Assembly: GCA_025061115.1 (NCBI GenBank)
Contig: JANZKC010000003.1
Span: 129,196-193,195, forward strand
Origin: Candidatus Culexmicrobium cathedralense
GTDB taxonomy: Archaea > Thermoproteota > Methanomethylicia > Culexarchaeales > Culexmicrobiaceae
Length of the DNA: 64,000 nucleotides
Reading direction: 5' to 3'
Part shown: piece after piece, positions 1 to 64,000 of the stretch
Position numbering within the stretch: the first letter of the stretch is position 1
Layout: the number at the start of each line of letters is the position of its first letter
Translations under genes and position numbers: made by a program
The notes under the pieces: model-generated
The model's input: the letters and a program-made list of their open reading frames with translations, nothing else
What the model was told of the DNA's origin: nothing
The model's database searches: none

Positions 1-23
1 TTAAGTATGGAAATCTCATAGCC

Positions 24-1214
24 GTGGCAGTGATATCATTAATTGTAGGCGCCGCTATTTCCTACGCTTTAATTCCGCCAAGAATTGTAGAGAAGCCCGT
101 TACTGTTCCAGTGGAGAGAGGACTTAAGGCTGCTTGGATTTACGTTGGACCAGTTGGTGACTTTGGCTGGACCCATGCACACGATGTTGGTAGGCGCTAT
201 GTTGAAAACAAGTTCAGTTGGCTAAATACGACTAAGATTGAGGAGGTTGAGGCAGGGGAAGTTGAAGCAGTTGTTGAAATGCTCGTGCAGCAAGGTTATA
301 ATGTTATATTTACAACTAGCTTCGAATTCATGAACCCAACGATAAAGGCTGCTAAAAAGTATCCTGATGTCATATTCTTCCATTGCGCAGGCTGTATGAG
401 GGCGCCTAACGTTGGAACTTACTTCGCTGAATTTTACCAGTTATACTACCTAAATGGATTGATGGCTGGAGCTCTAACTAAGACAAATAAGGTGGGTTAC
501 GTAGCTGCACACCCAATTCCTGAAGTTATAAGGCACATCAATGCTTTTGCTCTCGGTGTAAAGGAAGTAAATCCGGATGCAAAGGTCCACGTAGTTTGGA
601 TAAATGCGTGGTATGATCCGCAGTTAGCTAGGGAGGCTGCCGAAGCACTTATAGCCGAAGGGTGTGACGTGCTTGCTTTCACTGAAGATTCTCCGACTGT
701 TGTTGAGGTTGCTCAAGAACACTACGATTTAGGCGAGCCAGTATACGTGTTCGCCCACTATAGTCCAATGCTATCCTTCGGTAAAGATGTTTGTGTTAGC
801 GGTCAGCTAGTGCATTGGGAGGTAATATATGAAGACATCATTGCTAAGGTCTATGCTGGAGCATACAACACAACCAACCTTGAAAACGTGGATTACTGGT
901 GGATGTTAAGGGAAGGCGCAGTTGAACTTGGAGCCGACTTTGGAGTGCCAATAAATCCAAAGTTCATTCCAGTGCTTCAGGAAAAGGTGATTGACCACCC
1001 AGAGTTTGGAGAAATAAGCGTGTATGACCTAGTAATGAAGAGACTTGAACAGATGAGCGAACCTACAGTGATATTCGACCCATTCACCGGCCCAATCTAT
1101 GATCAAAATGGAGTTCTACGCATACCTGCAGGACAAAGAGCCAGCCACGATGAACTATGGACGATGAACTGGTTCGTCGACAACGTGGTTGGAACTATTC
1201 CATCGGGAGGCTAA
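24..1214 (+). CDS. BMP-family (PnrA/Med-like) ABC-transporter substrate-binding protein
   Basis: 396-aa ORF with an N-terminal hydrophobic anchor (AVISLIVGAAISYALI) and BMP/PnrA-like binding-protein sequence (YVGPVGDFGWTHAHD, GYVAAHPIPEV). First gene of a binding protein-ATPase-permease-permease operon. The frame is open to the window edge, so the GTG start at 24 is provisional. Confidence 0.8.
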   Translation: MAVISLIVGAAISYALIPPRIVEKPVTVPVERGLKAAWIYVGPVGDFGWTHAHDVGRRYVENKFSWLNTTKIEEVEAGEVEAVVEMLVQQGYNVIFTTSFEFMNPTIKAAKKYPDVIFFHCAGCMRAPNVGTYFAEFYQLYYLNGLMAGALTKTNKVGYVAAHPIPEVIRHINAFALGVKEVNPDAKVHVVWINAWYDPQLAREAAEALIAEGCDVLAFTEDSPTVVEVAQEHYDLGEPVYVFAHYSPMLSFGKDVCVSGQLVHWEVIYEDIIAKVYAGAYNTTNLENVDYWWMLREGAVELGADFGVPINPKFIPVLQEKVIDHPEFGEISVYDLVMKRLEQMSEPTVIFDPFTGPIYDQNGVLRIPAGQRASHDELWTMNWFVDNVVGTIPSGG

Positions 1215-1311
1215 ACCCTACCCTTATTTTATTTGGGGGATATCCTGCTTGAATCTGAATTTAAATCAAATTTCATATTCATCAAATGAAAATACAGAAT
1301 ATGTAGTTGAA

Positions 1312-2799
1312 ATGAAGGGCATAGTTAAGCGTTTTTTCAATGTAATTGCAAATGATCATATAGATTTCAAACTTAGGCGAGGAGAAATTCACGCGCTTCT
1401 AGGTGAAAATGGAGCTGGAAAAACTACTTTAATGAACATTCTATATGGAATTTATACTCCAGATGAGGGAGAAATCTACGTTAATGGTAGGCTGGTTGAA
1501 ATTAAAACTCCGAGAGATGCAATTAAGCTTGGAATTGGAATGGTTCATCAGCACTTCATGCTTGTCGAAACATTAACAGTAGCTGAAAATTTAGCACTTG
1601 AACTTGAAACCAGCTTCCTAAATCCCACTGAGGAAGTTAGGTTGAAAGTGGAGGAGATCATGGAAAAGTATGGGTTAAAGGTGAACTTAGATGCTAAAGT
1701 TTGGCAATTATCCACTGGGGAAAAGCAAAGAATTGAAATTCTAAAAGCAATTTGCAGGGGGGCCAATATACTAATACTCGATGAGCCAACATCAGTTTTA
1801 ACTCCTGGGGAAGTGCGAGAGCTATTCAAATTCTTGAAGCGAATGGCTAGTGAAGGAAAGTCAATAATATTTGTAACTCATAAGTTGAAGGAAGTTATGG
1901 AAATCAGCGACCGCGTGACCGTATTGAGGAAAGGCAAAGTTGTAGGGATATTGGATACTTCCAAGACAAACGAATATGAATTAGCTAAATTAATGGTTGG
2001 AAGAGAAGTCATATTTGAGCTTGAAAAGGCACCTTCCAAGCTTTCCGATCCTCAACTTGTAGTTGAGAAGCTAAATGTATTGAATGATAGAGGTCAACTT
2101 GCTGTTAAAGATGTTTCTTTTGAAGTTAGGGGCGGAGAAATTTATGGCATTGCAGGAGTTGCAGGTAATGGCCAAAAAGAGCTTGTTGAGGCCATAACTG
2201 GATTAAGAAGAGTTGTTTCTGGCAAGATCTACATTGGCGGTGTAGATGCAACTAATAGAGGACCTAGCGCCGTCAGAAGAATGGGAGTTGCCTTTATTCC
2301 TGAAGATAGGAAAATGGGCTTTGTTCCAAGCATGAGCGTAGCTGAGAATTTAGTTTTAAAGCGGTATAGGGAAAGTCCATTTTCTAATCGCTTCTTCCTA
2401 AACTACGATGCAATTCAGCTTTATGCGAAGAAGCTCATTGAAGAATATAAAATAGACACTCCAAGTGAAAGGTCGCCAGCCAAGCTACTTTCAGGAGGTA
2501 ATGTTCAAAGGATGATTTTGGCAAGGGAACTTTCGAATGGAAGTGAAGTTATAATTGCAGTTCACCCGACATATGGCTTGGATGTAGGGTCAACCGAATA
2601 TGTTAGACGGCTTTTATTGAAGAGGAGGAGTGAAGGTGCAGCAATTCTTCTAGTCTCCGAAGACTTAGATGAAATTTTAAGTTTAAGTGATAGAATAGCA
2701 GTGATGTTTGAAGGTAAAATAGTTGGCGAACTTCCTTGCGAGAAAGCTGATATAGAAACTTTGGGGCTAATGATGTCAGGAGCATATGCGAGGCGTTGA
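1312..2799 (+). CDS. ABC transporter ATP-binding protein with duplicated ATPase cassettes
   Basis: Two cassettes: Walker A GENGAGKTT and GVAGNGQKE, signatures LSTGEKQR and LSGGNVQR, Walker B ILILDEP. The ORF-track start at 1189 overlaps the upstream gene, so ATG 1312 (MKGIVKRF) was chosen. Confidence 0.9.
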   Translation: MKGIVKRFFNVIANDHIDFKLRRGEIHALLGENGAGKTTLMNILYGIYTPDEGEIYVNGRLVEIKTPRDAIKLGIGMVHQHFMLVETLTVAENLALELETSFLNPTEEVRLKVEEIMEKYGLKVNLDAKVWQLSTGEKQRIEILKAICRGANILILDEPTSVLTPGEVRELFKFLKRMASEGKSIIFVTHKLKEVMEISDRVTVLRKGKVVGILDTSKTNEYELAKLMVGREVIFELEKAPSKLSDPQLVVEKLNVLNDRGQLAVKDVSFEVRGGEIYGIAGVAGNGQKELVEAITGLRRVVSGKIYIGGVDATNRGPSAVRRMGVAFIPEDRKMGFVPSMSVAENLVLKRYRESPFSNRFFLNYDAIQLYAKKLIEEYKIDTPSERSPAKLLSGGNVQRMILARELSNGSEVIIAVHPTYGLDVGSTEYVRRLLLKRRSEGAAILLVSEDLDEILSLSDRIAVMFEGKIVGELPCEKADIETLGLMMSGAYARR

Positions 2800-3887
2800 A
2801 GTTGATTGAAATTAAGCTGGAGAAGAGGCCTCTACCTTCAAGGATTGAGGCTTTCACTTACTCGGTAATATCTGTAGTCTTCGCTTTAGCTGTTAGCGGC
2901 GCTATTTTAAAAGTTTATGGAGTGGATCCTGTAAGTGCATACGGGATTATTGTATTTCACGTATTTGGAAGTCTTCCAGGCATCTCAGAGACCATCGTCA
3001 AGTTAATTCCATTAACGCTTTGCGGCGTTGGGTTAACGGTTGCTTTTAGAGCTAGATTATGGAATATTGGCGCGGAAGGTCAGCTCCTTTTGGGAGCAAT
3101 AGCTGCAACTGGAGTTGCCCTATTTAGCGGAGATTTGCCATCCTACGTGTTAATTCCATTAATGTTTCTTGCAGGATTCTTGGCAGGCGCACTTTGGGGG
3201 GCAATTCCAGCATTACTGAAAGCTGTTTTAAATGTCAATGAGGTGATTGTCACGACTATGATGAATTATATTGCAATAGAGCTAGTTAGATACTTAATAT
3301 ACGGGCCTTGGAGGGGGGCAAAGGAGTGGGGTTACCCCATCACTGATGAAATACCAGATGCAGCTAAACTGATTTGCATTCCAGGAACTAGAATTCACAT
3401 TGCAACGCTAGCAATTGCTGTGGCATCAGTCATCCTAATTTACATTTTAATAACAAGGACGACTTTCGGCTTTGAACTTCGAGTTGTAGGTGGAAATCCT
3501 GAAGCTGCTAAATACGCGGGTGTTAGTTATCTTAAGATTGTCCTATTGTCAATGATAATAAGTGGCGGACTTGCTGGTTTGGCTGGGACTGGAGAAATTG
3601 CAGGAATACACTATAGGTTACGATATCCCGAGAGCATTTCCATGGGTTATGGCTTCACGGCCATAATTGTTGCTTGGCTGGCCAGGCTAAATCCATTGCT
3701 GGTTTTAGTCACTTCTATTTTCTTTGGAGGTCTACTTGTCGGAGGATATGTTATGAAAATAATGCTAGGGCTTCCCGTCGCAATGGTCAATATATTTAAT
3801 GGTTCAACGCTTATGTCCCTGCTATTATGCGAGCTTTTGCTACAATATAAGATCAAATTCATAGTGAAGAGGAGGGAGATGCATTGA
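2796..3887 (+). CDS. ABC transporter permease (BMP-system inner-membrane component)
   Basis: 363-aa polytopic membrane protein. 4-nt start/stop overlap with the ATPase gene. Position and size are typical of the first permease of BMP/nucleoside-type systems. Confidence 0.85.
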   Translation: MKLIEIKLEKRPLPSRIEAFTYSVISVVFALAVSGAILKVYGVDPVSAYGIIVFHVFGSLPGISETIVKLIPLTLCGVGLTVAFRARLWNIGAEGQLLLGAIAATGVALFSGDLPSYVLIPLMFLAGFLAGALWGAIPALLKAVLNVNEVIVTTMMNYIAIELVRYLIYGPWRGAKEWGYPITDEIPDAAKLICIPGTRIHIATLAIAVASVILIYILITRTTFGFELRVVGGNPEAAKYAGVSYLKIVLLSMIISGGLAGLAGTGEIAGIHYRLRYPESISMGYGFTAIIVAWLARLNPLLVLVTSIFFGGLLVGGYVMKIMLGLPVAMVNIFNGSTLMSLLLCELLLQYKIKFIVKRREMH

Positions 3888-4816
3888 GCTGGCAGGTTTA
3901 TCTTGGAGATCTGCTTTACTCGATGATAAGGGCGGGTACTCCGCTGCTTCTTGGAACTTTGGGTGAGATCTATGCTGAAAGAGCTGGCGTGCTTAATTTG
4001 GGAGTTGAGGGAATGGTCATTGTCGGGGCAGTAACCGGCTATGTCGTAACGCTTTCAACTGGAAATCCATGGCTTGGAGTTCTTGCTGCTGCAATTTCTG
4101 GGGGGGCACTATCTCTGATTCATGCTTTCTTAAGCATAACCTTGAGAGCAAACCAAGTGGTTTCAGGGTTAGCTCTAACCATGCTTGGGCTGGGGTTAAG
4201 TTCAATTATAGGCAGAATTTTTATCGGAATTCCCCTGCCATCATCTATAACTCCAATCGAGATCCCCATTCTAAGTAAAGTGCCAATTATCGGTCAAGCC
4301 CTTTTCAGTCATGACCCCCTCGTGTACTTCTCAATGCTCTTAGCTCCAATTATGTGGTTCGTATTATATAAGACTAGAATTGGAATAAAAATTAGGGCTG
4401 TAGGCGAAAATCCTGCAGCGGCTGACGCAGCCGGCATAAACGTGTACATGATAAGGTACATCTGCGTTTTCATCGGAGGATTACTTTCAGGACTTGCTGG
4501 AGCATATCTCTCTGAATCCTATACGCCAGCTTGGATTGAAAATCTCACAGCTGGAACTGGCTGGATTATTGTTGGCTTAACGATCTTTGCGCTTTGGAAC
4601 CCAATTAGGGCTATGCTTGGCTCATATCTGTTTGGAGGAGTTAGGGTGCTCCAGTTTAGACTTCAACCTCTTGGCATTTCACCTAACCTGCTGGCAATGC
4701 TCCCATACATTTCCACAATAGTTGTATTACTTATCGGAGTTAAAGAAACTCTTAGGAAGCGAATTGGAGCGCCTTCAGCTTTGGGAGTGCCGTATGTAAG
4801 GGAGGAGCGGGAGTAG
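3884..4816 (+). CDS. ABC transporter permease (second membrane component)
   Basis: 310-aa polytopic membrane protein. 4-nt overlap with the upstream permease. Glycine-rich TM helices as in the paired permeases of BMP systems. Confidence 0.85.
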   Translation: MSWQVYLGDLLYSMIRAGTPLLLGTLGEIYAERAGVLNLGVEGMVIVGAVTGYVVTLSTGNPWLGVLAAAISGGALSLIHAFLSITLRANQVVSGLALTMLGLGLSSIIGRIFIGIPLPSSITPIEIPILSKVPIIGQALFSHDPLVYFSMLLAPIMWFVLYKTRIGIKIRAVGENPAAADAAGINVYMIRYICVFIGGLLSGLAGAYLSESYTPAWIENLTAGTGWIIVGLTIFALWNPIRAMLGSYLFGGVRVLQFRLQPLGISPNLLAMLPYISTIVVLLIGVKETLRKRIGAPSALGVPYVREERE

Positions 4817-4826
4817 TTTAATAATA

Positions 4827-5261
4827 TTAAATGCCGGCAAAAGGTAAGATTGCGCCAAATTGGAAAGCGATGAAATATGCAAATAAGCTTGCCATTAATA
4901 AGGCTGATGCCAAATCGCTTCTTGCAATTCTGTCTCTTAAGAATAAGTAGTAATTAGTGAAAAATTCAACTACAAATGAAGCTGCAATATAGGTTAACGC
5001 CACTGCTATTAAGTAAGCGTAAATTGAAGTCATGTAAATTGGAATTGCAATTTGAGTTAACCATATAGCTTGCATAATTACTATGAAAAGCAAAGTACTT
5101 ATTAGATTTGAGAGTAATGCTTGAATAGTATACTTGATGTTTCTAACCGGTTTTCCAAAAAGCATGAATAGCATTATAATTTTAACAATTGAAGTAATGG
5201 CATATAGAAATGCGAAGTCCTTAATAATTTCACCTATCAATATGTGGTGGGCTGTTTGCAA
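4827..5261 (-). CDS. hypothetical polytopic membrane protein
   Basis: 144-aa ORF consisting almost entirely of four hydrophobic helices. No recognisable motif. Confidence 0.5.
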   Translation of the reverse strand: MQTAHHILIGEIIKDFAFLYAITSIVKIIMLFMLFGKPVRNIKYTIQALLSNLISTLLFIVIMQAIWLTQIAIPIYMTSIYAYLIAVALTYIAASFVVEFFTNYYLFLRDRIARSDLASALLMASLFAYFIAFQFGAILPFAGI

Positions 5262-5302
5262 AGCTAAATCCCAACATATCTTAAGAAACGGTTCTTATCA
5301 AT

Positions 5303-5812
5303 TTATTGCTCCTCAAATTTTAATGCTACTTTCAGCGCATTCTCTCTTAAAGCTTTTTCAAACTTGTCAATAACCTTACCAGCTTCGAAATAGTCTTGAT
5401 AATCAGATGTTATGTGATATTTTCCATCCAAATTTAATGTAACTAGCATTCCAACCTGCTCTCCTTCATACTTGAATTGGATGTCGAATGAAATGCAAGT
5501 TACAAGCGCATCTAGAGGAGCATAACTACTTAATATTTCAAGTGCTTTCCAAAACCTATCTTCCGTATATTTTTCTCTACAATCCAAGTATATCATGAAG
5601 CCCGCATAGCCTCCATTTGTGAGTGGATTGGTGAATTCCTCAATTAACTTATCCTCGAATTCACTCACCGCGCAAGACAAGTAGATCATTATCCATTGAA
5701 GGTCTCCCGTTAAGTGAATTGCCTTTGCTATGAGTTCAAAGATATTTTCCACGCGCAATTTTATCCACAAATTAATTGTCATTTTGAGCTTCATTAACCT
5801 TCCTATCTGCAT
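5303..5812 (-). CDS. hypothetical protein
   Basis: 169-aa ORF with no motif recognised. Its first 41 nt overlap the comB-like stop, so an internal Met (MKLKM / MTINL) is the more likely start. Confidence 0.45.
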   Translation of the reverse strand: MQIGRLMKLKMTINLWIKLRVENIFELIAKAIHLTGDLQWIMIYLSCAVSEFEDKLIEEFTNPLTNGGYAGFMIYLDCREKYTEDRFWKALEILSSYAPLDALVTCISFDIQFKYEGEQVGMLVTLNLDGKYHITSDYQDYFEAGKVIDKFEKALRENALKVALKFEEQ

Positions 5813-6515
5813 CTCTTAAGCTTGTAATTCTCAAATTGGAAATAAATCCATTCTCAACCCACACTGGGACAATGTTAATTGTATCTATGTTTCCGCAATA
5901 AATTACGTCATCTTTATAGCCGATGCTTGACAAGTACCTTCCAGATGGAGTTAGGAGTAGAACTTTCTTAATTAGTGAAGGGTTGGGGGGTTCAGCTAAT
6001 TCGCCATTTAATAGTGCTTGAATTATTTCAGCACAAAGAAGGTCATCAGAGCATGGTGCGCCATACCTTCCAGCGTGAACTATTGATATATCTGTATTCA
6101 TCTCATCTGCCTTTTCATTTGCATATTTTACTAGGCTACTGATGTTTAAGTAGCATCCAAGCATTAAGAGACGAGCTTTTCTTGCAACTTCAATAAGAGG
6201 CGCGCAATTACTGCTAGTGAAAATTACAGTTTTACCCTTTATAACGTTCTTATTATACTCGAGCGGTGAATTGCCAAGTGCAAATCCTTTTATTTTCAAT
6301 CCCCTTCTTTCACCAGCTAAAATGCTATTTCCATAGATTTTAGAGAGCCTAAAAGCTTCCTCAACCTCCTTGACGACGATAACCTTTTCAGCTCCATTAT
6401 TTAAGGCAGTTGTTATAGTGCTTGAAGCTCTAAGCACGTCAACTGCAATTATTATATCTCCTCTACTAACTGCCTCAATTGCACCATTAATGCCGAAAAG
6501 CACGTTGACCTTCAT
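5772..6515 (-). CDS. comB: 2-phosphosulfolactate phosphatase (ComB) family protein
   Basis: 247 aa. The N-terminal AVDVLRASSTITTAL matches the ComB-family DVLRA(T/S)(S/T)TI signature, and the size is typical. Confidence 0.7.
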   Translation of the reverse strand: MKVNVLFGINGAIEAVSRGDIIIAVDVLRASSTITTALNNGAEKVIVVKEVEEAFRLSKIYGNSILAGERRGLKIKGFALGNSPLEYNKNVIKGKTVIFTSSNCAPLIEVARKARLLMLGCYLNISSLVKYANEKADEMNTDISIVHAGRYGAPCSDDLLCAEIIQALLNGELAEPPNPSLIKKVLLLTPSGRYLSSIGYKDDVIYCGNIDTINIVPVWVENGFISNLRITSLRDADRKVNEAQNDN

Positions 6516-6587
6516 GTTCTCACAGCCAAACTAATCTTAACATAAATTTATTAAATATTGTAGCCAACGATTAGTGGGTGAAACTGT

Positions 6588-7100
6588 TTGGCCAAAAAAT
6601 CGACTTGGCTTGAAAAACTAGAAACAATAATTCCTGGATTTAGCGGTTACAAGAAGAAGGAACTGGCTAGAGAAGACGACAGGCTATTGAGAGATTATGT
6701 ATGTAAAGTTCTCAACGACGCTAGAACGAAAATCGAGGAAGCTGCTGCAGCAATTGTTGAGTTAGACTTCAGCTTAGCTAAAAGGCTCAACAACATTGCT
6801 TCAATTATAAGGTACTCTGCAGATAAAGTCAAATTTGCCGAAGCAGGATATGCTTCGCATTACTACAGGGTTAAAGTTGAGCTTGAAACTCTAGAAAAGA
6901 TTAAGGAGGTTGATAACGAACTCATTGGTTCTGCAGAGAAAATTAGGGAGTTAGCCTCAGAAATTGCTAAAATAGCTCCTATCGCTCAAATTCCAAGCGA
7001 TAAGCTAACGCGATTAGCTGAAGAGCTGGGCAGGATCGATGATATTTTGAACCGAAGGCTTAATGTACTTAGAGGGTGGAGTAGTGAAAGTGAGAGTTGA
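6588..7100 (+). CDS. coiled-coil protein of unknown function (first gene of the SPFH/zinc-ribbon operon)
   Basis: 170-aa, charge-rich ORF predicted all-helical (heptad-like LEKIKEVDNELIGSAEKIRELASEIAKI). TTG start. The next gene starts 8 nt after its stop. Confidence 0.6.
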   Translation: MAKKSTWLEKLETIIPGFSGYKKKELAREDDRLLRDYVCKVLNDARTKIEEAAAAIVELDFSLAKRLNNIASIIRYSADKVKFAEAGYASHYYRVKVELETLEKIKEVDNELIGSAEKIRELASEIAKIAPIAQIPSDKLTRLAEELGRIDDILNRRLNVLRGWSSESES

Positions 7101-7108
7101 GGTGAAAC

Positions 7109-8131
7109 TTGTTGATAGATATTATTGGAAAAGGAATGGGTAAAATTGCGAGAAAGGTCAGCGGCCTGCAGCCTAAGGTGATTGAGTGGATAAACCCATC
7201 TGAAGATGAAATTGTTTGGCGCTATCCTGACGAAGTCATTCCTTGGGGAAGTGTTGTAATTGTTAAGGAGTTCGAGTCCGCGATTTTCTATAGGGATGGT
7301 AAAGTTTACGGAGTTTTAGGCGCAGGAAGGCATATACTAGACACTCAAAACGTGCCGTTCTTGAAAGGGCTAGTTGAAGGGCTTTATGGAGAGAGCATAT
7401 TTAAGTCGATGATAATATTCGTATCTCTAAGGAGATTTCAGGGCAAATTTGGCGGAAGAACGCAAACTATAGAACTTGCACCGCTCCTATTTCACGGTAG
7501 CTTCTATTTTAGAGTTGAAGATCCATCAATGTTCGTTAATAAAATAGTAGGTCCTCAAAGCGCCTATACGACTGAAGAGCTGAACAAGTACTTAAGAGGA
7601 TACTTTAATGAGAAGGTAATGTCGTACATGAGCAAGTACAGCATTCAAGACGTGTACGTTAAGCAGACTGAAGTAACCGAGAAACTAACGATAATGCTGA
7701 GAAAGGATTTCAAAGAGCTTGGAATAGCTTTGGAGAAAGTCGTATTTGAGGGAATTGACACTGAAGGCGAGTGGCGGGATAGGCTGTTCTGGATAATGAA
7801 GGGTGGAGTTCAAACTGGATACGTGCTTCAAATGGAAACAGCGAAGGAAGTTGCAAAAGAGCTTGGCAAAAGTCCTGGAGCTGCTATTGGAACTGGCATA
7901 GTAATGATTCCACCATTGCTTCAACCGCCGCCACCAGTCAAACCTCAGCAGCCAGCAGCTACTACTGCAGCCCCGTCATATCAACCCATATGCCCATACT
8001 GCGGTAAACCCGTACCATTTGGAGCAAAGTTTTGTCCACACTGTGGAAAGCAAGTAAAGTGGTGCTCTAAGGGTCATCTAGCATCCTCCGAGGCAAAGTA
8101 CTGCTCAATATGCGGTGAACCCATCGCATAA
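7109..8131 (+). CDS. SPFH/band-7 domain protein with C-terminal double zinc ribbon (YdjI/COG4260-like)
   Basis: 340 aa. The N-terminal ~250 aa resemble the SPFH domain of YdjI-type proteins. Pro-rich linker (PPLLQPPPPVKPQQP). C-terminal CPYCG..CPHCG..CSICG zinc-ribbon motifs. Confidence 0.7.
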   Translation: MLIDIIGKGMGKIARKVSGLQPKVIEWINPSEDEIVWRYPDEVIPWGSVVIVKEFESAIFYRDGKVYGVLGAGRHILDTQNVPFLKGLVEGLYGESIFKSMIIFVSLRRFQGKFGGRTQTIELAPLLFHGSFYFRVEDPSMFVNKIVGPQSAYTTEELNKYLRGYFNEKVMSYMSKYSIQDVYVKQTEVTEKLTIMLRKDFKELGIALEKVVFEGIDTEGEWRDRLFWIMKGGVQTGYVLQMETAKEVAKELGKSPGAAIGTGIVMIPPLLQPPPPVKPQQPAATTAAPSYQPICPYCGKPVPFGAKFCPHCGKQVKWCSKGHLASSEAKYCSICGEPIA

Positions 8132-8145
8132 GCGCGGGAGCGCTT

Positions 8146-9111
8146 ATGAGCAAAGCAATGCTAGCATATCGATGTGAAAGATGCGGAGCACCACTCGAAG
8201 TCACACCTGAAACAATAGTGGCTGTATGTGATTATTGCGGACACCCAAACTGGATGAGCGAAGTTAGAGAGGATATTGTTCTAGTTGCCTCCGTAAGTAA
8301 GGGCGTTATAATAAGAGAATTTAGGCGTAGAATTGAGGAGGATTTCGATCTAAGCAGAATTAAGGATAAGATTGGCGTAACTGAGGTAAGCGGAGTTTAC
8401 GTTCCATTCTACTTTGTAACTATTAAGGCTGAAGCAACTTATGAAGGCTACATCAAGAAGATCGAGCGTGTCGGAAGGGGTAAAAAGGCTAGGTGGATTA
8501 CCAAGAGGGAAATAGTGAGCGGCACTTTAAGAAGCATTTTAAAATTGCCAGTGCTAGCTAGAAGGAGCGCTGAGGATTTTTCAATAAATGAGCTGGCCGA
8601 GCACTACAAATATTCAAAGCCAGAATTGATGAAGCTTGAGGACGTGGATTGGGAGAAATTTAGATTGACAGTCTTAAGTGCTGAAATAACTTCTGATGAG
8701 GCTGCTAAAATAGCTAGAGATGAAGCCGGTGATAGAATGAGAGCACGTGCAGAGTCGAAGGTCGACAATTTGACTGAATTCCACTGCACAACAAAGGTTC
8801 TTTCAATCTCCCCCATAACTCTCCTTCCATACTGGTACTTGGTGTATAGGTTCGGGGGTTCCCATTACAGAGCTGCATATGCAGGGTGGAATTGCCACTT
8901 ACTTGCGATTCAAGAGCCGGTTTTAATTTATCATAGAGCGCTCTATTTTGTGGGAGCATTACTGGGATGCGGAATATCTGCTATGGGATTGACATTCGCC
9001 GCAACTATGAATAATTTAGGATTGTCTATTGGATTGTTAGCTTTAGGCGCAGGAATTAGTTATGCATTTGGAAGAAGAATGGTTTCAGACGTGAGAGTTG
9101 AGAAGGAATGA
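8146..9111 (+). CDS. zinc-ribbon membrane protein (YdjG-like architecture)
   Basis: 321 aa. N-terminal CERCG(x17)CDYCG ribbon, soluble middle part, and C-terminal hydrophobic Gly/Ala-rich helices (LGCGISAMGLTFAA, GLLALGAGISYAFG). Confidence 0.6.
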   Translation: MSKAMLAYRCERCGAPLEVTPETIVAVCDYCGHPNWMSEVREDIVLVASVSKGVIIREFRRRIEEDFDLSRIKDKIGVTEVSGVYVPFYFVTIKAEATYEGYIKKIERVGRGKKARWITKREIVSGTLRSILKLPVLARRSAEDFSINELAEHYKYSKPELMKLEDVDWEKFRLTVLSAEITSDEAAKIARDEAGDRMRARAESKVDNLTEFHCTTKVLSISPITLLPYWYLVYRFGGSHYRAAYAGWNCHLLAIQEPVLIYHRALYFVGALLGCGISAMGLTFAATMNNLGLSIGLLALGAGISYAFGRRMVSDVRVEKE

Positions 9112-9117
9112 TGTGAA

Positions 9118-10071
9118 ATGAAGTGTCCGCATTGCGGAGCTGAATTTGATGTACCAGATGGAGTATCAGCAGCTGTCTGCCCATATTGTGGAACAACGAT
9201 TAATGTTGCAACTAGGGAAGTTGAAGTCGAACACTATATTTTCCCAGTAATTTATGATCTAAATAAAGCCTATGGGAAGTTAAAGGCTATCGTTTCAAGG
9301 CAATTCGGCGTCCCCATAGACCTAAGCGATGCTTCCAACCTAATATTTAGGCGGTTGCACTATATCCCACTTTACGTTTACTACGTGGAGGGCAGAGCAA
9401 TCTGCAAGGACTCCGAAGTTCTTGAAATTGATTACGTGGCTATTCCAGCATTGAAAATTGCTCCAGTTCCAATACCAGAAAATTATAGATTTCCCGTTAG
9501 AGGAAGACAGTACTTTAAGCCAGCAATACTCGAGATGGGTAAGTACTATACTCCCGCCCTCTCTAAGGATGCCGTAGAAAAATACGCTAAGTCTAAAATT
9601 TACTATAGGCTTGTTAGCGAAGCGAGGCTTTCGTGCCCGGAGGCTCCAATTAAAATTGATTGTAAGTATGAAGGACTAGTTCACTACCCAATATGGGAAC
9701 TAGTGTACTCCTATAAAAATGAGAAGTTTAGGGGGATTGTGGATGCAGTGTGCGGTGAAGTTCTTTTCGCAGAATATCCTATGTCCACTCTTCACAGAAC
9801 CTACGCTTTAGCACTTGCAGTGGGAATGGCCATTGGAGGATTAATCGTTGGATTAGGTGTAGGTCTACTGTTCAAATCAACTTTAATTGGTGCATTTGGA
9901 GGATTAATTGCAGGCATTGCAGGCGCATACCCGCCGTTCACCAAATCGGCATTTAAAAAGCAGGAGTATAAGCCTCCATTTTACGGGAAATTAATGAAGG
10001 AAGATGAGCTCGCTTCACTGCTGAGAAGGGGATTTAAGCTGGTGACATTTCTCCCTAAAATCGAATTGTAG
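9118..10071 (+). CDS. zinc-ribbon membrane protein, paralogous architecture to 8146..9111
   Basis: 317 aa. N-terminal CPHCG(x15)CPYCG ribbon and a C-terminal glycine-zipper TM region (GGLIVGLGVGLLF, GGLIAGIAGA). Confidence 0.6.
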   Translation: MKCPHCGAEFDVPDGVSAAVCPYCGTTINVATREVEVEHYIFPVIYDLNKAYGKLKAIVSRQFGVPIDLSDASNLIFRRLHYIPLYVYYVEGRAICKDSEVLEIDYVAIPALKIAPVPIPENYRFPVRGRQYFKPAILEMGKYYTPALSKDAVEKYAKSKIYYRLVSEARLSCPEAPIKIDCKYEGLVHYPIWELVYSYKNEKFRGIVDAVCGEVLFAEYPMSTLHRTYALALAVGMAIGGLIVGLGVGLLFKSTLIGAFGGLIAGIAGAYPPFTKSAFKKQEYKPPFYGKLMKEDELASLLRRGFKLVTFLPKIEL

Positions 10072-10094
10072 TAAAAAAGGGTAAGTGGTTTAAG

Positions 10095-11060
10095 TTAACT
10101 ATGGAATTTTGCTTGCTCTAGCGCCTCAATCAACTTTGGCAGGACTTCGTATAGATCTCCTACTATGCCATAGTCTGCTGCACTAAATATTGGAGCTTCA
10201 GGGTCCTTGTTTATTGCAACTATAATTTTGGCACCTTGGATTCCCGCCAAGTGCTGTACTGCTCCTGAAACTCCAACTCCAATGTAAAGTTTAGGTTTAA
10301 CTTTATGCCCTGAAAGTCCAACCCAGTCTGGAAGCCACTTTAAATCTGCCGCTATAGGCCTTGAGCAAGATACTTGACCATTCAATAGGCTAGCTAGCTT
10401 CTCAAGCATTTTGAAGTCTTCCTTCGACTTGAAGCCGCGTCCACCAACAACTAACACTTCAGCCTCCTCTAGTGGCACGCCTCTGATTTCCTTCTCCTTA
10501 ACTTCAATTACTGAAATTCTTGGCTTTCTAACTTCAATTTCGACTTTAACTAATTCTCCTTCAGACTTTCCTCTTCTAACTGCCTCAAAGACTTTTGGCG
10601 GAATAGTAATTATGGCCGTTTTAGTTTTGATGATTTCTGTTGCAACTGCTCTTGCAGCGTAAACCGGCTTCTTAACCATGAATGCATCTCGGTCTTTATC
10701 GTAGGTTAAATCTGTGCACTCTGTAGCGCATCCAGCTCCAATTTTAGTTGCAACTCTTGCCGCTATTTCACGCCCATTTTTAGTTGAACCTATAATTACT
10801 GCTTTTGGATTAAACTTGTCAATAAGTTTTGCAAGAGCGTCAGCCCAGCTTTCCGGAATTAAGCCTCTTAGGTTTTCGTGCTCAACAACATATACTTTTC
10901 CTGCTCCCCATTCGAAGAGCTCTTCAGCTCCACTTACGTTTTCTCCTAAAACCACTGCTGCGGGCTTGCCATTGATCATTGCAGCTACTTCGCTTACCTT
11001 TGAAAGAAGCTCCTTAGTTACATTAATCTTCTCGGAGAAAGCCCATACTTCAATGCTCAT
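10095..11060 (-). CDS. etfA: electron transfer flavoprotein alpha subunit
   Basis: 321 aa. C-terminal FAD-binding ETF-alpha signature region (YIGVGVSGAVQHLAGIQGAKIIVAINKDPEAPIF). GGAGGT Shine-Dalgarno before the ATG. Confidence 0.9.
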   Translation of the reverse strand: MSIEVWAFSEKINVTKELLSKVSEVAAMINGKPAAVVLGENVSGAEELFEWGAGKVYVVEHENLRGLIPESWADALAKLIDKFNPKAVIIGSTKNGREIAARVATKIGAGCATECTDLTYDKDRDAFMVKKPVYAARAVATEIIKTKTAIITIPPKVFEAVRRGKSEGELVKVEIEVRKPRISVIEVKEKEIRGVPLEEAEVLVVGGRGFKSKEDFKMLEKLASLLNGQVSCSRPIAADLKWLPDWVGLSGHKVKPKLYIGVGVSGAVQHLAGIQGAKIIVAINKDPEAPIFSAADYGIVGDLYEVLPKLIEALEQAKFHS

Positions 11061-11064
11061 TCTA

Positions 11065-11841
11065 TTAACCTCCTATGACACCCTCCTTTGCAAGTAACTC
11101 TAAGAGTTCTTTAACGGCTTCATCAGCTGGCTTATCCTTAATTATGTGCATTTTACGCTTCATTTCAAGTGCTTGAACATCAATTACTTCAATTCCCGGC
11201 TCCTCAACTTCAATTCCCAATGCTTCTGCATTAAGAGTGTTAATCTGCTTTCTCGCTGCCCTTAGAATAGCCATGAGGGGTGGAAGTCTAGGTACGTTGA
11301 TTTCCTTTGTAACTGTTAGTAGCACAGGCATTTCAGCTTCAATGATTTCATATTTATCCTCCAAATCTCTTTCAACAACTACCTTTTTCCCTTCAACTTT
11401 AATCGACTTTGCATGAGTTATGCATGGGATGTCAAGCAGTTCAGCAGTTCTTGGACCTACTTGTCCTGAATATGTGTCGATTGTTACTTCGCCGCATAGT
11501 ATGATGTCGATTGGACCTATCTTCTTGATTGCTGAAGCTAATGCCTTTGCAGTTACATGGGTGTCGATGTTCCTAAGCTTTTCATCACATATTAGGTATG
11601 CTTCGTCAGCTCCCATGGCCAGTGCTTCTCTAAGCACTTCCTTAGCCTTCTCGGTTCCGACAGTTATTGCTACAATGCTGCCGCCATATTTTTCCTTCAG
11701 CCTCACAGCTTCTTCAACTGCATTTCTATCAATGTCGCTCATTTTTCTTGGTGCAGCAGCTATTATTGGCTTCTTAGTTGTTTGATCGATTTTCAGTTGA
11801 CTTACATCTATTGCCTGCTTTATGCACACCGCGATTTTCAT
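11065..11841 (-). CDS. etfB: electron transfer flavoprotein beta subunit
   Basis: ETF-beta N-terminus MKIAVCIKQ. The start was moved to ATG 11841, which is preceded by GGAGGT. Sits directly upstream of etfA. Confidence 0.9.
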   Translation of the reverse strand: MKIAVCIKQAIDVSQLKIDQTTKKPIIAAAPRKMSDIDRNAVEEAVRLKEKYGGSIVAITVGTEKAKEVLREALAMGADEAYLICDEKLRNIDTHVTAKALASAIKKIGPIDIILCGEVTIDTYSGQVGPRTAELLDIPCITHAKSIKVEGKKVVVERDLEDKYEIIEAEMPVLLTVTKEINVPRLPPLMAILRAARKQINTLNAEALGIEVEEPGIEVIDVQALEMKRKMHIIKDKPADEAVKELLELLAKEGVIGG

Positions 11842-11962
11842 GCTGCTAACCTCCAAAACCTCATTTGCATGTTGAAATTTAACGTTTAGCATGCTGGAGA
11901 AGCTGATCCTAAAAACTTTTAATTTTATAATTGGTGAGTTTTAAGCAGCTGGTGAATTGGCC

Positions 11963-13231
11963 ATGGGCAAATCATCTAGAATTCCAGGCTTCTACAAGCT
12001 TTCAATTGAGGAAAGGCTTAAAATCGTGAAGGAGTTCGCCGACTTAAGCGATGAGGACATTCAAATTTTATCAAAGACTGGCAGCCTCTCAATAGAGCTG
12101 GCGGACAAAATGATCGAAAACGTCATTGGAACACTTGAGATACCCCTAGGAATTGCAGTTAACTTTCTAATTAACGGTAGAGACTACCTTATCCCAATGG
12201 CAATTGAAGAACCTTCTGTTGTCGCGGCTGCTAGTCACGCCGCTAAGCTTACGAGGGCTGGCGGAGGAATATTTACTAGCAGCACAGGCCCCTTAATGAT
12301 TGGTCAAGTACAACTAGTAAATGTAATTTCGCCCACTAAGGCCATGTATCAAATACTGAGCCATAAGGAAGAAATTCTGCGTATCGCTAATGAGCAAGAC
12401 CCAATTTTAGTAAAGCTTGGCGGTGGAGCTAAGGACTTGGAAGTGCGGGCATTAGACTCGCCGCTTGGACCAATGGTTATTACGCACTTAATTGTCGACG
12501 TGAAGGACGCCATGGGCGCAAATGCGGTTAATACTATGGCTGAAGCAGTTGCACCATACATCGAAAAAATAACTGGAGGTAAAGTATACTTGCGAATACT
12601 TTCAAATCTAGCCGATAAGCGCCTAGTGAGAGCTTATACTCGTGTGCCCAAAGAAGTTATTGGAGAAGATGTTGTAGATGGCATTGTTTATGCCTACGCC
12701 TTTGCTGCAGCCGACCCATATCGAGCTGCTACCCATAATAAAGGAATCATGAATGGAATAATTGCTGTGGCTTTAGCAACTGGAAATGACACTAGAGCTC
12801 TTGAAGCTGGAGCTCATGCTTATGCTGCAAGATCAGGCAAGTACATGCCGCTGTCAGTTTGGGAGAAGGATGAAAACGGCGACCTGATAGGCTGGCTTGA
12901 GCTTCCAATTGCCGTTGGAATTGTTGGAGGAGCAACTAGAAGTAATCCAATTGCGAGAGTTTCGCTCAAAATACTTGGAGTTAAGAGTGGAGTGGAATTA
13001 GCTGAAGTTATGGGTGCAGTGGGCTTAGCTCAAAACTTAGCTGCTCTGCGGGCTTTAGCTGCTGAGGGTATTCAGAAAGGACATATGAAGCTTCACGCTA
13101 GAAATATTTCTATTATGGCTGGTGCAGTGGGCGATGAGATTGAGAAGGTTGCAGAAGAAATGGTTCGAATAAGGGTTATTAGAGTTGACAAGGCAAAGGA
13201 AATATTAATGAAATTGAGGGGGAAGAGCTGA
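11963..13231 (+). CDS. HMG-CoA reductase, class-II-like
   Basis: About 422 aa. ENVIGTLEIPLGIAVNFLINGRDYLIPMAIEEPSVVAAAS matches the class II (Pseudomonas mevalonii-type) catalytic region rather than the class I ENVIGYMPIPVG type. ATG 11963 is preferred over TTG 11957. Confidence 0.85.
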   Translation: MGKSSRIPGFYKLSIEERLKIVKEFADLSDEDIQILSKTGSLSIELADKMIENVIGTLEIPLGIAVNFLINGRDYLIPMAIEEPSVVAAASHAAKLTRAGGGIFTSSTGPLMIGQVQLVNVISPTKAMYQILSHKEEILRIANEQDPILVKLGGGAKDLEVRALDSPLGPMVITHLIVDVKDAMGANAVNTMAEAVAPYIEKITGGKVYLRILSNLADKRLVRAYTRVPKEVIGEDVVDGIVYAYAFAAADPYRAATHNKGIMNGIIAVALATGNDTRALEAGAHAYAARSGKYMPLSVWEKDENGDLIGWLELPIAVGIVGGATRSNPIARVSLKILGVKSGVELAEVMGAVGLAQNLAALRALAAEGIQKGHMKLHARNISIMAGAVGDEIEKVAEEMVRIRVIRVDKAKEILMKLRGKS

Positions 13232-13250
13232 ATTCCAAATGACGTTTCCC

Positions 13251-15032
13251 TTATTTAATTAGCTCCCTAATCCACGCATCCAAAATCTTCTCTCCAAACT
13301 TTACTGTAACATGCTTAAACTCTCTTTCGAATTCCTTTGATTTTTCTTCAACCATTTCTTTAAGCTTCACAATTTCCTCCATCTCCTTAAGCAATAGTTT
13401 CTGAGCTTCTTCAACGCTTATCTCCTTGAAATTCACTGTCTTTCCGGGCTTAGTTTGGGCAAGCCTTCCAATATCAACCTGAATTACAGTTGCAATGATC
13501 GGGTATCCTCCAGTAGTCTGAGCGTCAGCCATTAGCACTATTGGATTTCCATCTGGAGGTACTTGAACTGCTCCAATTGTGGTTCCGCATGAAATTAACC
13601 TACCTTTGCCCTTAACGTGCCTTATCTTAGGACCTGCTAGCCTATACCCCATTCTATCCACGTGAGGTGTAACTTCGAATTCGCTGTTCAGGAAATCCAT
13701 TATCGACTTTCTTGAGAAGCATTGCGTGTGAGGGCCTAAAATGACTCTAACTTCAACTTTGCCAAGATAATTCGCTTTGCTTAGTTGTGCCGGAATTTTT
13801 CTTGCTGGACAGCTATTGACGATTGATTTGAATTTATTCTCTGCTACATGTATTACTGTGCCTCCAGTTATCCTCCTTCCAATGTTAGCTCTTAAGTAAT
13901 GCGATTTACTTCCCAAAACTTTATTCTCCGAAATTCCTCCGGCAATTGCAATATATGCCACTTGACCATCAATGAATCTCTCCACTAAAATTTCACTTCC
14001 CTTACGCACTGGCACTGCCTGCATTAATGGAATTTTTTCATCGTTAACGGTGACCTGGATTTTTGCTCCAGTAATTGCAATAATTAGATCGTCCATAGCT
14101 TTGAACGATGCTGTGCTTTGGAAAAGCTCTATGCAAGCTTCATCAACATCATTTCCAACAAGTATATTTGCAATAGCTAAAGCTTTCCTATCAAGAGCTC
14201 CTGAAACAGGCACTCCATATTTCCTAAATCCTATTCTTCCTAAGTCTTGTATGCTAACTCCTAAGCCTGCCGATATCACTTTAAGTGCCGGCTTTCCTTT
14301 AATTGCCGGTAAAACCTTCTCTTCTTCAACTTTCTCCTTTAACTTCTCATATTCCTCCTCGGTTATTGGCTTGAATTTAACTAGGTCTCCAGCTTTAAGG
14401 AGGGTTGGCGGATCCTTATTTGGGTTGAATAGCTTTAGTGGAGTTCTACCAATTATCCTCCAACCCCCTGGACTTTCAACAGAATATATTCCTGTCTCCT
14501 TGCCAGCTATACCTACAGACCCTGCAGGAACTCTTAGCCTTGGTTTTTCAAGTCTAGGCGCAGCAATAATTTCAGGGACTTCCCCCATGTAAGTGAATCC
14601 CGGCGTGAAGCCAATCATGTAAACTAGGTATGTTTGGCTTGAATGTATCTTGATAACTTCGTCGCAACTTATGCCCGCATACTTTGCTACATATTCAAGG
14701 TCTGGTCCGAACTGCTTTCCATAGACTACGGGAACTTCAATCAGCCTTTTCTCTCCAATCGCCCTTTCAACTCCTTCAACTCGAACTTCCTTTTCAGCTT
14801 CTTCTACAGCTTTGCATACTTCCTCGAACGAAATGATTGTCGGGTCATAGTGTACAAGCAGTGTTGTATATGCTGGAACTAGCTCCACAATGCCCTTCAA
14901 TTTCTTGGCCTCAACTTTTCGCATTAATGCTAAAACATAGTTATTTGCTTCTCTGCTTATTTCTTCAGCAACTTCAACTAAAACTGCAGATTCGCCCATT
15001 GGCATTAACTTGAACTTCTCATGTATCGGCAA
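13251..15032 (-). CDS. fused PxpB-PxpC (KipI-KipA / 'allophanate hydrolase subunit 1+2') protein
   Basis: 593 aa. The N-terminal half is KipI/PxpB-like (GESAVLVEV...GFTPGFTYMG). The C-terminal half is KipA/PxpC-like (LKVISAGLGVSIQDLGRIGFRKYGVPVSGALD). There is an extra ~60-aa charged C-terminal tail. Confidence 0.8.
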   Translation of the reverse strand: MPIHEKFKLMPMGESAVLVEVAEEISREANNYVLALMRKVEAKKLKGIVELVPAYTTLLVHYDPTIISFEEVCKAVEEAEKEVRVEGVERAIGEKRLIEVPVVYGKQFGPDLEYVAKYAGISCDEVIKIHSSQTYLVYMIGFTPGFTYMGEVPEIIAAPRLEKPRLRVPAGSVGIAGKETGIYSVESPGGWRIIGRTPLKLFNPNKDPPTLLKAGDLVKFKPITEEEYEKLKEKVEEEKVLPAIKGKPALKVISAGLGVSIQDLGRIGFRKYGVPVSGALDRKALAIANILVGNDVDEACIELFQSTASFKAMDDLIIAITGAKIQVTVNDEKIPLMQAVPVRKGSEILVERFIDGQVAYIAIAGGISENKVLGSKSHYLRANIGRRITGGTVIHVAENKFKSIVNSCPARKIPAQLSKANYLGKVEVRVILGPHTQCFSRKSIMDFLNSEFEVTPHVDRMGYRLAGPKIRHVKGKGRLISCGTTIGAVQVPPDGNPIVLMADAQTTGGYPIIATVIQVDIGRLAQTKPGKTVNFKEISVEEAQKLLLKEMEEIVKLKEMVEEKSKEFEREFKHVTVKFGEKILDAWIRELIK

Positions 15033-15116
15033 TTTTAAGTCACCCTTTCACATAAACGCTTACAACACAAAAGGGTATTTAAGGCTAGTCTTTAAAAGCG
15101 GTCTGGAGGACGCAAA

Positions 15117-15644
15117 TTGAGTGTGCGCGGTGAGGAGGACAAGTTTAAAACAAAGCTGGCAGCACTACTTGCAGCAGTTAATTTCTGGCTCAAGCATGAA
15201 GGCAAAGTTGAGCCAACTCTAAAGGTCAAAGTTGAAGATGAAGAGTTTTCAGCTACTATAACGCAATTAGGAGAGCGGGAGTTCGAAATTGAAGTTGATA
15301 GGGAGAAGTTTAAAGTCAAGCATACCCCTGATTTGATTGCAATAACTCAAGCAATAGTTCCGAAAGAACGTAAAATTGCATTGCCGAAAGCTGTGAAGCC
15401 AAAATTAACTCTTGAAGAAGGTGAAGTCCTCGTTAAAGCTCAGACAGCAGGTAAAATAATCGAAATTCTAGTTAAAAGCGGAGATGAAGTTAAAGAAAAT
15501 TCGCCACTAATAATAATAGAAGCCATGAAAATGGAGCTTGAAGTAACTGCGCCTCATCCAGGCAGGGTGCGAAAAATCCTTGTAAAAGTTGGAGATGAAG
15601 TTAAGATTGGAGATCCCCTCATAATATTGAAGAAATCTAAATAG
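15117..15644 (+). CDS. biotin carboxyl carrier protein (biotinyl domain) with ~100-aa N-terminal extension
   Basis: C-terminal biotinyl domain with the EAMKME motif (K138, nt 15528-15530). Start uncertain (TTG 15117 or GTG 15123). Confidence 0.85.
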   Translation: MSVRGEEDKFKTKLAALLAAVNFWLKHEGKVEPTLKVKVEDEEFSATITQLGEREFEIEVDREKFKVKHTPDLIAITQAIVPKERKIALPKAVKPKLTLEEGEVLVKAQTAGKIIEILVKSGDEVKENSPLIIIEAMKMELEVTAPHPGRVRKILVKVGDEVKIGDPLIILKKSK

Positions 15645-15657
15645 CAGGTGACTTACC

Positions 15658-17073
15658 GTGGTTAAAATCACGGACTTAACCTTGAGAGATGCCCACCAAT
15701 CCCTACTTGCAACTAGAATGAAAACTGAAGATATGTTGCCAATTCTGGAAAAAATGGACCAGATAGGATTTTATGCGATGGAAGTTTGGGGTGGAGCAAC
15801 TTTCGATGCTCCATTAAGATACCTACGTGAAGATCCTTGGGAGAGACTAAAGAAAATAAGGAGCATAGTGAAGAAGACCAAGCTTCAAATGCTATTGAGA
15901 GGTCAAAACCTAGTTGGTTATCGCCACTATCCAGATGATGTTTGCATAGCGTTTGTTGAAAAGGCTTACGAGAATGGAATAGACCTCTTTAGAATTTTCG
16001 ACGCTTTAAACGACCTAAGAAACCTTGAAGTAACAGTTAAAACTGCAAGAAAAGTTGGAGCTGAAGTTCAAATATGCATGGTTTACACCACAAGTCCAGT
16101 GCACACTGTGGATTATTACATTGATTTAGCAAGGGAGATAGCCGCCATGGAAGTCGACTCAATAGCCATCAAGGATATGTCAGGCATTTTAGAGCCTTAT
16201 GTAGCTTACGAGCTAGTTTCAAGAATCAAACGTGAAGTGAAAATTCCAATAAATATTCACTCTCACACAACTGCTGGATTAGCTCCAATAACACTAATTA
16301 AGGCAGTTGAGGCTGGAGCGGATATAATTGACTGCGTAGTTTCATCAATGTCCATGCACACCTCTCACCCACCCGCAGAAACCATAGCAGTAGCGCTTAG
16401 AGGCACACCATACGACCCAAAGTTAGACTTAAAATTGTTATTCAAAGTTTCAAGGTACTTCTGGAGGGTACGGCAAAAATATAAGGAATACGACTATGCC
16501 CTTAGAAACCCGCCAGTCGATGTTAGAGTAATTGAGCATCAAATTCCAGGAGGAATGTACAGCAACCTTCTAGCTCAATTGAGACAGCAAGCTGCCGAGG
16601 ATAAATTAGGTGAAGTGCTTGAAGAAATACCTAGAGTTAGAAAAGATTTAGGTTGGCCTCCGCTTGTAACGCCACTATCTCAAATAGTTGGCACGCAGGC
16701 GGTTGTAAACGTACTGATGGGAGATAGGTATAAGCTAATAATCAAAGAGGTGAAGGATTACATTAAAGGATTTTATGGGCGGCCGCCAGCTCCAATTAAC
16801 CCTAACTTAATAAAGAAAGCTTTAGGAGATGAAAAACCAATCAAATGCAGACCTGCAGACTTACTAAAACCAGTACTATCCGAAGTTAAAAGAAAACTGC
16901 CAAAAGACCTCGTACAAAAAGAGAAGGATTACTTGACTTACGCAATATTCCCAGAAGTTGCAATGGACTTCTTCAAGTGGAGAAAGCGATTTCTCGAGAG
17001 AAAGATTGAAGAGTATGAAGTGATGGTGCCGGGGTCGAAGTTTAAGGTCATAGTGGAGGAAGACATAAAATAA
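15658..17073 (+). CDS. carboxyltransferase, 5S/OadA/PycB-type (oxaloacetate decarboxylase alpha-like, without biotinyl domain)
   Basis: 471 aa. The N-terminal ITDLTLRDAHQSLLATRM and HSHTTAGLA motifs are typical of the pyruvate/oxaloacetate carboxyltransferase TIM barrel. GTG start after CAGGTGA. Confidence 0.9.
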   Translation: MVKITDLTLRDAHQSLLATRMKTEDMLPILEKMDQIGFYAMEVWGGATFDAPLRYLREDPWERLKKIRSIVKKTKLQMLLRGQNLVGYRHYPDDVCIAFVEKAYENGIDLFRIFDALNDLRNLEVTVKTARKVGAEVQICMVYTTSPVHTVDYYIDLAREIAAMEVDSIAIKDMSGILEPYVAYELVSRIKREVKIPINIHSHTTAGLAPITLIKAVEAGADIIDCVVSSMSMHTSHPPAETIAVALRGTPYDPKLDLKLLFKVSRYFWRVRQKYKEYDYALRNPPVDVRVIEHQIPGGMYSNLLAQLRQQAAEDKLGEVLEEIPRVRKDLGWPPLVTPLSQIVGTQAVVNVLMGDRYKLIIKEVKDYIKGFYGRPPAPINPNLIKKALGDEKPIKCRPADLLKPVLSEVKRKLPKDLVQKEKDYLTYAIFPEVAMDFFKWRKRFLERKIEEYEVMVPGSKFKVIVEEDIK

Positions 17074-17214
17074 GTATTTATTTTTGAAAAATGTAAATAA
17101 ATATCTTAAATAATGTCCACATGTGGTGTCAAATCCAATATAAAGTCGCAAGTCTTAAATACCATTCTTTGAATAAGTTTAGTCAAAGAAATCAAATTCT
17201 GAGAGGGAAGATAC

Positions 17215-18015
17215 TTGAACCCCCTAATATTCGAAATTGTAAAGGAAGAAAGGAACGCTCCACTATTAATGCTAATAATAATAATGGGCGCAGCATTTTA
17301 CTTCATTCAAAGAGCTAAAAGAGGAGTAGTTCCAAAGATAAGGCGAGTTCCGGGATTAGATGCCATTGATGAGGCAATTGGAAGAGCAACTGAAATGGGC
17401 AGACCCGTATTCTGCTCCCACGGAATCGCAAACATTTCAGACGCTACATATGGGCCTCAAACCATTGCAGGACTAGGCGTTTTAAGCTACGTAGCGCAAA
17501 TGTGCGCAAGATATGGAGCAAGATTAATTGTGCCAGTTAGGCAACTAAGCGTATTGCCAATCGCAACTGAAATTGTTGAAACAGCATATAAGTTGGAGGG
17601 CAAGCCCGAGCAATTTAGAAAAGAAGATATTATGTACCTCTCACCATGGCAGTTCGCCTACTCTCTCGCCTACATGAGCTTGATGGAGCGAGAGAGGGCG
17701 GCTGCAAACATTATGGTCGGCGCTTACTGGGCTGAGTCACTGCAATTAGCGGAAACTGGATATAGGATAGGAGCAATACAAGTTTCAGGTACGGCCAACA
17801 CCCACCAAATACCATTCTTCGTAGTAGCAACCGACTACTGCCTAATAGGTGAAGAAATCTACGCTGCAGGTGCATATCTATCCAAAGATCCACTGCAAAT
17901 TGCAAGTATTGTAGCTCAGGACGTTGGAAAATACATTGCGATAATTATCGCACTTATAGGAGCACTACTGACGACAGGAGGAATAGATTGGGTTGTAAAA
18001 GCTCTCCAATCTTAG
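17215..18015 (+). CDS. membrane-anchored protein of unknown function (gene 1 of a four-gene membrane operon)
   Basis: 266 aa with N- and C-terminal TM helices flanking a ~200-aa soluble domain. No motif recognised. Start uncertain (TTG 17215 or ATG 17269). Confidence 0.55.
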   Translation: MNPLIFEIVKEERNAPLLMLIIIMGAAFYFIQRAKRGVVPKIRRVPGLDAIDEAIGRATEMGRPVFCSHGIANISDATYGPQTIAGLGVLSYVAQMCARYGARLIVPVRQLSVLPIATEIVETAYKLEGKPEQFRKEDIMYLSPWQFAYSLAYMSLMERERAAANIMVGAYWAESLQLAETGYRIGAIQVSGTANTHQIPFFVVATDYCLIGEEIYAAGAYLSKDPLQIASIVAQDVGKYIAIIIALIGALLTTGGIDWVVKALQS

Positions 18016-18024
18016 GGGTGAGGG

Positions 18025-18678
18025 TTGGTGGCATGGTATAAACGTGTCGAAATCCCCATAATTATAACAGTAATATGCGCACTCCTTCAAATAGTTCCAT
18101 ACTACCTAGACGTGCCGCAGTGGGAAGCAGTTGCAGACGACTTCAATGAATGGTCACTCGTAGTATTGACAACAGCTCTCTTCCTAGGAGCTGGCTCACT
18201 TTACTTGCTTCACATTCCAAGAGTTAAAAGACAAAGACCAGGATGGGAGTTCAGCGTAATTCTATTAGTAATAATGACAATATCGATAATCGCCGGACTA
18301 CCAATTCCTCAAATTGGACTTGGTTTATCAAATGATGTATATCAGTTTATCTATAACAACATGACTGTAGCGCTATCTTCAACAATGTATTCAATATTGG
18401 CATTCTTCATAACCTCAGCAGCCTACAGAGCATTCAAAGCTAGAAACATAGATGCAGCAATACTGCTGGTTAGCGGCACCCTAGTAATGCTTGGCAACGC
18501 ACCAATAGGAACAGCTACATGGGCAGGATTTGGCGACATCAAGAATTGGCTATTCGATGTACCGAACTTAGCAACTATGAGAGCAATTAGAATTGGAGCA
18601 GCACTAGGCACACTTGTGCTGGCTGCAAGAACATTCATGGGAGTCGAGAGAGGCTACTTCAGAGGCGGAGGTGAGTAA
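18025..18678 (+). CDS. polytopic membrane protein of unknown function (gene 2)
   Basis: 217 aa with about 6 hydrophobic helices. GGGGTGAGG Shine-Dalgarno upstream. 9 nt after the previous stop. Confidence 0.55.
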   Translation: MVAWYKRVEIPIIITVICALLQIVPYYLDVPQWEAVADDFNEWSLVVLTTALFLGAGSLYLLHIPRVKRQRPGWEFSVILLVIMTISIIAGLPIPQIGLGLSNDVYQFIYNNMTVALSSTMYSILAFFITSAAYRAFKARNIDAAILLVSGTLVMLGNAPIGTATWAGFGDIKNWLFDVPNLATMRAIRIGAALGTLVLAARTFMGVERGYFRGGGE

Positions 18679-18679
18679 A

Positions 18680-19555
18680 ATGGGTGAAAATGAAGTAACT
18701 ATTTGGGAAAAACTGGAGAACGTTGATAGGAGAATAATATACTTACTACTGTGGATAGTAGTTCTAGCACCGCTCATAAGCCCACTAAACTTGCCAGTTT
18801 CAATAAGTGAAGAAACAAAGATAGCATATCAATACATCGAAAATCTTCCTCCAGGAAGCGTGGTTGTAGTTTCACTTGACCATAGTTTTGCAGGGATGCC
18901 GGAGCTATATCCACACGACGTCGCGTTTCTACATCACCTATTCTCAAAGCCAGTTAAGATAGTTATAATAGCAATTTGGCAAGAAGGATCATTAGTCGCA
19001 GATGTTGCATTAAAGGAGCTTGCCGGAGGAGAGGACCCAAGAACAGGGATAGAGAAAATCTATGGAAAGAAGTATGGTGAAGACTGGGTATTTCTCGGAT
19101 GGGTTCCAGGCGGAGAAACAGGAATGAGAGTTCTCGGACAAGATATGCACACTGCAGTTCCAGCAGACTTCTGGGGTACACCTATAACTGAATTTCCAAT
19201 GATGGCTGACATAAAGACAGGCGAGGATGTAGATCTCCTCGTTACCATTGAATCGGGAACTCCAGGTGCTCCAGAGTGGATAAGACAGTGGTGGTCTGTC
19301 TATCGGACTCCAATCATCTGCGCAATAGTTGCCGTAGGTGCACCTGAGCTTGTACCAGCTAGACAAGCCGGGCAGCTAGTTGCATTGTTGCCAGGAGTTA
19401 GAGCTGCTGCCGAATACGAGCAACTTATTAAAAGACCAGGTCTAGGAACATCCCAAGCAGACGCCCTATCAACAAGTCACATACTAGTAATAATTTTCGT
19501 AATTATAGGCAATATCGGCTACTTCAGCCTTAAAGCTAAAGGGGTGAGAAAGTAA
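18680..19555 (+). CDS. membrane-anchored protein of unknown function (gene 3)
   Basis: ATG 18680 is preceded by GGAGGTGAG and lies 1 nt after the previous stop. N- and C-terminal TM helices flank a soluble domain. The ORF-track start at 18614 was rejected. Confidence 0.55.
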   Translation: MGENEVTIWEKLENVDRRIIYLLLWIVVLAPLISPLNLPVSISEETKIAYQYIENLPPGSVVVVSLDHSFAGMPELYPHDVAFLHHLFSKPVKIVIIAIWQEGSLVADVALKELAGGEDPRTGIEKIYGKKYGEDWVFLGWVPGGETGMRVLGQDMHTAVPADFWGTPITEFPMMADIKTGEDVDLLVTIESGTPGAPEWIRQWWSVYRTPIICAIVAVGAPELVPARQAGQLVALLPGVRAAAEYEQLIKRPGLGTSQADALSTSHILVIIFVIIGNIGYFSLKAKGVRK

Positions 19556-20307
19556 TGGCTGAGCCAATTGAAGTTTTGGGAACGGCGGTTGCAGTACTAT
19601 TCACTCTAGCTGTATATAGCTTCACGTACCGAGAAAATCCCTGGTCAAGATTAGCCGAGCATGTATTCGTAGGATCTGCAGTTGGCGTTCAAATAGCTAT
19701 AGACTTTGACTGGCTAGTAAATAAAGCATATCCAGAGTGGGTTGGAGACCCGGCGAAAGCACCATTCTTCTGGATTGCCATTCTATTCGGCTTACTATAC
19801 TACTTCTACTTCACAAAGAGATACTTCTGGCTATACAGATTCCCATTAGCAGTGTCAGTAGGCACTGGATTGGGCTTAGCAGTTAGCAGAGTAGTTAAAA
19901 CTGAATTCGTCGATCAAATAAGAGCTACTGCAGGCCTAGCATGGTACATGCCTGATGATCCGCTTGGAAGCTTCAACAACTTCCTAGTAGTAATTTCATT
20001 AGCAACAGTACTAATATACTTCATATACAGCTATGAACTAAAAGGATCTTCAAGATTAGTCTTAACCTATGCTAGATGGATAATGATGGCCGGCTTCGGT
20101 GCGGCATACGGCTACACCGTAATGACGAGAATGTCACTATTCATCGGCAGATGCCAATTCTTGCTAGGCATTCCTCCAAATCCACCCGAAGCCAAACCAC
20201 TATTCGCAGTATTTGCAATAATAATCCTCGCAAGCCTACTAGGATACGATTACTATAAAAAGATGAAAACTACTGCTGAAGCTACAGCTACACCAACATC
20301 CTCCTAA
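19555..20307 (+). CDS. polytopic membrane protein of unknown function (gene 4)
   Basis: 250 aa with about 6-7 TM helices. TAATG stop/start overlap with gene 3. Confidence 0.55.
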   Translation: MAEPIEVLGTAVAVLFTLAVYSFTYRENPWSRLAEHVFVGSAVGVQIAIDFDWLVNKAYPEWVGDPAKAPFFWIAILFGLLYYFYFTKRYFWLYRFPLAVSVGTGLGLAVSRVVKTEFVDQIRATAGLAWYMPDDPLGSFNNFLVVISLATVLIYFIYSYELKGSSRLVLTYARWIMMAGFGAAYGYTVMTRMSLFIGRCQFLLGIPPNPPEAKPLFAVFAIIILASLLGYDYYKKMKTTAEATATPTSS

Positions 20308-20368
20308 ATTTCTCCGCGTTTTTTACTTTCATTCTTATCATATCACGATCTACGCTATTTTAAATTGA

Positions 20369-21442
20369 TTAAATTAGGAGTTTCTTCCCCAAAACTCTCT
20401 CGATTGGCTCATACAATTTAGAATCCTTTAATCCAGCTCCCAAAATCAACCTATCCCAATTTACTTTGCAAATTAAAACTCGCCGCCCTTCCCTAACTTC
20501 AGACGAAATAAGCGGATAACCACTTTCAACATCAAATAAATTGATAATATCTGGAAATGTTGCCAATCTTTCACCGTCAACTTCTAGAGTCATATACTCA
20601 TTAACAAACGTAACCTCAAATTTTTTACCCGCAGAATCTTCAACAATAATTGAACCCACATCAAATCCACCAGTTCTCATCAACCTATATTCAACAACCC
20701 TTCCTTCACAAACAATATCGCCATCTAAAACACTTATAGCCGCCTTAACCCTACTAACTCCATCACCAGCAGCAAGCATAGCCTCTCCAACTCTAAAAGC
20801 AAATTCTAAAGCTCCAGGAGCCCCGTTCTCAAGGGCATATTGTGATGTGACGGGATTCCTTGAAACAGCTACAACACCACCAGCCTCTATCGAAATCAAC
20901 CTAATAATTCTGTTAACAGTTTCAAGCTTACCACTAACAATAACCTCCAGAGCATCCCTCCTACTTGAGCCACCTCCAACTGCAGACTGCAACGATATAT
21001 AATTCTCTAACCGATGTAAACCCATACAACCCATAAGTCCCGTTGGATGAGCCCTTCCATCACATGGACAATCTAAAACTGGAATACCTAAAATTGCAGC
21101 TTGAAGCCAACCATTCACCGTACTAAAAGCTCCGCATTCACTTGAAATTAAAGCATCAATACTAAGACCAACATTTTGCAGCAGCTCGACAGCTCTCACA
21201 TGATGCCAAGGCCTAAATTCACCTTTTGACTGAACCCCAACGGCTGAAACAGTAATAACAATACCTTTAGGATCAGCTTCCTTTGGTTCTAAAATTTCCA
21301 CAGGAGCTATTTTAATGGCAAGATTTCCTACTTCAAGGCCAGATGAAATGCTTCCTCCTCCACCTCCACCCAATACTGCTCCACCCAAAACATAAGCCTC
21401 AACTTCCTTCTCACTTGAAACTACACGCATACTATTCACCAC
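20369..21442 (-). CDS. DUF917-like (S-methyl-thiohydantoin desulfurase family-like) protein
   Basis: 357 aa. The N-terminal glycine-rich GGAVLGGGGGGS motif and the size recall DUF917. Assigned from memory only. Confidence 0.4.
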   Translation of the reverse strand: MVNSMRVVSSEKEVEAYVLGGAVLGGGGGGSISSGLEVGNLAIKIAPVEILEPKEADPKGIVITVSAVGVQSKGEFRPWHHVRAVELLQNVGLSIDALISSECGAFSTVNGWLQAAILGIPVLDCPCDGRAHPTGLMGCMGLHRLENYISLQSAVGGGSSRRDALEVIVSGKLETVNRIIRLISIEAGGVVAVSRNPVTSQYALENGAPGALEFAFRVGEAMLAAGDGVSRVKAAISVLDGDIVCEGRVVEYRLMRTGGFDVGSIIVEDSAGKKFEVTFVNEYMTLEVDGERLATFPDIINLFDVESGYPLISSEVREGRRVLICKVNWDRLILGAGLKDSKLYEPIERVLGKKLLI

Positions 21443-22646
21443 TACAAGAGTATGTCTGACCGCTCTTAATAATAGTTCCAGGCTGAATTAGCATATGCGC
21501 CTTAATTCTACTATGATTTCCAATAATAGCTCCAAGCTTTGGAACCAGCTTACCTCTAACCTTAACTGGATGAAGCCTACTAACTTCAACTCCAGATGGC
21601 AATACATTTGAGATTGTAACTCCAGGTTCAATCACAGTGCTTCTACCAATTATTGAATCACCAACGAAGCAAAGCCTTCCAATGCTAGTGCGAGGTTGAA
21701 TTACCGATCTCGAAACTTCAGCATATGCTCCAATAATACATTCATCCTCAATTGAACTATAATTCCTGATTATTGATCCAGTACCAACATACGCGTTCCT
21801 ACCGATGTAAACTGGACCCTTAATAACTGCGTTGTGGTCAACTTTTACATTATCATCAATTATAACTGGCCCCTCAATAATTGCTCTAGGCGAAATTTGA
21901 GCACTATTACTGATAATTGTTTTTTTCACACCTTTAAGGAGGTGCTCAGCAGCCGTTATTAAGTCCCAGGGATATCCAACGTCAACCCACCATCCACTCC
22001 ATAAAGCCGCAATTATCTTGGAAGTTCTCGAAATTCTATTTAATGCTTCAGTCATGTTCCAAGTTTCCTCTAAAATGCTCATGAAACTTCCAGGTAGAAC
22101 ATATGCACCAGCAACTGCATATTCAATTTCCTGCTCAACTTTTGGCTTCTCAACTATTGCTTCAACACTATATTCTTCATCTAAAACTGGAACGCCATAG
22201 GTGGAAACTTCTTTCTGCGGTGTAATTAAAATAGCTCCATCTCCACCTCGATCAACATATGCATTCAAAAGGATTTTATATGATTCTTTAGGTGCTATGA
22301 TGTCTCCATAAGCAAGCAAAAACACTTCCCCTTCATCAATGAATTTAGCAGCCGACATTATTGCACCTTCAACTTCAGGCTTATCCTGCTTAACTATCCT
22401 CAATTCCATCTTTCCTTCATAGTTGCTTAAACTGCGTCTAAATAGTTCAACATCATTTACGACTATGATGATCTCCTTAATTCCAATACTTGCTATGGCA
22501 TCCAAAGCGTAGCTAACAATAGGCTTACCTAAAAGCTTAAGCAGAGTTTTAGGATGCCCCTCCGATAAAGGTCTCATCTCCCTACCTTCACCGCCAGCCA
22601 AAACAATTGCCTTTAAGGATCTAAATTCATTAATCACCTTCATCAC
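21432..22646 (-). CDS. bifunctional sugar-1-phosphate nucleotidylyltransferase / acetyltransferase (archaeal GlmU-like)
   Basis: 404 aa. N-terminal nucleotidyltransferase motif (AIVLAGGEGREMRPLS) and a C-terminal left-handed beta-helix with hexapeptide repeats. Sits directly downstream of glmS. Confidence 0.8.
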   Translation of the reverse strand: MMKVINEFRSLKAIVLAGGEGREMRPLSEGHPKTLLKLLGKPIVSYALDAIASIGIKEIIIVVNDVELFRRSLSNYEGKMELRIVKQDKPEVEGAIMSAAKFIDEGEVFLLAYGDIIAPKESYKILLNAYVDRGGDGAILITPQKEVSTYGVPVLDEEYSVEAIVEKPKVEQEIEYAVAGAYVLPGSFMSILEETWNMTEALNRISRTSKIIAALWSGWWVDVGYPWDLITAAEHLLKGVKKTIISNSAQISPRAIIEGPVIIDDNVKVDHNAVIKGPVYIGRNAYVGTGSIIRNYSSIEDECIIGAYAEVSRSVIQPRTSIGRLCFVGDSIIGRSTVIEPGVTISNVLPSGVEVSRLHPVKVRGKLVPKLGAIIGNHSRIKAHMLIQPGTIIKSGQTYSCSGE

Positions 22647-22647
22647 C

Positions 22648-24477
22648 TCACTCCACAGTAACAGTCTTGGCTAAATTACGCGGCTTATCAGGATCATACC
22701 CTTTAGTTACAGCTGCATAATACGCTAATAACTGCATTGGAATCACATATATTACTGGCGCAACTAGTGGGTGTAACCTAGGCATTTCAATAGACTTATC
22801 CAATAACTTTCCAAACTGCTCCTCACCAATTGGAGTAAGTCCAATTGTAAGTGCCCCTCGAGCCTTCATCTCAGCAATGTTTCCAGCTAGACTTTTCCTA
22901 TAATTATCTAGCAGCACTGAAAAAATGACAGGGAAGTCAGGTTCAACTAAAGCTATTGGTCCATGCTTACTTTCCCCAGCGGGATAGGCTTCCGCATGAA
23001 TATATGCTATTTCTTTTAACTTGAGAGCTCCCTCCATGGATAATGGCACTCCAACTCCTCTACTCAAGTAAAATGCGCTATTAGCACTACTTAATGTTAC
23101 CCCTATCTCCTTGCACTTTGCTTCATGAGCTCTAATGATATAGCTTGCATATCTGGGCGTCTTAGCAATTTCGTCCTCAATCACTTCGACATCAACGTTA
23201 ATGCGCTTTGCAGCTTCGCACGCCACTTTTAGCAATGTAATAATTTGGGTTGTGAACGTTTTGGTGGCTGCAACTCCAATTTCAGGTCCAGCTCTAGTAT
23301 AAATTGCAATGTCAGATTCTCTTGGAATTGCACTATCAATTACATTTGAAACTGCAATAACCTTCATCCCTGCCTTTTTCATTTTTCTTAATGCAATTAA
23401 ACTATCAATGGTTTCTCCAGACTGGGATATTACTATTCCAACATCATCTTCACTAAAAACATTTTCATACTTCAAGAATTCAGAAGCTATAAATGCGTGC
23501 ACTGGAATTCCAGCTATGCGGGTCAAAGCGTAGTCAGCAACTAATCCAGCGTGAAATGATGTTCCACAAGCAGTTATAAAGACTCTTTTAGCTTTAAGTA
23601 TCAAGTCAGCTGCTTCAGCAACTTCAGCGGCGCTTAATCCTTGGAGAGTCCTTCTAATAGCAATTGGCTGCTCATGTATCTCCTTCAGCATAAAGTGGGG
23701 ATAACCGCCCTTCATGGCCATTTCAGGAGTCCAGCTAATCACTCGTACTCGAAATCTTACATTTACCTCTCCCTGATTTAAATCCTCCAGGTAAATCTTA
23801 TTGGGAGATATGTATCCGAATTCACCATCCCTAACCACAATAACCCTATTAGTAAATTCGAGAAAAGCAGGAATGTCACTGGCCAAAAACTTAGCTTTGC
23901 TTCCAATTCCAATAACGAGTGGAGAAGTCATCTTAGCGAAGAAAATCCTGTTGGGCTCTACGGCGAATATTGCTGCAAATGCAAATGCTCCCCTTAAAAT
24001 CCTGAATGCTTCTTTGATGGCTTCAATTGGGCTATAACCCCTATGTAAATATTCTTCGAGAATGTGCGGAATAACCTCAGTATCAGTTTCACTTCTAAAT
24101 GAATGTCCCCTAGAAATTAAATCCTCCTTCAACTCCAAATAGTTCTGAATAATGCCATTGTGGACAACTGCTATTTCTCCTTTACAGTCGATGTGGGGAT
24201 GAGCATTGTAGTCGCTCGGCTTTCCATGAGTAGCCCACCTAGTATGTCCAATAGCTACATTGCTGTCAGCCGATTCAAAGTCCAATTTACTTGAAACCTC
24301 ATCAAGCTTCCCCTTAGCCTTTCTAACCACAATTCTGGAGTTTATAAAGTCGATATATGCAAAGCCAACTGAGTCGTAGCCCCTATATTCAAGTCTTTTT
24401 AAGCACTTCTCAATAACCTTGCCGATTGGCTCCTTAAAATATGAAGGTAATGCTGAAATTCCTATTATTCCGCACAT
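22648..24477 (-). CDS. glmS: glutamine--fructose-6-phosphate aminotransferase
   Basis: 609 aa. MCGIIGI N-terminal nucleophile, two SIS domains, and the C-terminal ...KPRNLAKTVTVE that is characteristic of GlmS. Confidence 0.95.
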   Translation of the reverse strand: MCGIIGISALPSYFKEPIGKVIEKCLKRLEYRGYDSVGFAYIDFINSRIVVRKAKGKLDEVSSKLDFESADSNVAIGHTRWATHGKPSDYNAHPHIDCKGEIAVVHNGIIQNYLELKEDLISRGHSFRSETDTEVIPHILEEYLHRGYSPIEAIKEAFRILRGAFAFAAIFAVEPNRIFFAKMTSPLVIGIGSKAKFLASDIPAFLEFTNRVIVVRDGEFGYISPNKIYLEDLNQGEVNVRFRVRVISWTPEMAMKGGYPHFMLKEIHEQPIAIRRTLQGLSAAEVAEAADLILKAKRVFITACGTSFHAGLVADYALTRIAGIPVHAFIASEFLKYENVFSEDDVGIVISQSGETIDSLIALRKMKKAGMKVIAVSNVIDSAIPRESDIAIYTRAGPEIGVAATKTFTTQIITLLKVACEAAKRINVDVEVIEDEIAKTPRYASYIIRAHEAKCKEIGVTLSSANSAFYLSRGVGVPLSMEGALKLKEIAYIHAEAYPAGESKHGPIALVEPDFPVIFSVLLDNYRKSLAGNIAEMKARGALTIGLTPIGEEQFGKLLDKSIEMPRLHPLVAPVIYVIPMQLLAYYAAVTKGYDPDKPRNLAKTVTVE

Positions 24478-24552
24478 TCAATTTCCCCAAAATAATTTTA
24501 TTGCATGTTGTTATAAATTTACTGTTTTTAACTCTAAATTAGTTTTTTGTAA

Positions 24553-24614
24553 TTCGCCTCAGCTACCCTGGAATTCTTCACCATTCAGTAGGCATGACTC
24601 ACATCATCGGCAAA
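24553..24614 (-). ncRNA. box C/D sRNA (candidate 2)
   Basis: The minus strand reads UUUGCC-G-AUGAUGU(C)-GAGUCAUGCCUA(12)-CUGA(D')-AUG-GUGAAGA(C')-AUUCCAGGGUAG(12)-CUGA(D)-GGCGAA. Both guides are 12 nt, and there is a 6-bp terminal stem with one G-U pair. Intergenic, on the same strand as the flanking genes. Confidence 0.7.
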
Positions 24615-24631
24615 TAATCTTCAATTAAAAT

Positions 24632-25300
24632 TTAGAATCCGCCTTTTAAAGTTGAATACCAAGCAAAGAGGCCGGCCGCGGTAACGGGATCAACTACGGG
24701 AATTCCAGTTAATTTGTGAATCTTGCTTGAAATTCCAATTGTTGAAAATCCTGTGCATGCCAATAATATTATGTTGCACTTTTCCCTTTTCAGCTGAATT
24801 GCAGCTTCAAAAATGTACTTCTCGTTTTCTTTTCGCATTAAGTCAAGCGTAGTTTTTACTCCTTGAGGAGAAGCTTCAGCAACTAGGTTATTACCTAGAA
24901 TTTCCCTTATCACTCTTGGTGTTTCACCGGTTAACGTTAACACGCCAATTCTATTCGAAATTCCGAGAGCTAAACATGCTGAAGCTGAACCAGCTCCAAT
25001 TACGGGAACATGCACAATTTCTCTCAATTCTCGCACGCCTGGATCGGCGGCACAACTAACAATCAATGCATCAACATTCATCCTGATAAGCTCTTTGCCA
25101 ACTTCAATTATCTTTGGAATGGCTTTCCTCTCACTTTCATCATCATAAATGCCATATGGCTGATCATCAATACACTTGCTAATAACTCTTAAGCCTGGAA
25201 AATGTTTTTCAATAATTTTACCATGAGCCTCAATTAAATCCCTGTTTTTAAGTGTTATCACCCTAATCAGGCCTATAGTCTTAACCATTAACCACACCAT
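24632..25300 (-). CDS. Asp/Glu/hydantoin racemase family protein
   Basis: 222 aa with two catalytic-Cys contexts (IVSCAADPG and LLACTGFS) typical of the hydantoin/Asp-Glu racemase superfamily. Confidence 0.7.
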   Translation of the reverse strand: MVWLMVKTIGLIRVITLKNRDLIEAHGKIIEKHFPGLRVISKCIDDQPYGIYDDESERKAIPKIIEVGKELIRMNVDALIVSCAADPGVRELREIVHVPVIGAGSASACLALGISNRIGVLTLTGETPRVIREILGNNLVAEASPQGVKTTLDLMRKENEKYIFEAAIQLKREKCNIILLACTGFSTIGISSKIHKLTGIPVVDPVTAAGLFAWYSTLKGGF

Positions 25301-25440
25301 AATTTACATTAGTAAGTTAATTTTCTAAATATTTTCTTCATTTTTCAGTGTAGGGTTCCATCAACAATTTAGCTATAAATACTTTCAACTTAAGTTGACC
25401 TAATTATATTATAATATTGAATAAATATAAAAAGGGAAAT

Positions 25441-27117
25441 TTAAATGGCAAATAACGATATTGCTCTTGACAGTACTTTTTCTCCTCTGTATTCTGGTAG
25501 CAATATTGGTGATTTTCTTGTTGGCGGTATTTTCGCTTCTTTCAGCATTTCAACGTAGCGGTTAACATGTTTTAGGGATAGCTTGCCTGGCTCGACGTTT
25601 TGAACGTATTTTGCAGCTGAAATTCCGGCAATTCTACCGAAAACAGTTACTTCTAATAGTGAATTGCCCATTAATCTATTCTTTCCGTGAACTCCTCCGC
25701 AGACTTCGCCTGCTGCGAAGAATCCTAGTATTGGTTCTCCACGTCCATTTAGTACTTGGGCGTTAACGTTTATTTCAACTCCTCCATTCATGTAGTGCAG
25801 TGTTGGGAATACGAGGACTGGTTCTTTGGTTGGGTCAATGCCGAATCTGCTGAACATCCTGTAGATTGCAGCTAGCGATTTCTTTATTGTTCCTTCACCG
25901 TGAATCATTTCTATCATTGGAGTGTCTAGCCAAACTCCTCTCATTCCTGTTGGAGTTATTACTCCCTTGTTTCTGCCGTAGCATTCTCTAATAATTGCAG
26001 CTGCAACTACGTCTCTTGGCTCTAGTGGGTAGATGAACTGCTCTCCGTCAGCATTTACTAGCTGAGCACCTAATCCTCTAACTTTTTCTGTTACGAGCAG
26101 GCCTACTATCTGCTCCGGATAGGCTGCCCCAGTTGGATGATATTGCGTTGCATCAAGATCTCTTAGTCTTGCTCCAACTCTGTAAGCCATTACTACTCCA
26201 TCCATTGTTGCGCCATAGTGGTTGGTTGTTGGGAAGTTTTGAATGTGAAGTCTGCCAAATCCTCCTGTTGTTAGAATGACTGCCTTTCCTCTAGCTATGC
26301 GGTACTCTTTAGTCTCTAGATTCCATAGAACTGCTCCAGTAACTCTTCCTGTATCTGGCTCGGTTAAAAGTTCAACTGCAGGCGAGAACTCGACGACGCG
26401 AATGCCTCTATTTAAAACTTCATCCATTAGAACTCGCATTATTTCAAGTCCTGTGTAGTCCTTGCATGCATGTAGCCTCTTTCTACATGTTCCTCCACCA
26501 GAAAGCTCTATCATGTTTCCTTCTTCATCCTTGTCGAACATCACTCCAAGATCTTCAAGCCACTTTATTATGAATGGAGCATTTTCAACTAGAGTTTTTA
26601 CCAGTTCCGGCTTATTCGCATAGTGTCCTCCACCCATGACATCTATAAAGTGAAGTATTGGACTGTCATTTGGCCTGTCGGCAGCCTGTATTCCTCCTTG
26701 AGCCATCTTGGTATTTGCATCTCCAAATCTGAGTTTAGTGGCAATTAGAATTCTATCGGCTGGAATTCCACTATTATTTGCCCATAAAGCTGCTGAGGCT
26801 CCAGCTCCTCCTCCACCTATAATTAATATGTCCACATCATAGTCGATTTTACTTAAGTCTATGTTGCTTGGGTCAATTAGTGGATAAGCTTCAATTAGGT
26901 CTGCAACTTCATGAGGTACAATTAAACCTTTACTTGGACCAATTTTCAGCGGCCTCTTCCCTTCAGGCCTATAATCTGGGTGCCACTCCTTCAAGAGCTT
27001 ATCCTTCTCTTCAGGTGATATTCTTGGAAAAGCTTCTTTCAACCTTCTATCTCTAGTCTCTTCAACTTTCTCTATTGACCGTCTCATTTCCTCCGAATAT
27101 GTACTTTCGTAAGTCAT
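25441..27117 (-). CDS. succinate dehydrogenase/fumarate reductase-family flavoprotein (SdhA/FrdA/TfrA-like)
   Basis: 558 aa. Dinucleotide fold DILIIGGGGAGASAA, QYHPTG, and GEVCGGVHGKNRLMGNSLLE. ~95-aa N-terminal extension. Asn replaces the His that carries covalent FAD (DANTKMAQGGI versus RSHTVSAQGGI). Confidence 0.85.
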   Translation of the reverse strand: MTYESTYSEEMRRSIEKVEETRDRRLKEAFPRISPEEKDKLLKEWHPDYRPEGKRPLKIGPSKGLIVPHEVADLIEAYPLIDPSNIDLSKIDYDVDILIIGGGGAGASAALWANNSGIPADRILIATKLRFGDANTKMAQGGIQAADRPNDSPILHFIDVMGGGHYANKPELVKTLVENAPFIIKWLEDLGVMFDKDEEGNMIELSGGGTCRKRLHACKDYTGLEIMRVLMDEVLNRGIRVVEFSPAVELLTEPDTGRVTGAVLWNLETKEYRIARGKAVILTTGGFGRLHIQNFPTTNHYGATMDGVVMAYRVGARLRDLDATQYHPTGAAYPEQIVGLLVTEKVRGLGAQLVNADGEQFIYPLEPRDVVAAAIIRECYGRNKGVITPTGMRGVWLDTPMIEMIHGEGTIKKSLAAIYRMFSRFGIDPTKEPVLVFPTLHYMNGGVEINVNAQVLNGRGEPILGFFAAGEVCGGVHGKNRLMGNSLLEVTVFGRIAGISAAKYVQNVEPGKLSLKHVNRYVEMLKEAKIPPTRKSPILLPEYRGEKVLSRAISLFAI

Positions 27118-27128
27118 ACATTCACCTC

Positions 27129-27821
27129 CTACGTTTCGATCTCCCTCGACTCATAAAGCTTCTTCAACTCCTCAATGCTCATTTTAGTTAGCTTTTCCAG
27201 TTCCTCCTTGTACTTGCCTTGAAGTATTTCATTTATCCTCTCTTCTAAGTGCTTGGCCTTCTTGGATAAGTACTTTCCATAAAGCCTTCTAACTAGCTGG
27301 AAAACTTGGTAGTGAACTATTTCCGCTGGACATCTAATGCTACATATTCCACAAGCTATGCAGTCGAAGCTTAGTTCAGCTGCTTTAATTAAATTTCCTC
27401 TAATTAGTGATTGAATTGCATCCATAACTTCCAGGTTTTGTGGGCAAGACTTGGTACATGTATTGCAAGCAACGCACCTAGTTATTTCGGGGAATATGGA
27501 GAGCACGGTTGAAGCAGTTGGCCTCAGCTTTTCAATATCGTATTTTGGCTTTTCAGCTGGAACGAACGGTATCTGAACTAGGTACATTCCCTCTTGAACT
27601 GTTGTTTGGCATGCAAGTCCAGTATATAACTTATAATCATTCCCAATTCTATACACGGTTGCACATGCTCCGCAGAATCCGCCTCTGCATCCGCATCCTC
27701 GAATAAATTTGTAGCCTGCATACTCCATTGCCTTCATTATGGTTAGTCCTTCTGGAACTTCGTACATTTTGCCCATGATGTATATTTTAACCATCTTAAT
27801 TTTCTTCTCTTCATTACTCAT
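27129..27821 (-). CDS. SdhB/FrdB-like iron-sulfur protein
   Basis: 2Fe-2S motif CGCRGGFCGACATV..LAC, followed by CVACNTCTKSCP and CIACGICSIRCP. 4-nt overlap with the upstream gene. Confidence 0.8.
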   Translation of the reverse strand: MSNEEKKIKMVKIYIMGKMYEVPEGLTIMKAMEYAGYKFIRGCGCRGGFCGACATVYRIGNDYKLYTGLACQTTVQEGMYLVQIPFVPAEKPKYDIEKLRPTASTVLSIFPEITRCVACNTCTKSCPQNLEVMDAIQSLIRGNLIKAAELSFDCIACGICSIRCPAEIVHYQVFQLVRRLYGKYLSKKAKHLEERINEILQGKYKEELEKLTKMSIEELKKLYESREIET

Positions 27822-28672
27822 TTCACATCCTCCCCTAAAAGTGAAGAAATAACCTTTCTAACTTCAGGGTTAAGAACATTTTCAATTCCAAATGCGTAAG
27901 CCATTAATTCAGTAAAGTAGACGACTGGGATGCTTGGTCTCCTACTTGGCAGCGTTAGATTGTACTGGCATAAGGGGCATGTTGTTGCAATTACGTTTGC
28001 TCCCCACCTGTTTGCTGCTTTTCGAATTTCGAGTGCTCTATCAACTGCTATTTTCTTGTCATAGACTACGTTATATGCGCTGCAGCATTTAATTCTGTGC
28101 GGGAACTTTATTGCCTCTGCTCCAATGGCCTCTAACAGGTTTTCGAGTGTCGTTGGATTTTCAGGATTATCAATGCCTATTTCTTTTGGCCTAAGCAGTG
28201 TACAGCCATAGAATGGCGCAACTTTAAGTCCATTTAATGGCTTAACTGTAAGCTCCCTTACCTTTTCAAATCCAATAAGATCTCTGACCACTTCAATAAA
28301 GTGCAGCACCTCTATCCCGCACTCATAGTTTTCCTCTTCATCCATAAACTCATTTATAGTCTTAAGCTTTTCACTATCAATTTTAAGTAGCTCATTTACT
28401 CGCTTGAGTACGTTATAGCACATCGAGCATAAAGTGACAAGCCTATTATCATTTAATTTTCTGCCCATTTCTTGAGCTCTAACTAAATCTCTTACAGCTC
28501 CAATGTGGTGAATTACGCTATCAATAGCTAAGTTTAGCACTGCTCCGCAGCAATTCCATCGGTCAAGTTCAATTAGATCTATGCCCATCTTCCTTGCAAC
28601 TGCAAGTGCGCTTTCCTCATAATTTAATGCAGTGGTCTTTAGCGTACAGCCTGGAAAGTACATGAGCTTCAC
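27818..28672 (-). CDS. HdrB / SdhE-like protein with two CCG-type cysteine-rich domains
   Basis: 284 aa. YFPGC..WNCCGA..LCSMC and FYGC..KCCSAY..TCPLC follow the pattern of CCG domains found in HdrB, TfrB and type-E SdhE. Confidence 0.8.
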   Translation of the reverse strand: MKLMYFPGCTLKTTALNYEESALAVARKMGIDLIELDRWNCCGAVLNLAIDSVIHHIGAVRDLVRAQEMGRKLNDNRLVTLCSMCYNVLKRVNELLKIDSEKLKTINEFMDEEENYECGIEVLHFIEVVRDLIGFEKVRELTVKPLNGLKVAPFYGCTLLRPKEIGIDNPENPTTLENLLEAIGAEAIKFPHRIKCCSAYNVVYDKKIAVDRALEIRKAANRWGANVIATTCPLCQYNLTLPSRRPSIPVVYFTELMAYAFGIENVLNPEVRKVISSLLGEDVK

Positions 28673-28676
28673 ACTC

Positions 28677-29048
28677 TCACCCCATAAGCTTTCTCGATGC
28701 TGCTACAAGTGCAATTTGCGGCATTTCACCGACTTCCGGCACTTTTCTAAGGTTAACCACGTATAATCCCTTCCTCATCTTTATGTTTCTTAGAGCGTTG
28801 ATCACTCTTGCGGTGTCTATTCCTCTGGGGCATCTGACTGTGCAGTTGTAGCATGAAGCGCAGATCCAAAGAGTGTTCGAGTCTAGTACATCCTCCATAT
28901 TTAGCTGAATCATTCTAACTACTTGATTTGGCGGCACATCCATGATGCTTACTAGTGGGCAAGTTCCGCTGCAAATTCCACATTGGAAGCATAAATACAC
29001 GTTTTCCCCAGTTAATTCGTAAACTTTTTGAGCCAAACCTTTAAACAT
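28677..29048 (-). CDS. HdrC-like 2x[4Fe-4S] ferredoxin-domain protein
   Basis: CFQCGICSGTCP and CASCYNCTVRCP motifs. ATG 29048 lies 7 nt after GGAGGTG. Confidence 0.75.
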   Translation of the reverse strand: MFKGLAQKVYELTGENVYLCFQCGICSGTCPLVSIMDVPPNQVVRMIQLNMEDVLDSNTLWICASCYNCTVRCPRGIDTARVINALRNIKMRKGLYVVNLRKVPEVGEMPQIALVAASRKLMG

Positions 29049-29061
29049 GCCCACACACCTC

Positions 29062-31455
29062 CTAAATTTTTATTTTTGCTCTTTCCTCTGGCTTTAACGG
29101 TCCAAGTCTTTCAACCATCTTTACTAGGTCATTAAGGTTCTTCGCCAGCCTCTCCGCAGTATCGACTGCAATTGTGTCGAACCTTAGTCTCCTAGCATCG
29201 ATTCTGCATCTTCGCAGTTTAGCTCTAGTTTTACGCATCAAGTCATTTATGGCATCTAGAACTTTGGGGTGATAAGGGGAGCCGCCTGGCAGGCAGTCTC
29301 CAATGAAAATTGCGTCTGCGCCGAACTTGAATGCGCTTAAAATTATTTTTGGAGTTAACCTGCTTGAGCTTGGAATTCTTATGATTCTAACTTTATCAGT
29401 GTAGTTTATTCTGCTTGTTCCAGCTAGATCTGCCGCTCTGTAGGTGCATGAATCGTCGAAGAATGCTAGGACTCTTATTTCTCCTTCCTTCTTGCTTGCA
29501 AGTATGGCCTTTATTTCATCAATAATCTGCTCTTCAGTGTAGTGCTTTAAGTCTATAGCGTTCTTGGGGCAGTATGGTATGCAGCTACCGCACCCACCGC
29601 ATAGTGCCTCGTTAATTTTTGCAGTGCTATTCTCAATAGTTATTGCTCCTAGTGGACACTTGTCAATGCACTTTCCACAGCCATCGCAAAGCTCCTCCTT
29701 AACAAAGGCCTTTATTGGTTCAACTATTATTCTTCTTTGGCTGATTAGCCTTAATGCTCTTCCAGCAGCTGCGCTCGCTTGCGCTACGGTGTCGCATATG
29801 TCCTTTGGACCCTGAGCGCAGCCACAAATGAAAATGCCCTCTCTTAGGGTATCTACTGGCCTGTACTTTGGATGAGCTTCAAGGAAGAATCCGCCAGGTC
29901 CAGTTGTTATTTTAAGTATTTTTGCTAGTTCTTCGGTTCCTTTGCTTGGGACTAGTCCAACTGAAAGCACTACAAGATCGAATTCCATTTCAATCATTCT
30001 GCCTGTAAGTGTGTCCTCAGCTCTAACTATCAGATTTTTAGTTATTGGATCCTCAATTATTTCAGCAACTTTACCTCTAATGAACTGAATGCCCATTTCC
30101 TGTGCTCTCATATAATATTCTTCAAATCCCTTTCCAAATGCCCTAATATCAATGTAGAAGATGTACACGTCTCGCGTTATGTCCTGCCTTTTAAGTATCA
30201 TCGCCTGCTTGATCGCGTACATACAGCATATTCTCGAGCAGTTTGGTCTTCCAATTGTTTCATCTCTTGATCCTATGCATTGGATGAAAGCTATTCGCTT
30301 AGCAATTTTTCCGTCTGAAAGTCGGATTACTTTGCCTGCAGTTGGTCCTGTCGGCATGACTAATCTTTCGAGTTGGGGTGCAATGATGACATTAGCGTAC
30401 TTGCCATACCCATATTGCTCAAGCAGAGTTGCGTCAAATGGGTCATAACCTGTAGCCACAATGATCACATCAACAGTTACGTTTATCGTTTTAGGTTTAT
30501 CTTCGAAGTTTATTGCATTCTGTGGACATACCTTTTCGCAAAGGCGGCATACACCCTTAGTCAGGTAGAGGCAGTGAGCTTCATCAATTAAGTACTTATA
30601 TGGCACAGCCATTTCATGGGGAACATAAATTGCCTTTCTCATTCTTAAGCCATAGTTGAACTCGTCGGGAACTTTAGTTGGACATTTTTCCGCGCATTTG
30701 CCGCATGCCACGCACTTGGTCATGTCAACGTATCTTGGCTTAACTTTAATTGTAACTTTAAAGTTTCCAACGTGCCCCTCAACCCTTTCAACTTCACTGT
30801 AGGTCAATAGGGTTATGTTAGGGTGATTGTAGACTGCAGCCATTTTAGGCGATAAGATGCAGAGGGAGCAGTCGTCTGTGGGGAATGTGTAGCTTAGCTG
30901 CGCCATTCTACCTCCAATTGTCGGCTGTCTTTCAACCAAGTATACTTTGCAGCCTGAATCAGCCAGGTCTAAAGCGGCTTGAATGCCTGCAATTCCTCCT
31001 CCTATTACTAAAACTCTCTTACCAATCTCGATTTCTTTAACTTGAAGAGCTTGATTCAGCCTGGCCTTAGCGACGGCTGCTGCCACTTGATCTTTAGCTT
31101 TCAAAGTGGCTCCTTCAGGATTGTCGGAGTGAACCCATGAGCACTGCTCTCTTATGTTGGCCATTTCAAGAAAGTATGGATTTAACCCAGCTTCTTCAAT
31201 AAGTTTTTTAAATGTAGCTTCATGGAATTTTGGGGAGCATGCTGCAATGACGATTCTATTCAGATGGTACTTCTTAATGTCTTCTAGAACCATTTTCTGG
31301 GCAGTTTCCGAGCACATGTGCTCATGATCCTTGGCCAAGACAACGCCAGGTAAATTTCCAGCGAAATTTCTTACTTCTTCGACGTTGACGACGTTAGAAA
31401 TGTTTCCGCCGCAATGACAAATGTAAACGCCTATCCGTACGCCGTCGCTTGTCAT
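29062..31455 (-). CDS. hdrA: heterodisulfide reductase subunit A-like flavoprotein fused to an MvhD-like domain
   Basis: About 797 aa. N-terminal YICHCGGNIS, FAD motif VLVIGGGIAGIQAALDLA, ferredoxin motifs CVACGKCAEKCP, CRLCEKVCP, CDGCGKCIDKCP and CGGCGSCIPYCP, and a C-terminal 140-aa MvhD-like domain. ATG 31455 is preceded by GGTGAT. Confidence 0.85.
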   Translation of the reverse strand: MTSDGVRIGVYICHCGGNISNVVNVEEVRNFAGNLPGVVLAKDHEHMCSETAQKMVLEDIKKYHLNRIVIAACSPKFHEATFKKLIEEAGLNPYFLEMANIREQCSWVHSDNPEGATLKAKDQVAAAVAKARLNQALQVKEIEIGKRVLVIGGGIAGIQAALDLADSGCKVYLVERQPTIGGRMAQLSYTFPTDDCSLCILSPKMAAVYNHPNITLLTYSEVERVEGHVGNFKVTIKVKPRYVDMTKCVACGKCAEKCPTKVPDEFNYGLRMRKAIYVPHEMAVPYKYLIDEAHCLYLTKGVCRLCEKVCPQNAINFEDKPKTINVTVDVIIVATGYDPFDATLLEQYGYGKYANVIIAPQLERLVMPTGPTAGKVIRLSDGKIAKRIAFIQCIGSRDETIGRPNCSRICCMYAIKQAMILKRQDITRDVYIFYIDIRAFGKGFEEYYMRAQEMGIQFIRGKVAEIIEDPITKNLIVRAEDTLTGRMIEMEFDLVVLSVGLVPSKGTEELAKILKITTGPGGFFLEAHPKYRPVDTLREGIFICGCAQGPKDICDTVAQASAAAGRALRLISQRRIIVEPIKAFVKEELCDGCGKCIDKCPLGAITIENSTAKINEALCGGCGSCIPYCPKNAIDLKHYTEEQIIDEIKAILASKKEGEIRVLAFFDDSCTYRAADLAGTSRINYTDKVRIIRIPSSSRLTPKIILSAFKFGADAIFIGDCLPGGSPYHPKVLDAINDLMRKTRAKLRRCRIDARRLRFDTIAVDTAERLAKNLNDLVKMVERLGPLKPEERAKIKI

Positions 31456-31464
31456 TAGTATCAC

Positions 31465-31592
31465 CGCTCATCATTGGTTGGATAAAAAGCATATTTATCG
31501 CTTTCTTTAAAATTGTAGGCTTAACATGAGTATTTTCCGCGTAAATTATTTAAGATTATTATACATGATTAGCTCGCTGGAGATGGTTTGAA
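31465..31592. promoter_or_regulatory. divergent promoter region between the hdrA operon and the gcvH-hydrogenase operon
   Basis: 128-bp AT-rich spacer with TATA-like boxes on both sides (ATAAATAT on the minus strand near 31480-31492, AAATTATTTAAG near 31543-31554). No coding potential. Confidence 0.5.
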
Positions 31593-31988
31593 ATGAGTGA
31601 GGAGTATGAAGTTCGTGAAGGACTATATTATACTGAAGACCACACTTGGGCTGAAGTTTTGCCTGACGGAACCGTAAAGGTCGGCATAACGGATTATGCT
31701 CAGAAAATGTTGAAGACAGTTAGGCGAGTTAGACTTGAAGAAGTTGGCGCAGAGGTTGAGCAGTTCGAGCCCTTTGGAATTATCGAGTCAACTAAAGCTA
31801 CTAGCGACTTAATTTCCCCTGTTAGCGGAACGATTAAGAAGGTAAATGAAAGCGTCCTCCGCCAACCATCAATAGTTAACACTGACCCCTATGGCGCTGG
31901 TTGGCTAGTGATAATTGAGCCTTCAAATCTAGAGGAAGAACTTGAAAGCTTGCTGGACGCTGAAGGATATAAGGAGTACATGGTTTAG
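31593..31988 (+). CDS. GcvH-family lipoyl carrier protein (LbpA-like context)
   Basis: 131 aa. Lipoyl-lysine context IIESTKATSDLISPVSG (K68, nt 31794-31796). No gcvP, gcvT or lpd in the window. Confidence 0.85.
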   Translation: MSEEYEVREGLYYTEDHTWAEVLPDGTVKVGITDYAQKMLKTVRRVRLEEVGAEVEQFEPFGIIESTKATSDLISPVSGTIKKVNESVLRQPSIVNTDPYGAGWLVIIEPSNLEEELESLLDAEGYKEYMV

Positions 31989-31999
31989 CAGCGAATTAA

Positions 32000-32479
32000 A
32001 TGCGAGGCAATCATATGACTAAACTTGAGCTTCAAAAAGTTCTTTTATATGATCCAAATAAGTGCTCGGGATGCCTCTACTGCATGATAGTATGCTCATA
32101 TTCTCATTATGGAGAAATTTCACTTGATAAAGCTCATCTGGAGGTCTTGAGAGACCCCTTTAATCCAAATATGTTTATAAATGCTCACTGTGCTCACTGT
32201 CAATACCCATATTGTGAAGCCGCCTGCCCGCTTGATCCTAAAGCCATAGTTAAAGATGAGGATACTGGCTTCGTTTTGATAAATTCAGCTCGATGTATTG
32301 GGTGCAGAAGCTGCAATTATGCATGCCCAATATCAATCCCACATTTCGACGAGATATTCAAAGTAAGTGTCAAGTGCGATGCATGTAAAGGAGAATTTTT
32401 ATGTGCCAAGTACTGCAGCACGGGCGCTCTGAGGGTTGTTACGAGGAAAGAGGCGATGGAGGCTCTTCAACATGAGTGA
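32000..32479 (+). CDS. HycB-like multi-[4Fe-4S] electron-transfer protein
   Basis: 159 aa with four cluster motifs: CSGCLYCMIVC, CAHCQYPYCEAACP, CIGCRSCNYACP and CDACKGEFLCAKYC. Alternative start at ATG 32015. Confidence 0.75.
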   Translation: MRGNHMTKLELQKVLLYDPNKCSGCLYCMIVCSYSHYGEISLDKAHLEVLRDPFNPNMFINAHCAHCQYPYCEAACPLDPKAIVKDEDTGFVLINSARCIGCRSCNYACPISIPHFDEIFKVSVKCDACKGEFLCAKYCSTGALRVVTRKEAMEALQHE

Positions 32480-32750
32480 GAAGGAGCTTAAACTCTATCC
32501 TTTAAGAAAGAGGATTATCGGCTTGCCGCAGCCATTTAAGCCTCCAACAAGTGGGATATTGAAGTATGGTCACGTGCCCAGGCTATCAGGATTTTTGCAG
32601 AGAACTAGATCTAAGCTTGGACTTTCAAAAGCTCCACCTACAGCCTATCAAGTTAAAGAAGCAGTTGAGGAAGTTCAAAATATAATTAGAACTTTAAAGC
32701 TGGACATAAAGTTTGCTTGGGATTGGAAGAAAAAGAGATTTCAGTATTAG
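32472..32750 (+). CDS. small basic protein of unknown function
   Basis: 92 aa counted from ATG 32472, which overlaps the upstream stop by 8 nt. No motif recognised. Confidence 0.45.
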   Translation: MSEKELKLYPLRKRIIGLPQPFKPPTSGILKYGHVPRLSGFLQRTRSKLGLSKAPPTAYQVKEAVEEVQNIIRTLKLDIKFAWDWKKKRFQY

Positions 32751-32763
32751 GAGATGAAACTAT

Positions 32764-33633
32764 ATGGCTAAGTACTCGCTTTTCCTTGGTTGCTACATTC
32801 CTTCAATGCAGCCATTTGCTGAGGCTGCTCTCCGTAAAATATCTCCTGATCTAAACATTGAATTGCTAGATATTGTTGGAGCCACGTGCTGTCCCGTACC
32901 CGAAATAGTTAGGCTAGTTGATGATGAAGCTTGGATTACAATTGCAGCTAGAAATTTAGCTCTAGCCGATTCAATGAGTCATGATATCCTCGTATTATGC
33001 AATGGGTGCTGGGAAACCCTTTATGAAGCGAGGGAAAAGTTGCTGCATGATATCAAGCTTAGAAATAAAGTGAATTCGAACTTGAAGCTCCTAGGTAAGA
33101 AGTTTACTGGAAAAGCTGAAGTTAAGCATTATACTCAAGTGCTGGTTGAAGATGTAGGTTTGGATGCACTGAGAAGGAACATTAAAGTGGATTTAAAGAA
33201 CTTGAAAGTTGCTGTTCATCCAGGATGCAAGTTGTATAAGAGTGATGGTGAGAAGCTAGCTAAGTACTTAAGAGATATTGTTGAAGCTTTGGGCGTCCAA
33301 GTAGTTGAATATGGAATTGAAAGAGTTTGCTGCGGATACCCCCTAATGCTTGCATCGGTTGATAAGGCAATTCATGAGAGAACGAAGTGGAAGTTAGATG
33401 CAATTAAGGATGCTAATGCTGATATGATCGTTGTTGCATGTCCAGCATGTTATGATCAATTAGAGAAGGCTCAACTTGCTCTCCGCGATGAAGGGCTAGA
33501 GTACAATTTGCCAGTTCTTCACCTAACCGAGCTTATAGCCTTAGCTTTTGGCTATAAAGCTGGAGAGATTGGTTTAGACTTGCATGGAATAAGCTGTATG
33601 CCAGTAATTGAGAAACTGGAGGGAGTTAAGTGA
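32764..33633 (+). CDS. HdrB-like protein with two CCG-type cysteine-rich domains
   Basis: 289 aa. LGC..TCCPVP..LCNGC and HPGC..VCCGYP..ACPACYDQL. Confidence 0.8.
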   Translation: MAKYSLFLGCYIPSMQPFAEAALRKISPDLNIELLDIVGATCCPVPEIVRLVDDEAWITIAARNLALADSMSHDILVLCNGCWETLYEAREKLLHDIKLRNKVNSNLKLLGKKFTGKAEVKHYTQVLVEDVGLDALRRNIKVDLKNLKVAVHPGCKLYKSDGEKLAKYLRDIVEALGVQVVEYGIERVCCGYPLMLASVDKAIHERTKWKLDAIKDANADMIVVACPACYDQLEKAQLALRDEGLEYNLPVLHLTELIALAFGYKAGEIGLDLHGISCMPVIEKLEGVK

Positions 33634-34088
33634 GATTTAAGCAGAAAATGATGGTTTTCTCCCCATGGTTATTTCACCTACATGCTGGGGGCTGCAATGG
33701 CTGCGATATTGAGCTGGTTGCAGCATTAACTCCCAGATTTGATGTTGAGCGTTTTGGAATAGTGTTGGTCGGTTCGCCAAAATTTGCTGACATTCTAGTT
33801 GTAACGGGTCCTGTTCCAAAGCAAATCGCACCTTTTCTGAAGAGGGTTTATAATCAAGTTCCAGATCCAAAGGTAGTTGTTGCCGTTGGCTCATGCGCTT
33901 GCTCTGGAGGAGTATTTAATGATGAAGAAGGCGAGGAAACATATGCTATTGTGGGAGGAGTAGATAAGATAATTCCGGTTGACGTTTATGTGCCGGGGTG
34001 CCCTCCAAAGCCTGAAGCGATTATTGATGGTGTAGTTAAGGCGATTAAGATTTTAGCTGAGAAGGCTGGTGGTAGGGGTGAACATTAA
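33630..34088 (+). CDS. group-4 [NiFe] hydrogenase small subunit (NuoB/HycG/EchC-like)
   Basis: 152 aa. Proximal-cluster ligand contexts GGCNGCDIE, GSCACSGG and VPGCPPKPE. Confidence 0.85.
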   Translation: MRFKQKMMVFSPWLFHLHAGGCNGCDIELVAALTPRFDVERFGIVLVGSPKFADILVVTGPVPKQIAPFLKRVYNQVPDPKVVVAVGSCACSGGVFNDEEGEETYAIVGGVDKIIPVDVYVPGCPPKPEAIIDGVVKAIKILAEKAGGRGEH

Positions 34089-34371
34089 GTATAAGTACTT
34101 GCCATTCATTGCATCTCTAATTGCATCAACTACAGGCATCATATTTGCTTTCATCGTAGAAAGCCCCATATTGCTCTTATTCCTAATCGAGCTGGCATCA
34201 ACTTCAGCGTTCTACTTACTATTCCTAGTTATTTTGTCTTCACTTCAACCTGAAAAGGTCGACATGGAAACTACTTTTGCATGTGGCTTGGCTAAACCTC
34301 CATACCTAGATCCAAACGAACTCTATCAGTTCAAGTTTCCAATAGTTGAGGAGGAAGGGGAAAATGAGTAG
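34069..34371 (+). CDS. small integral membrane subunit (unknown)
   Basis: 100 aa with two or three TM helices. Embedded between hydrogenase subunit genes with overlaps on both sides. Confidence 0.5.
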   Translation: MVGVNIKYKYLPFIASLIASTTGIIFAFIVESPILLLFLIELASTSAFYLLFLVILSSLQPEKVDMETTFACGLAKPPYLDPNELYQFKFPIVEEEGENE

Positions 34372-35839
34372 CGAACTTATTTTAACATTAGCTATTCCAT
34401 TAATTGCATCAATAACTGTCGCTTTACTTGAATCAAATGTAGCCCACGCTATTTCATTAACAGCTCTCGGGCTAACCCTAATAATAAATACTCACTTACT
34501 CACGATTTCGCTGGCAGGTACAACTCAAGTTTGTGGCAGTCTAATTGGTGATCCTATTGGCCTGCTGATGAGTGAATTAATCCTAATCGTAGGTTTCATA
34601 TCTGTAAGCTACTCCTTCCAATACTTCCCCGTAGGTCAAGATAGGAGAAGCCGCTTTTTTATGGCTTTAATGCTCGCCTTCGCTTCAACCCTTATTGGAT
34701 TAGCACTGTCTTCAAACATTCTAGGAATGCTTCTTTTCCTAGAAGCCTCAACAGTTCTCAGCGTCGTCCTAATAATTTATGGCGAGAGAGGTCGTAAAGC
34801 AATGCTTGCCGCTTCAATATACTTGGTAATGTCCATTGTAGAGTCATTATTGATAGTTGGTGGAATCTACTATTTAGCTAAGGCTTCAAACCTCCAGTTG
34901 TCAGCAATCAATATTTTCAATATTCAAAAATTGCACCCAGTAGCAGAGCCTGAAGCTTCAATTGCAGCTTTCCTTATATTGCTAGGTTTTGGTACTAAGG
35001 CTGGCATCATACCTTTAGCGTTAATATGGCTTCCAATAACGCATGCAGAGGCTCCATCACCAGTTAGCGCTAATCTCTCAGGTGTGATGATTGAGGCTGC
35101 TTTCATAGCTACACTCAGATGCGCGTATGCATTACTTCCTCATGCTTCAGATGTTGTTATTACGTTGCTCGCTGGCCTCGGAATGGCTAGCATCTGGGCT
35201 GGAATTTTTGGCATGATAATAGATAGAGACTTAAAGCGGGTTCTAGCTTTTAGTAGCATTTTAAGCATGGGCAGTGTATGCATGGTAACTGGACTTAGCT
35301 TGGCATCAAGTGGAGAAAACTTAGCTGCGGGACTTCAAGGCGTATTGTATTATTTAACTGCACATTCAGTTGGAAAGGCACTGCTCTTCTTAGGGAGCGG
35401 ATCGTACTTAAAGAAAATCGGAGAACGAAACTGGACTAAAATGGCTGGCGCAACCAAAATTTTGCCAATAACTTCAGCTCTTTGGATTGTTGGAGCAATT
35501 AGCATAGCCGGACTGTTTCCTCCTGCGGCAGGATACTACGCTAAACACTTAATGATAAACTGTATAGATAACCTCGAAGTAGCGGTATGCGGCATACCTG
35601 CATTCTACTATAAGTTGTCCCTATATGCTGGAGGGATAGCGATATTTCTCATATTATTGGGGTTTACAGTATTTTCTCTTAGAGGAGCTGGAGAGCCAAA
35701 TGATGTTTCAAAGTTAATGTTGATATCAAAAATTGCTCTTGCAGCAATCTGCATAATTTTAGGATTAGTTTCAACTAGCCTTGAACATGAGCTGTTCGCA
35801 ACAGCTGTAAATGCAATCTTAAGATTAGGAGGTGGATGA
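34364..35839 (+). CDS. NuoL/HycC/EchA-like antiporter-type membrane subunit
   Basis: About 490-aa polytopic protein with the layout of the proton-conducting NuoL/M/N family. ATG 34364 follows GAGGAGGAAGGGG. Confidence 0.8.
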   Translation: MSSELILTLAIPLIASITVALLESNVAHAISLTALGLTLIINTHLLTISLAGTTQVCGSLIGDPIGLLMSELILIVGFISVSYSFQYFPVGQDRRSRFFMALMLAFASTLIGLALSSNILGMLLFLEASTVLSVVLIIYGERGRKAMLAASIYLVMSIVESLLIVGGIYYLAKASNLQLSAINIFNIQKLHPVAEPEASIAAFLILLGFGTKAGIIPLALIWLPITHAEAPSPVSANLSGVMIEAAFIATLRCAYALLPHASDVVITLLAGLGMASIWAGIFGMIIDRDLKRVLAFSSILSMGSVCMVTGLSLASSGENLAAGLQGVLYYLTAHSVGKALLFLGSGSYLKKIGERNWTKMAGATKILPITSALWIVGAISIAGLFPPAAGYYAKHLMINCIDNLEVAVCGIPAFYYKLSLYAGGIAIFLILLGFTVFSLRGAGEPNDVSKLMLISKIALAAICIILGLVSTSLEHELFATAVNAILRLGGG

Positions 35840-37484
35840 CGTGGCTGGCATTAGGGAAGTAACCGCTGAACTTGAAAAAATATTATCACCAGACTTTGAA
35901 GTTGCCCGAACAGATGTTAATGGAAATCACATTTACATTAAAACTTCTCCAAACAAACTTCTAGATGCAGCTAGATACTTACTCCTAATTGACGCAAGGT
36001 TAGTTCACGTAACCGCTTCAGATATGGGAACTAAGGGCTTAAAGGTACTTCACATATATGGATTAGATCACTTAAAGCAGCACGCTCACATAATTTTGTA
36101 TGCACTTGTTCCCAGAAATGCTCCAAAGGTTCCTTCAGTTGCTGCTTTAACCTATCAAGCTTCGTGGGCTGAAAGAGAAACAATGGAACTTTTAGGCATA
36201 GAATTTGAAGGTCATCCTGACCCTCGACACATATTCCTTCCATTCGAGTGGCCTAAGCCAGTTGAAAGTGCTGAAGGCGAGTGGAATGAGGTTAAAGTTG
36301 AACGCCGTACTACTCTGCCAATAGGTCCATATCATCCAGCTCTTGTTGAAGGTGGATATTTCAAAGTTAAAGTTGATGGAGAAGAAATTATTGACGTTGA
36401 TATTAAGGTTGGATTCAACCATAGAGGTGTGATGAAACTAGCTGAAAGAAGAAGTTTCTGGAAAGACATCTTCCTTGTTGGCAGAATATGTGGAATCTGC
36501 AACACTCCCCACCGATTAACATTTGCTATCACTGCAGAAGCAATTGCAGGCATTACTCCTCCAGAAAGAGCAGAGTACATTAGAACTTTATTAGCAGAGC
36601 TCAATAGGATACATAGCCACCTTCTATGGCTCGGCATAGCTTGTGAGCTTATAGGTTTCAAAACTTTACTCATGTGGGCATGGAAAATAAGGGAGCCAAT
36701 TCAAGATTGCATAGAGCTGCTAACTGGAAATAGAGTTCACATGGACGCTATAATTATTGGCGGAGTGAGGCGAGACGTCTCACAGAGCCAAATAACTAAG
36801 GTTGAAGAAAAGCTAAAGCAAGTTAAAAAGGAATTAGAGTCACTAGTTGAAGTAGTATCTACTCATAGCTTAGTTAGAGCGAGAACTGAGGATATTGGTG
36901 TGCTTACGCTTGCAGACGCCAAGAATGGAGGAGCAGTAGGGCCAACTGCAAGAGCCAGTGGATGGAAAATTGATGTTAGGCGAGACAGCCCATATGCCGC
37001 GTATAGTGAAGAATATACGACTTGGGACGTAGTAGTCGATGATGGAAAAGACGTTCTTGCGAGAGTGATGGTTAGAGTTAAGGAAACATTAGTCTCGATA
37101 GATCTTTGCCTCCAATGTTTAGACGCGTTGAAACGTGTGGGCGGCCCGGTCATTATAAAGGATGTTAAGGAATTTCCCGAAGGTGAAGCTATAAGGAAAA
37201 CTGAAGCTCCAAGAGGTGAATTATTCTACTACTTAGCATCAAATGGATTGAATATTCCGCAAACGGTTAGAATTAGAACTCCAAGCTATAGAAATATAGC
37301 TGCACTAGTGTTTATGCTTAAAGGTTACACTCTTTCGGACGCACCAATAATTATCGGTAGTGTAGATCCCTGCTTCTCATGCACTGATAGAGTAATAATA
37401 GTAGATGAGAAGAAAGGCAAGAAGGTGACTCTAAATTATGATGAATTCATGAGGGGTTTGGCGGTTAAAAAATTGGAGGAGTAG
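35832..37484 (+). CDS. group-4 [NiFe] hydrogenase large subunit, NuoC-NuoD fusion (HycE-like)
   Basis: 550 aa. N-terminal ~150 aa are NuoC-like. L1 motif RICGICNTPH (nt 36483-36512) and C-terminal DPCFSCTDR (nt 37365-37391), followed by a 30-aa tail. Start is GTG 35832 or GTG 35841. Confidence 0.9.
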   Translation: MDDVAGIREVTAELEKILSPDFEVARTDVNGNHIYIKTSPNKLLDAARYLLLIDARLVHVTASDMGTKGLKVLHIYGLDHLKQHAHIILYALVPRNAPKVPSVAALTYQASWAERETMELLGIEFEGHPDPRHIFLPFEWPKPVESAEGEWNEVKVERRTTLPIGPYHPALVEGGYFKVKVDGEEIIDVDIKVGFNHRGVMKLAERRSFWKDIFLVGRICGICNTPHRLTFAITAEAIAGITPPERAEYIRTLLAELNRIHSHLLWLGIACELIGFKTLLMWAWKIREPIQDCIELLTGNRVHMDAIIIGGVRRDVSQSQITKVEEKLKQVKKELESLVEVVSTHSLVRARTEDIGVLTLADAKNGGAVGPTARASGWKIDVRRDSPYAAYSEEYTTWDVVVDDGKDVLARVMVRVKETLVSIDLCLQCLDALKRVGGPVIIKDVKEFPEGEAIRKTEAPRGELFYYLASNGLNIPQTVRIRTPSYRNIAALVFMLKGYTLSDAPIIIGSVDPCFSCTDRVIIVDEKKGKKVTLNYDEFMRGLAVKKLEE

Positions 37485-37486
37485 CT

Positions 37487-38479
37487 ATGCTTGTCGCACT
37501 TGCAGTATTAATTCCAATCATAAGCTTCATGATCGGCGTGTTATTGAATTTTGAGATTAGAAAGGTATTTGCAAGAGCTCAATATAGGCTGGGGCCGCTT
37601 TTAACAATGTACAGCGATTTAAGGGGACTTTTAGGTTTTACGAGAATTTTGCAGCCGCTTTATGATATTTTAAAGCTTTCATATAAGGAGACTCTGATAC
37701 CTAAAAGTGCAAATAAAATGCTCTTCACGTCATCTCCATGGATAAGCCTAATACTTGCCGTCGCAGCCTCATACTTCATATCCTATGGAGGATTAACGAT
37801 TTTAGCTAACATCGAACTTAGCTTAATCTTCCTAACTTACCTCATCGTAGGAGTATCTCTATTCTGGATTATAGGTGCATCTGCAAGCTCATCACCCTGG
37901 GGCGCTATAGGTGTTAGGCGGGAAGCTGAACTTCTATTCTCAATTGAAGTTGCCCTGTTGTCGTCCATTTTTTCAGCCGCATTATTGGCAAACACTTTAT
38001 CAGTTCAAGGCATAGTGAATGCGCAGTTGAAACTGTATCCATACATATTGTTGAACCCATTAGCTGCAATAACCTTCATGATAGCCCTTTTAGGCAAGTT
38101 GCAATTAAAGCCATTCGACATTCCAGATGCTGAAGTTGAAATAGTGGCCGGTCCATTTACGGAGTATTCAGGAAAGCTTTTAGCATTGCTGCTTGCCTCC
38201 AAGTACTTTTTAACGGCAATCATGACTGGATTATTCGTCAATATCTTCCTGGGCGGAGGGCAAATTCTACCTCCCACAAATTCATTAAACTTGGCAGTTA
38301 ATTTCATCGTCTTCCTAATACTATGCATTGCAGTGGCATTTATAGCCTCGTTAATCCACGCAGTAGCGCCGCGATTTAGAGTTGATCAGGGATTTAAGTG
38401 GGTCATAACGCGCCTATGGCCGCTAGCCTTCGCATCGCTTGCCTTATCAATAGTCTTTAAAAGTATGGGGGTGTTATAG
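37487..38479 (+). CDS. NuoH/HycD/EchB-like membrane subunit
   Basis: 330-aa polytopic protein. Position and size match HycD/NuoH-type subunits. Confidence 0.8.
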   Translation: MLVALAVLIPIISFMIGVLLNFEIRKVFARAQYRLGPLLTMYSDLRGLLGFTRILQPLYDILKLSYKETLIPKSANKMLFTSSPWISLILAVAASYFISYGGLTILANIELSLIFLTYLIVGVSLFWIIGASASSSPWGAIGVRREAELLFSIEVALLSSIFSAALLANTLSVQGIVNAQLKLYPYILLNPLAAITFMIALLGKLQLKPFDIPDAEVEIVAGPFTEYSGKLLALLLASKYFLTAIMTGLFVNIFLGGGQILPPTNSLNLAVNFIVFLILCIAVAFIASLIHAVAPRFRVDQGFKWVITRLWPLAFASLALSIVFKSMGVL

Positions 38480-39052
38480 ATGCTGAAAGCCTTAAAGGAA
38501 GCTATATCTGCAATTTTTAACCCCGTGACAATCACGTATCCAGCTGGAAAACCTGAGGAAAAGTACAGTCAAATACCAGAAGGTTTGAGAGGGAAGCCGC
38601 AGTTCGATGATGAGAAGTGTATTGGGTGTGCAGCATGCACGGTTCAATGCAGTAGCGGCGCAGATACATTTCGCGACGAAGATGATAAGCGCATTATAGA
38701 AATAAGTTTGACAAAATGCATATTCTGCGGTAGATGTCAAGAAATATGCCCTCAAGAGGCAATTTCCCTAACTCAGGAATTCGAGTTGGCTAGCACTTCT
38801 AAAAACAACCTAAAAGTTACCATTGAGCACAATCTATTAAAATGTGAAAACTGTGGAGCACCAATTACAACCGAAAAGCAGCTGGATAAAATTGTTGAGA
38901 GAATATTAAGTCAAATTGATGAGAAAGCGAGAAAAATTGCTGAAGAAGACCTGCCTAAGTACATCCATCTATGTAGGAATTGTAGGAGAAAGTTGAGTTA
39001 CAAGCTTAATACGCATCCAAGAAAGCATTACTTATATGTGGATAGCAGTTAG
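38480..39052 (+). CDS. NuoI/HycF/EchF-like 2x[4Fe-4S] subunit with C-terminal Cys4 extension
   Basis: CIGCAACTVQC and CIFCGRCQEICP motifs, plus a CENCG..CRNC ribbon-like tail. Confidence 0.8.
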   Translation: MLKALKEAISAIFNPVTITYPAGKPEEKYSQIPEGLRGKPQFDDEKCIGCAACTVQCSSGADTFRDEDDKRIIEISLTKCIFCGRCQEICPQEAISLTQEFELASTSKNNLKVTIEHNLLKCENCGAPITTEKQLDKIVERILSQIDEKARKIAEEDLPKYIHLCRNCRRKLSYKLNTHPRKHYLYVDSS

Positions 39053-39084
39053 CTTTTATTAATCAGCCTGGAGGTTTGATTTGA

Positions 39085-39366
39085 ATGAAATTTAAGGCCG
39101 CATATAAGGCAGCTAAGCTAATTAAAGTTTCAATTGAAGTTGAGGCTGGAAGAATTAAGAATATCAAGTTTACAGGCGATTTCTTCATATACCCAGAAGA
39201 AGCGCTTGGAAAGCTTGAGGAAGAACTTAAAGGTGCAGAGCTAAACGAGTATAAGTTACTTCAAATCGTAGAGTCCTTTTTCATCAGGGAGAACGTAACT
39301 ACACCTTTAATTGAAGCAAGAGATTTCGTTAAAGCAATAATGAAAGCGGTTGGAAGGGAGATTTAG
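39085..39366 (+). CDS. lipoate-protein ligase C-terminal-domain protein (LplB-like)
   Basis: 93 aa. The sequence (IKNIKFTGDFFIYPEEAL) resembles the accessory C-terminal domain that is a separate polypeptide in the Thermoplasma LplA/LplB system. Confidence 0.65.
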   Translation: MKFKAAYKAAKLIKVSIEVEAGRIKNIKFTGDFFIYPEEALGKLEEELKGAELNEYKLLQIVESFFIRENVTTPLIEARDFVKAIMKAVGREI

Positions 39367-40347
39367 GTGGTCGAATATATTAGAGTTTCAATTGGAACTG
39401 CTGCAGTACTAGGCTTGTCAAGAATTAGAATGGCAGCATCCCCTACTACAGCCTATCTAATGACATATTACCCCGGAAAATGCTTAGCTAAATGCAGTTT
39501 TTGCACTCAATCCAGCGCAAGCATTACCGATGCGCAGTACTTATCTAGAGTATGCTGGCCCAAATTCAAATTCAGTGACGTTGTAAAAGCGCTATCCTCA
39601 TGCAAAGAATTCAAGCGAATATGCCTTCAAACAATAATCTATCCAAATATGATCCAAGATGCAGTTGAAATAGTGTCGACTCTTAAAAGCCGTACGGCTT
39701 TGCCAATATCAGTCTCCGTTCATCCTAAAAGTGTGGATGATGTTAAGCTTCTTATAAATGCAGGAGCGGATAGAATAGGTATTGGATTAGATGTAGCTAC
39801 GCCAGAGCTTTTCAAGAAAATTAAGAGGCCATTTTCATGGGATAGAACATTGAAGTTTATTGAAGATTCTATAAAGTTTCTTGGTGAAGGACGTTTAACC
39901 TGCCATTTAATTTACGGGCTTGGAGATACTGATGAAAGCTTCCTTAAACTTATCTACAAGCTCATGAAAAAAGGCGTTTTCACAAGCTTGTTTGCATTCA
40001 CCCCAATGGAGGGAACGCCTTTAGAAAATCTACCTCCGCCTAACCCATCAAAATATAGGGCAATACAGCTAGCTCATTACTTAATCACAAATAAAATTGC
40101 AGATATCAGTGATTTCAAATTTCAAAATGGAGATTTAGTAGGTATATCTTTGGAGAAGAAATTGTTAGTTGAAGTTATTGAGAGTGGAAAACCATTCATA
40201 ACGCGAGGCTGCCCAAACTGTAATAGGCCCTTCTATAATGAAAGTCCTAGAGGCCCAATATACAACTATCCTTCAATTGAATGGGTTAAAAAGGATATTA
40301 ATATTATCAAGCTTCAATTAAAGCAAGTTTTAGGTGAGATAATATGA
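39367..40347 (+). CDS. radical SAM protein, LipS1/LipS2-type lipoyl synthase component
   Basis: 326 aa. CxxxCxxC motif (GKCLAKCSFC). Embedded between lplB-like and lplA. Confidence 0.65.
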   Translation: MVEYIRVSIGTAAVLGLSRIRMAASPTTAYLMTYYPGKCLAKCSFCTQSSASITDAQYLSRVCWPKFKFSDVVKALSSCKEFKRICLQTIIYPNMIQDAVEIVSTLKSRTALPISVSVHPKSVDDVKLLINAGADRIGIGLDVATPELFKKIKRPFSWDRTLKFIEDSIKFLGEGRLTCHLIYGLGDTDESFLKLIYKLMKKGVFTSLFAFTPMEGTPLENLPPPNPSKYRAIQLAHYLITNKIADISDFKFQNGDLVGISLEKKLLVEVIESGKPFITRGCPNCNRPFYNESPRGPIYNYPSIEWVKKDINIIKLQLKQVLGEII

Positions 40348-41105
40348 GCGAGTGGCGCCTCATATATCTAAATGAATTTGATGGGTACTGGAACATGGCT
40401 ATAGATGAAGCAATGCTGATAATGAAGTCTAAAGGTAAAATTCCAAATACCCTTAGACTTTATCGATTCACTCCATCCGCGGTTACCATTGGATTTTTCC
40501 AATCGCCAAAAGAGGAAGTGAACATTGAGTTTTGCAGGAAGAATGGCATTGAAATAGTAAGACGCATAACTGGTGGAGGAACGGTATATCATGATGAAAA
40601 TGGCGAAATAACTTACTCAATAGTTGTAAGTGAAAAGGATGCGCCTAAAGATATACTTAGAAGCTATGAACTATTCTGCAGTGGCATAGTCAAGGCATTG
40701 GAAAGACTGGGACTTAAAGCTGAATTTCATCCAATAAATGATGTCCTAGTCTCGGGGAAGAAGATTTCAGGGTCGGCGCAAACAAGAAGGCGGGGAGTTG
40801 TTTTGCAGCATGGAACTTTAATGTACAATACAGATATATCAACACTAGCAGTTACGCTTAAGGTAATACCTGAAAAGCTTAAAGATAAGGGCGTAACTAA
40901 GCTCGAAGAAAGAGTGACAACGATTTCAAAGGCATTGAGTAGGCATGTTAGTAGGGATGAAGTTGTGCAAGCCATGATCGAAGGCTTTGCAGAAGCACTT
41001 CAAGTCAAATTTCATCATGATGAGCTGACAAGTGAAGAATTAGAACTGGCAGAAAAGCTGATGAAAGAGAAGTATTCAAAAGATGAGTGGAACTTTATGG
41101 TGTGA
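40344..41105 (+). CDS. lplA: lipoate-protein ligase A catalytic domain
   Basis: 253 aa. LplA/LipB/BirA-fold motifs (RRITGGGTVYHD, GKKISGSAQ). 4-nt overlap with the upstream gene. Confidence 0.85.
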   Translation: MSEWRLIYLNEFDGYWNMAIDEAMLIMKSKGKIPNTLRLYRFTPSAVTIGFFQSPKEEVNIEFCRKNGIEIVRRITGGGTVYHDENGEITYSIVVSEKDAPKDILRSYELFCSGIVKALERLGLKAEFHPINDVLVSGKKISGSAQTRRRGVVLQHGTLMYNTDISTLAVTLKVIPEKLKDKGVTKLEERVTTISKALSRHVSRDEVVQAMIEGFAEALQVKFHHDELTSEELELAEKLMKEKYSKDEWNFMV

Positions 41106-41108
41106 ATT

Positions 41109-41960
41109 ATGATTAAAGCCTATAAGCCGCTGCCAAAATTTCCATCGATTTCCATAACTGGATCGTGGTGTGCCTTAAACTGCAAGTATTGCCAGGGGAA
41201 AGTGCTTAAGGAAATGATTCACGTGAGCTCTCCAACGCAACTCTACGCGTTATGTAGGCAATTAAAGAAAAGGCATGGAATTGTAGGATGCCTAATAAGT
41301 GGAGGTTTCAATAAAAAGGGAAAGTTGCCGATAAAAGCCTATTTGCCGGCGATTAAGGAGATAAAGAAAACGCTTGATTTAATCGTAAGCGTTCATGCGG
41401 GACTGGTAGATGGAAATTATGCTAAGGAATTGAGAGAAGCAAAAGTGGATATCGTAGACTTAAACATACTTGATCCTCAAACAATGAGTGAAGTAATGAA
41501 TATGGATTCAAACTGGGAAGACATCGAAAAAACGCTTGATGCGCTTCAAAATTTTGGTCCCCCATATACTGCACCACACATACTAATTGGAGCTTACTAT
41601 GGAAGAATAAAGAGTGAATACGACTTAATTTCAATTCTTAAAGACTACGATCCGTACGTGATTGTTATGCTAATATTGCTTAAAGTTAGGGGAACACCCT
41701 TTGAATCAATAGAGCCTCCCAAAGCAGAAGAGATAATAAAAATTTTCGACTATGCGCGAAAACTCATTCCGAAAGCTGAATTAGCATTAGGGTGCATGCG
41801 CCCCAGAGGTAATTACAGTGAAAAACTAGAATTTGAGCTAATAAGTAAAAATCTAATTGACAGAATAGTTTTACCTTCAACATTTAAGCCTAAATACCTT
41901 CCATTTTGCTGTTCACTTCCAAAAGAACTTGAAGAAAAAATAGTTAAAGAGTTATTATGA
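41109..41960 (+). CDS. radical SAM protein, LipS1/LipS2-type lipoyl synthase component
   Basis: 283 aa. CxxxCxxC motif (WCALNCKYC). Starts 3 nt after lplA. Confidence 0.65.
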   Translation: MIKAYKPLPKFPSISITGSWCALNCKYCQGKVLKEMIHVSSPTQLYALCRQLKKRHGIVGCLISGGFNKKGKLPIKAYLPAIKEIKKTLDLIVSVHAGLVDGNYAKELREAKVDIVDLNILDPQTMSEVMNMDSNWEDIEKTLDALQNFGPPYTAPHILIGAYYGRIKSEYDLISILKDYDPYVIVMLILLKVRGTPFESIEPPKAEEIIKIFDYARKLIPKAELALGCMRPRGNYSEKLEFELISKNLIDRIVLPSTFKPKYLPFCCSLPKELEEKIVKELL

Positions 41961-41999
41961 TTATTGATCATGATGTGTTGTTTCGTTATTTTGTTCTGT

Positions 42000-43145
42000 T
42001 TATTTAAATTTTAATTTCATATAGAATATTGGTAGGAATGCAATTAACAGTATGGATATGATTGTTAGGGTTGTTTCAAATGGCACATAAGATAGCATTA
42101 TACCTGTTACTATTGGGCCTGATGCTTGTCCAATATCTTTTATCGTTTCCATCGCTCCTATTGCAGCTCCATGCTTCTCTTCACTAGCTAATTCGGATAT
42201 TAGTGGTGGGGTTGAGGCTGTGGTGAACGCCACGCCTACTGCAAATACCCCTATAAATGTTATTAGAGTTAGATAGCTGTTGGAAAATGCGGTTCCCATT
42301 ATTCCAGCAGATGAAATCAATATTCCAACGGTAATTGTCTTTACTCTGCCTATTCTATCTGAAAGTCTTCCTGCATATGGTTTTAGAATTGTTATAATTA
42401 ATAATTGTATGGTGAATGTTAATCCAATTAGCCAAGGATCTATTCCTAACTTTCCCATATAAATTGGGAGAAAGGTTTCGAGGCTTTGCATTGCGAAGTA
42501 AGTTACAGCCATAATGCTACTTGCAGTAATTATGTTGCTGCTAAAGATTAATGGTGAAGCTTTACGCGCTTCTTTTCTACTGAAGTTCTTTTCAACTTCA
42601 AATGCAGGTAGGTTGAAGAGTGCAATGAATGCTGCTAAACCAGCTAATCCACATGTTAGGTAAGCTTCTTTAAAGCTTGCTAAGCTTAATAATGCTCCTG
42701 CAATGCTGGGTGCAAGAAGCCTTCCGATCATAGTGGTTGATGAAAATATCCCCATCATTTCACCGCGCCTGGACTTGTACATGTCTGCTATGGATGCCAT
42801 TGCTACTGGAGTAAATGTGGCCGTTGCAATTCCATGATAAGCTCGTATTAATGCTAGTTGCCAAGCATCAGTTACAACTAGGTAGAGAAATGGAGATGAT
42901 GCGAAGAAAAATCCTGAAGCAATTAATAATTTCTTCCTGCCGTAAATGTCTGATAATGCTCCAGCGGTTATATTTACTATTATTCCAGTAATTGTTGATG
43001 CTGCTGCAATGAATCCCAGCTCGCCTTCACTTACGCCAAGTTTTTTTGCAAATAAAGGTAATGTTGGAGATTTGGACATTGTTGAGCTGAGAATTGCTAG
43101 CAGTCCTGCTATTGACATTATGATGAATGCCTTGGAGGTGCGCAA
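42000..43145 (-). CDS. MFS transporter
   Basis: 381 aa with about 12 TM helices. MFS loop motif GALSDIYGRKK between TM2 and TM3, repeated as GRLSDRIGRVK in the second half. Confidence 0.85.
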   Translation of the reverse strand: MRTSKAFIIMSIAGLLAILSSTMSKSPTLPLFAKKLGVSEGELGFIAAASTITGIIVNITAGALSDIYGRKKLLIASGFFFASSPFLYLVVTDAWQLALIRAYHGIATATFTPVAMASIADMYKSRRGEMMGIFSSTTMIGRLLAPSIAGALLSLASFKEAYLTCGLAGLAAFIALFNLPAFEVEKNFSRKEARKASPLIFSSNIITASSIMAVTYFAMQSLETFLPIYMGKLGIDPWLIGLTFTIQLLIITILKPYAGRLSDRIGRVKTITVGILISSAGIMGTAFSNSYLTLITFIGVFAVGVAFTTASTPPLISELASEEKHGAAIGAMETIKDIGQASGPIVTGIMLSYVPFETTLTIISILLIAFLPIFYMKLKFK

Positions 43146-43161
43146 ATTGAGTACCTAGCTT

Positions 43162-43661
43162 TCAGCTTTTAATCAGCTTTTTGAGGAATCTCAATCTTTC
43201 CATTCTACTCATTTTCTTCAATTCTTCTTTATGCTTAATTTCTAAGTCTTTAAGTTTAAAATACGTGTACAGTGCCTCCCAAATATTCACACCCATTTCT
43301 AGTGTTTCATAATCATTCTCGGTCATGAATCGAAGCCCACTTAATAATGCTTTTATGCCTACAGCTTCAGGTGCTTTCTCTAATTCGCCTTCAATGTCAG
43401 CTGCATGAACAACTTCAGCAACCTTATACACATATGGGTCAGCAATATTATATTTTTCAACTATGACCTCAAAAGTGCACTTACCGTCTTTATGCCCTAA
43501 TTCTACCCCCTTATGTCAAATGGAGTTCCGTGTTCAGGCTTTAATTTTTCTTCCGGCCAGTTAATGAAGTTAAATTCTGCTTGGGGGTCAATAAACTTCT
43601 TTATTAACCAAGCACTTGCTGTTCTATCAACATAGGGAAAACTTCTCGTAACCCACTTCAC
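43162..43661 (-). pseudogene. ChrB C-terminal-domain (chromate-resistance) protein, frameshifted
   Basis: The frame from GTG 43661 gives VKWVTRSFPYVDRTASAWLIKKFIDPQAEF...GTPFDIRG and then stops (TAG 43503-43505). The continuation VELGHKDGKCTFEVIVEKYNIADP... lies in another frame and runs into ORF 43162..43431. The shift is at a C5 run, 43506-43510. Confidence 0.7.
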
Positions 43662-44067
43662 ATAAATCACAATTAAGATATTTAATTAGAACCTCACATA
43701 AATTTTTCCAATTTAATAATCCACATCTTCTTAAGAAACATATAAACTTAAACTTTAAAGTTAATTTAATAATAAAATGTGAAATTAATTTATTCACTTA
43801 ATAATATTGAGAATATAAAGTATAGCTCAATTAATACAGAAAACAATTATCAGAATAACTTTAGCAAAATGATGAAGAATGCTAAAGTAAACTTCAAGTG
43901 AAATCGCATGCTTTCTAGATGAAAATCATATTGGTGGCATTAAGTTGTCTAATGCTTATAACGTTGAATTCCCGGTCAGATCTGAATTTCAATAATAATT
44001 ATCAAATAGGTGCTTAAGCATAAATCTGCTTAATTAAATTGAATAGTCATGAAGGTTGATTGCGGAA

Positions 44068-44792
44068 ATGAGTATGGATCTTGAAAGATTTACGAAGGAA
44101 GTTAAGGATTATGCTATAAAAATGGCGCTTGCCTAGTAGGTATAGTTTCTCCTATTGATATTGATTCTAGATCTAAAATTTGGGTGGGTTGGAAAATTCA
44201 AAGTTATACCAAGAAAACTTTTGAAATTATGCTCAAAGCGAGGTCAGTAATTGTTTTAGGCTATCATGTTTGTGATGACATCTTTGAAGTGGCAGTTAAA
44301 AGTGATGGTAAGTGGATTTATCCGGAATATTTTCCTTTGAAGTTCGTTGAATTAAAGGTTATTCACTATTTGAGGATGAAGGGTTTCAATGCAGTTTCAG
44401 TTAATAACATATTCCTCAAAACTCTAGCAAAGTTAGATGGATTCGGAAATTTCGGGAAGAATTCGCTAATAATAAATCCAATTTATGGTCCATGGCTGAG
44501 GTTTGCTGCGATATTAACTGATGCAGCGTTGAAGCATGACAAACCTTTTGAAGATGATTTGTGCGGTGACTGTGAAGAGTGCATTAAGGCTTGTCCAGTT
44601 AACGTATTAACTCCATATAAGGTTGATGATGAGAAAAGCCTCGTCGGAATTCACTTGAATGATAGTCAGAATGCAAATTATAGTTATATTGAATTGTTCA
44701 GGAAATATGAGCCATCAATAACGAGAAATTCGCATTTAATGTGCATGGAATGCCAAAAGGCTTGTAAGTATGGAAGAGAATTGCATTTTTAA
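44068..44792 (+). pseudogene. QueG/reductive-dehalogenase-related 4Fe-4S protein, frameshifted
   Basis: ATG 44068 gives MSMDLERFTKEVKDYAIK and stops at 44134. The frame of ORF 44184..44792 is open back to 44106 and reads NGACLVGIVSPIDIDSRSKIW. The junction is at the A5 run 44118-44122. C-terminal CGDCEECIKACP and CMECQKAC motifs. Confidence 0.6.
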
Positions 44793-45012
44793 GCATGATA
44801 ATCAGGGTTTAATAGATCAATAATTTATGTAGAAATCTTGAAAATGAATTCTTTTAAGAGCATGCGATGTTTGTGTCGTTATGTTGAAAGGATTTTGATG
44901 AACTTAGAGTCAGTCTTATACTCGAATAGGCGTGTTGGGGAAAGAATTAATTAGCGTTTTAGTTAGTATAATTCTAAATCGTAGATTCGGCGCAATGGTG
45001 AAGGTGTAATTG

Positions 45013-46380
45013 ATGTGGAGCATGCTGTACTTAGTGCGAAATGATCCTGATAAAATTAGGTGGTCTCAGCGTAGGCGTGGTCTTAATGAAAACATCGTTG
45101 ATCAGGCAGTTAAGCTTGACTTGGAGTGGAGGAGGGCTTTAACTGAACTTAATGAGTTGAGGAGGAAGCATAACGTCGTGTCTAGGGAGGTTGCAAGGCT
45201 TACTGGTGAGGCGAGAGAGGCTAAGATTCGGGAGGCTAAGGAGCTTTTAAAGGAAATTGAGAAGAAGGAGAGGTACGTTAAGAACCTTGAGGAGGAGAGG
45301 AATAGGGTTCTCCTAAGCATTCCAAATATTGTTCATGAATCTGTTCCGGTTGGAAAAAATGAGGATGACAACGTTCCAATTAGATTTTATGGTAAACCTA
45401 AAGTTTGGAAGGGATATTTGAATAGATTTTTAGAGCAAATTAATGGGTTTAATGTGGATTATGAAGTTATTGATTGGAAGCCTATTGGACATGCAGACAT
45501 GCTTACTAAGCTTGGATTTGGCGACACTTTGAAAGCTGGCCGAGTGGCAGGCTCCCGATTCTACTATCTATTCGATGATCTCGTGTGGCTTGATATGGCT
45601 TTACTAATGTATGCAATAGATCACATGACAAAGCAGGGTTTCACATTAGTTCTTCCACCATACATGATGAGGAGAGAGCCTTACCGTGGAGTTACAACTT
45701 TAAGTGATTTTGAAGATGCAATTTACAAAGTTGAAGGTGAAGACTTATACTTGATAGCTACAAGCGAGCATCCAATAGCTGCCCTTCATATGAATGAAGT
45801 TATTAAGGCAGAGGATTTGCCACTGTTATATGCTGGAATTAGCCCGTGCTTTAGGAAGGAAGCGGGGGCTCATGGAAAAGATACCAAAGGAATATTTAGG
45901 GTTCATCAATTTCATAAGGTTGAACAGTTCGTGTTCTGCCTTCCTGAAGATTCCTGGTATTGGATAGAGAAGCTAATTGCAAATGCAGAGGCCCTATGGT
46001 CTGGCCTAGACATTCCTTATAGAATTGTGAATATCTGCACTGGAGAGCTTAGTGCAGTTGTAGCTAAGCGTTATGATTTAGAAGCTTGGATGCCGGCTCA
46101 GGGCAGGTATCGTGAAATGGTTTCGTGTAGCAACTGCACCGACTGGCAAAGTTATAGGCTTAAAATTAGATTTCAGCGTAAAGTTGAGAAAGGCTTGGAG
46201 AAAGGTTATGTTCACACTTTAAACTCAACGGCAATAGCTTCTACTAGAGCTATTACTGCAATATTAGAGAATTATCAGGAGCCTGATGGCACGGTGATCA
46301 TTCCTAAAGTGCTCAGACAATATCTTGAATTGTTCCCTAAAGCTCCAAAGGAATTTATAGTGGCTAGGCGCAAGGAATGA
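45013..46380 (+). CDS. serS: seryl-tRNA synthetase
   Basis: N-terminal coiled-coil arm and class II motifs (FRKEAGAHGKDTKGIFRVHQF, GELSAVVAKRYDLEAW, TLNSTAIA). Start is ATG 45013 or ATG 45022. Confidence 0.95.
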   Translation: MWSMLYLVRNDPDKIRWSQRRRGLNENIVDQAVKLDLEWRRALTELNELRRKHNVVSREVARLTGEAREAKIREAKELLKEIEKKERYVKNLEEERNRVLLSIPNIVHESVPVGKNEDDNVPIRFYGKPKVWKGYLNRFLEQINGFNVDYEVIDWKPIGHADMLTKLGFGDTLKAGRVAGSRFYYLFDDLVWLDMALLMYAIDHMTKQGFTLVLPPYMMRREPYRGVTTLSDFEDAIYKVEGEDLYLIATSEHPIAALHMNEVIKAEDLPLLYAGISPCFRKEAGAHGKDTKGIFRVHQFHKVEQFVFCLPEDSWYWIEKLIANAEALWSGLDIPYRIVNICTGELSAVVAKRYDLEAWMPAQGRYREMVSCSNCTDWQSYRLKIRFQRKVEKGLEKGYVHTLNSTAIASTRAITAILENYQEPDGTVIIPKVLRQYLELFPKAPKEFIVARRKE

Positions 46381-46415
46381 TATTGTAGGCAAATTGTAAT
46401 ACTTAAAGTCCGGGG

Positions 46416-46480
46416 GGCTTAGGGTTCAGACTGGCCACGGTCATCATTTTTCAGGGATTTCATTCATCATCCCCTAAGCC
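46416..46480 (-). ncRNA. box C/D sRNA (candidate 1)
   Basis: The minus strand reads GGCUUAGGG-G-AUGAUGA(C)-AUGAAAUCC(9)-CUGA(D')-AAA-AUGAUGA(C')-CCGUGGCCAGU(11)-CUGA(D)-A-CCCUAAGCC. Perfect 9-bp terminal stem. It starts 2 nt after the herA stop codon on the same strand. Confidence 0.85.
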
Positions 46481-46481
46481 T

Positions 46482-48095
46482 CTATATTGGGACTAGCTGT
46501 TTTGCTCTTAGCTCTCCGGTTAGCTCTTCTATGACGATTTTCTCATAAGCATGTATTTTCACTGGAACTGCGAATTTAAATCCTGATGGCGGCGAAACTA
46601 TTAGTGCTTCACCTTTATCGAGCGTCTTAATTTCTTGACCTGCATTTTCAAGGTATGGGCTATAATTAATTATTAGTTGGTAGTCAGGCTTGGTTGGGAG
46701 GGGCAGAATTACTTTAGTTAATTGCTGCCTAACTATTGGCTCATCAAGTTCCCCCGGCATTTGAGTAATACAACATATTCCTACTCTATACTTTCTACCC
46801 CGCTTGCTTATTCTTGAGAAAATATTTTCCCTTCTAGATCCATCGCTGTAAAGTGCTCTTTTAGAGAGATATCTGTGGGCTTCTTCAACCATAATTAACG
46901 TTGTTGGAAGCTGCTCCCACTTTTTAGGTGCAATTTTCCTCAACTTTTCATATAGATTAAATATTCGTCTTGCAAATAGAACGGTAATCAATTTTTCTTG
47001 TGCTTCAGATGAACTCGGCATATCTATTAAAACAACTTTTCCTTCCGAAATAGCTTGCAGGACTGCATTTATCAAGTTAGTTTCACATCTTTTCATTTTG
47101 AATATCTCGTCATTACCTAAAATTCTCCTTAACTTCCTTTTCGTAACTAGTATTGTTACTTTTTGAGATTTACCTCTAAATTCGTTGTAAATGTAGTTTG
47201 CATCTTCGTATATTAGGTATTTTAGCCACTCCTCCTCATAAGCTTTCCAAGCCATCCATAGGAGCGCTTCTTGGGGAGGTGTAAATTCTCCTGTTTGCTC
47301 AAAATCACTTGGCCTCAGATCTCCCCACCAAACTTCAAGTGGATGTGCTTGAATTTTCCTGGTAAATAGCTCTCCGCTTAATTTGAATTCATAGTACATT
47401 TTACAGGGAAACTTGACTTTAGGTGTAATATAGAATAAGCTTCTTTCAGCATATATGCTGTGAACTAATCCTAAGTGGTATGCATCGCCTCCGTCGAAGT
47501 ACTCGCTTTCAGTGTCGATGACTAATAGGGAGTAAAGACCTCCACTTCTCATTACATTCCAAGCTAAAACTTTTCCAAAATTCGTCTTTCCTCCACCAGT
47601 TATTGAGCATACTAGAATGTGGTGAGGGAATGCTCTAGCTCCATTCAATGTCACTTTCCTAGTAGTTGCAGTATGACCGCTTCTTAGAAATCCAATTTCA
47701 ATGTCACCTGTATCCAATGAAAGCTGCTCAGTGTCTTCATCAGTTAGGTACTCTACATATGAGAATAGGGATGGCACTGCAGTTGGGCCTGAAACGCGGC
47801 CAATTTCATCTATTTGAGCAATTATGGTTGCAATTGCAATGTCATAGCACCTTAAAGGCCTATCTATTAACTCAACTTCCTCGCCTTTTTCCTTCTTAAA
47901 TGATATTCTAGCCACTTCAGCTGGAGAAAGTAGTGCTTCGGGTTTGAAGTCGAAAACCCTAGCTATGAATTTTAAGCCCTTATCAACCACCTTTAAAAGC
48001 TGACCTCTCTCAACTCTTTTCCCAGTATAAACTCTAAAGTGAATTAAGTTGCTTTCAGCCCAAACTACAACTCCAACCCTATCTACTTCTCCCAT
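46482..48095 (-). CDS. herA: HerA-like (DUF87) hexameric ATPase/translocase
   Basis: 537 aa. N-terminal HAS-barrel-like region, Walker A SITGGGKTNFGK, Walker B LIMVEEAHRYL. 13-nt overlap with nurA. Confidence 0.8.
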   Translation of the reverse strand: MGEVDRVGVVVWAESNLIHFRVYTGKRVERGQLLKVVDKGLKFIARVFDFKPEALLSPAEVARISFKKEKGEEVELIDRPLRCYDIAIATIIAQIDEIGRVSGPTAVPSLFSYVEYLTDEDTEQLSLDTGDIEIGFLRSGHTATTRKVTLNGARAFPHHILVCSITGGGKTNFGKVLAWNVMRSGGLYSLLVIDTESEYFDGGDAYHLGLVHSIYAERSLFYITPKVKFPCKMYYEFKLSGELFTRKIQAHPLEVWWGDLRPSDFEQTGEFTPPQEALLWMAWKAYEEEWLKYLIYEDANYIYNEFRGKSQKVTILVTKRKLRRILGNDEIFKMKRCETNLINAVLQAISEGKVVLIDMPSSSEAQEKLITVLFARRIFNLYEKLRKIAPKKWEQLPTTLIMVEEAHRYLSKRALYSDGSRRENIFSRISKRGRKYRVGICCITQMPGELDEPIVRQQLTKVILPLPTKPDYQLIINYSPYLENAGQEIKTLDKGEALIVSPPSGFKFAVPVKIHAYEKIVIEELTGELRAKQLVPI

Positions 48096-49090
48096 AGCTT
48101 TTCCTCCTTAAAGCTCGTTGACTTCAAATTTGAAATGAAGCGTGCTCTCAAGCTTGGATTTAATGATTCGAGAAATGTGAGGCGAAGATAAGCTAGCTCT
48201 TGTCTTCCAATTTTAGCTTCTTCATGACAGCTTTTAAGAGGATAGGGATATCCGGGAGTTGCTGGATCTTGAAGGTAAGCTACTTCGCTCAGGTATTCTC
48301 CAATGATGGTGCTATCAAGTACATCTCTTCTATTTATGTCCACTCTAAAAATGTGGTCGGTGTCATGTGAGAATTTTACAATGCTTATTGCACCCAAATA
48401 CCATTTAGGATATTGCCTTAATCTGAAAATAGGATAATAATACCATCCTGAATCTGCGAAAAGTTCGCTGCTCTTATGTAATAAGAATCCCAGAAGACTC
48501 TCTCCAGTATTAACTTCCAATTTAGATGCTTTAGTTACTCCTATAAGCCTCACTCCTTGCATGTGAAAGTACTCACATAACCTATCCAAAATCCTCCTGG
48601 TATCCTCCTTATATGCTGGAATTGCAATTAAAGGCCTGTCTAGAATGCAGTAATCCCCTCTACTGAGCCTTGAAGCAGCAGAAATTGCTGACTCAACTTC
48701 AACTTTAAAAAGAAATTCCATTGCTTCAAGCCTACTCTTGACCAGCTTAGCTCTAATAATGGGCTCAACTTCATAAATCCTCTGCCTCCCCCTCCAAATT
48801 GAGCATGAAACTTTAGCTAATGCAATCTGAAAAGTGCCGCAGTCAAATAGAATTTTAAGTGAAGCATCTACTGAAAGAACTTTTCGACTATGCTTCTTAA
48901 CTTCAAGTCTATGGAAATTTTCTATTCTGATTGGAATACCTCTGATAACCTTCCCGCGATCCCTAATTACGGGATATGGATTTGTTATAAGCTCACCAGT
49001 TAAAGTCCACTGCGGAGATTCAACTTTACCGATAAACATTCTTTCTAACTCTCCAACAATGGTGCGGAAGTCTTCAATTAGCAGATTCAT
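48083..49090 (-). CDS. nurA: NurA-like nuclease
   Basis: 335 aa. A VLSVDASL motif sits in the position of the NurA catalytic Asp motif. Translationally coupled to herA. Confidence 0.6.
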   Translation of the reverse strand: MNLLIEDFRTIVGELERMFIGKVESPQWTLTGELITNPYPVIRDRGKVIRGIPIRIENFHRLEVKKHSRKVLSVDASLKILFDCGTFQIALAKVSCSIWRGRQRIYEVEPIIRAKLVKSRLEAMEFLFKVEVESAISAASRLSRGDYCILDRPLIAIPAYKEDTRRILDRLCEYFHMQGVRLIGVTKASKLEVNTGESLLGFLLHKSSELFADSGWYYYPIFRLRQYPKWYLGAISIVKFSHDTDHIFRVDINRRDVLDSTIIGEYLSEVAYLQDPATPGYPYPLKSCHEEAKIGRQELAYLRLTFLESLNPSLRARFISNLKSTSFKEEKLWEK

Positions 49091-49263
49091 GTTACTCGCC
49101 CGTGGCCAGTCGCATAAAAATTTTTTAGTAAAAAAGATATTTTAAGTTCACTTTAGAAACAATTTTAAAAAATTAAAATATTTCTAATATTACCTTTTCG
49201 CCTAAAACGTACGTTCACAGCTCAATCATACCATATTACATCGCATGAAAACGGTATCAAAAA

Positions 49264-49437
49264 TTTGTTACCGTACCGCTTTTTCACCTTGAACTCATTT
49301 TAGCTTGCTTGAAAAGAAGGCTTAAGCGGGAAGAGTAATTATTTGCGTACTGTAATTCATGGCATGATGACTATTATGAATTATTTGTTATGGTATCCAT
49401 TTTATGTTACTGTATCAAAAGCTATATAACTGGTACC
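49264..49437. promoter_or_regulatory. repeated GTTAYNGTAYC motif (candidate operator sites) plus TATA box of the CARF-like regulator gene
   Basis: TTTGTTACCGTACC (49264-49277), TTTGTTATGGTATCC (49384-49398) and TATGTTACTGTATC (49403-49416). Weaker copies at 49247-49258, 49345-49356 and 49426-49437. A CTATATAA box at 49422-49429 lies about 31 nt before ATG 49461. Confidence 0.5.
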
Positions 49438-49460
49438 AGCTCTAATTATTGTTAGAGCAA

Positions 49461-50489
49461 ATGGTGACTTCAATGGTAGTGCTAATGTGCTTCGTCGGTC
49501 ACGACTATCAGAGAATTATAGACGGTATAAATTATTGGAGAATGAGAGAACCAATTGAAGCAATATATCTTTTCTATGATAAGAAAAGAGATCCTTATGG
49601 CTATGCGTCCAAGAGGAATACCAGGGATTTGGAGAAGGCCCTAACATTCGCTGGATCCAAACCTAAGGTTATTGGAATTAATCCTCAAGATTATGAGGAT
49701 GTTTTCACTTCACTTTATAAGGCTTTAAAGATTGAAGTTGTTGATAATGGAAGAAAGGTTTTAATCGATGCAACTTCAACAACGAAGGAAGCTTATGGAG
49801 CTGCAGTCACTGTAAGCTTAATGTTTCCTAAGGTGGGAATTTACATAGTTCCTCCAGCTGAGCGTGGATGGTATATTCCTGAACCTGGAACGCCTGAGTA
49901 TGAAAACTGGTTTAGCCGCGTTAGAATGAGAAGAGGAACTCAGCCTCAAGAAATATACTTGCCAGGCAATAGACTTGAACATCCAAGTTTTGAAGAAATG
50001 AAAATTCTACTCGCGCTCATAGAGCATGGAGGTAAAGCTGACTCAATAAAGTCTATAATTAAGTGGTGTGGAGAGAATCCTAGAAGTCCTGCAGTGAAAA
50101 ATAGGTTTAGCAGATTGATTGCAAAACTAGTTTCCAAGGGGTTAATTGCGGAGGAGCCATCGACCAGGACCAAAAGATTAAGGTTAACTGATTTTGGAAG
50201 AGTCTTTGCTAAGGCTTTAAGGCTTATAGCATCACGGCCTCAATCAGATATGGAAGCTTCAGCTGAATTTCAAGTCAATATTATTGCTCCGAAAGTTTTT
50301 CAGACTCTTCAAGAACCCATAACCTCTAGGAGCGAACTAGAAAAAACTTCAACTTCGGATTTAGAATTAGTTGGAAATTTAATTTCATCATTCCATGCTG
50401 ATTCTGAAGAAATTCCTCAAGAATTAAAATCGGAATTTGCATCTTTAATTGCTAAATTGGCTAAAGAATTTAAAGTTAGATTTGCTTAG
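49461..50489 (+). CDS. CARF-like Rossmann domain + winged-helix regulator (Csa3 / HFX_2341-like)
   Basis: The N-terminal ~150 aa have alternating beta-alpha character and LIDATSTTKEAYGAAV, which recalls the CARF DxTxG motif. The middle part is wHTH-like (MKILLALIEHGG...LVSKGLIAEE). About 90-aa acidic tail. Confidence 0.5.
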   Translation: MVTSMVVLMCFVGHDYQRIIDGINYWRMREPIEAIYLFYDKKRDPYGYASKRNTRDLEKALTFAGSKPKVIGINPQDYEDVFTSLYKALKIEVVDNGRKVLIDATSTTKEAYGAAVTVSLMFPKVGIYIVPPAERGWYIPEPGTPEYENWFSRVRMRRGTQPQEIYLPGNRLEHPSFEEMKILLALIEHGGKADSIKSIIKWCGENPRSPAVKNRFSRLIAKLVSKGLIAEEPSTRTKRLRLTDFGRVFAKALRLIASRPQSDMEASAEFQVNIIAPKVFQTLQEPITSRSELEKTSTSDLELVGNLISSFHADSEEIPQELKSEFASLIAKLAKEFKVRFA

Positions 50490-50508
50490 GTTAAAACAAG
50501 CTAATAAT

Positions 50509-50949
50509 TCATTTTAGCTTGATTAGCAAGTCAGGCTTATTAGTTACAATTCCATTAGCTCCATAAAGCTTTAGAGTTTCAGCAGTCTTTAAGTCATCCA
50601 CTGTCCATGGAATTCTCATCAATTTTAGCTTTTTAGTAAATGCTATTGCCCTTTTTGATGCTAGCTTGCGGAAAGGAACTGCTTTTCCAGCCATCAAATT
50701 CAATATCTCCCCTCAATAATTGTATTTTCTCTCTTCAAAACTTGCGTCGAGTTTTCTAAGCTCTTTTAATGTAAACTTACTAACTCCTCCCATGCCATTC
50801 GTAGTTCGATCAACTGTTTCATCATGAATAACTGTCACATAATCGTCTTTAGTAACTCTTACATCGATTTCAATTGCGTCTGCGCCCATTTCATATGCAC
50901 TAGCACCTCTATGTGCTACTATGAAAAACTTCTCCAAGAGAATCGGCAC
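50509..50949 (-). pseudogene. glycerophosphodiester phosphodiesterase remnant
   Basis: The N-terminal piece (VAHRGAS...IEIDVRVTKDDYVTVIHDETVDRTTNG) and the C-terminal piece (IPWTVDD...GIVTNKPDL) are in the same frame, separated by TGA 50713-50715. The total of about 146 codons compares with about 225-250 in intact family members. Confidence 0.7.
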
Positions 50950-51018
50950 TTGCTGTCATTAAGAAAAATTTTCCTTCTAAATGTTCATAATTGTTTATTT
51001 GGTGCGTCTCATGAGCAA

Positions 51019-51591
51019 TTAATATTTGACAATTAATTCTTCTATTTGCGCATCATCTGGGCGTAAGCTCGCTACCGCCTTTCTAATCATATGTTTAACG
51101 TTTGACACGTTGAAGTTGAACTTACTCATAACGTATAGGTATATTATGTGAGGAATATTTTCAACGTAAACTGTCTTAATTGCTGTAGGCTCCCATCCCG
51201 GTATTGGAATCATGTGAGCGACAATTCTAGTGCCAGGCTTAAGTTCTTCTTCAAATTTCCTTTTCAAAAGCTCATTTGCCTTCCTTAGCAAGTAGAGTGT
51301 AATTACGGTTGCATTGCTTAAATCAACTTCAAATAGGTTTCCTAAAATCACTTTTGCTCGTTCAAACAATCCCTCTCTAATGATTCGCCTTTTAGCTATA
51401 TTCACTAATTTCTCCTGAATTTCTACTCCAATTGCTTTTGCTCCAAATTCCTTCGCAGCAGTGACTACTATTTCCCCATCACCTGCACCTAAGTCATATA
51501 CGATATCGTTAGGCTTAACCTTAGCTAGTTTAAGCATCTCCCGAGCTACTTCTCTCGGAGTTTTAAAGTATGGTGATACGAACATTGTCAT
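51019..51591 (-). CDS. class I SAM-dependent methyltransferase
   Basis: 190 aa. Motif I VYDLGAGDGEIVV followed by the acidic loop GVEI. Confidence 0.75.
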   Translation of the reverse strand: MTMFVSPYFKTPREVAREMLKLAKVKPNDIVYDLGAGDGEIVVTAAKEFGAKAIGVEIQEKLVNIAKRRIIREGLFERAKVILGNLFEVDLSNATVITLYLLRKANELLKRKFEEELKPGTRIVAHMIPIPGWEPTAIKTVYVENIPHIIYLYVMSKFNFNVSNVKHMIRKAVASLRPDDAQIEELIVKY

Positions 51592-51651
51592 TCACCTTCA
51601 GCTAACCAATTTTAATATAAAAACTTAGTGAGCTCGGAGTTTCAGAGGTAT

Positions 51652-51723
51652 TTTGCATCAGAAACAAGAACCCATCATCATTCACATAGTGTGTCTGACG
51701 AAACCTCCATCATCATCTGCAAA
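51652..51723 (-). ncRNA. box C/D sRNA (candidate 3)
   Basis: The minus strand reads UUUGCA-G-AUGAUGA(C)-UGGAGGUUUCGU(12)-CAGA(D')-CACACUAUGUGA-AUGAUGA(C')-UGGGUUCUUGUUU(13)-CUGA(D)-UGCAAA. Perfect 6-bp terminal stem. The D' box is degenerate and the D'-C' spacer is long at 12 nt. Confidence 0.6.
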
Positions 51724-51766
51724 CTAACTTAATGACTTCCATGTTGAAATATTTTGCCTAAGCATT

Positions 51767-53728
51767 TCATTTTTTGATGCTTGCCAGTCGCATTGCATTT
51801 AATATAACTGCGAATGAAACGCCCATGTCGCCGATTGCGACGGCAGTCCAAAGGTTAACTATTCCTAGTATTGCCAGAATAGCTAGTGCTGCTTTTACCC
51901 CAATTGAAATAATTACGTTTTGCTTAACTATATTCATTGTTCTATGGCTTAAATCAGTTAAATATGATATTTTCCTTAAATCTGGTCTCATTAAAACGAT
52001 ATCTCCGGTCTCAATTGCGACTTCTGCTCCTGAGCCTATTGCTATGCCCACGCAAGCGTTTGCTAGTGCTGGAGCATCATTTATTCCATCTCCAACCATA
52101 GCTACATGCTTATTGTGCACGGTCATTAAGTCCTTGACAACTTTGATTTTATCGTCAGGAGATAGGTTGGCTTTATAATCGTCAATATCCAATTTTTCAG
52201 CTATAGTTTTAGCCACTTTCTCATGATCTCCAGTTATCATTATTACTTTCAATCCTCTTCGTTTTAGGTCAGCTATAACATCTCTACTTTCTCCTCGAAG
52301 TTCATCTTCAACTCCAATGACGCCTATTGACCCATCTTCGTTTCCAATTGCCACCGAAGTTATCCCTTGCTGTCTAAGTTGATTTACGATGCTGAATGGG
52401 AAATGCACATTAAATTCCTCAAATATTCTTTCATTGCCTATGAAGTAGGTTTTACCGTTAATTACTGCAACAGCGCCTTTTCCTGGTACAGCTTTAAAAT
52501 CCTTAACTTTCAATGCTTTAATTCCTCTTCTTTTCGCCTCTTCAATTATGGCTTTTGCTATTGGATGTTCGGAATGCTGATTTATTGAGTAGGCAATTTG
52601 TAGGACTTTTCTTTCATCGCCATTTAATGGAATTATTTTTGAAATTTTTAATTCACCCTTCGTTAAAGTCCCAGTTTTGTCAAATGCGATCACGTTGACT
52701 TTCGTCATGTGCTCTAAATATTTACCTCCCTTAATCAGCACGCCGCTTCTGGCTGCGCTGGTTAAGCCTGATACAATTGCAACTGGAGTTGAAATTGCCA
52801 ACGCGCATGGACAGGAAATTACTAATAGTGTTAATGACCTATATAGCCAGTAACGCCAAGTTCCGCCGAGAATGATTGACGGCACAGATGCAACTAATAA
52901 TGCTGATAAAATTATGGTTGGAGTATAATATTGGGAAAAGTTTTCTATAAAGCGCTCAACTTGGGACTTCTCTTTTCTCGCTTGCCCAATTAATTCAATA
53001 ACTCTCGAGAAGAGGGTGTCTTTTGCCTCTTTCTCAACCTTAATTTTCAGTACTCCATCAATGTTTATGGTCCCTGCATATACTCTATCTCCAATAGTCT
53101 TTTCTACTGGAATTGACTCTCCAGTTAATGGAGATTCATCAACATTTGATGATCCCTCAATTACAATTCCGTCCAATGGAATTTTCTCACCTGGCTTAAC
53201 AAGTACAATTTCCCCAATCTTCACGCTTTCAACATCTAGCTCAACTATAACTTCACCTCTAATAACCCTAGCCTTTACGGGTTTTTTCTCTAAAAGTAAT
53301 TCGACGCTTTTTCTAGCCTTATCCGCCGCATACCCTTCTAAGAAGTTGGCTATGCTAAATAAGAAAACTACTGCGCTCCCCTCGCCATACTCGCCTATAA
53401 TAAAAGCTCCGATGGCAGCTAGCATCACGAGAAATTCTATGTAAAACTTCTTTTCATGTATTAATCCGTGAATTCCTTCGGCGAATATTTTTCTTCCGGA
53501 TATTATTAATGTTAGAGTGAAGCATATGATTGCATATAACTCTAATTTCAAAATGAAGATGAGTACTAATCCCAAGATCAGGGATGTTAGCGAAACTGCA
53601 CTTTCAAGTACGAATTTTATGAAGTCAGTTTCATGCTCATTATCATCTGAGCTGTTTTGATTTTCTAAAGCGCAAGCTACGCATGTATTATTATTCCTAG
53701 CTTCACTATTATGTGTGTGAGGCGCCAT
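51767..53728 (-). CDS. P1B-type heavy-metal ATPase (Zn/Cd/Pb-type motifs)
   Basis: 653 aa. [19 protein letters not shown]6 [12 protein letters not shown]7 N(x7)K (NVIISIGVK), TM8 DMG. His/Cys-rich N-terminus with no ferredoxin-fold HMA domain. Confidence 0.9.
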
Positions 53729-53825
53729 TTAATACTCTCCTTTTTGTAGCTAATTTACTAAGTAAAGTATTTAAATGCAAAAGTTTCTTCTAGGATAGTA
53801 ATTTCACTAGTAGGTAGTGATCATA

Positions 53826-54189
53826 ATGGAGCGGGAAAACGTATGCTTCTGTCCCCTCTATGGTTTGCTTGATGTAATCGCTAAAGTGGTCTCTACTAAT
53901 CATTGCTATTCTCGGCAATGAGGGAGCAAAGGGATTTAATGAACTTCACAGGGAACTTAAGGGGGTAAGCGCAAAAACGCTTTCCAAAACTTTGAAGGAA
54001 CTTGAAAGACACGGGTTAATTGAGAGAAAAGTATTGAGTACTTCTCCGCCAAGAGTTGAGTATTCATTATCTAAAGATGGTTGGGAGTTAAGGTCACATC
54101 TAATTCCACTTTTAAAGTGGGTTTCTGAGAAAGGGGCAAGGGAAGCACCCTGGTGTCCAATAAAGTTAACTACAAAACATGAATTTTAA
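53826..54189 (+). pseudogene. HxlR-family winged-helix regulator, frameshifted
   Basis: ATG 53826 gives MERENVCFCPLYGLLDVIAK and stops at 53919-53921. The +1 frame continues KWSLLIIAILGNEGAKGFNELHRELKGVSAKTLSKTLKELERHGLIERK...PPRVEYSLSKDG, which is the HxlR signature. The junction is at the AAA run 53883-53885. Confidence 0.7.
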
Positions 54190-54240
54190 CCATTAACTAG
54201 CTACCAACTGTAAAAATGTTAAAAAGCATGTATAGCAAGT

Positions 54241-55059
54241 TTATCTTCCCATGTACCTTGGCTCTCTCTTCTCGAAGAAGGCTTTTATTCCTTCAGTCTT
54301 ATCCTCAGTTGCGAAGCAGTTGCTGAAGGCTTCAACCTCATAAAGTATGCCTGCTTCAAAGCTTACTTCAAAGCTCTTATTTACTAACCTCTTAACTGCA
54401 GCTAATGCTAATGGAGCATTTTTAACTATCTTTAAAGCTATTTCCTCCGCAGCTTTATCCAATTCATCAGGCTTTACGATTTTATTAATTATGCCAAGTT
54501 CCATCGCTTCTTCAGCACTTATCATGCTCCCCGTTAAAAGTAGCTCTTTAGCTTTCTTTTCTCCAATTATTTTGGGTATTCTCTGTGTTGCTCCCCATCC
54601 TGGAATTATGCCTAAAGTTACTTCTGGACTTCCAAATTTAGCATTTTCAGATGCAATTATAATGTCGCATGCTAATGCTAATTCTAATCCGCCTCCAAGT
54701 GCATAGCCATTTACTGCTGCAATAAATGGTTTCGGGGAATTCATAATTGCGTTCATTACCTTGTGCCCAAGGAGAGCTGCCTCCTTGGCTTCATGTACGC
54801 CGTACTCTGCGAACTCTTTAAGATCTGCTCCAACGCTAAACGCTTTTTCTCCACTTCCCCTAATAATTACTGCTCTAATGGAATTGCTTTTGCTTGCGTA
54901 ATTTACCGCGTCATACAGCTCTCTTAAAACTTCGGATTTCAAGACGTTTAGAGGTGGATTATTTATTATTATTTTAGCTATTTTCTTTTCAGCATCTTCC
55001 TCATAAATTATATGCATGAAATCCATTGTCATCACCTTAATACTTGTAGAATCCTTCAC
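54241..55059 (-). CDS. enoyl-CoA hydratase/isomerase (crotonase) family protein
   Basis: Crotonase-fold motifs ([31 protein letters not shown]). The likely start is ATG 55029. Confidence 0.9.
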
Positions 55060-55927
55060 CAGTTTTTCTTCCTAGTAAACCAGCTCTAACCATTTTCCTA
55101 AGGAGGGGACATGGCCTATACTTGGGGTCTCCAAGCTCCTTATAAAGCGTCTCCATAATTGCCAACACTATGTCCAAGCCAATGAGATCGGCCAATTCAA
55201 GTGGGCCCATTGGATGATTTAAACCCAATTTGCATGCTGCATCTATGTCCTTAGGCTTTGCAACACCCTCCATAACTAAGTAGATTGCTTCGTTTATGAA
55301 TGGTATTAAAAGCCTATTAACAATGAATCCTGGAGCTTCCTTGACTGCTACAGGCTTCTTGCCAAGTTTTTCAGCTAATTTCATTGTCGTTTCAAATGTT
55401 TCGTCTGAAGTGCGTGCGCCCCTAATTACTTCAACTAGCTTCATTACTGGAGCTGGATTGAAAAAGTGCATTCCAATTACCCTATCTGGCCTTTTTGTAG
55501 CCATAGATATCTCAGTAATGCTCAAAGATGAAGTGTTGGAAGCTAATATTGCATGTTTAGGAGCATTCTCATCAATTTCTTTGAAAACGCTCTTCTTGAC
55601 ATCTAAATTTTCAAATACTGCTTCAATTACAAAGTCTGCTTCCTTGACTGCTTCTTTAACAATAGTAGTAGTTTTTATTCTATTCAAGATTTTTTCAGCA
55701 TCCTCTCTTGAAAGCTTACCTTTATCTACTGCCCTATTAACGAATTTTTTGATTGTAGCCATGGCGCTTTGAAGAATTTCATCCTTGATATCACATAAAT
55801 ACACCTCAAAGCCGGACTGCGCAACTACCTGTGCTATTCCTCTACCCATTACTCCCGCACCAATAACTGCAATCTTTCTGATATTCTCAACTTTCAAACA
55901 TATCTCCTCCGCACAAAAATTACTCAA
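55037..55927 (-). CDS. 3-hydroxyacyl-CoA (3-hydroxybutyryl-CoA) dehydrogenase
   Basis: NAD-binding [28 protein letters not shown], and the C-terminal dimerisation domain (GFIVNR). Confidence 0.9.
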
Positions 55928-56384
55928 TAAAACTTAAAGCTTTATTGAAGTGAGTCTTACCATTTGATGAGTATGGAAGTTAGATTCATGTGGAGGATGA
56001 TGGGTTTTCCCTGCATTATACATGATGGCGCGATGCCATTTTACGCTGAAAAGTTCGAAACGTAGAAAAGCATGATGATCTTGAAAATATTATTTTGAAT
56101 ACTTTATAAATATTTTAATTCAAATAAACTAATTTTAGATGACTTTATTAATAAAATTTTATCGTCAATTAACGTATTTATTAATCGTTTTAAGGCTCTA
56201 TTGAGATTTAACCTCAAAATGTTTTTACATTTTTGTTTTAAAGATGTGATGTTTTATTTACCACGTCACCTAAGAATTAGTTGAATTGATTGTTCAATTG
56301 TTTTACATTTATGATTAATACGCACGTATTTTAGTCGGTTAATCTATTTTTCGTCAATAATCTATTTAATCAATTATTATAATT

Positions 56385-57629
56385 TTATTGACCTCCCTCA
56401 TATATTCTGAAATATTCTTCCTTCTTTAGAGTTTCGGGAGTCATATATATTAATGGTAGTCGGATGAATAAATCTATTAATAGTGCTAGGATGAATGGTG
56501 CTTCTGGGCTAAGGTAAGTCCAAATATACCCTCCTATTGTTGCGCTGGGGATTCTTACTAAACCTGAAATAAAGCCCTTAATTCCTGACCATCTGCCTCT
56601 TTCTTCTTCGGGAACTAATTCCATTGCTATTGTCTGCCAGAGAGGTGTGGAGGAGAAAAATACTCCTCGAAGTGCCCATGAGATTATTAGGAACCATGGA
56701 TTTGGCGCTAGGATGAATATTAACTGTGAGAGATAAAATGTTGGCCTAAATGCTACCAGTAGTTTAACTCTCCCAATTTTGTCTGCTAGTCTGCCTATGG
56801 GTATTGAGCACAGCAATGAGATTGCGTTTAGCGTTGAGCTCATCAAACCTAGAATCCATGGTGTTGCGCCTTTATATTCTACTGCATATATCATAACGTA
56901 TGGCATTGTTATGCCCCATACGTATCCTCCCAATGCTTCAATGAGAATCCATCTTTGAAGCCACTTTCTTCCCTTTAATATCTTTACCATTCCTTTGAAA
57001 TCATCCCTTAAATTGAACTTCTTACCAGATCCCTTAATGTCCTTAAGAAAAACCATTGGAATTGGCGCTAAAGCTGCTAATCCCAGAAACTGTACAATGA
57101 AAAGTGGCTTTATACCTTCAGTAGAAATTCCACCAAACGTTTCCACTATAAATGCCGCTATCATTGGTGCTATTAGGCTTGATATGGTTGATATGGTTGA
57201 AGAAATGCCGAATCCGGTTGCTCTAGTAGTTCTTCTAAGTGAATTTGCTAGGTAGACCACTTCAACCACATTCACAATATTCATTGTTAAAACTGAGAAA
57301 ATTGATGCAAGAATTAAGAGCTTCCAATCCCATGCGAAAATGTAGAAGAGAGGTGTAATAACTTCTATTAGCATAGCTGTCATCAGTGATCTCTTTAAGC
57401 TTTTAACATCAGCGAAGAAGCCCACGAACGGCGATACAATTGCTGAGACTGCATCTCCAAGGCTTCTCAAATAGCCAATGCCTATTTCTTGCATTCCCAG
57501 TGATTTCATGTAAAGTGAAGTGTAGGACATGGGTAAGCTGTTAAATAGTGAAGCATATCCTCTTCTGAAGAGTAAAACGAGGTAGTTTTTACTCTGTCTA
57601 CTGAAGAATTCCTTAATTTTCGGTAGCAT
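56385..57629 (-). CDS. MFS transporter
   Basis: 414 aa with about 12 TM helices. GRLADKIGRVK loop motif. Confidence 0.8.
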   Translation of the reverse strand: MLPKIKEFFSRQSKNYLVLLFRRGYASLFNSLPMSYTSLYMKSLGMQEIGIGYLRSLGDAVSAIVSPFVGFFADVKSLKRSLMTAMLIEVITPLFYIFAWDWKLLILASIFSVLTMNIVNVVEVVYLANSLRRTTRATGFGISSTISTISSLIAPMIAAFIVETFGGISTEGIKPLFIVQFLGLAALAPIPMVFLKDIKGSGKKFNLRDDFKGMVKILKGRKWLQRWILIEALGGYVWGITMPYVMIYAVEYKGATPWILGLMSSTLNAISLLCSIPIGRLADKIGRVKLLVAFRPTFYLSQLIFILAPNPWFLIISWALRGVFFSSTPLWQTIAMELVPEEERGRWSGIKGFISGLVRIPSATIGGYIWTYLSPEAPFILALLIDLFIRLPLIYMTPETLKKEEYFRIYEGGQ

Positions 57630-57748
57630 TTACAGTGACCTTCCCATTCAACTTTTCTCTTGATCTGGATTATAGAGGGTAAGCTGAACATTGATTTAAG
57701 ATTTTTGATTAAAAATGAATTTAAATGCAGCTAATAGGATACTTGCCT

Positions 57749-58078
57749 TCACCTCACTCTTGTTCCAGGAGGAACTTCGCTTTCGATCGTAAGCCATACT
57801 GGTCTGCCTTGATAGTCAGCAGCTAAAAGCATTCCTTCAGACTTAATTCCAGCAATGACTTTCGGCTTTAAATTTGCCACCACCACGAAAAGCTTACCTT
57901 CAAAGTACTCTGGAGAATATATCTCAGCTCCGCCGGCAATTATGGTTCTAGGCTTCTCTTCTCCAACATCAACAGTCAACTTTAAAATGCGCTTTCTACC
58001 AGGGATTTTCTCAGCCTTCAAAACTCTTCCAATTCTAATATCGATCTTCATGAAATCGTCAAATGATATATAGCTCAT
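57749..58078 (-). CDS. tRNA-binding domain protein (Trbp111/CsaA / MetRS C-terminal-like)
   Basis: 109 aa. The FMKIDIRIGRVLKAEKIP...LKLTVDVGEE...VANLKPK..GIKSEGMLLAA pattern is that of the EMAP/Trbp OB fold. Confidence 0.85.
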   Translation of the reverse strand: MSYISFDDFMKIDIRIGRVLKAEKIPGRKRILKLTVDVGEEKPRTIIAGGAEIYSPEYFEGKLFVVVANLKPKVIAGIKSEGMLLAADYQGRPVWLTIESEVPPGTRVR

Positions 58079-58208
58079 ATCAGACCTCCCCTCTCAGCTT
58101 CATTGTATCAATCTAAACTTAAAGTTTATCATATCCAAAACTTTCAGCAACCTAATTTAATTTAAATGCTAACCTTTATATGGTACTTGACAATAATTAG
58201 CTGTCAAG

Positions 58209-58784
58209 ATGAGCAGCGATAATACATTACTCATGCGCCTAATAAGGAAGATAGCAAACCTAAAGGTCAGCGGACTTGCCCTCAGCAAGCTTGAACAACT
58301 TGCTTCAAAGATTGGAGTAAATGAGAAAGAAATACTTAAGCTATATGTTGAAGTTAAAAATAAGATCAATCGAGCAAAATTCTCCATCACTTCTTTCAGC
58401 GAAAGAATAATTCTTCTACCTCAATGTCTTCGCCCAAAAAATTGCCCGGCAAAGCTTGGCGAATACGGATATGAATGCGTCGAAAATTGTAATTTATGTG
58501 AAATAAATCGGGTAATTAGTTATGCAAAGAAGCTGGGTTACAAATATATCTTCATATTGCCAGGCGGAAGTATAATTGAGAGGATTTTTAGAGAATTAAA
58601 GCCTAAAGCCTGCCTAGGTATTGCTTGTCTCAAAGAGCTGGTGCTTGGCAGTTTTATCTGTGAAAAATTTAATGTTGCTTCTCAAGGAGTTCCATTAATT
58701 AAAGATGGCTGCGTGAATACCGAAGTTAGGTGGAGCGATGTCTATAAAGCCATAGCTTTAAGTGCGGGAAGTACATCTAAATAA
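58209..58784 (+). CDS. DUF116-family Cys-rich protein
   Basis: 191 aa. LLPQCLRPKNCPA..GYECVENCNLCEI resembles the conserved Cys pattern of DUF116. Confidence 0.6.
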   Translation: MSSDNTLLMRLIRKIANLKVSGLALSKLEQLASKIGVNEKEILKLYVEVKNKINRAKFSITSFSERIILLPQCLRPKNCPAKLGEYGYECVENCNLCEINRVISYAKKLGYKYIFILPGGSIIERIFRELKPKACLGIACLKELVLGSFICEKFNVASQGVPLIKDGCVNTEVRWSDVYKAIALSAGSTSK

Positions 58785-58820
58785 ATTACTTTGCAAGTTT
58801 AGCAAATGTAGTATTATCAC

Positions 58821-59104
58821 TTAAATCTGAAGCCTTTCTTTGACTTCATTTGCACTGAGGCCCTCAACCAGTAGCATTTTCTCTCTCTACTCTTAGAACC
58901 TGAAATTAAAGTTACTCTTGCCTTAAGCTTCTTCTTTAAAAGCTTTAGTAGCTCTTTATTCGCTTTTCCCCTAATTGGAGGTGACTCGAGATTTATTATA
59001 ATAAAACCGTTCTCAACGCCAATGATGCCCTGCTTTCTCGAATTAGGCTTAACTTTGACATGAATTATTACGCCTTTCCTACTTTCAGAAATACATGGTT
59101 TCAA
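58821..59104 (-). pseudogene. YggU/DUF167-family protein, 3' frameshift
   Basis: The VKVKPNS...LESPPIRGKANKELLKLL..ISGSKSRE pattern is YggU-like. After SRER the annotated frame reads KCYWLRASV... but the other frame reads KMLLVEGLSANEVKERLQI-stop (TAA 58821-58823), which is the expected family C-terminus. The junction is at a T4 run, 58877-58880 (A4 on the coding strand). Confidence 0.6.
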
Positions 59105-59170
59105 ATTTTCACCTCGAAGCTCTCATTTTAATCATTTTACTTTGAATTTTAGCTGGCACCAATAATGCTT

Positions 59171-60214
59171 TTAGCTTGCTCTCAATTTGATTTCATAATC
59201 CCTAAATAACTTGCTTAATTCGGAGACTTTATAATTTTCATTTATGATCATCTTAGCCTCTTCAATTAATTGTATTCTTTGCTCCTTGTTCAATCTTTTA
59301 AAGTAGTTTCTCCCTTCAATAAATCCTCTAAGAACTTTATGAACAAGTTCAATGCAATTAAATGTCCACGCAATATATGTATAGTTTGCCAACCTGTAAA
59401 GGGGCTTCTTAATTACATCAGCTCTATCAGCGCAATCATCAATTGATACGTTTAAAATCATGTTTACCAGCTCTTCTCTAGAGCCAAAATAGCTTGATTT
59501 ATGTATAATGCCTGACCAGAAGGGCCTTTCTGCTTGTAAGTGAAGATTTGCAACTTCCGCTTGTGGAACGAAGTAAACTTTAACATTATCCCTACTTAAT
59601 AGAAAGGCTAAGTATGTTTCTATGCCATAATTGCCTACTAAGCGTATTTCCTCAAGATTATATTTAGAGGCTATTTCAAGTGGCATTACTCTATTGCTAG
59701 CTAAATTAAATATTTCAAATGGAGATGAGTAGTTTTCTGGGATCGCATCGAAGTTCGATGTTATTCCATACTTGTGAATTTGACCGATCCTGTTTTTTGG
59801 TTCATTTCTTGGTTTCGTCGTTCTTTCGAAGACTGGCAATTGGAGAACGCAGTTATTTAATTTTTTAATTATCTTTTCAAGGCGGGATATTTTGGTTTTG
59901 GCAGCAATTTCATCATCACCTTGAATTAGCACATAATCTACATCATTGGTGCGCGTTAGATAATTTATACCTCCCCAAGTTGGATTATCACCATAGTATG
60001 TCACTGTATTTACATTCACTTCATTATAATTGTTAAACTTATTAGCTATCTTCCTTATTTTTGCAGGGTCTTTACATTTTTTACCATCAATAACAATTAA
60101 AATTTCCAAATTGCACGCATAATCATCTTGATTCAAGTAGGATTGCAAAGTATAGCTAATAGATTTTTCTCGATAGCATCCACCCTTAGTTGGCATTATA
60201 ATTGCAAGCTTCAT
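59171..60214 (-). CDS. glycosyltransferase-like protein (GT-A/GT2-like N-terminus)
   Basis: 347 aa. N-terminal MKLAIIMPTKGG..SISYTLQSYLNQ...LEILIVIDG and a DD-containing segment (IQGDDEI). Family assignment is tentative. Confidence 0.55.
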   Translation of the reverse strand: MKLAIIMPTKGGCYREKSISYTLQSYLNQDDYACNLEILIVIDGKKCKDPAKIRKIANKFNNYNEVNVNTVTYYGDNPTWGGINYLTRTNDVDYVLIQGDDEIAAKTKISRLEKIIKKLNNCVLQLPVFERTTKPRNEPKNRIGQIHKYGITSNFDAIPENYSSPFEIFNLASNRVMPLEIASKYNLEEIRLVGNYGIETYLAFLLSRDNVKVYFVPQAEVANLHLQAERPFWSGIIHKSSYFGSREELVNMILNVSIDDCADRADVIKKPLYRLANYTYIAWTFNCIELVHKVLRGFIEGRNYFKRLNKEQRIQLIEEAKMIINENYKVSELSKLFRDYEIKLRAS

Positions 60215-60462
60215 AACATCCCCAACAAAACTTGATCCAAAGTAAATTCTCCAGCTAAAATCGTAATATTATGGGGGACTTTATATTAAAATACCTTTAG
60301 CTTACATTTTAATGAATAATCTCCTTCAATCTTAACCTTTAACATTGGATTTTCAACTTCTACAAAAATTATTTCATAGGAGTATGAAATCCGAAAAATA
60401 TTAATTCAATTATTTATAAAATAAAATTTATAAGTTCAAAATTTAATATTATTGATGATGAG

Positions 60463-60690
60463 GTGGAAGTACTGGAAGATAGATCTTGCAATAATATTTT
60501 TCTATTATTGACCATTGTTGATTTTGGCATGGCATTTGCTTGGGCTAGAATGTCCTTTCCCTCCCAATTAATTTGCATACTATTTCCATTCTTCTTTCCA
60601 GGATCATTTGTATGGGCAATAGCGCTGTTCATATACAGGATACATCTTATGGAAAAGGAGCGGCAAATGACTAATTTAATTGAGAATTAA
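60463..60690 (+). other. diverged partial duplicate of the 3' end of the TauE-like gene (62379..63263)
   Basis: nt 60663-60685 (GCAAATGACTAATTTAATTGAGA) match nt 63236-63258 at 22 of 23 positions, at the end of both ORFs. The upstream codons are also similar (WAIALFIYRIHL versus LAILYIYVGLRL). Confidence 0.55.
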
Positions 60691-60839
60691 AATCATTTTA
60701 CAATCTTAAATTACATATTATATAATTTTCTCAAGTTATTTAATGAATCTCAATAACTTAATGATTATTTGTAATATTAATTAAAGACAAAGCTCATTTA
60801 AATCACCTAAATCCATGTGGCAATTTTACATAATTAATG

Positions 60840-61183
60840 TCATTTTTCAAATGGAAAGATGATAATTGATTTAGCAGCGATTTCATCGTCACCCTGGATT
60901 AATAGGTAATCAGCATCTCTTTTTTGAGATGAAATATTCCTCCCCAAGTTGGATTGTACCCACAATACGTTATCGTATTTACCTCTAAGCTACTTTGAAC
61001 ATTAAATTTGTCAGCTATGTGTTCAATTCGCTTTATATCCTTACAGTTTCTGCCGTCAATGGCTATGAGAATTTCCAGCACAAAGTGATGTTTATATTGG
61101 TTTACACATGATTGTAAAACGTAGTTTAGCGATAGCTCCCTACAGTATCCTCCCTTTGTGGGCATTACAACTTCCAGTTTCAT
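60840..61183 (-). pseudogene. truncated, frameshifted duplicate of the glycosyltransferase gene 59171..60214
   Basis: MKLEVVMPTKGGYCRELSLNYVLQSCVNQ...TWGG parallels the first ~85 aa of the full copy. After a T6 run (60920-60925) the homologous sequence DADYLLIQGDDEIAAK continues in another frame and ends at TGA 60840-60842. Confidence 0.7.
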
Positions 61184-61213
61184 AAGAGGCTCATGATTTT
61201 TGTGTAAAAGTTT

Positions 61214-61348
61214 ACATTCTTTTAGGCGACGAGCTCCATTCAGAGCTCTAGTTGCAAAGGCGATGCAAGTTAATTCTCCGCATTCACCGCAATTTTTCTT
61301 AGGAAGATAATTATACGGCTTTGGAGCTGAAAGTTTAACTCTTACGTC
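61214..61348 (-). other. orphan coding segment for an RnfB/CdhE-type N-terminal Fe-S domain, without a start codon
   Basis: The frame is open from 61348 and reads DVRVKLSAPKPYNYLPKKNCGECGELTCIAFATRALNGARRLKEC (LPxxNCGxCGxxxCxxFA pattern). It runs in-frame into the Met of the truncated glycosyltransferase copy. No ATG, GTG or TTG in the segment. Confidence 0.45.
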
Positions 61349-61522
61349 TTAATTCTTTATCACTAGGCAGTTGATTGGGCGTTCTTTTCCTAACTTCACT
61401 TATTAATTCACGCAATAGTCTTAAGACTAATTCAGCTTCATCTGAATCTTTAGCACAAAAACAACTTCACCTGAACCATAAATTTCAATAATTCTGCCAA
61501 GAAATTTCAATGTCAGGCGATT

Positions 61523-61798
61523 CTAGGCAGGTAAATATTTTACGTTTAGTGGTGGAAGCATCATAGCTAGAGCTTTAACTTCCTCCTTCAAACCTTTAGG
61601 GTCTATTGCCTCAATCTCGCATCTATCAAGACGTTTAATGCATCCTCCTTTAACAATCTTTATTATGAATTCATCAGTAACATGGATTTCAAGTATCTGT
61701 GTTGAATATTGAGAATTTTTATCATAAAGTTTTCTTTTTGAAGAGTAGACCTCCTCTGTAATACTTCGTAGCTGGGCATCCAAGACACTTCTCTTCAA
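61523..61798 (-). CDS. hypothetical ORF (possibly a fragment of a decayed larger gene)
   Basis: 91-aa ORF overlapping the 3' end of the Lrp-like gene in another frame. It ends at TAG 61523-61525, and the frame stays open for about 25 more codons beyond it. Confidence 0.25.
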   Translation of the reverse strand: MKRSVLDAQLRSITEEVYSSKRKLYDKNSQYSTQILEIHVTDEFIIKIVKGGCIKRLDRCEIEAIDPKGLKEEVKALAMMLPPLNVKYLPA

Positions 61799-62315
61799 TA
61801 TACCTTACACATGATGAACAATTCACATTGCATGGTGCTTTTTTCAAATTTCTGCCAGCTAAAAACACTCTTATTGGAAGATAAGGCGAATACTCAACCT
61901 CTCCGACAGGATAATAGTTTATCCTCCTAACACCGGGAATCTTCCTGATCGAGCACTCCTCCGTAGATATTGACTCAAGAGTTTTCATATCTTCAGCTAT
62001 CATTAAAGCAACCAAATTGAACTCACCAATAATAGTGAAAAATCTCACTATTCTTGGACATTCAGCAAATCTATGCAAAATTCTTCGAATAACATCACCA
62101 CTTTCAGCCTCGATAAAAATAATGACTGGAATGCATTGAAACTTATCAACATTTACAAGAGCTGAGACTTTTACGAGTTTTTGTTTAAGAAGCTTGTCAA
62201 GCCTCTTTTTCACTCCCATACTAGTATATCCAATTTTTTCTGCCATTTCCTTCAAGGTTGCTCTTCCATCAGCCTGGAGCATACTAATGATTTCCCGGTC
62301 AATAAAGTCGATCAT
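61722..62315 (-). CDS. Lrp/AsnC-family regulator with Cys-rich C-terminal extension
   Basis: ATG 62315 gives MIDFIDREIISMLQADGRATLKEMAEKIGYTSMGVKKRLDKL (HTH_AsnC), followed by a RAM-like domain and then APCNVNCSSCVRYIEEKCLGCP. Confidence 0.75.
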   Translation of the reverse strand: MIDFIDREIISMLQADGRATLKEMAEKIGYTSMGVKKRLDKLLKQKLVKVSALVNVDKFQCIPVIIFIEAESGDVIRRILHRFAECPRIVRFFTIIGEFNLVALMIAEDMKTLESISTEECSIRKIPGVRRINYYPVGEVEYSPYLPIRVFLAGRNLKKAPCNVNCSSCVRYIEEKCLGCPATKYYRGGLLFKKKTL

Positions 62316-62378
62316 CAGTTTATAAAATAAACAAAAATAATTTATAAAAGTTTTGAAAATAGCCTGCAGGGTGATTAT

Positions 62379-63263
62379 TTGGAGGCGCATTGGATTTGGC
62401 TTATCGTCGCAGGAGCAACTGTAGGTTTAATTAGTAGTTATTTTGGTGTTGGAGCTTGCTTCATAATGGTTCCAGTAATGATATCAACATTAACAAGCAT
62501 GTTCAAAGTGGATCCAAGTCTTGCTCCGCTAATTGCCTTCGGAAGTAACATGGCTATTGTAGTTCCAACGGCAATTAGCGGAGTACTAAAACATAAAAAC
62601 GAATTAGCTAGAAAAGGAATGCCATTCCCACTAGAGCACTACCTAAAATTTGCAATTCCAGTTGGAGTAGGAAGCTTTTTGGGATCATTATTAGCATTTG
62701 TCTTCTTCACCACTCATAGAGCAATTGCAGGATTAATCCTAAAAGGATTATTTGGAATTACGTGCCTCATCGGCGCTTATAGGTTTATGAAAGCAAGAGC
62801 GAAACCAATTAACGAACTAAAAGAGCCCTCAACCATTAAATACACTCTTGCTGGCTTGCTCTGTGGATGTTTAGCTCATTTCATGGGTATAGGTGGGGGA
62901 TTAATTTACATTCCAACGTTAAACGTCATACTCGAAATTCCAATTCACATTGCAGTCCCAATTTCAATAGCAACTATGGTTATTGGATCATCAATAGGCG
63001 CCCTATCATTCGGGGTACTAGGCTATCTAGACCAGCTAAAGCATCCAGCTGAATATCCACCACTAACCTTCGGATGGTTTAACCTCCTCCTATTCATACT
63101 AATAGGAATTCCAAGCGTGATTTTTGCGCAGATAGGTCCAAAGCTAGCACATAAAACTCCACCTAAAAAATTGAAAATACTCTTAGCAATCCTGTACATT
63201 TACGTTGGACTCAGATTAACTATGAATAGCATAATGCAAATGACTAATTTAACTGAGAGGTGA
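62379..63263 (+). CDS. TauE/SafE-family (sulfite-exporter-like) membrane protein
   Basis: 294 aa with about 8 TM helices and an internal duplication. The glycine-rich first helix of each half (GVGACFIMVP, GIGGGLIYIP) is typical of TauE/DUF81. TTG start. Confidence 0.7.
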   Translation: MEAHWIWLIVAGATVGLISSYFGVGACFIMVPVMISTLTSMFKVDPSLAPLIAFGSNMAIVVPTAISGVLKHKNELARKGMPFPLEHYLKFAIPVGVGSFLGSLLAFVFFTTHRAIAGLILKGLFGITCLIGAYRFMKARAKPINELKEPSTIKYTLAGLLCGCLAHFMGIGGGLIYIPTLNVILEIPIHIAVPISIATMVIGSSIGALSFGVLGYLDQLKHPAEYPPLTFGWFNLLLFILIGIPSVIFAQIGPKLAHKTPPKKLKILLAILYIYVGLRLTMNSIMQMTNLTER

Positions 63264-63285
63264 TATTTGTCTTTCGAAAAACACT

Positions 63286-64000
63286 TTACTTATTTTTTCG
63301 CCGCCATTTTTTCCCAATTGGATAAGCATCATCGGGTACATTGTGATATTCCAGTGTAGTTAGGTCTGCTGGTCCTAGACCTGGGGAATCTATTGGGTAA
63401 TCTAGTGCTACTATTTTATCCCAGAAAGCTCTATGATGAACTCTATCTTTTAGTACGATGATTGCTTTCTTTCTTGGATCTATGCCTAAAGCTATAAAGC
63501 CTTGATCATCTAGGGGAGCTCTTAATGTCTGTGAAATAATTACGTGCCTATCTTCACCCATGTTTATAACTGCTATAAGCTCTTCCTGCACTTTTCTGCC
63601 TCGACCCATGGGTCCAACTAGCGTATATTCAACAGGACCCAAGTATTCTAGTTTACCTTTAATCTCAATAGGTTCACCTGAAATCGGATGAGCCCATCCG
63701 CCAATCTTAATTGTGACCTCATCTCCAACCTTATATGTCTCCTTTAATTTTTCTAAAGCAGTGGGATCGGCAATTCCTCCAATAACGAAACTTTTAGCGC
63801 CTTGCTCAATTAATTCCTTTAAAACATGCGTTCCATCACCAAGTCTATCACTATGCTCTGCAATTAATATGGGCTTTACACCCTTCCTTACTAAGCGTAT
63901 AACTTCAGCTACACCCTCCTTTGGCTTTGGAAGCGGCTTAGTAAATTCGTATCGAAGACTCCAAATTAAGTTAGAAATATCCTGTGCAGCTTTCTCAGCC
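63286..64000 (-). CDS. M81-family (MlrC-like) metallopeptidase, 5'-truncated by the window edge
   Basis: The frame is open from the window end. The C-terminal region (DDQGFIALGIDPRKKAIIVLKDRVHHRAFW...DSPGLGPADLTTLEYHNVP) resembles the MlrC C-terminal domain. Confidence 0.6.
   Translation of the reverse strand, partial: AEKAAQDISNLIWSLRYEFTKPLPKPKEGVAEVIRLVRKGVKPILIAEHSDRLGDGTHVLKELIEQGAKSFVIGGIADPTALEKLKETYKVGDEVTIKIGGWAHPISGEPIEIKGKLEYLGPVEYTLVGPMGRGRKVQEELIAVINMGEDRHVIISQTLRAPLDDQGFIALGIDPRKKAIIVLKDRVHHRAFWDKIVALDYPIDSPGLGPADLTTLEYHNVPDDAYPIGKKWRRKNK

What the first reader, a model, noticed from the sequence alone, without database searches (positions are those of the whole stretch)
25441..31455. 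Hybrid hdrA(mvhD)-hdrC-hdrB/sdhE-sdhB-sdhA operon: a heterodisulfide-reductase module fused genetically to a fumarate-reductase-like module
Seen in sequence:
- Five minus-strand genes are packed with 4- to 13-nt gaps or a 4-nt overlap.
- They are a long HdrA (FAD motif, four ferredoxin motifs, MvhD-like tail), an HdrC-like 2x[4Fe-4S] protein, a protein with two CCG-type domains, an SdhB/FrdB-like protein (2Fe-2S plus two 4Fe-4S motifs) and an SdhA/FrdA-family flavoprotein.
- No membrane anchor gene (SdhC/D or SdhF) is present.

Established knowledge:
- HdrABC is the flavin-based electron-bifurcating heterodisulfide reductase.
- SdhA-SdhB-SdhE(CCG) is the core of type-E (Sulfolobus-type) succinate dehydrogenase.
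- Methanogen thiol:fumarate reductase TfrAB joins a flavoprotein to a CCG/Fe-S subunit.

Inference: the five products may form one soluble complex that couples a thiol/disulfide couple and/or ferredoxin to fumarate (or another enoate) reduction through HdrA. Because the operon is divergent from the gcvH-hydrogenase operon, the thiol could be the dihydrolipoyl arm of the GcvH-like protein rather than CoM/CoB.
Basis: partly seen in the sequence, partly recalled or inferred. Interest (0 to 1): 0.7.

Follow-up and report, generated by a model that had tools for sequence, protein, structure and literature searches.

The report
Hdr-linked soluble fumarate reductase operon
Five tightly packed archaeal genes encode a soluble fumarate-reductase-type flavoprotein and its iron-sulfur partner joined to a heterodisulfide-reductase (HdrABC-MvhD) module. 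This combination is conserved in hundreds of anaerobic species and has already been described in the literature as a probable electron-bifurcating fumarate reductase, but no enzyme assay of it was found.

Summary
Window 25441-31455 (minus strand) holds hdrA-mvhD (fused), hdrC, hdrB, a 2Fe-2S/2x[4Fe-4S] protein and an SdhA/FrdA-fold flavoprotein. They are separated by 11-13 nt or overlap by 4 nt, and none has a membrane segment.

- **Conservation.** The flavoprotein belongs to a very conserved family (55-93% identity across Archaea and Bacteria). About 600 stretches in a one-genome-per-species collection carry its motifs.
- **Synteny.** The Fe-S gene lies next to it in 49/51 well-covered loci, hdrB in 39/51 and hdrA in 41/51.
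- **Neighbours.** Common neighbours are Mvh hydrogenase or FlxABC (NADH) donor modules, 2-oxoacid:ferredoxin oxidoreductase, succinyl-CoA synthetase, fumarase and malic enzyme.
- **Active site.** All fumarate-binding and catalytic residues are invariant. The covalent-FAD histidine is an invariant Asn, which favours reduction.

Best reading: a soluble Hdr-coupled, probably electron-bifurcating, fumarate reductase.

This is not new. The same locus was described in Culexarchaeia (Kohtz 2022). The same functional idea was proposed for Pseudoclostridium thermosuccinogenes (Koendjbiharie 2019/2020) and Endoriftia (Rubin-Blum 2019). No biochemical proof was found.

The GcvH link is specific to Culexarchaeia. 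It is strengthened by lipS2-lplA-lipS1 genes next to the hydrogenase, but it stays speculative.

The parts
29062..31455 (-). hdrA fused to mvhD (HdrA2-type), 797 aa. It carries the bifurcating-type FAD domain, ferredoxin domains and a C-terminal MvhD/FlpD [2Fe-2S] adaptor domain.
   Evidence: NCBIfam HdrA2 scores 999.7 bits (cut-off 1100); 781 bits to 5odc_A over residues 6-651, and the tail (residues 657-792) matches MvhD 5odc_D.
28677..29048 (-). hdrC-like 2x[4Fe-4S] protein, 123 aa.
   Evidence: CoB_CoM_SS_C 84 bits, cut-off 160. All 8 Cys ligands are invariant in 48/48 relatives.
27818..28663 (-). hdrB/sdhE-like protein with two CCG domains, 281 aa.
   Evidence: CCG, two stretches. HdrB model 141.5 bits and MFR SdhE model 141.7 bits, both below their cut-offs. 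The 10 CCG-motif cysteines are conserved (nine in 54/54, one in 52/54).
27129..27821 (-). Iron-sulfur subunit of the reductase, 230 aa: an N-terminal [2Fe-2S] (Cys45/50/53/71) plus two CxxCxxCxxxCP [4Fe-4S] motifs. Published annotation of this locus type lists a 'CdhA' at the place this gene occupies.
   Evidence: The cdhA hit is only 41 bits, against a cut-off of 781, and covers only the ferredoxin insert; colinear with E. coli FrdB at 23% identity. The 12 cluster-ligand Cys are invariant in 76/76 relatives. The gene is adjacent to the flavoprotein in 49/51 loci.
25441..27117 (-). Fumarate-reductase-type flavoprotein, 558 aa. It has a non-covalent-FAD signature, a family-specific N-terminal extension (residues 1-95) and a short conserved C-terminal tail in place of the SdhA C-terminal domain.
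   Evidence: AF2 model pLDDT 87.5. Best Foldseek hit is E. coli FrdA, 1kf6_A.
31456..31592 (.). 137-nt A/T-rich divergent intergenic region between hdrA and gcvH. It probably holds both promoters.
   Evidence: Sequence read. A/T-rich TATA-like boxes lie roughly 35-45 nt upstream of each start codon. This is inference only.
31593..31988 (+). gcvH-type lipoyl carrier protein, 131 aa. It is the first gene of the divergent operon, and this neighbourhood is specific to the lineage.
   Evidence: GCV_H, and the gcvH equivalog scores 123.6 bits against a cut-off of 115.85. The lipoyl-lysine motif ESTKA is visible in the translation. The gene is adjacent to the reductase operon in L003, L083 and L085.
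32000..33633 (+). An Fe-S protein (4Fe-4S dicluster, 154-159 aa), a small ORF (92-104 aa) and a second HdrB-like CCG protein (289 aa). These are the HdrBC-like input/output module of the membrane hydrogenase.
   Evidence: The second HdrB scores 241.9 bits on the CoB_CoM_SS_B model.
33630..39052 (+). Group-4 membrane [NiFe] hydrogenase ('Ehe' of Kohtz 2022): NuoB-like small subunit, a 100-aa membrane protein, an Mrp/NuoL-like antiporter subunit, a fused NuoC-NuoD-type large subunit, a NuoH-like subunit and a NuoI-like subunit.
   Evidence: The large subunit has the Ni-binding motifs RICGICNTPH and DPCFSCTDR. Hydrophobic segments are found only in the three membrane subunits.
39367..41960 (+). 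lipS2, a lipoate-protein ligase (LplA catalytic domain) and lipS1. This is a lipoyl-assembly set directly downstream of the hydrogenase genes.
   Evidence: Radical_SAM, LplA-B_cat, Radical_SAM. LipS2 363.7 bits (cut-off 270) and LipS1 242.6 bits (cut-off 230). A Lip_prot_lig_C gene and a radical SAM gene lie in the same place in L085.

Best explanation
The five genes encode one cytoplasmic enzyme system, a heterodisulfide-reductase-coupled fumarate reductase.

**Catalytic part.** The 558-aa flavoprotein (non-covalent FAD, FrdA/SdhA fold) reduces fumarate to succinate. Its partner supplies the electrons through one [2Fe-2S] and two [4Fe-4S] clusters.

**Electron wiring (inferred).** That Fe-S subunit is wired through the CCG protein (HdrB/SdhE-like) and HdrC to the flavin of HdrA. 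This is the same cofactor series as in methanogen thiol:fumarate reductase TfrAB, but split over four genes.

**Bifurcation (inferred).** HdrA receives electron pairs through its fused MvhD domain. The donor is not encoded in this operon. In relatives it is an Mvh [NiFe] hydrogenase or an FlxABC NADH dehydrogenase. HdrA splits each pair: one electron goes 'downhill' via HdrC/HdrB/FeS to fumarate (E0' about +30 mV), and the other goes 'uphill' to ferredoxin. Fumarate therefore takes the place that CoM-S-S-CoB has in methanogens. The reduced ferredoxin can feed 2-oxoacid:ferredoxin oxidoreductases or energy-converting hydrogenases.

**Shown:** gene content, domains, conserved ligands and catalytic residues, conserved synteny and context.

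**Inferred:** complex formation, direction of the reaction, bifurcation and the electron route.
For: **1. The flavoprotein looks like a fumarate reductase.**
- FAD_binding_2 scores 1.4e-78.
- The profile hits SdhA, FrdA and flavocytochrome c3 structures.
- The AF2 model (pLDDT 87.5) is closest to E. coli FrdA 1kf6_A.
- The motifs HPTG (His327), TEKxR (Thr343, Glu344, Arg347), HYxNGG (His441) and NRLMGNSL (Arg481) are invariant in 64 sequences. They align with the E. coli FrdA/SdhA catalytic residues.

**2. The reaction direction is probably reductive.**
- The covalent-FAD histidine of SdhA/FrdA is an invariant Asn135.
- Loss of the covalent link in FrdA abolishes succinate oxidation but not fumarate reduction. 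This is established knowledge, cited from memory.

**3. Linkage to the Hdr genes is conserved.**
- About 600 stretches in one-genome-per-species contigs carry the family motifs, in Archaea and Bacteria.
- Among the 51 loci with at least 8 kb upstream: FeS 49, HdrB 39, HdrC 38, HdrA 41.

**4. Donor modules sit in the same operons.**
- MvhG/MvhA/HycI occur in 12/51 loci and FlxA/B/C-like genes in 8-12/51.
- One example operon is kor-hdrA-mvhD-mvhG-mvhA-hycI-hdrC-hdrB-FeS-FP.

**5. The metabolic context is the reductive TCA branch.**
- Neighbours include 2-oxoacid:ferredoxin oxidoreductase subunits (13-14/51), succinyl-CoA synthetase, class I fumarase, malic enzyme and methylmalonyl-CoA carboxyltransferase.

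**6. All cluster ligands are conserved.**
- HdrB: the 10 CCG-motif Cys (nine in 54/54, one in 52/54).
- FeS: 12 Cys, 76/76.
- HdrC: 8 Cys, 48/48.

**7. HdrA is a full-length homologue of the structurally characterised bifurcating HdrA.**

**8. Literature.**
- A succinate-producing Clostridium-type bacterium has a 'succinate operon' of fumarase + Flx-Hdr + a two-gene fumarate reductase. The authors assume it couples fumarate reduction to ferredoxin reduction (PMC7282089, citing a 2019 preprint).
- The same idea is proposed for Endoriftia (PMC6315080, PMC11636981, PMC13147460).
Against: - No enzyme assay or purified complex was found for any member of this family in the searchable literature.
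- The window's operon has no donor module, so the electron donor here is unknown.
- The HdrB active-site cysteines are strictly conserved. This may mean that real thiol/disulfide chemistry, and not only electron relay, is part of the mechanism.
- In 10-12 of the 51 well-covered loci no hdr gene lies within 10 kb of FeS-FP.
- I could not show by sequence that the P. thermosuccinogenes or Endoriftia reductases belong to this exact family.
- The reduction direction rests on the Asn-for-His substitution and on context, not on measurement.
Confidence: 0.55

Rival explanations
1. A thiol-mediated two-step system. FP-FeS-HdrC-HdrB act as a split thiol:fumarate reductase that oxidises a dithiol carrier. 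In Culexarchaeia that carrier would be the dihydrolipoyl arm of the neighbouring GcvH. The resulting disulfide is re-reduced elsewhere: by the HdrB'C'-Ehe membrane hydrogenase with ion translocation, or by HdrA-dependent bifurcation. This would amount to a 'fumarate respiration' that runs through a protein-bound disulfide.
For: - The 10 CCG-motif cysteines of HdrB are conserved (nine in 54/54, one in 52/54).
- The cofactor series equals that of TfrB (hits of the TfrB model to FeS, HdrC and HdrB).
- gcvH with a second HdrB-like gene and the hydrogenase stays next to the operon in four Culexarchaeia loci, in both divergent and co-directional arrangements.
- lipS2-lplA-lipS1 follow the hydrogenase genes.
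- Another GcvH relative sits beside a Fer4/CCG protein, a lipoate ligase and an Lpd-like gene.
- Kohtz et al. report that Culexarchaeia lack full CoM/CoB biosynthesis (PMC9723716).
Against: - GcvH is absent from the operon neighbourhood outside Culexarchaeia (3/80 loci, two of which look like ordinary gcvT-H-P operons).
- The GcvH passes the canonical gcvH equivalog model, so it may simply be the glycine-cleavage H protein.
- CCG proteins serve as plain electron-transfer subunits in several dehydrogenases (SdhE, GlpC, GlcF, LutA; established knowledge).
- Only one HdrB is encoded in the operon.
Confidence: 0.2
2. The reverse direction: a succinate dehydrogenase. Succinate is oxidised, and its high-potential electrons are confurcated with reduced ferredoxin at HdrA (or passed to the Ehe hydrogenase) to make H2 or a reduced thiol. 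Kohtz et al. suggested this for thermophilic Culexarchaeia.
For: [quoted passage not shown]
- The reductase operon lies beside a membrane [NiFe] hydrogenase.
- TCA-branch neighbours are compatible with either direction.
Against: - The covalent-FAD histidine needed for efficient succinate oxidation is an invariant Asn.
- The donor modules in relatives (Mvh, Flx) deliver low-potential electrons, which fits reduction.
- The operon type is reported in a succinate-producing fermenter (PMC7282089).
- Succinate at about +30 mV is a very poor partner for making H2 or NADH, even with ferredoxin confurcation (thermodynamic reasoning).
Confidence: 0.1
3. The flavoprotein acts on a different substrate, such as L-aspartate (NadB-like), another enoate or a 2-substituted succinate. 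The Hdr module would then serve that reaction.
For: - No NCBIfam equivalog threshold is reached: TfrA 318/718, sdhA_frdA 291/567, nadB 274/453.
- Identity to SdhA, FrdA and NadB is equal at 32-34%.
- The family has unique insertions and termini.
Against: - The complete fumarate/succinate residue set is invariant.
- NadB's Glu121 is Gly207 here.
- NadB structures rank below FrdA and SdhA in the fold search.
- The neighbours are TCA-branch genes, and no NAD-biosynthesis gene was among those examined.
Confidence: 0.07
4. An ordinary type-E (Sulfolobus-type SdhABEF) succinate:quinone oxidoreductase core that merely lies next to unrelated hdrA/hdrC genes.
For: - FP + Fe-S + CCG protein resembles SdhA-SdhB-SdhE.
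- The CCG protein scores as well on the MFR SdhE model as on the HdrB model.
- The third cluster motif has four cysteines, as in type-E SdhB.
Against: - There is no SdhF and no membrane segment.
- The covalent-FAD His is missing.
- The Fe-S protein fails the SdhB models.
- hdrC and hdrA co-occur with FeS-FP across phyla.
- The genes are packed at 4-13 nt.
Confidence: 0.03

Closest known systems
Flx-Hdr-linked 'novel fumarate reductase' of Pseudoclostridium thermosuccinogenes (Koendjbiharie and van Kranenburg 2019 preprint; PMC7282089) and the tfrAB/flxABCD-hdrABC/korABCD cluster of Endoriftia and Thioflavicoccus (PMC6315080, PMC11636981)
   Same: A two-gene soluble fumarate reductase sits in one operon with hdrABC and an MvhD/FlxD-type adaptor, next to TCA-branch genes. 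The same hypothesis applies: fumarate is the high-potential acceptor of flavin-based bifurcation. Firmicute loci found here (L057, L081, L082) have exactly the order hdrB-hdrC-hdrA-flxD-(three Flx-like genes)-FeS-FP.
   Different: The window has no FlxABC or Mvh donor genes, and its HdrA is fused to MvhD. It is divergent from a gcvH-HdrBC-like-hydrogenase operon. Sequence identity with the published examples could not be checked directly.
Culexarchaeia 'Ehe' locus (Kohtz et al. 2022, PMC9723716)
   Same: It has the same gene set in the same lineage: an Ehe group-4 hydrogenase with HdrBC and an antiporter subunit, co-located with 'SdhA', 'CdhA', HdrA2B2C2 and GcvH. GcvH homologues at 87-89% identity come from Guaymas Basin archaeal MAGs GB-1867-035 and GB-1845-036; a source names the flavoprotein of the latter as Candidatus Culexmicrobium.
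   Different: The gene at the place of the published 'CdhA' is, by my analysis, the Fe-S subunit of the reductase (cdhA model 41 bits against 781). The suggested CO oxidation therefore has no support. The paper's main text does not mention the adjacent lipS2-lplA-lipS1 genes. It favours succinate oxidation, whereas the sequence favours fumarate reduction.
MvhAGD-HdrABC of methanogens (Wagner et al. 2017; PDB 5odc)
   Same: HdrA matches over its full length, with an MvhD domain, HdrC with 8 Cys and HdrB with 10 CCG cysteines. It is presumably the same bifurcating core.
   Different: The terminal acceptor is proposed to be fumarate, reached through an added Fe-S/flavoprotein pair, and not CoM-S-S-CoB. 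The HMM scores for HdrB and HdrC are well below the equivalog cut-offs.
Thiol:fumarate reductase TfrAB of Methanothermobacter
   Same: Both have a soluble flavoprotein with non-covalent FAD, and the cofactor series 2Fe-2S, 2x[4Fe-4S] and two CCG domains. The TfrA model is the best-scoring NCBIfam hit (318 bits), and the TfrB model touches FeS, HdrC and HdrB in order.
   Different: The TfrB functions are split over three genes, with an extra 2x[4Fe-4S] unit. The TfrA score is far below its cut-off (718). HdrA-MvhD is added.
AprAB-QmoABC of sulfate reducers (analogy, from established knowledge)
   Same: An SdhA-superfamily flavoprotein with a ferredoxin-like partner is fed by HdrA/HdrC-like proteins.
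   Different: The substrate is different (APS), and the flavoprotein is only remotely related (PAPS/APS reductase hit at 46 bits). Qmo is membrane-anchored.
sHdr-LbpA sulfur-oxidation system (Dahl laboratory; from memory)
   Same: An Hdr-like CCG protein is encoded with a GcvH-like lipoate-binding protein and a dedicated ligase plus LipS1/LipS2-type radical SAM enzymes.
   Different: Here the partner is a membrane hydrogenase, not hdrC1B1A-hyp-hdrC2B2. The GcvH passes the canonical gcvH model. No sulfur-transfer genes were seen.

Membership tests
Hdr-linked soluble fumarate reductase (Flx/Mvh-Hdr-FR cluster type) | SdhA/FrdA-superfamily flavoprotein with the complete fumarate catalytic residue set | tested here: met
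   His327, Thr343, Glu344, Arg347, His441 and Arg481 are invariant and align with the FrdA/SdhA residues. The model has an FrdA fold.
Hdr-linked soluble fumarate reductase (Flx/Mvh-Hdr-FR cluster type) | Adjacent 2Fe-2S + 2x[4Fe-4S] subunit gene | tested here: met
   The gene is adjacent in 49/51 relatives.
Hdr-linked soluble fumarate reductase (Flx/Mvh-Hdr-FR cluster type) | hdrA, hdrB, hdrC and an MvhD/FlxD adaptor in the same operon | tested here: met
   gene spacing is -4 to 13 nt.
Hdr-linked soluble fumarate reductase (Flx/Mvh-Hdr-FR cluster type) | Electron-donor module (FlxABC or MvhAG) in the operon | tested here: not met
   No such gene lies between 24632 and 31592. About 10 of 80 relatives share the fused HdrA-MvhD form (HdrA ORFs of 740-850 aa); their donor genes were not tallied.
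Hdr-linked soluble fumarate reductase (Flx/Mvh-Hdr-FR cluster type) | Fumarate-dependent ferredoxin reduction by the complex | not testable with these tools
   This needs enzyme assays. None was found in the literature searched.
Methanogen-type HdrABC heterodisulfide reductase | Full-length HdrA with MvhD partner; HdrC with 8 Cys; HdrB with two CCG motifs | tested here: met
Methanogen-type HdrABC heterodisulfide reductase | Scores above the NCBIfam equivalog cut-offs | tested here: not met
   HdrA2 999.7 against 1100; HdrB 141.5 against 345; HdrC 83.9 against 160.
Methanogen-type HdrABC heterodisulfide reductase | CoM-S-S-CoB as substrate | not testable with these tools
   Kohtz et al. report incomplete CoM/CoB biosynthesis in the lineage (PMC9723716).
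Type-E succinate:quinone oxidoreductase (SdhABEF) | Covalently flavinylated SdhA (His in the R-S-H-T motif) | tested here: not met
   The position is an invariant Asn135. That covalent FAD defines this family is my recollection, not a tested fact.
Type-E succinate:quinone oxidoreductase (SdhABEF) | Canonical SdhB and an SdhF subunit | tested here: not met
   The dhsB model scores 25 bits against 88. There is no SdhB hit in the PDB and no further small gene in the operon.
Type-E succinate:quinone oxidoreductase (SdhABEF) | CCG-domain SdhE subunit | tested here: inconclusive
   The MFR SdhE model scores 141.7 bits (cut-off 500), equal to the HdrB model at 141.5.
Thiol:fumarate reductase TfrAB | TfrA and TfrB equivalog matches; TfrB as a single 2Fe-2S/4Fe-4S/CCG polypeptide | tested here: not met
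   TfrA scores 318 bits against 718. The TfrB model matches three separate proteins at 31-35 bits.
L-aspartate oxidase (NadB) | nadB equivalog score; Glu121; NAD-biosynthesis gene context | tested here: not met
   The nadB model scores 273.6 bits against 452.75. Glu121 aligns with the invariant Gly207. No nadA or nadC gene was among the neighbour genes examined; the neighbours that were identified are TCA-branch genes.
sHdr-LbpA type lipoate-dependent Hdr system (for the divergent operon) | GcvH-like carrier, LipS1/LipS2 and a ligase encoded beside an Hdr-like CCG protein | tested here: met
sHdr-LbpA type lipoate-dependent Hdr system (for the divergent operon) | hdrC1-hdrB1-hdrA-hyp-hdrC2-hdrB2 gene set | tested here: not met
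   The gene order is gcvH, Fe-S, small ORF, hdrB', then hydrogenase genes.

The most novel reading that the evidence does not exclude
In Culexarchaeia the lipoylated GcvH-type protein may be a protein-bound redox shuttle, a stand-in for the methanogen heterodisulfide, between two Hdr-type modules. The membrane Ehe hydrogenase with its own HdrB'C' would reduce lipoyl-GcvH with H2, or oxidise it to H2, while moving ions. The soluble HdrABC-fumarate reductase would oxidise dihydrolipoyl-GcvH with fumarate. Together they would form a quinone-free, cytochrome-free H2:fumarate respiration, or a route that disposes of glycine-cleavage electrons without an L protein.
Probability: 0.15. Interest if true: 0.8.

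Novelty: already known. Interest (0 to 1): 0.45.

Why it matters
HdrABC homologues are common in anaerobes that make no coenzyme M or B, and what they reduce is a long-standing open question. This cluster type offers a concrete and testable answer: fumarate, reached through an added flavoprotein/Fe-S pair.

If the complex bifurcates, the very exergonic fumarate reduction would pay for making reduced ferredoxin from H2 or NADH. That would change the energy budgets assumed for succinate and propionate fermentations, for the reductive TCA branch, and for many uncultured Archaea, including Asgard, Bathyarchaeia and Thermoplasmata lineages.

The family is present in organisms named as species rather than MAGs: Sporomusa rhizae DSM 16652, Clostridium estertheticum, Marinisporobacter balticus and Acetoanaerobium pronyense. 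The biochemistry should therefore be within reach.

For the window itself, the finding is a further example of something already described.

Tried and rejected
1. **Direct sequence link to the published P. thermosuccinogenes reductase.** A second homologue search with a Clostridium-type member listed only closer relatives. The link rests on the matching published gene order only.
2. **The Hydrogenobacter five-subunit NADH-fumarate reductase paper (PMC2580677)** is not held, so its subunits could not be compared.
3. **Full phylogeny against TfrA, AprA and others.** Reference sequences other than E. coli SdhA, FrdA and NadB could not be fetched. I used HMM scores, a 10-sequence alignment and a fold search instead.
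4. **The downstream Asp/Glu/hydantoin-racemase gene (24632-25300) as a maleate isomerase feeding fumarate.**
   - Its best solved relative is an uncharacterised Pyrococcus 'hydantoin racemase', 2eq5.
   - It is separated by 140 nt that include a T-rich tract.
   - It appears beside the operon only in the window's own contigs and one close relative and in none of the 80 surveyed loci.
   - I treat it as a neighbour, not a part.
5. **The 'CdhA'/CO-oxidation reading of the Fe-S gene** is rejected. The hit is only to the ferredoxin insert of CdhA (41 bits against 781).
6. **gcvH near the reductase in two bacterial loci (L016, L041).** The flanking ORF sizes fit an ordinary gcvT-gcvH-gcvPA-gcvPB operon about 7 kb away on the other strand. 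I count this as coincidence.
7. **Glycine-cleavage T/P/L genes** were not found among the ORFs scanned; a few ORFs of 120 aa or more at both ends of the window were not scanned.

Full report
**1. What is in the sequence**

The minus strand of 25441-31464 carries five ORFs. Gene calls on the source contigs put the starts at 31455 (hdrA, 797 aa), 29048 (hdrC, 123 aa) and 28663 (hdrB, 281 aa).

Pfam and NCBIfam show the following.
- HdrA has a C-terminal FlpD/MvhD domain. Its best model is HdrA2, at 999.7 bits.
- There is a small 2x[4Fe-4S] HdrC-like protein.
- There is a protein with two CCG domains.
- A 230-aa protein has a Fer2_4 2Fe-2S domain and a 4Fe-4S dicluster domain.
- A 558-aa FAD_binding_2 flavoprotein lacks the Succ_DH_flav_C domain.

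HdrA matches the solved methanogen HdrA over its whole length, and its tail matches MvhD. None of the five has a membrane-type hydrophobic segment.

'SdhB-like' needs softening. The Fe-S protein is colinear with E. coli FrdB at only 23% identity. It fails the SdhB models and finds no SdhB among solved structures by sequence.

**2. The flavoprotein family**

The flavoprotein is one of a remarkably conserved family.
- Homologues at 65-93% identity come from Culexarchaeia/Methanomethylicia, Njord- and other Asgard archaea, Thermoplasmata, Thermococci and Thermoprotei.
These also occur in many Bacteria: WOR-3, Acetothermia, Thermotogae, Bacillota including Sporomusa rhizae DSM 16652, Chloroflexota, Spirochaetota and Aminicenantes.
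- Records named as species rather than MAGs (Clostridium estertheticum, Marinisporobacter balticus, Acetoanaerobium pronyense), and records named to genus (Ilyobacter sp., Cetobacterium sp.), also carry it.
- Identity within the family is 58-70% even between domains, but only 32-34% to E. coli SdhA, FrdA and NadB.
- No NCBIfam equivalog cut-off is reached: TfrA 318/718, sdhA_frdA 291/567, nadB 274/453.

The AlphaFold2 model (pLDDT 87.5) is closest to E. coli FrdA, then to SdhA and flavocytochrome c3. NadB ranks 46th.

The catalytic set is invariant in 64 sequences and aligns with the E. coli residues:
- His327 in HPTG
- Thr343-Glu344-x-x-Arg347
- His441 in HYxNGG
- Arg481 in NRLMGNSL

Two positions are informative.
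- The histidine that carries covalent FAD in SdhA/FrdA is an invariant Asn135.
- NadB's Glu121 aligns with the invariant Gly207.

The family also has a structured N-terminal extension of about 95 residues (pLDDT around 90) and a short conserved tail (R..P..LP.YR) in place of the SdhA C-terminal domain. These may be docking elements; that is inference.

**3. Synteny**

I called ORFs in the 80 fetched loci and labelled them with the window's proteins. Among the 51 loci with at least 8 kb upstream of the flavoprotein:

| Gene present in locus | Loci (of 51) |
|---|---|
| Fe-S gene | 49 |
| hdrB | 39 |
| hdrC | 38 |
| hdrA | 41 |
| mvhA | 12 |
| Flx-like genes | 8-12 |
| 2-oxoacid:ferredoxin oxidoreductase subunits | 13-14 |

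The commonest order is hdrC-hdrB-FeS-FP. Clustering the unlabelled neighbours and scanning representatives gave three kinds of result.
- **H2 donor module.** MvhG, MvhA and the HycI protease lie between mvhD and hdrC.
- **NADH donor module.** FlxA-, FlxB- and FlxC-like genes are present. In Sporomusa, Clostridium and Heimdall loci the order is hdrB-hdrC-hdrA-flxD-flx-flx-flx-FeS-FP.
- **Metabolic neighbours.** These include 2-oxoacid:ferredoxin oxidoreductase alpha, beta, gamma and delta, succinyl-CoA synthetase, class I fumarase, malic enzyme, methylmalonyl-CoA carboxyltransferase and an Asp-Al_Ex transporter.

One archaeal contig has the whole series in a single direction: kor-hdrA-mvhD-mvhG-mvhA-hycI-hdrC-hdrB-FeS-FP.

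All cluster ligands are conserved in the reductase-linked proteins: the 10 CCG-motif Cys of HdrB (nine in 54/54, one in 52/54), 12 Cys of the Fe-S subunit in 76/76, and 8 Cys of HdrC in 48/48.

**4. Mechanism**

The shown facts fit a soluble fumarate reductase that is built onto an HdrABC-MvhD core.

The cofactor series is FAD, then 2Fe-2S and 2x[4Fe-4S], then 2x[4Fe-4S], then two CCG clusters. This is the series of methanogen TfrAB. The TfrB model touches the Fe-S protein, HdrC and HdrB in that order.

My best reading, at 0.55 confidence, runs as follows.
- HdrA takes electron pairs through MvhD from a donor module: Mvh or Flx in relatives, unknown here.
- It bifurcates them, sending one electron to ferredoxin and the other through HdrC/HdrB and the Fe-S subunit to the flavoprotein and fumarate.

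Three points favour reduction over oxidation. The Asn-for-His substitution removes the covalent FAD link, which FrdA needs for succinate oxidation but not for fumarate reduction (established knowledge, from memory). The donor modules are low-potential. A succinate-producing bacterium is reported to have this kind of operon (PMC7282089).

Whether HdrB only relays electrons or handles a thiol is open. CCG proteins do act as plain relays in SdhE, GlpC and GlcF. The strict conservation of its cysteines allows either reading.

**5. The neighbourhood in this lineage**

The divergent plus-strand operon contains, in order:
- gcvH, which passes the canonical model and has a lipoyl-lysine motif
- a 4Fe-4S protein
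- a small ORF
- a second HdrB-like protein
- a group-4 [NiFe] hydrogenase with intact Ni motifs and three membrane subunits

Directly after it come lipS2, a lipoate-protein ligase and lipS1. Both LipS models score above their cut-offs.

In relatives at 72-85% flavoprotein identity, the same two modules are adjacent in either orientation: divergent in L083, co-directional in L003 and L085, the latter again followed by a ligase domain and a radical SAM gene. The linkage is therefore kept within Culexarchaeia.

Outside that lineage, GcvH is not part of the reductase neighbourhood. The closest non-Culexarchaeia GcvH relatives sit in other contexts:
- a GlcD-like + Fer4/CCG + GcvH + LplA + Lpd-like cluster
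- a plain gcvT-gcvH pair

The lipoyl-shuttle idea is thus lineage-specific and speculative. I give it 0.15-0.2.

**6. Comparison with the literature**

- Kohtz et al. 2022 (PMC9723716) described this locus type in Culexarchaeia: Ehe hydrogenase + HdrBC + antiporter subunit with 'SdhA', 'CdhA', HdrA2B2C2 and GcvH. They already suggested that GcvH might carry the disulfide.
- Their 'CdhA' appears to be the Fe-S subunit described here. The cdhA model matches only its ferredoxin part, at 41 bits against a cut-off of 781, so CO oxidation is not supported.
- Their main text does not mention the lipoylation genes.
- The functional hypothesis, fumarate reduction coupled through Flx-Hdr to ferredoxin reduction, was proposed for P. 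thermosuccinogenes (PMC7282089, citing a 2019 preprint) and for tubeworm symbionts (PMC6315080, PMC11636981, PMC13147460).
- I found no enzymological proof.

**7. Verdict**

Both are already in print.

What this analysis adds:
- the breadth of the family
- the invariant catalytic and ligand residues
- the modular donor pattern
- the correction of 'CdhA'
- the lipS2-lplA-lipS1 genes beside the hydrogenase

Interest is moderate. This is a good and widely distributed target for settling what Hdr does outside methanogens, but it is not a discovery.

Noticed in passing
window 39367-41960 (+): lipS2, a lipoate-protein ligase (LplA catalytic domain) and lipS1 lie directly downstream of the membrane hydrogenase genes and about 7.4 kb from gcvH. 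A ligase C-terminal domain gene and a radical SAM gene occupy the same place in L085. The main text of the paper that described the locus does not mention them.
   Followed up: partly
L090 5286-10782 and L091 (same genes): The closest non-Culexarchaeia GcvH relative (63% identity, seen on many contigs) lies in a cluster of a GlcD-like FAD oxidase, a Fer4+CCG (HdrD/GlcF-like) protein, GcvH, a full-length lipoate ligase and a dihydrolipoamide-dehydrogenase-like protein. This is a second, different pairing of a GcvH with a CCG protein.
   Followed up: no
window 27129-27821 (-): The best NCBIfam hit of the Fe-S subunit is cdhA, but only to CdhA's ferredoxin insert (residues 393-460 of the model; 41 bits against a cut-off of 781). 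This probably explains the 'CdhA' annotation, and the CO-oxidation suggestion, in the published description of the locus.
   Followed up: yes
L005 1-2708 (-) and 8545-11004 (+): In a WOR-3 bacterium, FeS-FP have no hdr genes within reach. Instead, group-4-hydrogenase/complex-I-like genes (NuoCD, NuoB, NuoH and a Fe-S protein) lie on the opposite strand upstream.
   Followed up: no
L070 17262-20816 (+): A second, more SdhA-like flavoprotein (34% identity to the window protein, with a full C-terminal domain) is followed by HdrC- and HdrB-like ORFs. This looks like a TfrAB/type-E-like set in the same locus as the Hdr-linked reductase.
   Followed up: no
window 24632-25300 (-); L083 7985-9797: An Asp/Glu/hydantoin-racemase-family gene follows the flavoprotein gene after 140 nt that contain a T-rich tract. 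In a relative, an MFS transporter gene is inserted between them. The closest solved protein is an uncharacterised Pyrococcus 'hydantoin racemase' (2eq5, 240 bits).
   Followed up: partly
window 17215-20307 (+); L083 14120-17196; L085 1935-4952: A DUF6754 gene plus three ORFs without any Pfam match stay close to the reductase operon in three Culexarchaeia contigs, even though the surroundings are rearranged.
   Followed up: no
window 13251-17073: A fused carboxyltransferase (CT_C_D + CT_A_B, 593 aa, minus strand) faces a biotin-carrier-like ORF and an oxaloacetate-decarboxylase-alpha/pyruvate-carboxylase-B-like gene (HMGL-like + PYC_OADA). An HMG-CoA reductase gene lies at 11957-13231.
   Followed up: no
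window 10095-11892 (-) and 54241-55927 (-): Electron-transfer flavoprotein alpha and beta genes are present. Elsewhere in the window there are enoyl-CoA hydratase and 3-hydroxyacyl-CoA dehydrogenase genes. This fits the beta-oxidation capacity reported for the lineage.
   Followed up: no
window 46482-49090 (-): A HerA-like (DUF87) and NurA-like gene pair.
   Followed up: no

Follow-up and report, generated by a model that had tools for sequence, protein, structure and literature searches.

A GcvH-family lipoyl carrier in the Ehe hydrogenase gene string of Candidatus Culexmicrobium cathedralense points to a plausible H2:lipoyl-protein oxidoreductase

The window analysed here is a 64,000-nucleotide stretch of the Candidatus Culexmicrobium cathedralense genome. 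Between positions 31593 and 39052 it contains ten tightly packed genes, all on the forward strand, and the same string continues to 41960, for a total of 14 genes. A sequence-only reading of the region had counted eleven genes up to 39052, but the eleventh is LplB (39085-39366), which follows EheA after a 32-nt gap. The ORFs described in that reading were all recovered at the same positions and their family assignments stand, but its inventory omitted the LplB-LipS2-LplA-LipS1 genes downstream and a divergent HdrA2-HdrC2-HdrB2-FeS-flavoprotein operon upstream. No unassigned space is left between 24.6 and 42 kb. Formate dehydrogenase, CODH and gcvP/T/L genes, already reported as missing, were indeed not found among the window ORFs of at least 110 aa. 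The locus is a known predicted system, the "Ehe" cluster of hot-vent Culexarchaeia named by Kohtz et al. 2022 (ISME Commun, PMC9723716), in which the GcvH protein is called EheJ and was proposed as a disulfide carrier for HdrB. The gene order of the window matches that of their MAG GB-1867-005 gene for gene, and the gene index of lplA is also identical in the accessible part of that source. The novelty that had been implied for this hydrogenase composition is thus lost, as both the cluster and the GcvH idea were published in 2022 (PMC9723716). A literature search on Ehe found no biochemical, genetic or transcript study. The forward gene string and the region that precedes it are made up of the following features:

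31465..31592 (no strand): divergent HdrA2/GcvH intergenic region, AT-rich, 128 nt (sequence inspection), presumed to hold the promoters of both divergent operons
31593..31988 (+): EheJ, GcvH-family lipoyl carrier paralogue, 131 aa (PF01597, GCV_H, E 3e-37)
32000..32479 (+): EheI, HycB/HybA/DmsB-type ferredoxin, four [4Fe-4S] motifs, 159 aa (Fer4_11, E 8e-14)
32472..32750 (+): EheH, predicted stand-alone HdrC C-terminal segment, 92 aa (TIGR03290 positions 83-141, E 1.7e-7)
32764..33633 (+): EheG, HdrB-type, two CCG domains, 289 aa (full-length alignment to 5ODC_B, E 3e-59, 36% identity)
33630..34088 (+): EheF, NuoB/HycG-like small subunit (PF01058, E 2e-35; Cys 22, 25, 89, 124)
34069..34371 (+): EheE, membrane protein, 100 aa (2-3 hydrophobic segments; position conserved)
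34346..35839 (+): EheD, NuoL/HyfB-like antiporter subunit, 497 aa (PF00361, E 2e-36)
35832..37484 (+): EheC, fused NuoC-NuoD [NiFe] large subunit (PF00329, PF00346, PF00374)
37487..38479 (+): EheB, NuoH/HycD-like membrane subunit (PF00146, E 7e-64)
38480..39052 (+): EheA, NuoI/HycF-like, 2x[4Fe-4S], four extra C-terminal Cys (NCBIfam FHL iron-sulfur subunit, 128 bits)
39085..39366 (+): LplB, lipoate-protein ligase small subunit (NF053749, 75 bits, above the cutoff of 65)
39367..40347 (+): LipS2 lipoyl synthase (NF053743, 364 bits, above the cutoff of 270)
40344..41105 (+): LplA, lipoate-protein ligase large subunit (PF21948, E 4e-61; 278 bits against NF053750, below the cutoff of 480)
41109..41960 (+): LipS1 lipoyl synthase (NF053742, 243 bits, above the cutoff of 230), with a T-rich stretch 3' of it

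The hydrogenase core corresponds to EheA-EheF. EheC carries a 30-aa C-terminal tail and both [NiFe] ligand motifs noticed earlier (RICGICNTPH at 36483-36512 and DPCFSCTDR at 37365-37391). Its nearest solved relative is HycE (7z0s_E, 295 bits), which agrees with the "FHL-type" label given in the sequence-only reading, but the label does not hold as clade membership. The tree of Kohtz et al. 2022 (PMC9723716) places the large subunit outside the classified group-4 subgroups, in an Ehe/Ehd/Drh cluster of which every member is HdrB-linked, and not in a clade with an FdhH or CooS partner. The antiporter subunit EheD has about 14 hydrophobic segments and hydrogenase-4 subunit B as its top NCBIfam match. 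Since its gene is missing from some Ehe loci (L003/L004/L014, L008 and L028), ion pumping may not be general in Ehe. The family search with EheE returned no match.

The proteins encoded between EheJ and this core make up the predicted input module. The four ferredoxin-type motifs of EheI were confirmed as 16 Cys in four CxxCxxCxxxC arrangements, and this gene is kept in Ehe, Ehd-like and Ehd loci. EheG aligns over its full length with a solved HdrB and conserves ten of the ten cluster Cys (C10, C42, C43, C79, C82, C155, C189, C190, C226 and C229), which answers the earlier doubt about its cluster-binding pattern. EheH is basic (computed net charge +13, pI 10.4) and had been described as having no motif; it does lack an Fe-S motif, but homology exists, as it also matches the HdrC structure 8rvu_c (residues 117-181, E 5.8e-7) and is, on these grounds, the C-terminal, HdrB-clasping part of HdrC. 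As a separate observation based on two subclades only, the charges of EheH and GcvH co-vary.

EheJ, judged by its sequence, is an ordinary GcvH: it scores 145 bits against the NCBIfam GcvH model (cutoff 117) and its best PDB matches are true H proteins. It is acidic (computed net charge -14) and carries the lipoyl-lysine context ESTKATSD where it had been reported (K68, nt 31794-31796), within a motif, EPFG[IV]IESTKATSDLI, that is invariant across the GcvH sequences of the Ehe clade. These are 73-97% identical across the clade, the large subunits 63-75%. GcvH is among the best-conserved genes of the cluster and always comes first in the ehe string. The order GcvH-Fd-92aa-HdrB-hydrogenase, whose conservation had been suggested as a check, is kept in all the relatives with a large subunit at least 63% identical. 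All the relatives examined share the arrangement, which is therefore not due to chance. A very improbable and disfavoured explanation would nevertheless be that GcvH and the lipoate genes are glycine-cleavage housekeeping genes that happen to flank a hydrogenase operon. The score of EheJ above GcvH model cutoffs would fit this, as would the placement of lplA under amino-acid metabolism in the accessible part of Kohtz et al. 2022 (PMC9723716). Yet GcvH precedes EheI on its 5' side both in loci with a divergent Hdr2/flavoprotein block and in those with a co-directional one, and the adjacency is kept across both Culexarchaeia families despite this rearrangement. Moreover, a CCG gene lies within 3 kb in 13/13 loci of two close GcvH clades versus 1/41 distant gcvH loci (p = 1e-11). 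Finally, Culexarchaeia MAGs have two gcvH genes in the accessible part of Supplementary File 3 of Kohtz et al. (PMC9723716), one adjoining gcvT and the other listed as EheJ. EheJ is thus a dedicated paralogue, and not, as had been considered, the sole H protein of a canonical gcvPT/lpd set.

The lipoate-attachment genes of the ehe string add support to a lipoyl-protein role, although they could serve all the lipoyl proteins of the cell. Both the window and L003, L005, L007, L008, L018 and L028 have LplB no more than 5 kb downstream, accompanied by LipS2 wherever the sequence reaches far enough; LplB was not found within that distance in the GB-1845-036-type loci L001/L025.

The divergent operon upstream consists of:

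29062..31464 (-): EheO, HdrA2-type HdrA with fused MvhD domain, 800 aa (NF040770 HdrA2, 1000 bits, cutoff 1100); its C-terminus is a FlpD match
28677..29054 (-): EheN, HdrC2, ferredoxin domain only, 125 aa (TIGR03290 positions 3-89, 84 bits)
27818..28672 (-): EheM, HdrB2/SdhE-like, two complete CCG motifs (PF02754; about 141 bits against HdrB and SdhE models alike)
27129..27821 (-): EheL, [2Fe-2S] + 2x[4Fe-4S] protein, 230 aa (Fer2_4 + Fer4_9)
25441..27117 (-): EheK, TfrA/SdhA/NadB-family flavoprotein (top NCBIfam match TfrA, 318 bits)

EheL was named "CdhA" by Kohtz et al., but its match to CdhA is confined to the 68-aa ferredoxin insert (41 bits, cutoff 781), and it is just a small Fe-S protein, not CODH. 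EheK keeps HPTG, HY..GG and NRL.GNSL, and FGDANTKMAQGG shows no variation across 8 loci. Its covalent-FAD His is replaced by Asn and, because this His is missing, fumarate reduction is favoured over succinate oxidation.

A plausible interpretation, to which we give about an even chance, is that Ehe is an H2:lipoyl-protein oxidoreductase whose neighbouring operon reoxidises the dithiol. The four-cluster ferredoxin EheI would link the hydrogenase core to the HdrB-type disulfide reductase EheG, clasped by the free-standing HdrC tail EheH. The substrate would be the lipoyl group on K68 of EheJ, attached by the co-encoded LplAB/LipS1/LipS2, and the net reaction would be H2 + lipoyl-EheJ <-> dihydrolipoyl-EheJ. 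With potentials of about -414 and -290 mV (the lipoamide value of -0.29 V being that of Cao et al. 2018), it would yield roughly -24 kJ/mol, sufficient to translocate about one ion, and would be reversible at low H2. Dihydrolipoyl-EheJ would be reoxidised by the HdrA2-HdrC2-HdrB2-FeS-TfrA-like operon, most likely via fumarate reduction. If true, the system would exchange hydrogen with a lipoyl group bound to a protein. The synteny, the HdrB Cys, the paralogue and the lipoate genes all agree with the H2:lipoyl-protein part of this proposal, which the sequence-only reading also made. Gene content, motifs, synteny and paralogy are direct observations; it is from gene context that we infer the function, and with it complex formation, substrate, direction and ion coupling.

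Two other interpretations are less likely. In the first, which we consider rather unlikely, the HdrB module would reduce a small-molecule disulfide or polysulfide, analogous to CoM-S-S-CoB, and EheJ would have another task, perhaps with the HdrA2B2C2-flavoprotein complex alone, or in lipoyl relay or regulation. The Fd-HdrC tail-HdrB module occurs without GcvH in Ehd and Ehd-like loci (L009, L010, L020 and L021), including that of the methanogen Methanosuratincola, for which CoM-S-S-CoB is proposed; the module thus needs no lipoyl protein, and EheG is about equally similar to canonical HdrB (36%) and to Ehd HdrB (34%). Nevertheless, GcvH invariably holds the first position and is highly conserved, a full CoM/CoB biosynthesis pathway is not present in Culexarchaeia according to Kohtz et al. 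2022 (PMC9723716), and GcvH recurs next to CCG/HdrB genes independently, in at least three further architectures (L011/L029-L035, L057 and L102). Alternatively, Ehe could mainly evolve H2 and replace the L-protein, reoxidising the dihydrolipoyl H-protein from glycine cleavage or other lipoyl-dependent oxidations. EheJ does score as a true GcvH, the two couples are near enough for reversal at low H2 and high temperature, and the accessible part of the gene table of Kohtz et al. (PMC9723716) contains gcvPA, gcvPB, gcvH and gcvT and no lpd, K00382 or dihydrolipoyl entries. Yet the same accessible data, with a gcvH adjoining gcvT, make a second copy unnecessary for glycine cleavage, and the neighbouring fumarate-reductase-type flavoprotein suggests a dithiol oxidant and not a dithiol source, so this alternative seems improbable.

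Compared with known systems, the locus is most likely the same system as the Ehe of Kohtz et al.: the same genes occur in the same order (EheA-J plus SdhA, "CdhA", HdrB2, HdrC2 and HdrA2) and nothing essential differs, only details being reassigned. The present analysis adds the identification of EheH as an HdrC tail, the complete HdrB Cys, the lipoate genes as part of the string, the dedicated GcvH paralogue, the reassignment of "CdhA", the fumarate-leaning EheK and the further GcvH-CCG architectures. Ehd (Methanomethylicia), Drh (Methanocellales) and Ehg (Nezhaarchaeia) are also membrane-bound group-4 [NiFe] hydrogenases with an HdrB module. Ehd and Ehd-like loci directly show the Fd-small protein-HdrB triad, a comparable arrangement is listed for the Drh genes (drhB-drhH-hdrB), and in Ehg HdrB and HdrC are accompanied by HdrA, MvhD and FdhF. 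However, these systems belong to methanogens, with CoM-S-S-CoB as the proposed substrate, they lack GcvH, the lipoate genes and the adjacent HdrA2B2C2-flavoprotein block, and the large subunits are only about 45-55% identical. The E. coli FHL-1 (HycBCDEFG-FdhF, PDB 7Z0S) contains HycE, the solved large subunit nearest to EheC. It resembles Ehe in its NuoC-NuoD fusion, its HycF-like subunit and its four-cluster ferredoxin of the HycB type, through which the input enzyme is connected, but in Ehe this enzyme is HdrB and there is no formate dehydrogenase.

The sHdr-LbpA systems (Cao et al. 2018; Tanabe et al. 2023, 2024) already show an Hdr-like enzyme relying on a lipoyl protein, and have in common with Ehe the CCG subunits of Hdr type, a GcvH-homologous lipoate-binding protein and LplAB-LipS1/S2. 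This likeness could suggest that the GcvH-like protein presents sulfane sulfur to HdrB and that the electrons go to the hydrogenase, but such sulfur oxidation is highly improbable here: sHdr, which oxidises sulfane sulfur, is always reported with DsrE, TusA or rhodanese, none of which is among the window ORFs of at least 110 aa, and without hydrogenase in the literature considered; EheJ scores as GcvH proper; and proton reduction with sulfur-oxidation electrons would, by reasoning, be uphill. To return to the favored H2:lipoyl-protein reaction, EheJ shares with the glycine cleavage H protein its fold family, the lipoyl-lysine motif and the proposed dithiol/disulfide cycling, but has no P, T or L genes nearby, and its proposed partner is the Fe-S protein HdrB and not the flavoprotein Lpd. 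The same logic is found in MvhAGD-HdrABC and TfrAB of Methanothermobacter, where HdrB, linked to a hydrogenase, reduces a disulfide whose thiols are then reoxidised by a fumarate reductase with CCG domains: TfrA is the top family of EheK, HdrB2 is similar to the CCG portions of SdhE and TfrB, and lipoyl-EheJ would be the counterpart of CoM-S-S-CoB between Mvh/Hdr and the thiol:fumarate reductase of methanogens. The carriers nevertheless differ (CoM-S-S-CoB versus the protein-bound lipoyl proposed for Ehe), as do the hydrogenases (soluble group 3c versus membrane-bound group 4), and for the Ehe locus the fumarate reductase function is a presumed one.

The hydrogenase genes of the window belong to a tight co-directional string of 14 genes (31593-41960) separated by gaps of -26 to +32 nt and ending on its 3' side with LplB, LipS2, LplA and LipS1, next to which comes a T-rich stretch. 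ORF and profile checks recovered every open reading frame and family assignment that the sequence-only reading had proposed for 31593-39052, but this interval holds ten genes and not eleven, the 32-nt gap being the one that leads to LplB at 39085. The ten genes are EheA-J of 'Ehe', an HdrB-linked group-4 [NiFe] hydrogenase cluster which was described in exactly this form by Kohtz et al. 2022 (PMC9723716). In their nomenclature, EheA corresponds to NuoI, EheB to NuoH, EheC to the large subunit, EheD to the antiporter and EheF to NuoB, EheE completing this series; EheG is HdrB, EheH 'HdrC?', EheI a ferredoxin and EheJ gcvH; and EheK is sdhA, EheL 'cdhA', and EheM, EheN and EheO are HdrB2, HdrC2 and HdrA2 (PMC9723716). 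The string begins with the following genes:

31593-31988, + strand: EheJ, 131-aa protein of the GcvH family (PF01597, E 3e-37)
32000-32479, + strand: EheI, 159-aa ferredoxin with 16 Cys and four CxxCxxCxxxC motifs
32472-32750, + strand: EheH, 92-aa basic protein matching the C-terminal segment of HdrC
32764-33633, + strand: EheG, 289-aa protein with two CCG domains, aligned to 5ODC_B

The HdrB, 'HdrC?', ferredoxin and antiporter genes stand in one string with the hydrogenase in the order of Supplementary File 5 of Kohtz et al., and gcvH, sdhA, 'cdhA' and hdrA2B2C2 are co-located with it as in their Ehe. Genes 157-171 of their MAG GB-1867-005 reproduce the window order, lplA (gene 174) occupying the same place as LplA in the window. 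The composition and the GcvH hypothesis, whose novelty had been implied, were both published by these authors in 2022 (PMC9723716), and the present case is therefore the rediscovery of a predicted complex. No experimental work on Ehe and no general link between GcvH and Hdr were found in the literature; for the related complex Ehg, expression has been shown in a cultured strain of Methanonezhaarchaeia. The HdrC-tail assignment, the lipoate-gene linkage, the CdhA correction, the argument on the direction of the flavoprotein and the wider GcvH-CCG association are new here. They strengthen and generalise the hypothesis without proving it, and the value of the analysis lies in corroboration and refinement, not in discovery.

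The main proposal, to which we would give about even chances, is that Ehe works as an H2:lipoyl-EheJ oxidoreductase. EheJ carries the predicted lipoyl lysine (K68 in ESTKATSD, nt 31794-31796) and scores 123.6 against the GcvH equivalog model TIGR00527, above its cutoff of 115.85. A genomic association with GcvP, GcvT and GcvL was looked for among the window ORFs, and the three genes are indeed absent from the window. The gene table of Kohtz et al. gives two gcvH per MAG, one beside gcvT and the other listed as EheJ (PMC9723716). EheJ is thus a dedicated paralogue and not, as the sequence-only reading had considered, the only H protein, since the MAGs of its relatives hold a different gcvH adjacent to gcvT. 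The part of this table that was covered has no lpd entry (PMC9723716), a point in favor of a rather improbable alternative in which Ehe evolves H2 and substitutes for the L protein in lipoyl-dependent oxidations. Returning to lipoyl-EheJ as the substrate of Ehe, the lipoyl region EPFG[IV]IESTKATSDLI is invariant across the Ehe clade, and GcvH is more conserved there (73-97% identity) than the large subunit (63-75%).

The proposed synteny is also found in the relatives: the order GcvH-EheI-EheH-EheG-hydrogenase is kept in all compared Ehe-type loci whose sequence is long enough (L001, L003-L005, L007, L008, L013-L016, L018 and L022-L028). Some of these loci have the Hdr2/flavoprotein block in divergent and others in co-directional orientation; in all of them GcvH is the immediate 5' neighbour of EheI and is thereby tied to the hydrogenase block. 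In the window, L003, L005, L007, L008, L018 and L028, LplB is encoded at most 5 kb further downstream, accompanied by LipS2 where the sequence reaches that far; the GB-1845-036-type loci L001 and L025 have no LplB at this place. That GcvH and the lipoate genes adjoin the hydrogenase incidentally is contradicted by this conservation and by the paralogy of EheJ, and we regard it as highly improbable.

The two CCG-type halves of the HdrB-like protein were confirmed. EheG aligns end to end with the solved HdrB 5ODC_B (E 3e-59, 36% identity) and keeps all ten cysteines of the two non-cubane sites (C10, C42, C43, C79, C82, C155, C189, C190, C226 and C229), so that the cluster-binding pattern does not break down on alignment, as the sequence-only reading had allowed it might. 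EheG thus has the two CCG motifs with which the HdrB of canonical HdrABC binds its two non-cubane [4Fe-4S] clusters. The ten cysteines are also present in every relative examined; the score of EheG against TIGR03288 is 242, below the cutoff of 345. Contrary to the initial description, the 92-aa EheH is not without a motif: its matches are to TIGR03290 positions 83-141 (E 1.7e-7), the C-terminal segment of HdrC, and to residues 117-181 of the solved HdrC 8rvu_c (E 5.8e-7). Whereas the HdrC of canonical HdrABC is a full-length protein with a 2x[4Fe-4S] ferredoxin domain and a C-terminal clasp, Ehe has no full-length HdrC, and EheH lacks the ferredoxin domain and consists of the clasp only. HdrC is presumably split in effect, EheI being the Fe-S wire and EheH the clasp. 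The substrate of canonical HdrABC is CoM-S-S-CoB, for which an organism has to make CoM and CoB. Culexarchaeia are described as lacking the full CoM/CoB pathway (PMC9723716); despite this reported incompleteness on the coenzyme M side, a gene of the ComB family (2-phosphosulfolactate phosphatase) is located at 5772-6515 on the - strand.

The core made up of ferredoxin, HdrC tail, HdrB and hydrogenase persists without GcvH in Ehd or Ehd-like loci whose large subunits are 54-56% identical (L009, L010 and L020), and the Ehd of Methanosuratincola verstraetei (L021, beside mtaBC) likewise shares this core with Ehe but has no GcvH. Because Ehd uses this module without any GcvH, the true substrate of HdrB could be a small-molecule disulfide, a reading that we consider unlikely, though less so than the substitution for the L protein. 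In the window, EheH is strongly basic (+13) and EheJ acidic (-14); across the two Culexarchaeia families, values of +13 to +15 for EheH go with -11 to -14 for EheJ, and values of +5 to +9 with -3 to -6, while the EheH homologues of the GcvH-less Ehd-type loci range from -4 to +7. This co-variation, seen in two subclades only, weakly hints at docking between the two proteins.

EheG is followed, in this order, by genes for a NuoB-like protein, a 100-aa membrane protein, a NuoL-like protein, a fused NuoC-NuoD, a NuoH-like protein and a NuoI/HycF-like protein. The large subunit bears both expected ligand motifs (RICGICNTPH at 36483-36512 and DPCFSCTDR at 37365-37391). Its closest matches, 63-75% identical, belong to MAGs of Ca. 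Culexmicrobium, Culexarchaeum and 'Methanomethylicia', and a search of GTDB genomes with HdrB retrieved Ca. Culexmicrobium profundum, Ca. Culexmicrobium thermophilum, Ca. Culexarchaeum nevadense and related MAGs. Among solved large subunits, E. coli HycE comes nearest (295 bits) and MbhL second (256 bits), and in the tree of Kohtz et al. Ehe, Ehd and Drh form a distinct cluster (PMC9723716). The label 'FHL-type' only stands in part: the fused NuoC-NuoD large subunit of HycE type and the HycB- and HycF-type Fe-S subunits are common to FHL and Ehe, but the input module of FHL (group 4a) is formate dehydrogenase H, and no molybdopterin or Fdh gene is found among the window ORFs. Membership in FHL is rejected because of this absence. 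The NuoL-like antiporter gene EheD (34346-35839 in the window) is missing from the otherwise intact clusters of L003/L004/L014, L008 and L028, and ion translocation through EheD is therefore not universal in the clade. EheA (38480-39052, + strand) has four extra C-terminal cysteines (C122, C125, C165 and C168, in a CxxC...CxxC arrangement) beyond its two [4Fe-4S] motifs; these four may bind a further metal.

A second, divergent operon (EheK-O) lies upstream. It encodes an HdrA-MvhD fusion of the HdrA2 type (800 aa), HdrC2, an HdrB2/SdhE-like protein with two CCG motifs, a 230-aa Fe-S protein and a flavoprotein of the TfrA/SdhA family, the last two being:

27129-27821, - strand: EheL, the 'cdhA' of Kohtz, 230-aa [2Fe-2S] + 2x[4Fe-4S] protein
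25441-27117, - strand: EheK, SdhA/TfrA-family flavoprotein with dicarboxylate-site motifs and Asn at the covalent-FAD position

EheL matches CdhA only over a 68-residue ferredoxin insert, with 41 bits against a cutoff of 781. The CO-oxidising module implied by the name 'CdhA' is rejected on this ground: EheL is a small Fe-S protein, which leaves the CO-oxidation proposal of Kohtz et al. for Ehe without a catalytic subunit. EheK keeps the dicarboxylate-site motifs (HPTG, HY..GG and NRL.GNSL), and Asn replaces the covalent-FAD histidine (FGDANTKMAQGG, invariant in eight loci). In the Sdh/Frd family, FAD that is not covalently bound is typical of fumarate reducers and aspartate oxidases, not of succinate oxidisers, and H44 mutants of E. 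coli FrdA reportedly indicate that the covalent flavin link is needed to oxidise succinate. Since EheK lacks this histidine, the oxidation of succinate to H2 seems disfavored, and the sequence of the protein points to fumarate reduction or aspartate oxidation instead. The C-terminal Pfam domain of SdhA is not matched in EheK, and a conserved, Cys-free N-terminal extension of ~90 aa matches no family. A gene of the Asp/Glu racemase family (24632-25300, - strand) lies directly downstream of EheK, as in the Culexmicrobium-type loci L003/L004, L013, L014 and L023, and was not found at this place in the remaining Ehe loci, possibly a hint that aspartate or maleate feeds the flavoprotein. Elsewhere in the window, genes for EtfAB, enoyl-CoA hydratase and 3-hydroxyacyl-CoA dehydrogenase (10095-11892 and 54241-55927, both on the - strand) fit the beta-oxidation capacity described for Culexarchaeia.

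The association of GcvH with CCG proteins extends beyond Ehe. Among 80 metagenomic gcvH loci, all seven of the closest (at least 75% identity) belong to the Ehe type. In the next seven (51-66%), gcvH always directly follows the gene for a ~390-aa protein with Fer4_8 and two CCG domains that resembles the C-terminal part of TfrB; a GlcD-like FAD oxidase is usually encoded upstream, and on the downstream side there are usually LplA and a bona fide dihydrolipoyl dehydrogenase that scores above its cutoff (501 bits). Such loci, whose GcvH clade is the closest to EheJ (L011:5286-10782, also L012 and L029-L035), appear to encode an oxidoreductase chain, so far uncharacterised, that depends on lipoyl-GcvH and is linked to NAD(H). 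An ORF with the CCG pattern lies within 3 kb in 13/13 close loci versus 1/41 more distant ones (Fisher p = 1.3e-11). The sole distant exception, L057 (79-10396), has a GcvH only 43% identical to EheJ and a Bathyarchaeia-like group-4 hydrogenase in one string: antiporter-NuoC-NuoD ([NiFe], unfused)-NuoH-NuoI-210-aa membrane protein-NuoB-HdrA(MvhD)-HdrC (full length)-HdrB-GcvH. In Bathyarchaeota GCA_052246975.1 (L102:2833-13482, also L103), GcvH is followed by a LutA-like CCG protein and a LutB-like LUD/Fe-S protein, divergent from an Ehd-like hydrogenase with EheH-like (43%), HdrB (46%) and EheI-like (55%) genes. Together with Ehe, L057 and L102 thus indicate that the GcvH-CCG pairing recurs in independent architectures, of which there are four when the GlcD-like-CCG-GcvH-LplA-Lpd loci (L011 and L029-L035) are included. 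These four architectures support a broader, still tentative reading that we place below the main proposal: lipoyl-GcvH would be a general protein-bound dithiol/disulfide carrier for CCG/HdrB enzymes where CoM/CoB are lacking, and in Culexarchaeia it would link Ehe, as an ion-translocating hydrogenase, to an HdrA2B2C2-fumarate-reductase-like complex, giving an H2:fumarate respiratory chain free of quinones and CoM/CoB. This reading would also answer the old question of what Hdr reduces outside methanogens.

We infer that electrons would run from the [NiFe] site of EheC through the proximal cluster of EheF, the two clusters of EheA and the four of EheI to the non-cubane clusters of EheG, held by EheH, and from there to the lipoyl-K68 of EheJ. 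The E0' of H+/H2 is -414 mV and that of fumarate about +30 mV. For lipoamide, -290 mV has been reported (Cao et al. 2018). The H2-driven reduction of lipoyl-EheJ would amount to about -24 kJ/mol, sufficient for ~one ion through EheB/EheD, and would be easily reversed at low H2. HdrB2 would then reoxidise dihydrolipoyl-EheJ and hand the electrons to the flavoprotein, with fumarate as the probable acceptor (roughly -62 kJ/mol); more speculatively, part of this drop may be used by HdrA2 to reduce ferredoxin. The classical role of lipoate is that of a swinging arm in the glycine cleavage system and in 2-oxoacid dehydrogenases. If the proposal is true, an energy-converting hydrogenase would have as its redox substrate the lipoic acid of a small carrier protein, and the HdrB enzymes of non-methanogens would gain a defined substrate.

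In the window, a GcvH-like lipoate-binding protein and LplAB/LipS1/LipS2 are linked to hdr genes, features that the Ehe locus shares with sHdr-LbpA. The locus could accordingly be read as an sHdr-like sulfur-oxidation system. Yet, such systems are said to be always accompanied by sulfur transferases (DsrE3, TusA or rhodanese; PMC11094781), none of which is present among the window ORFs of at least 110 aa, 24.6-42 kb having no free coding space. Membership in sHdr is rejected because these transferases were not found among the ORFs of this size, and an sHdr-like function has very little probability. The subunit set of sHdr is sHdrA-B1-C1-B2-C2; the Ehe locus has two HdrB and an HdrA2-MvhD fusion, together with a single HdrC and an HdrC tail. 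The H2:lipoyl-EheJ scheme would mirror the Mvh/Hdr and thiol:fumarate reductase of methanogens, with a protein-bound lipoyl group as the carrier in place of CoM-S-S-CoB.
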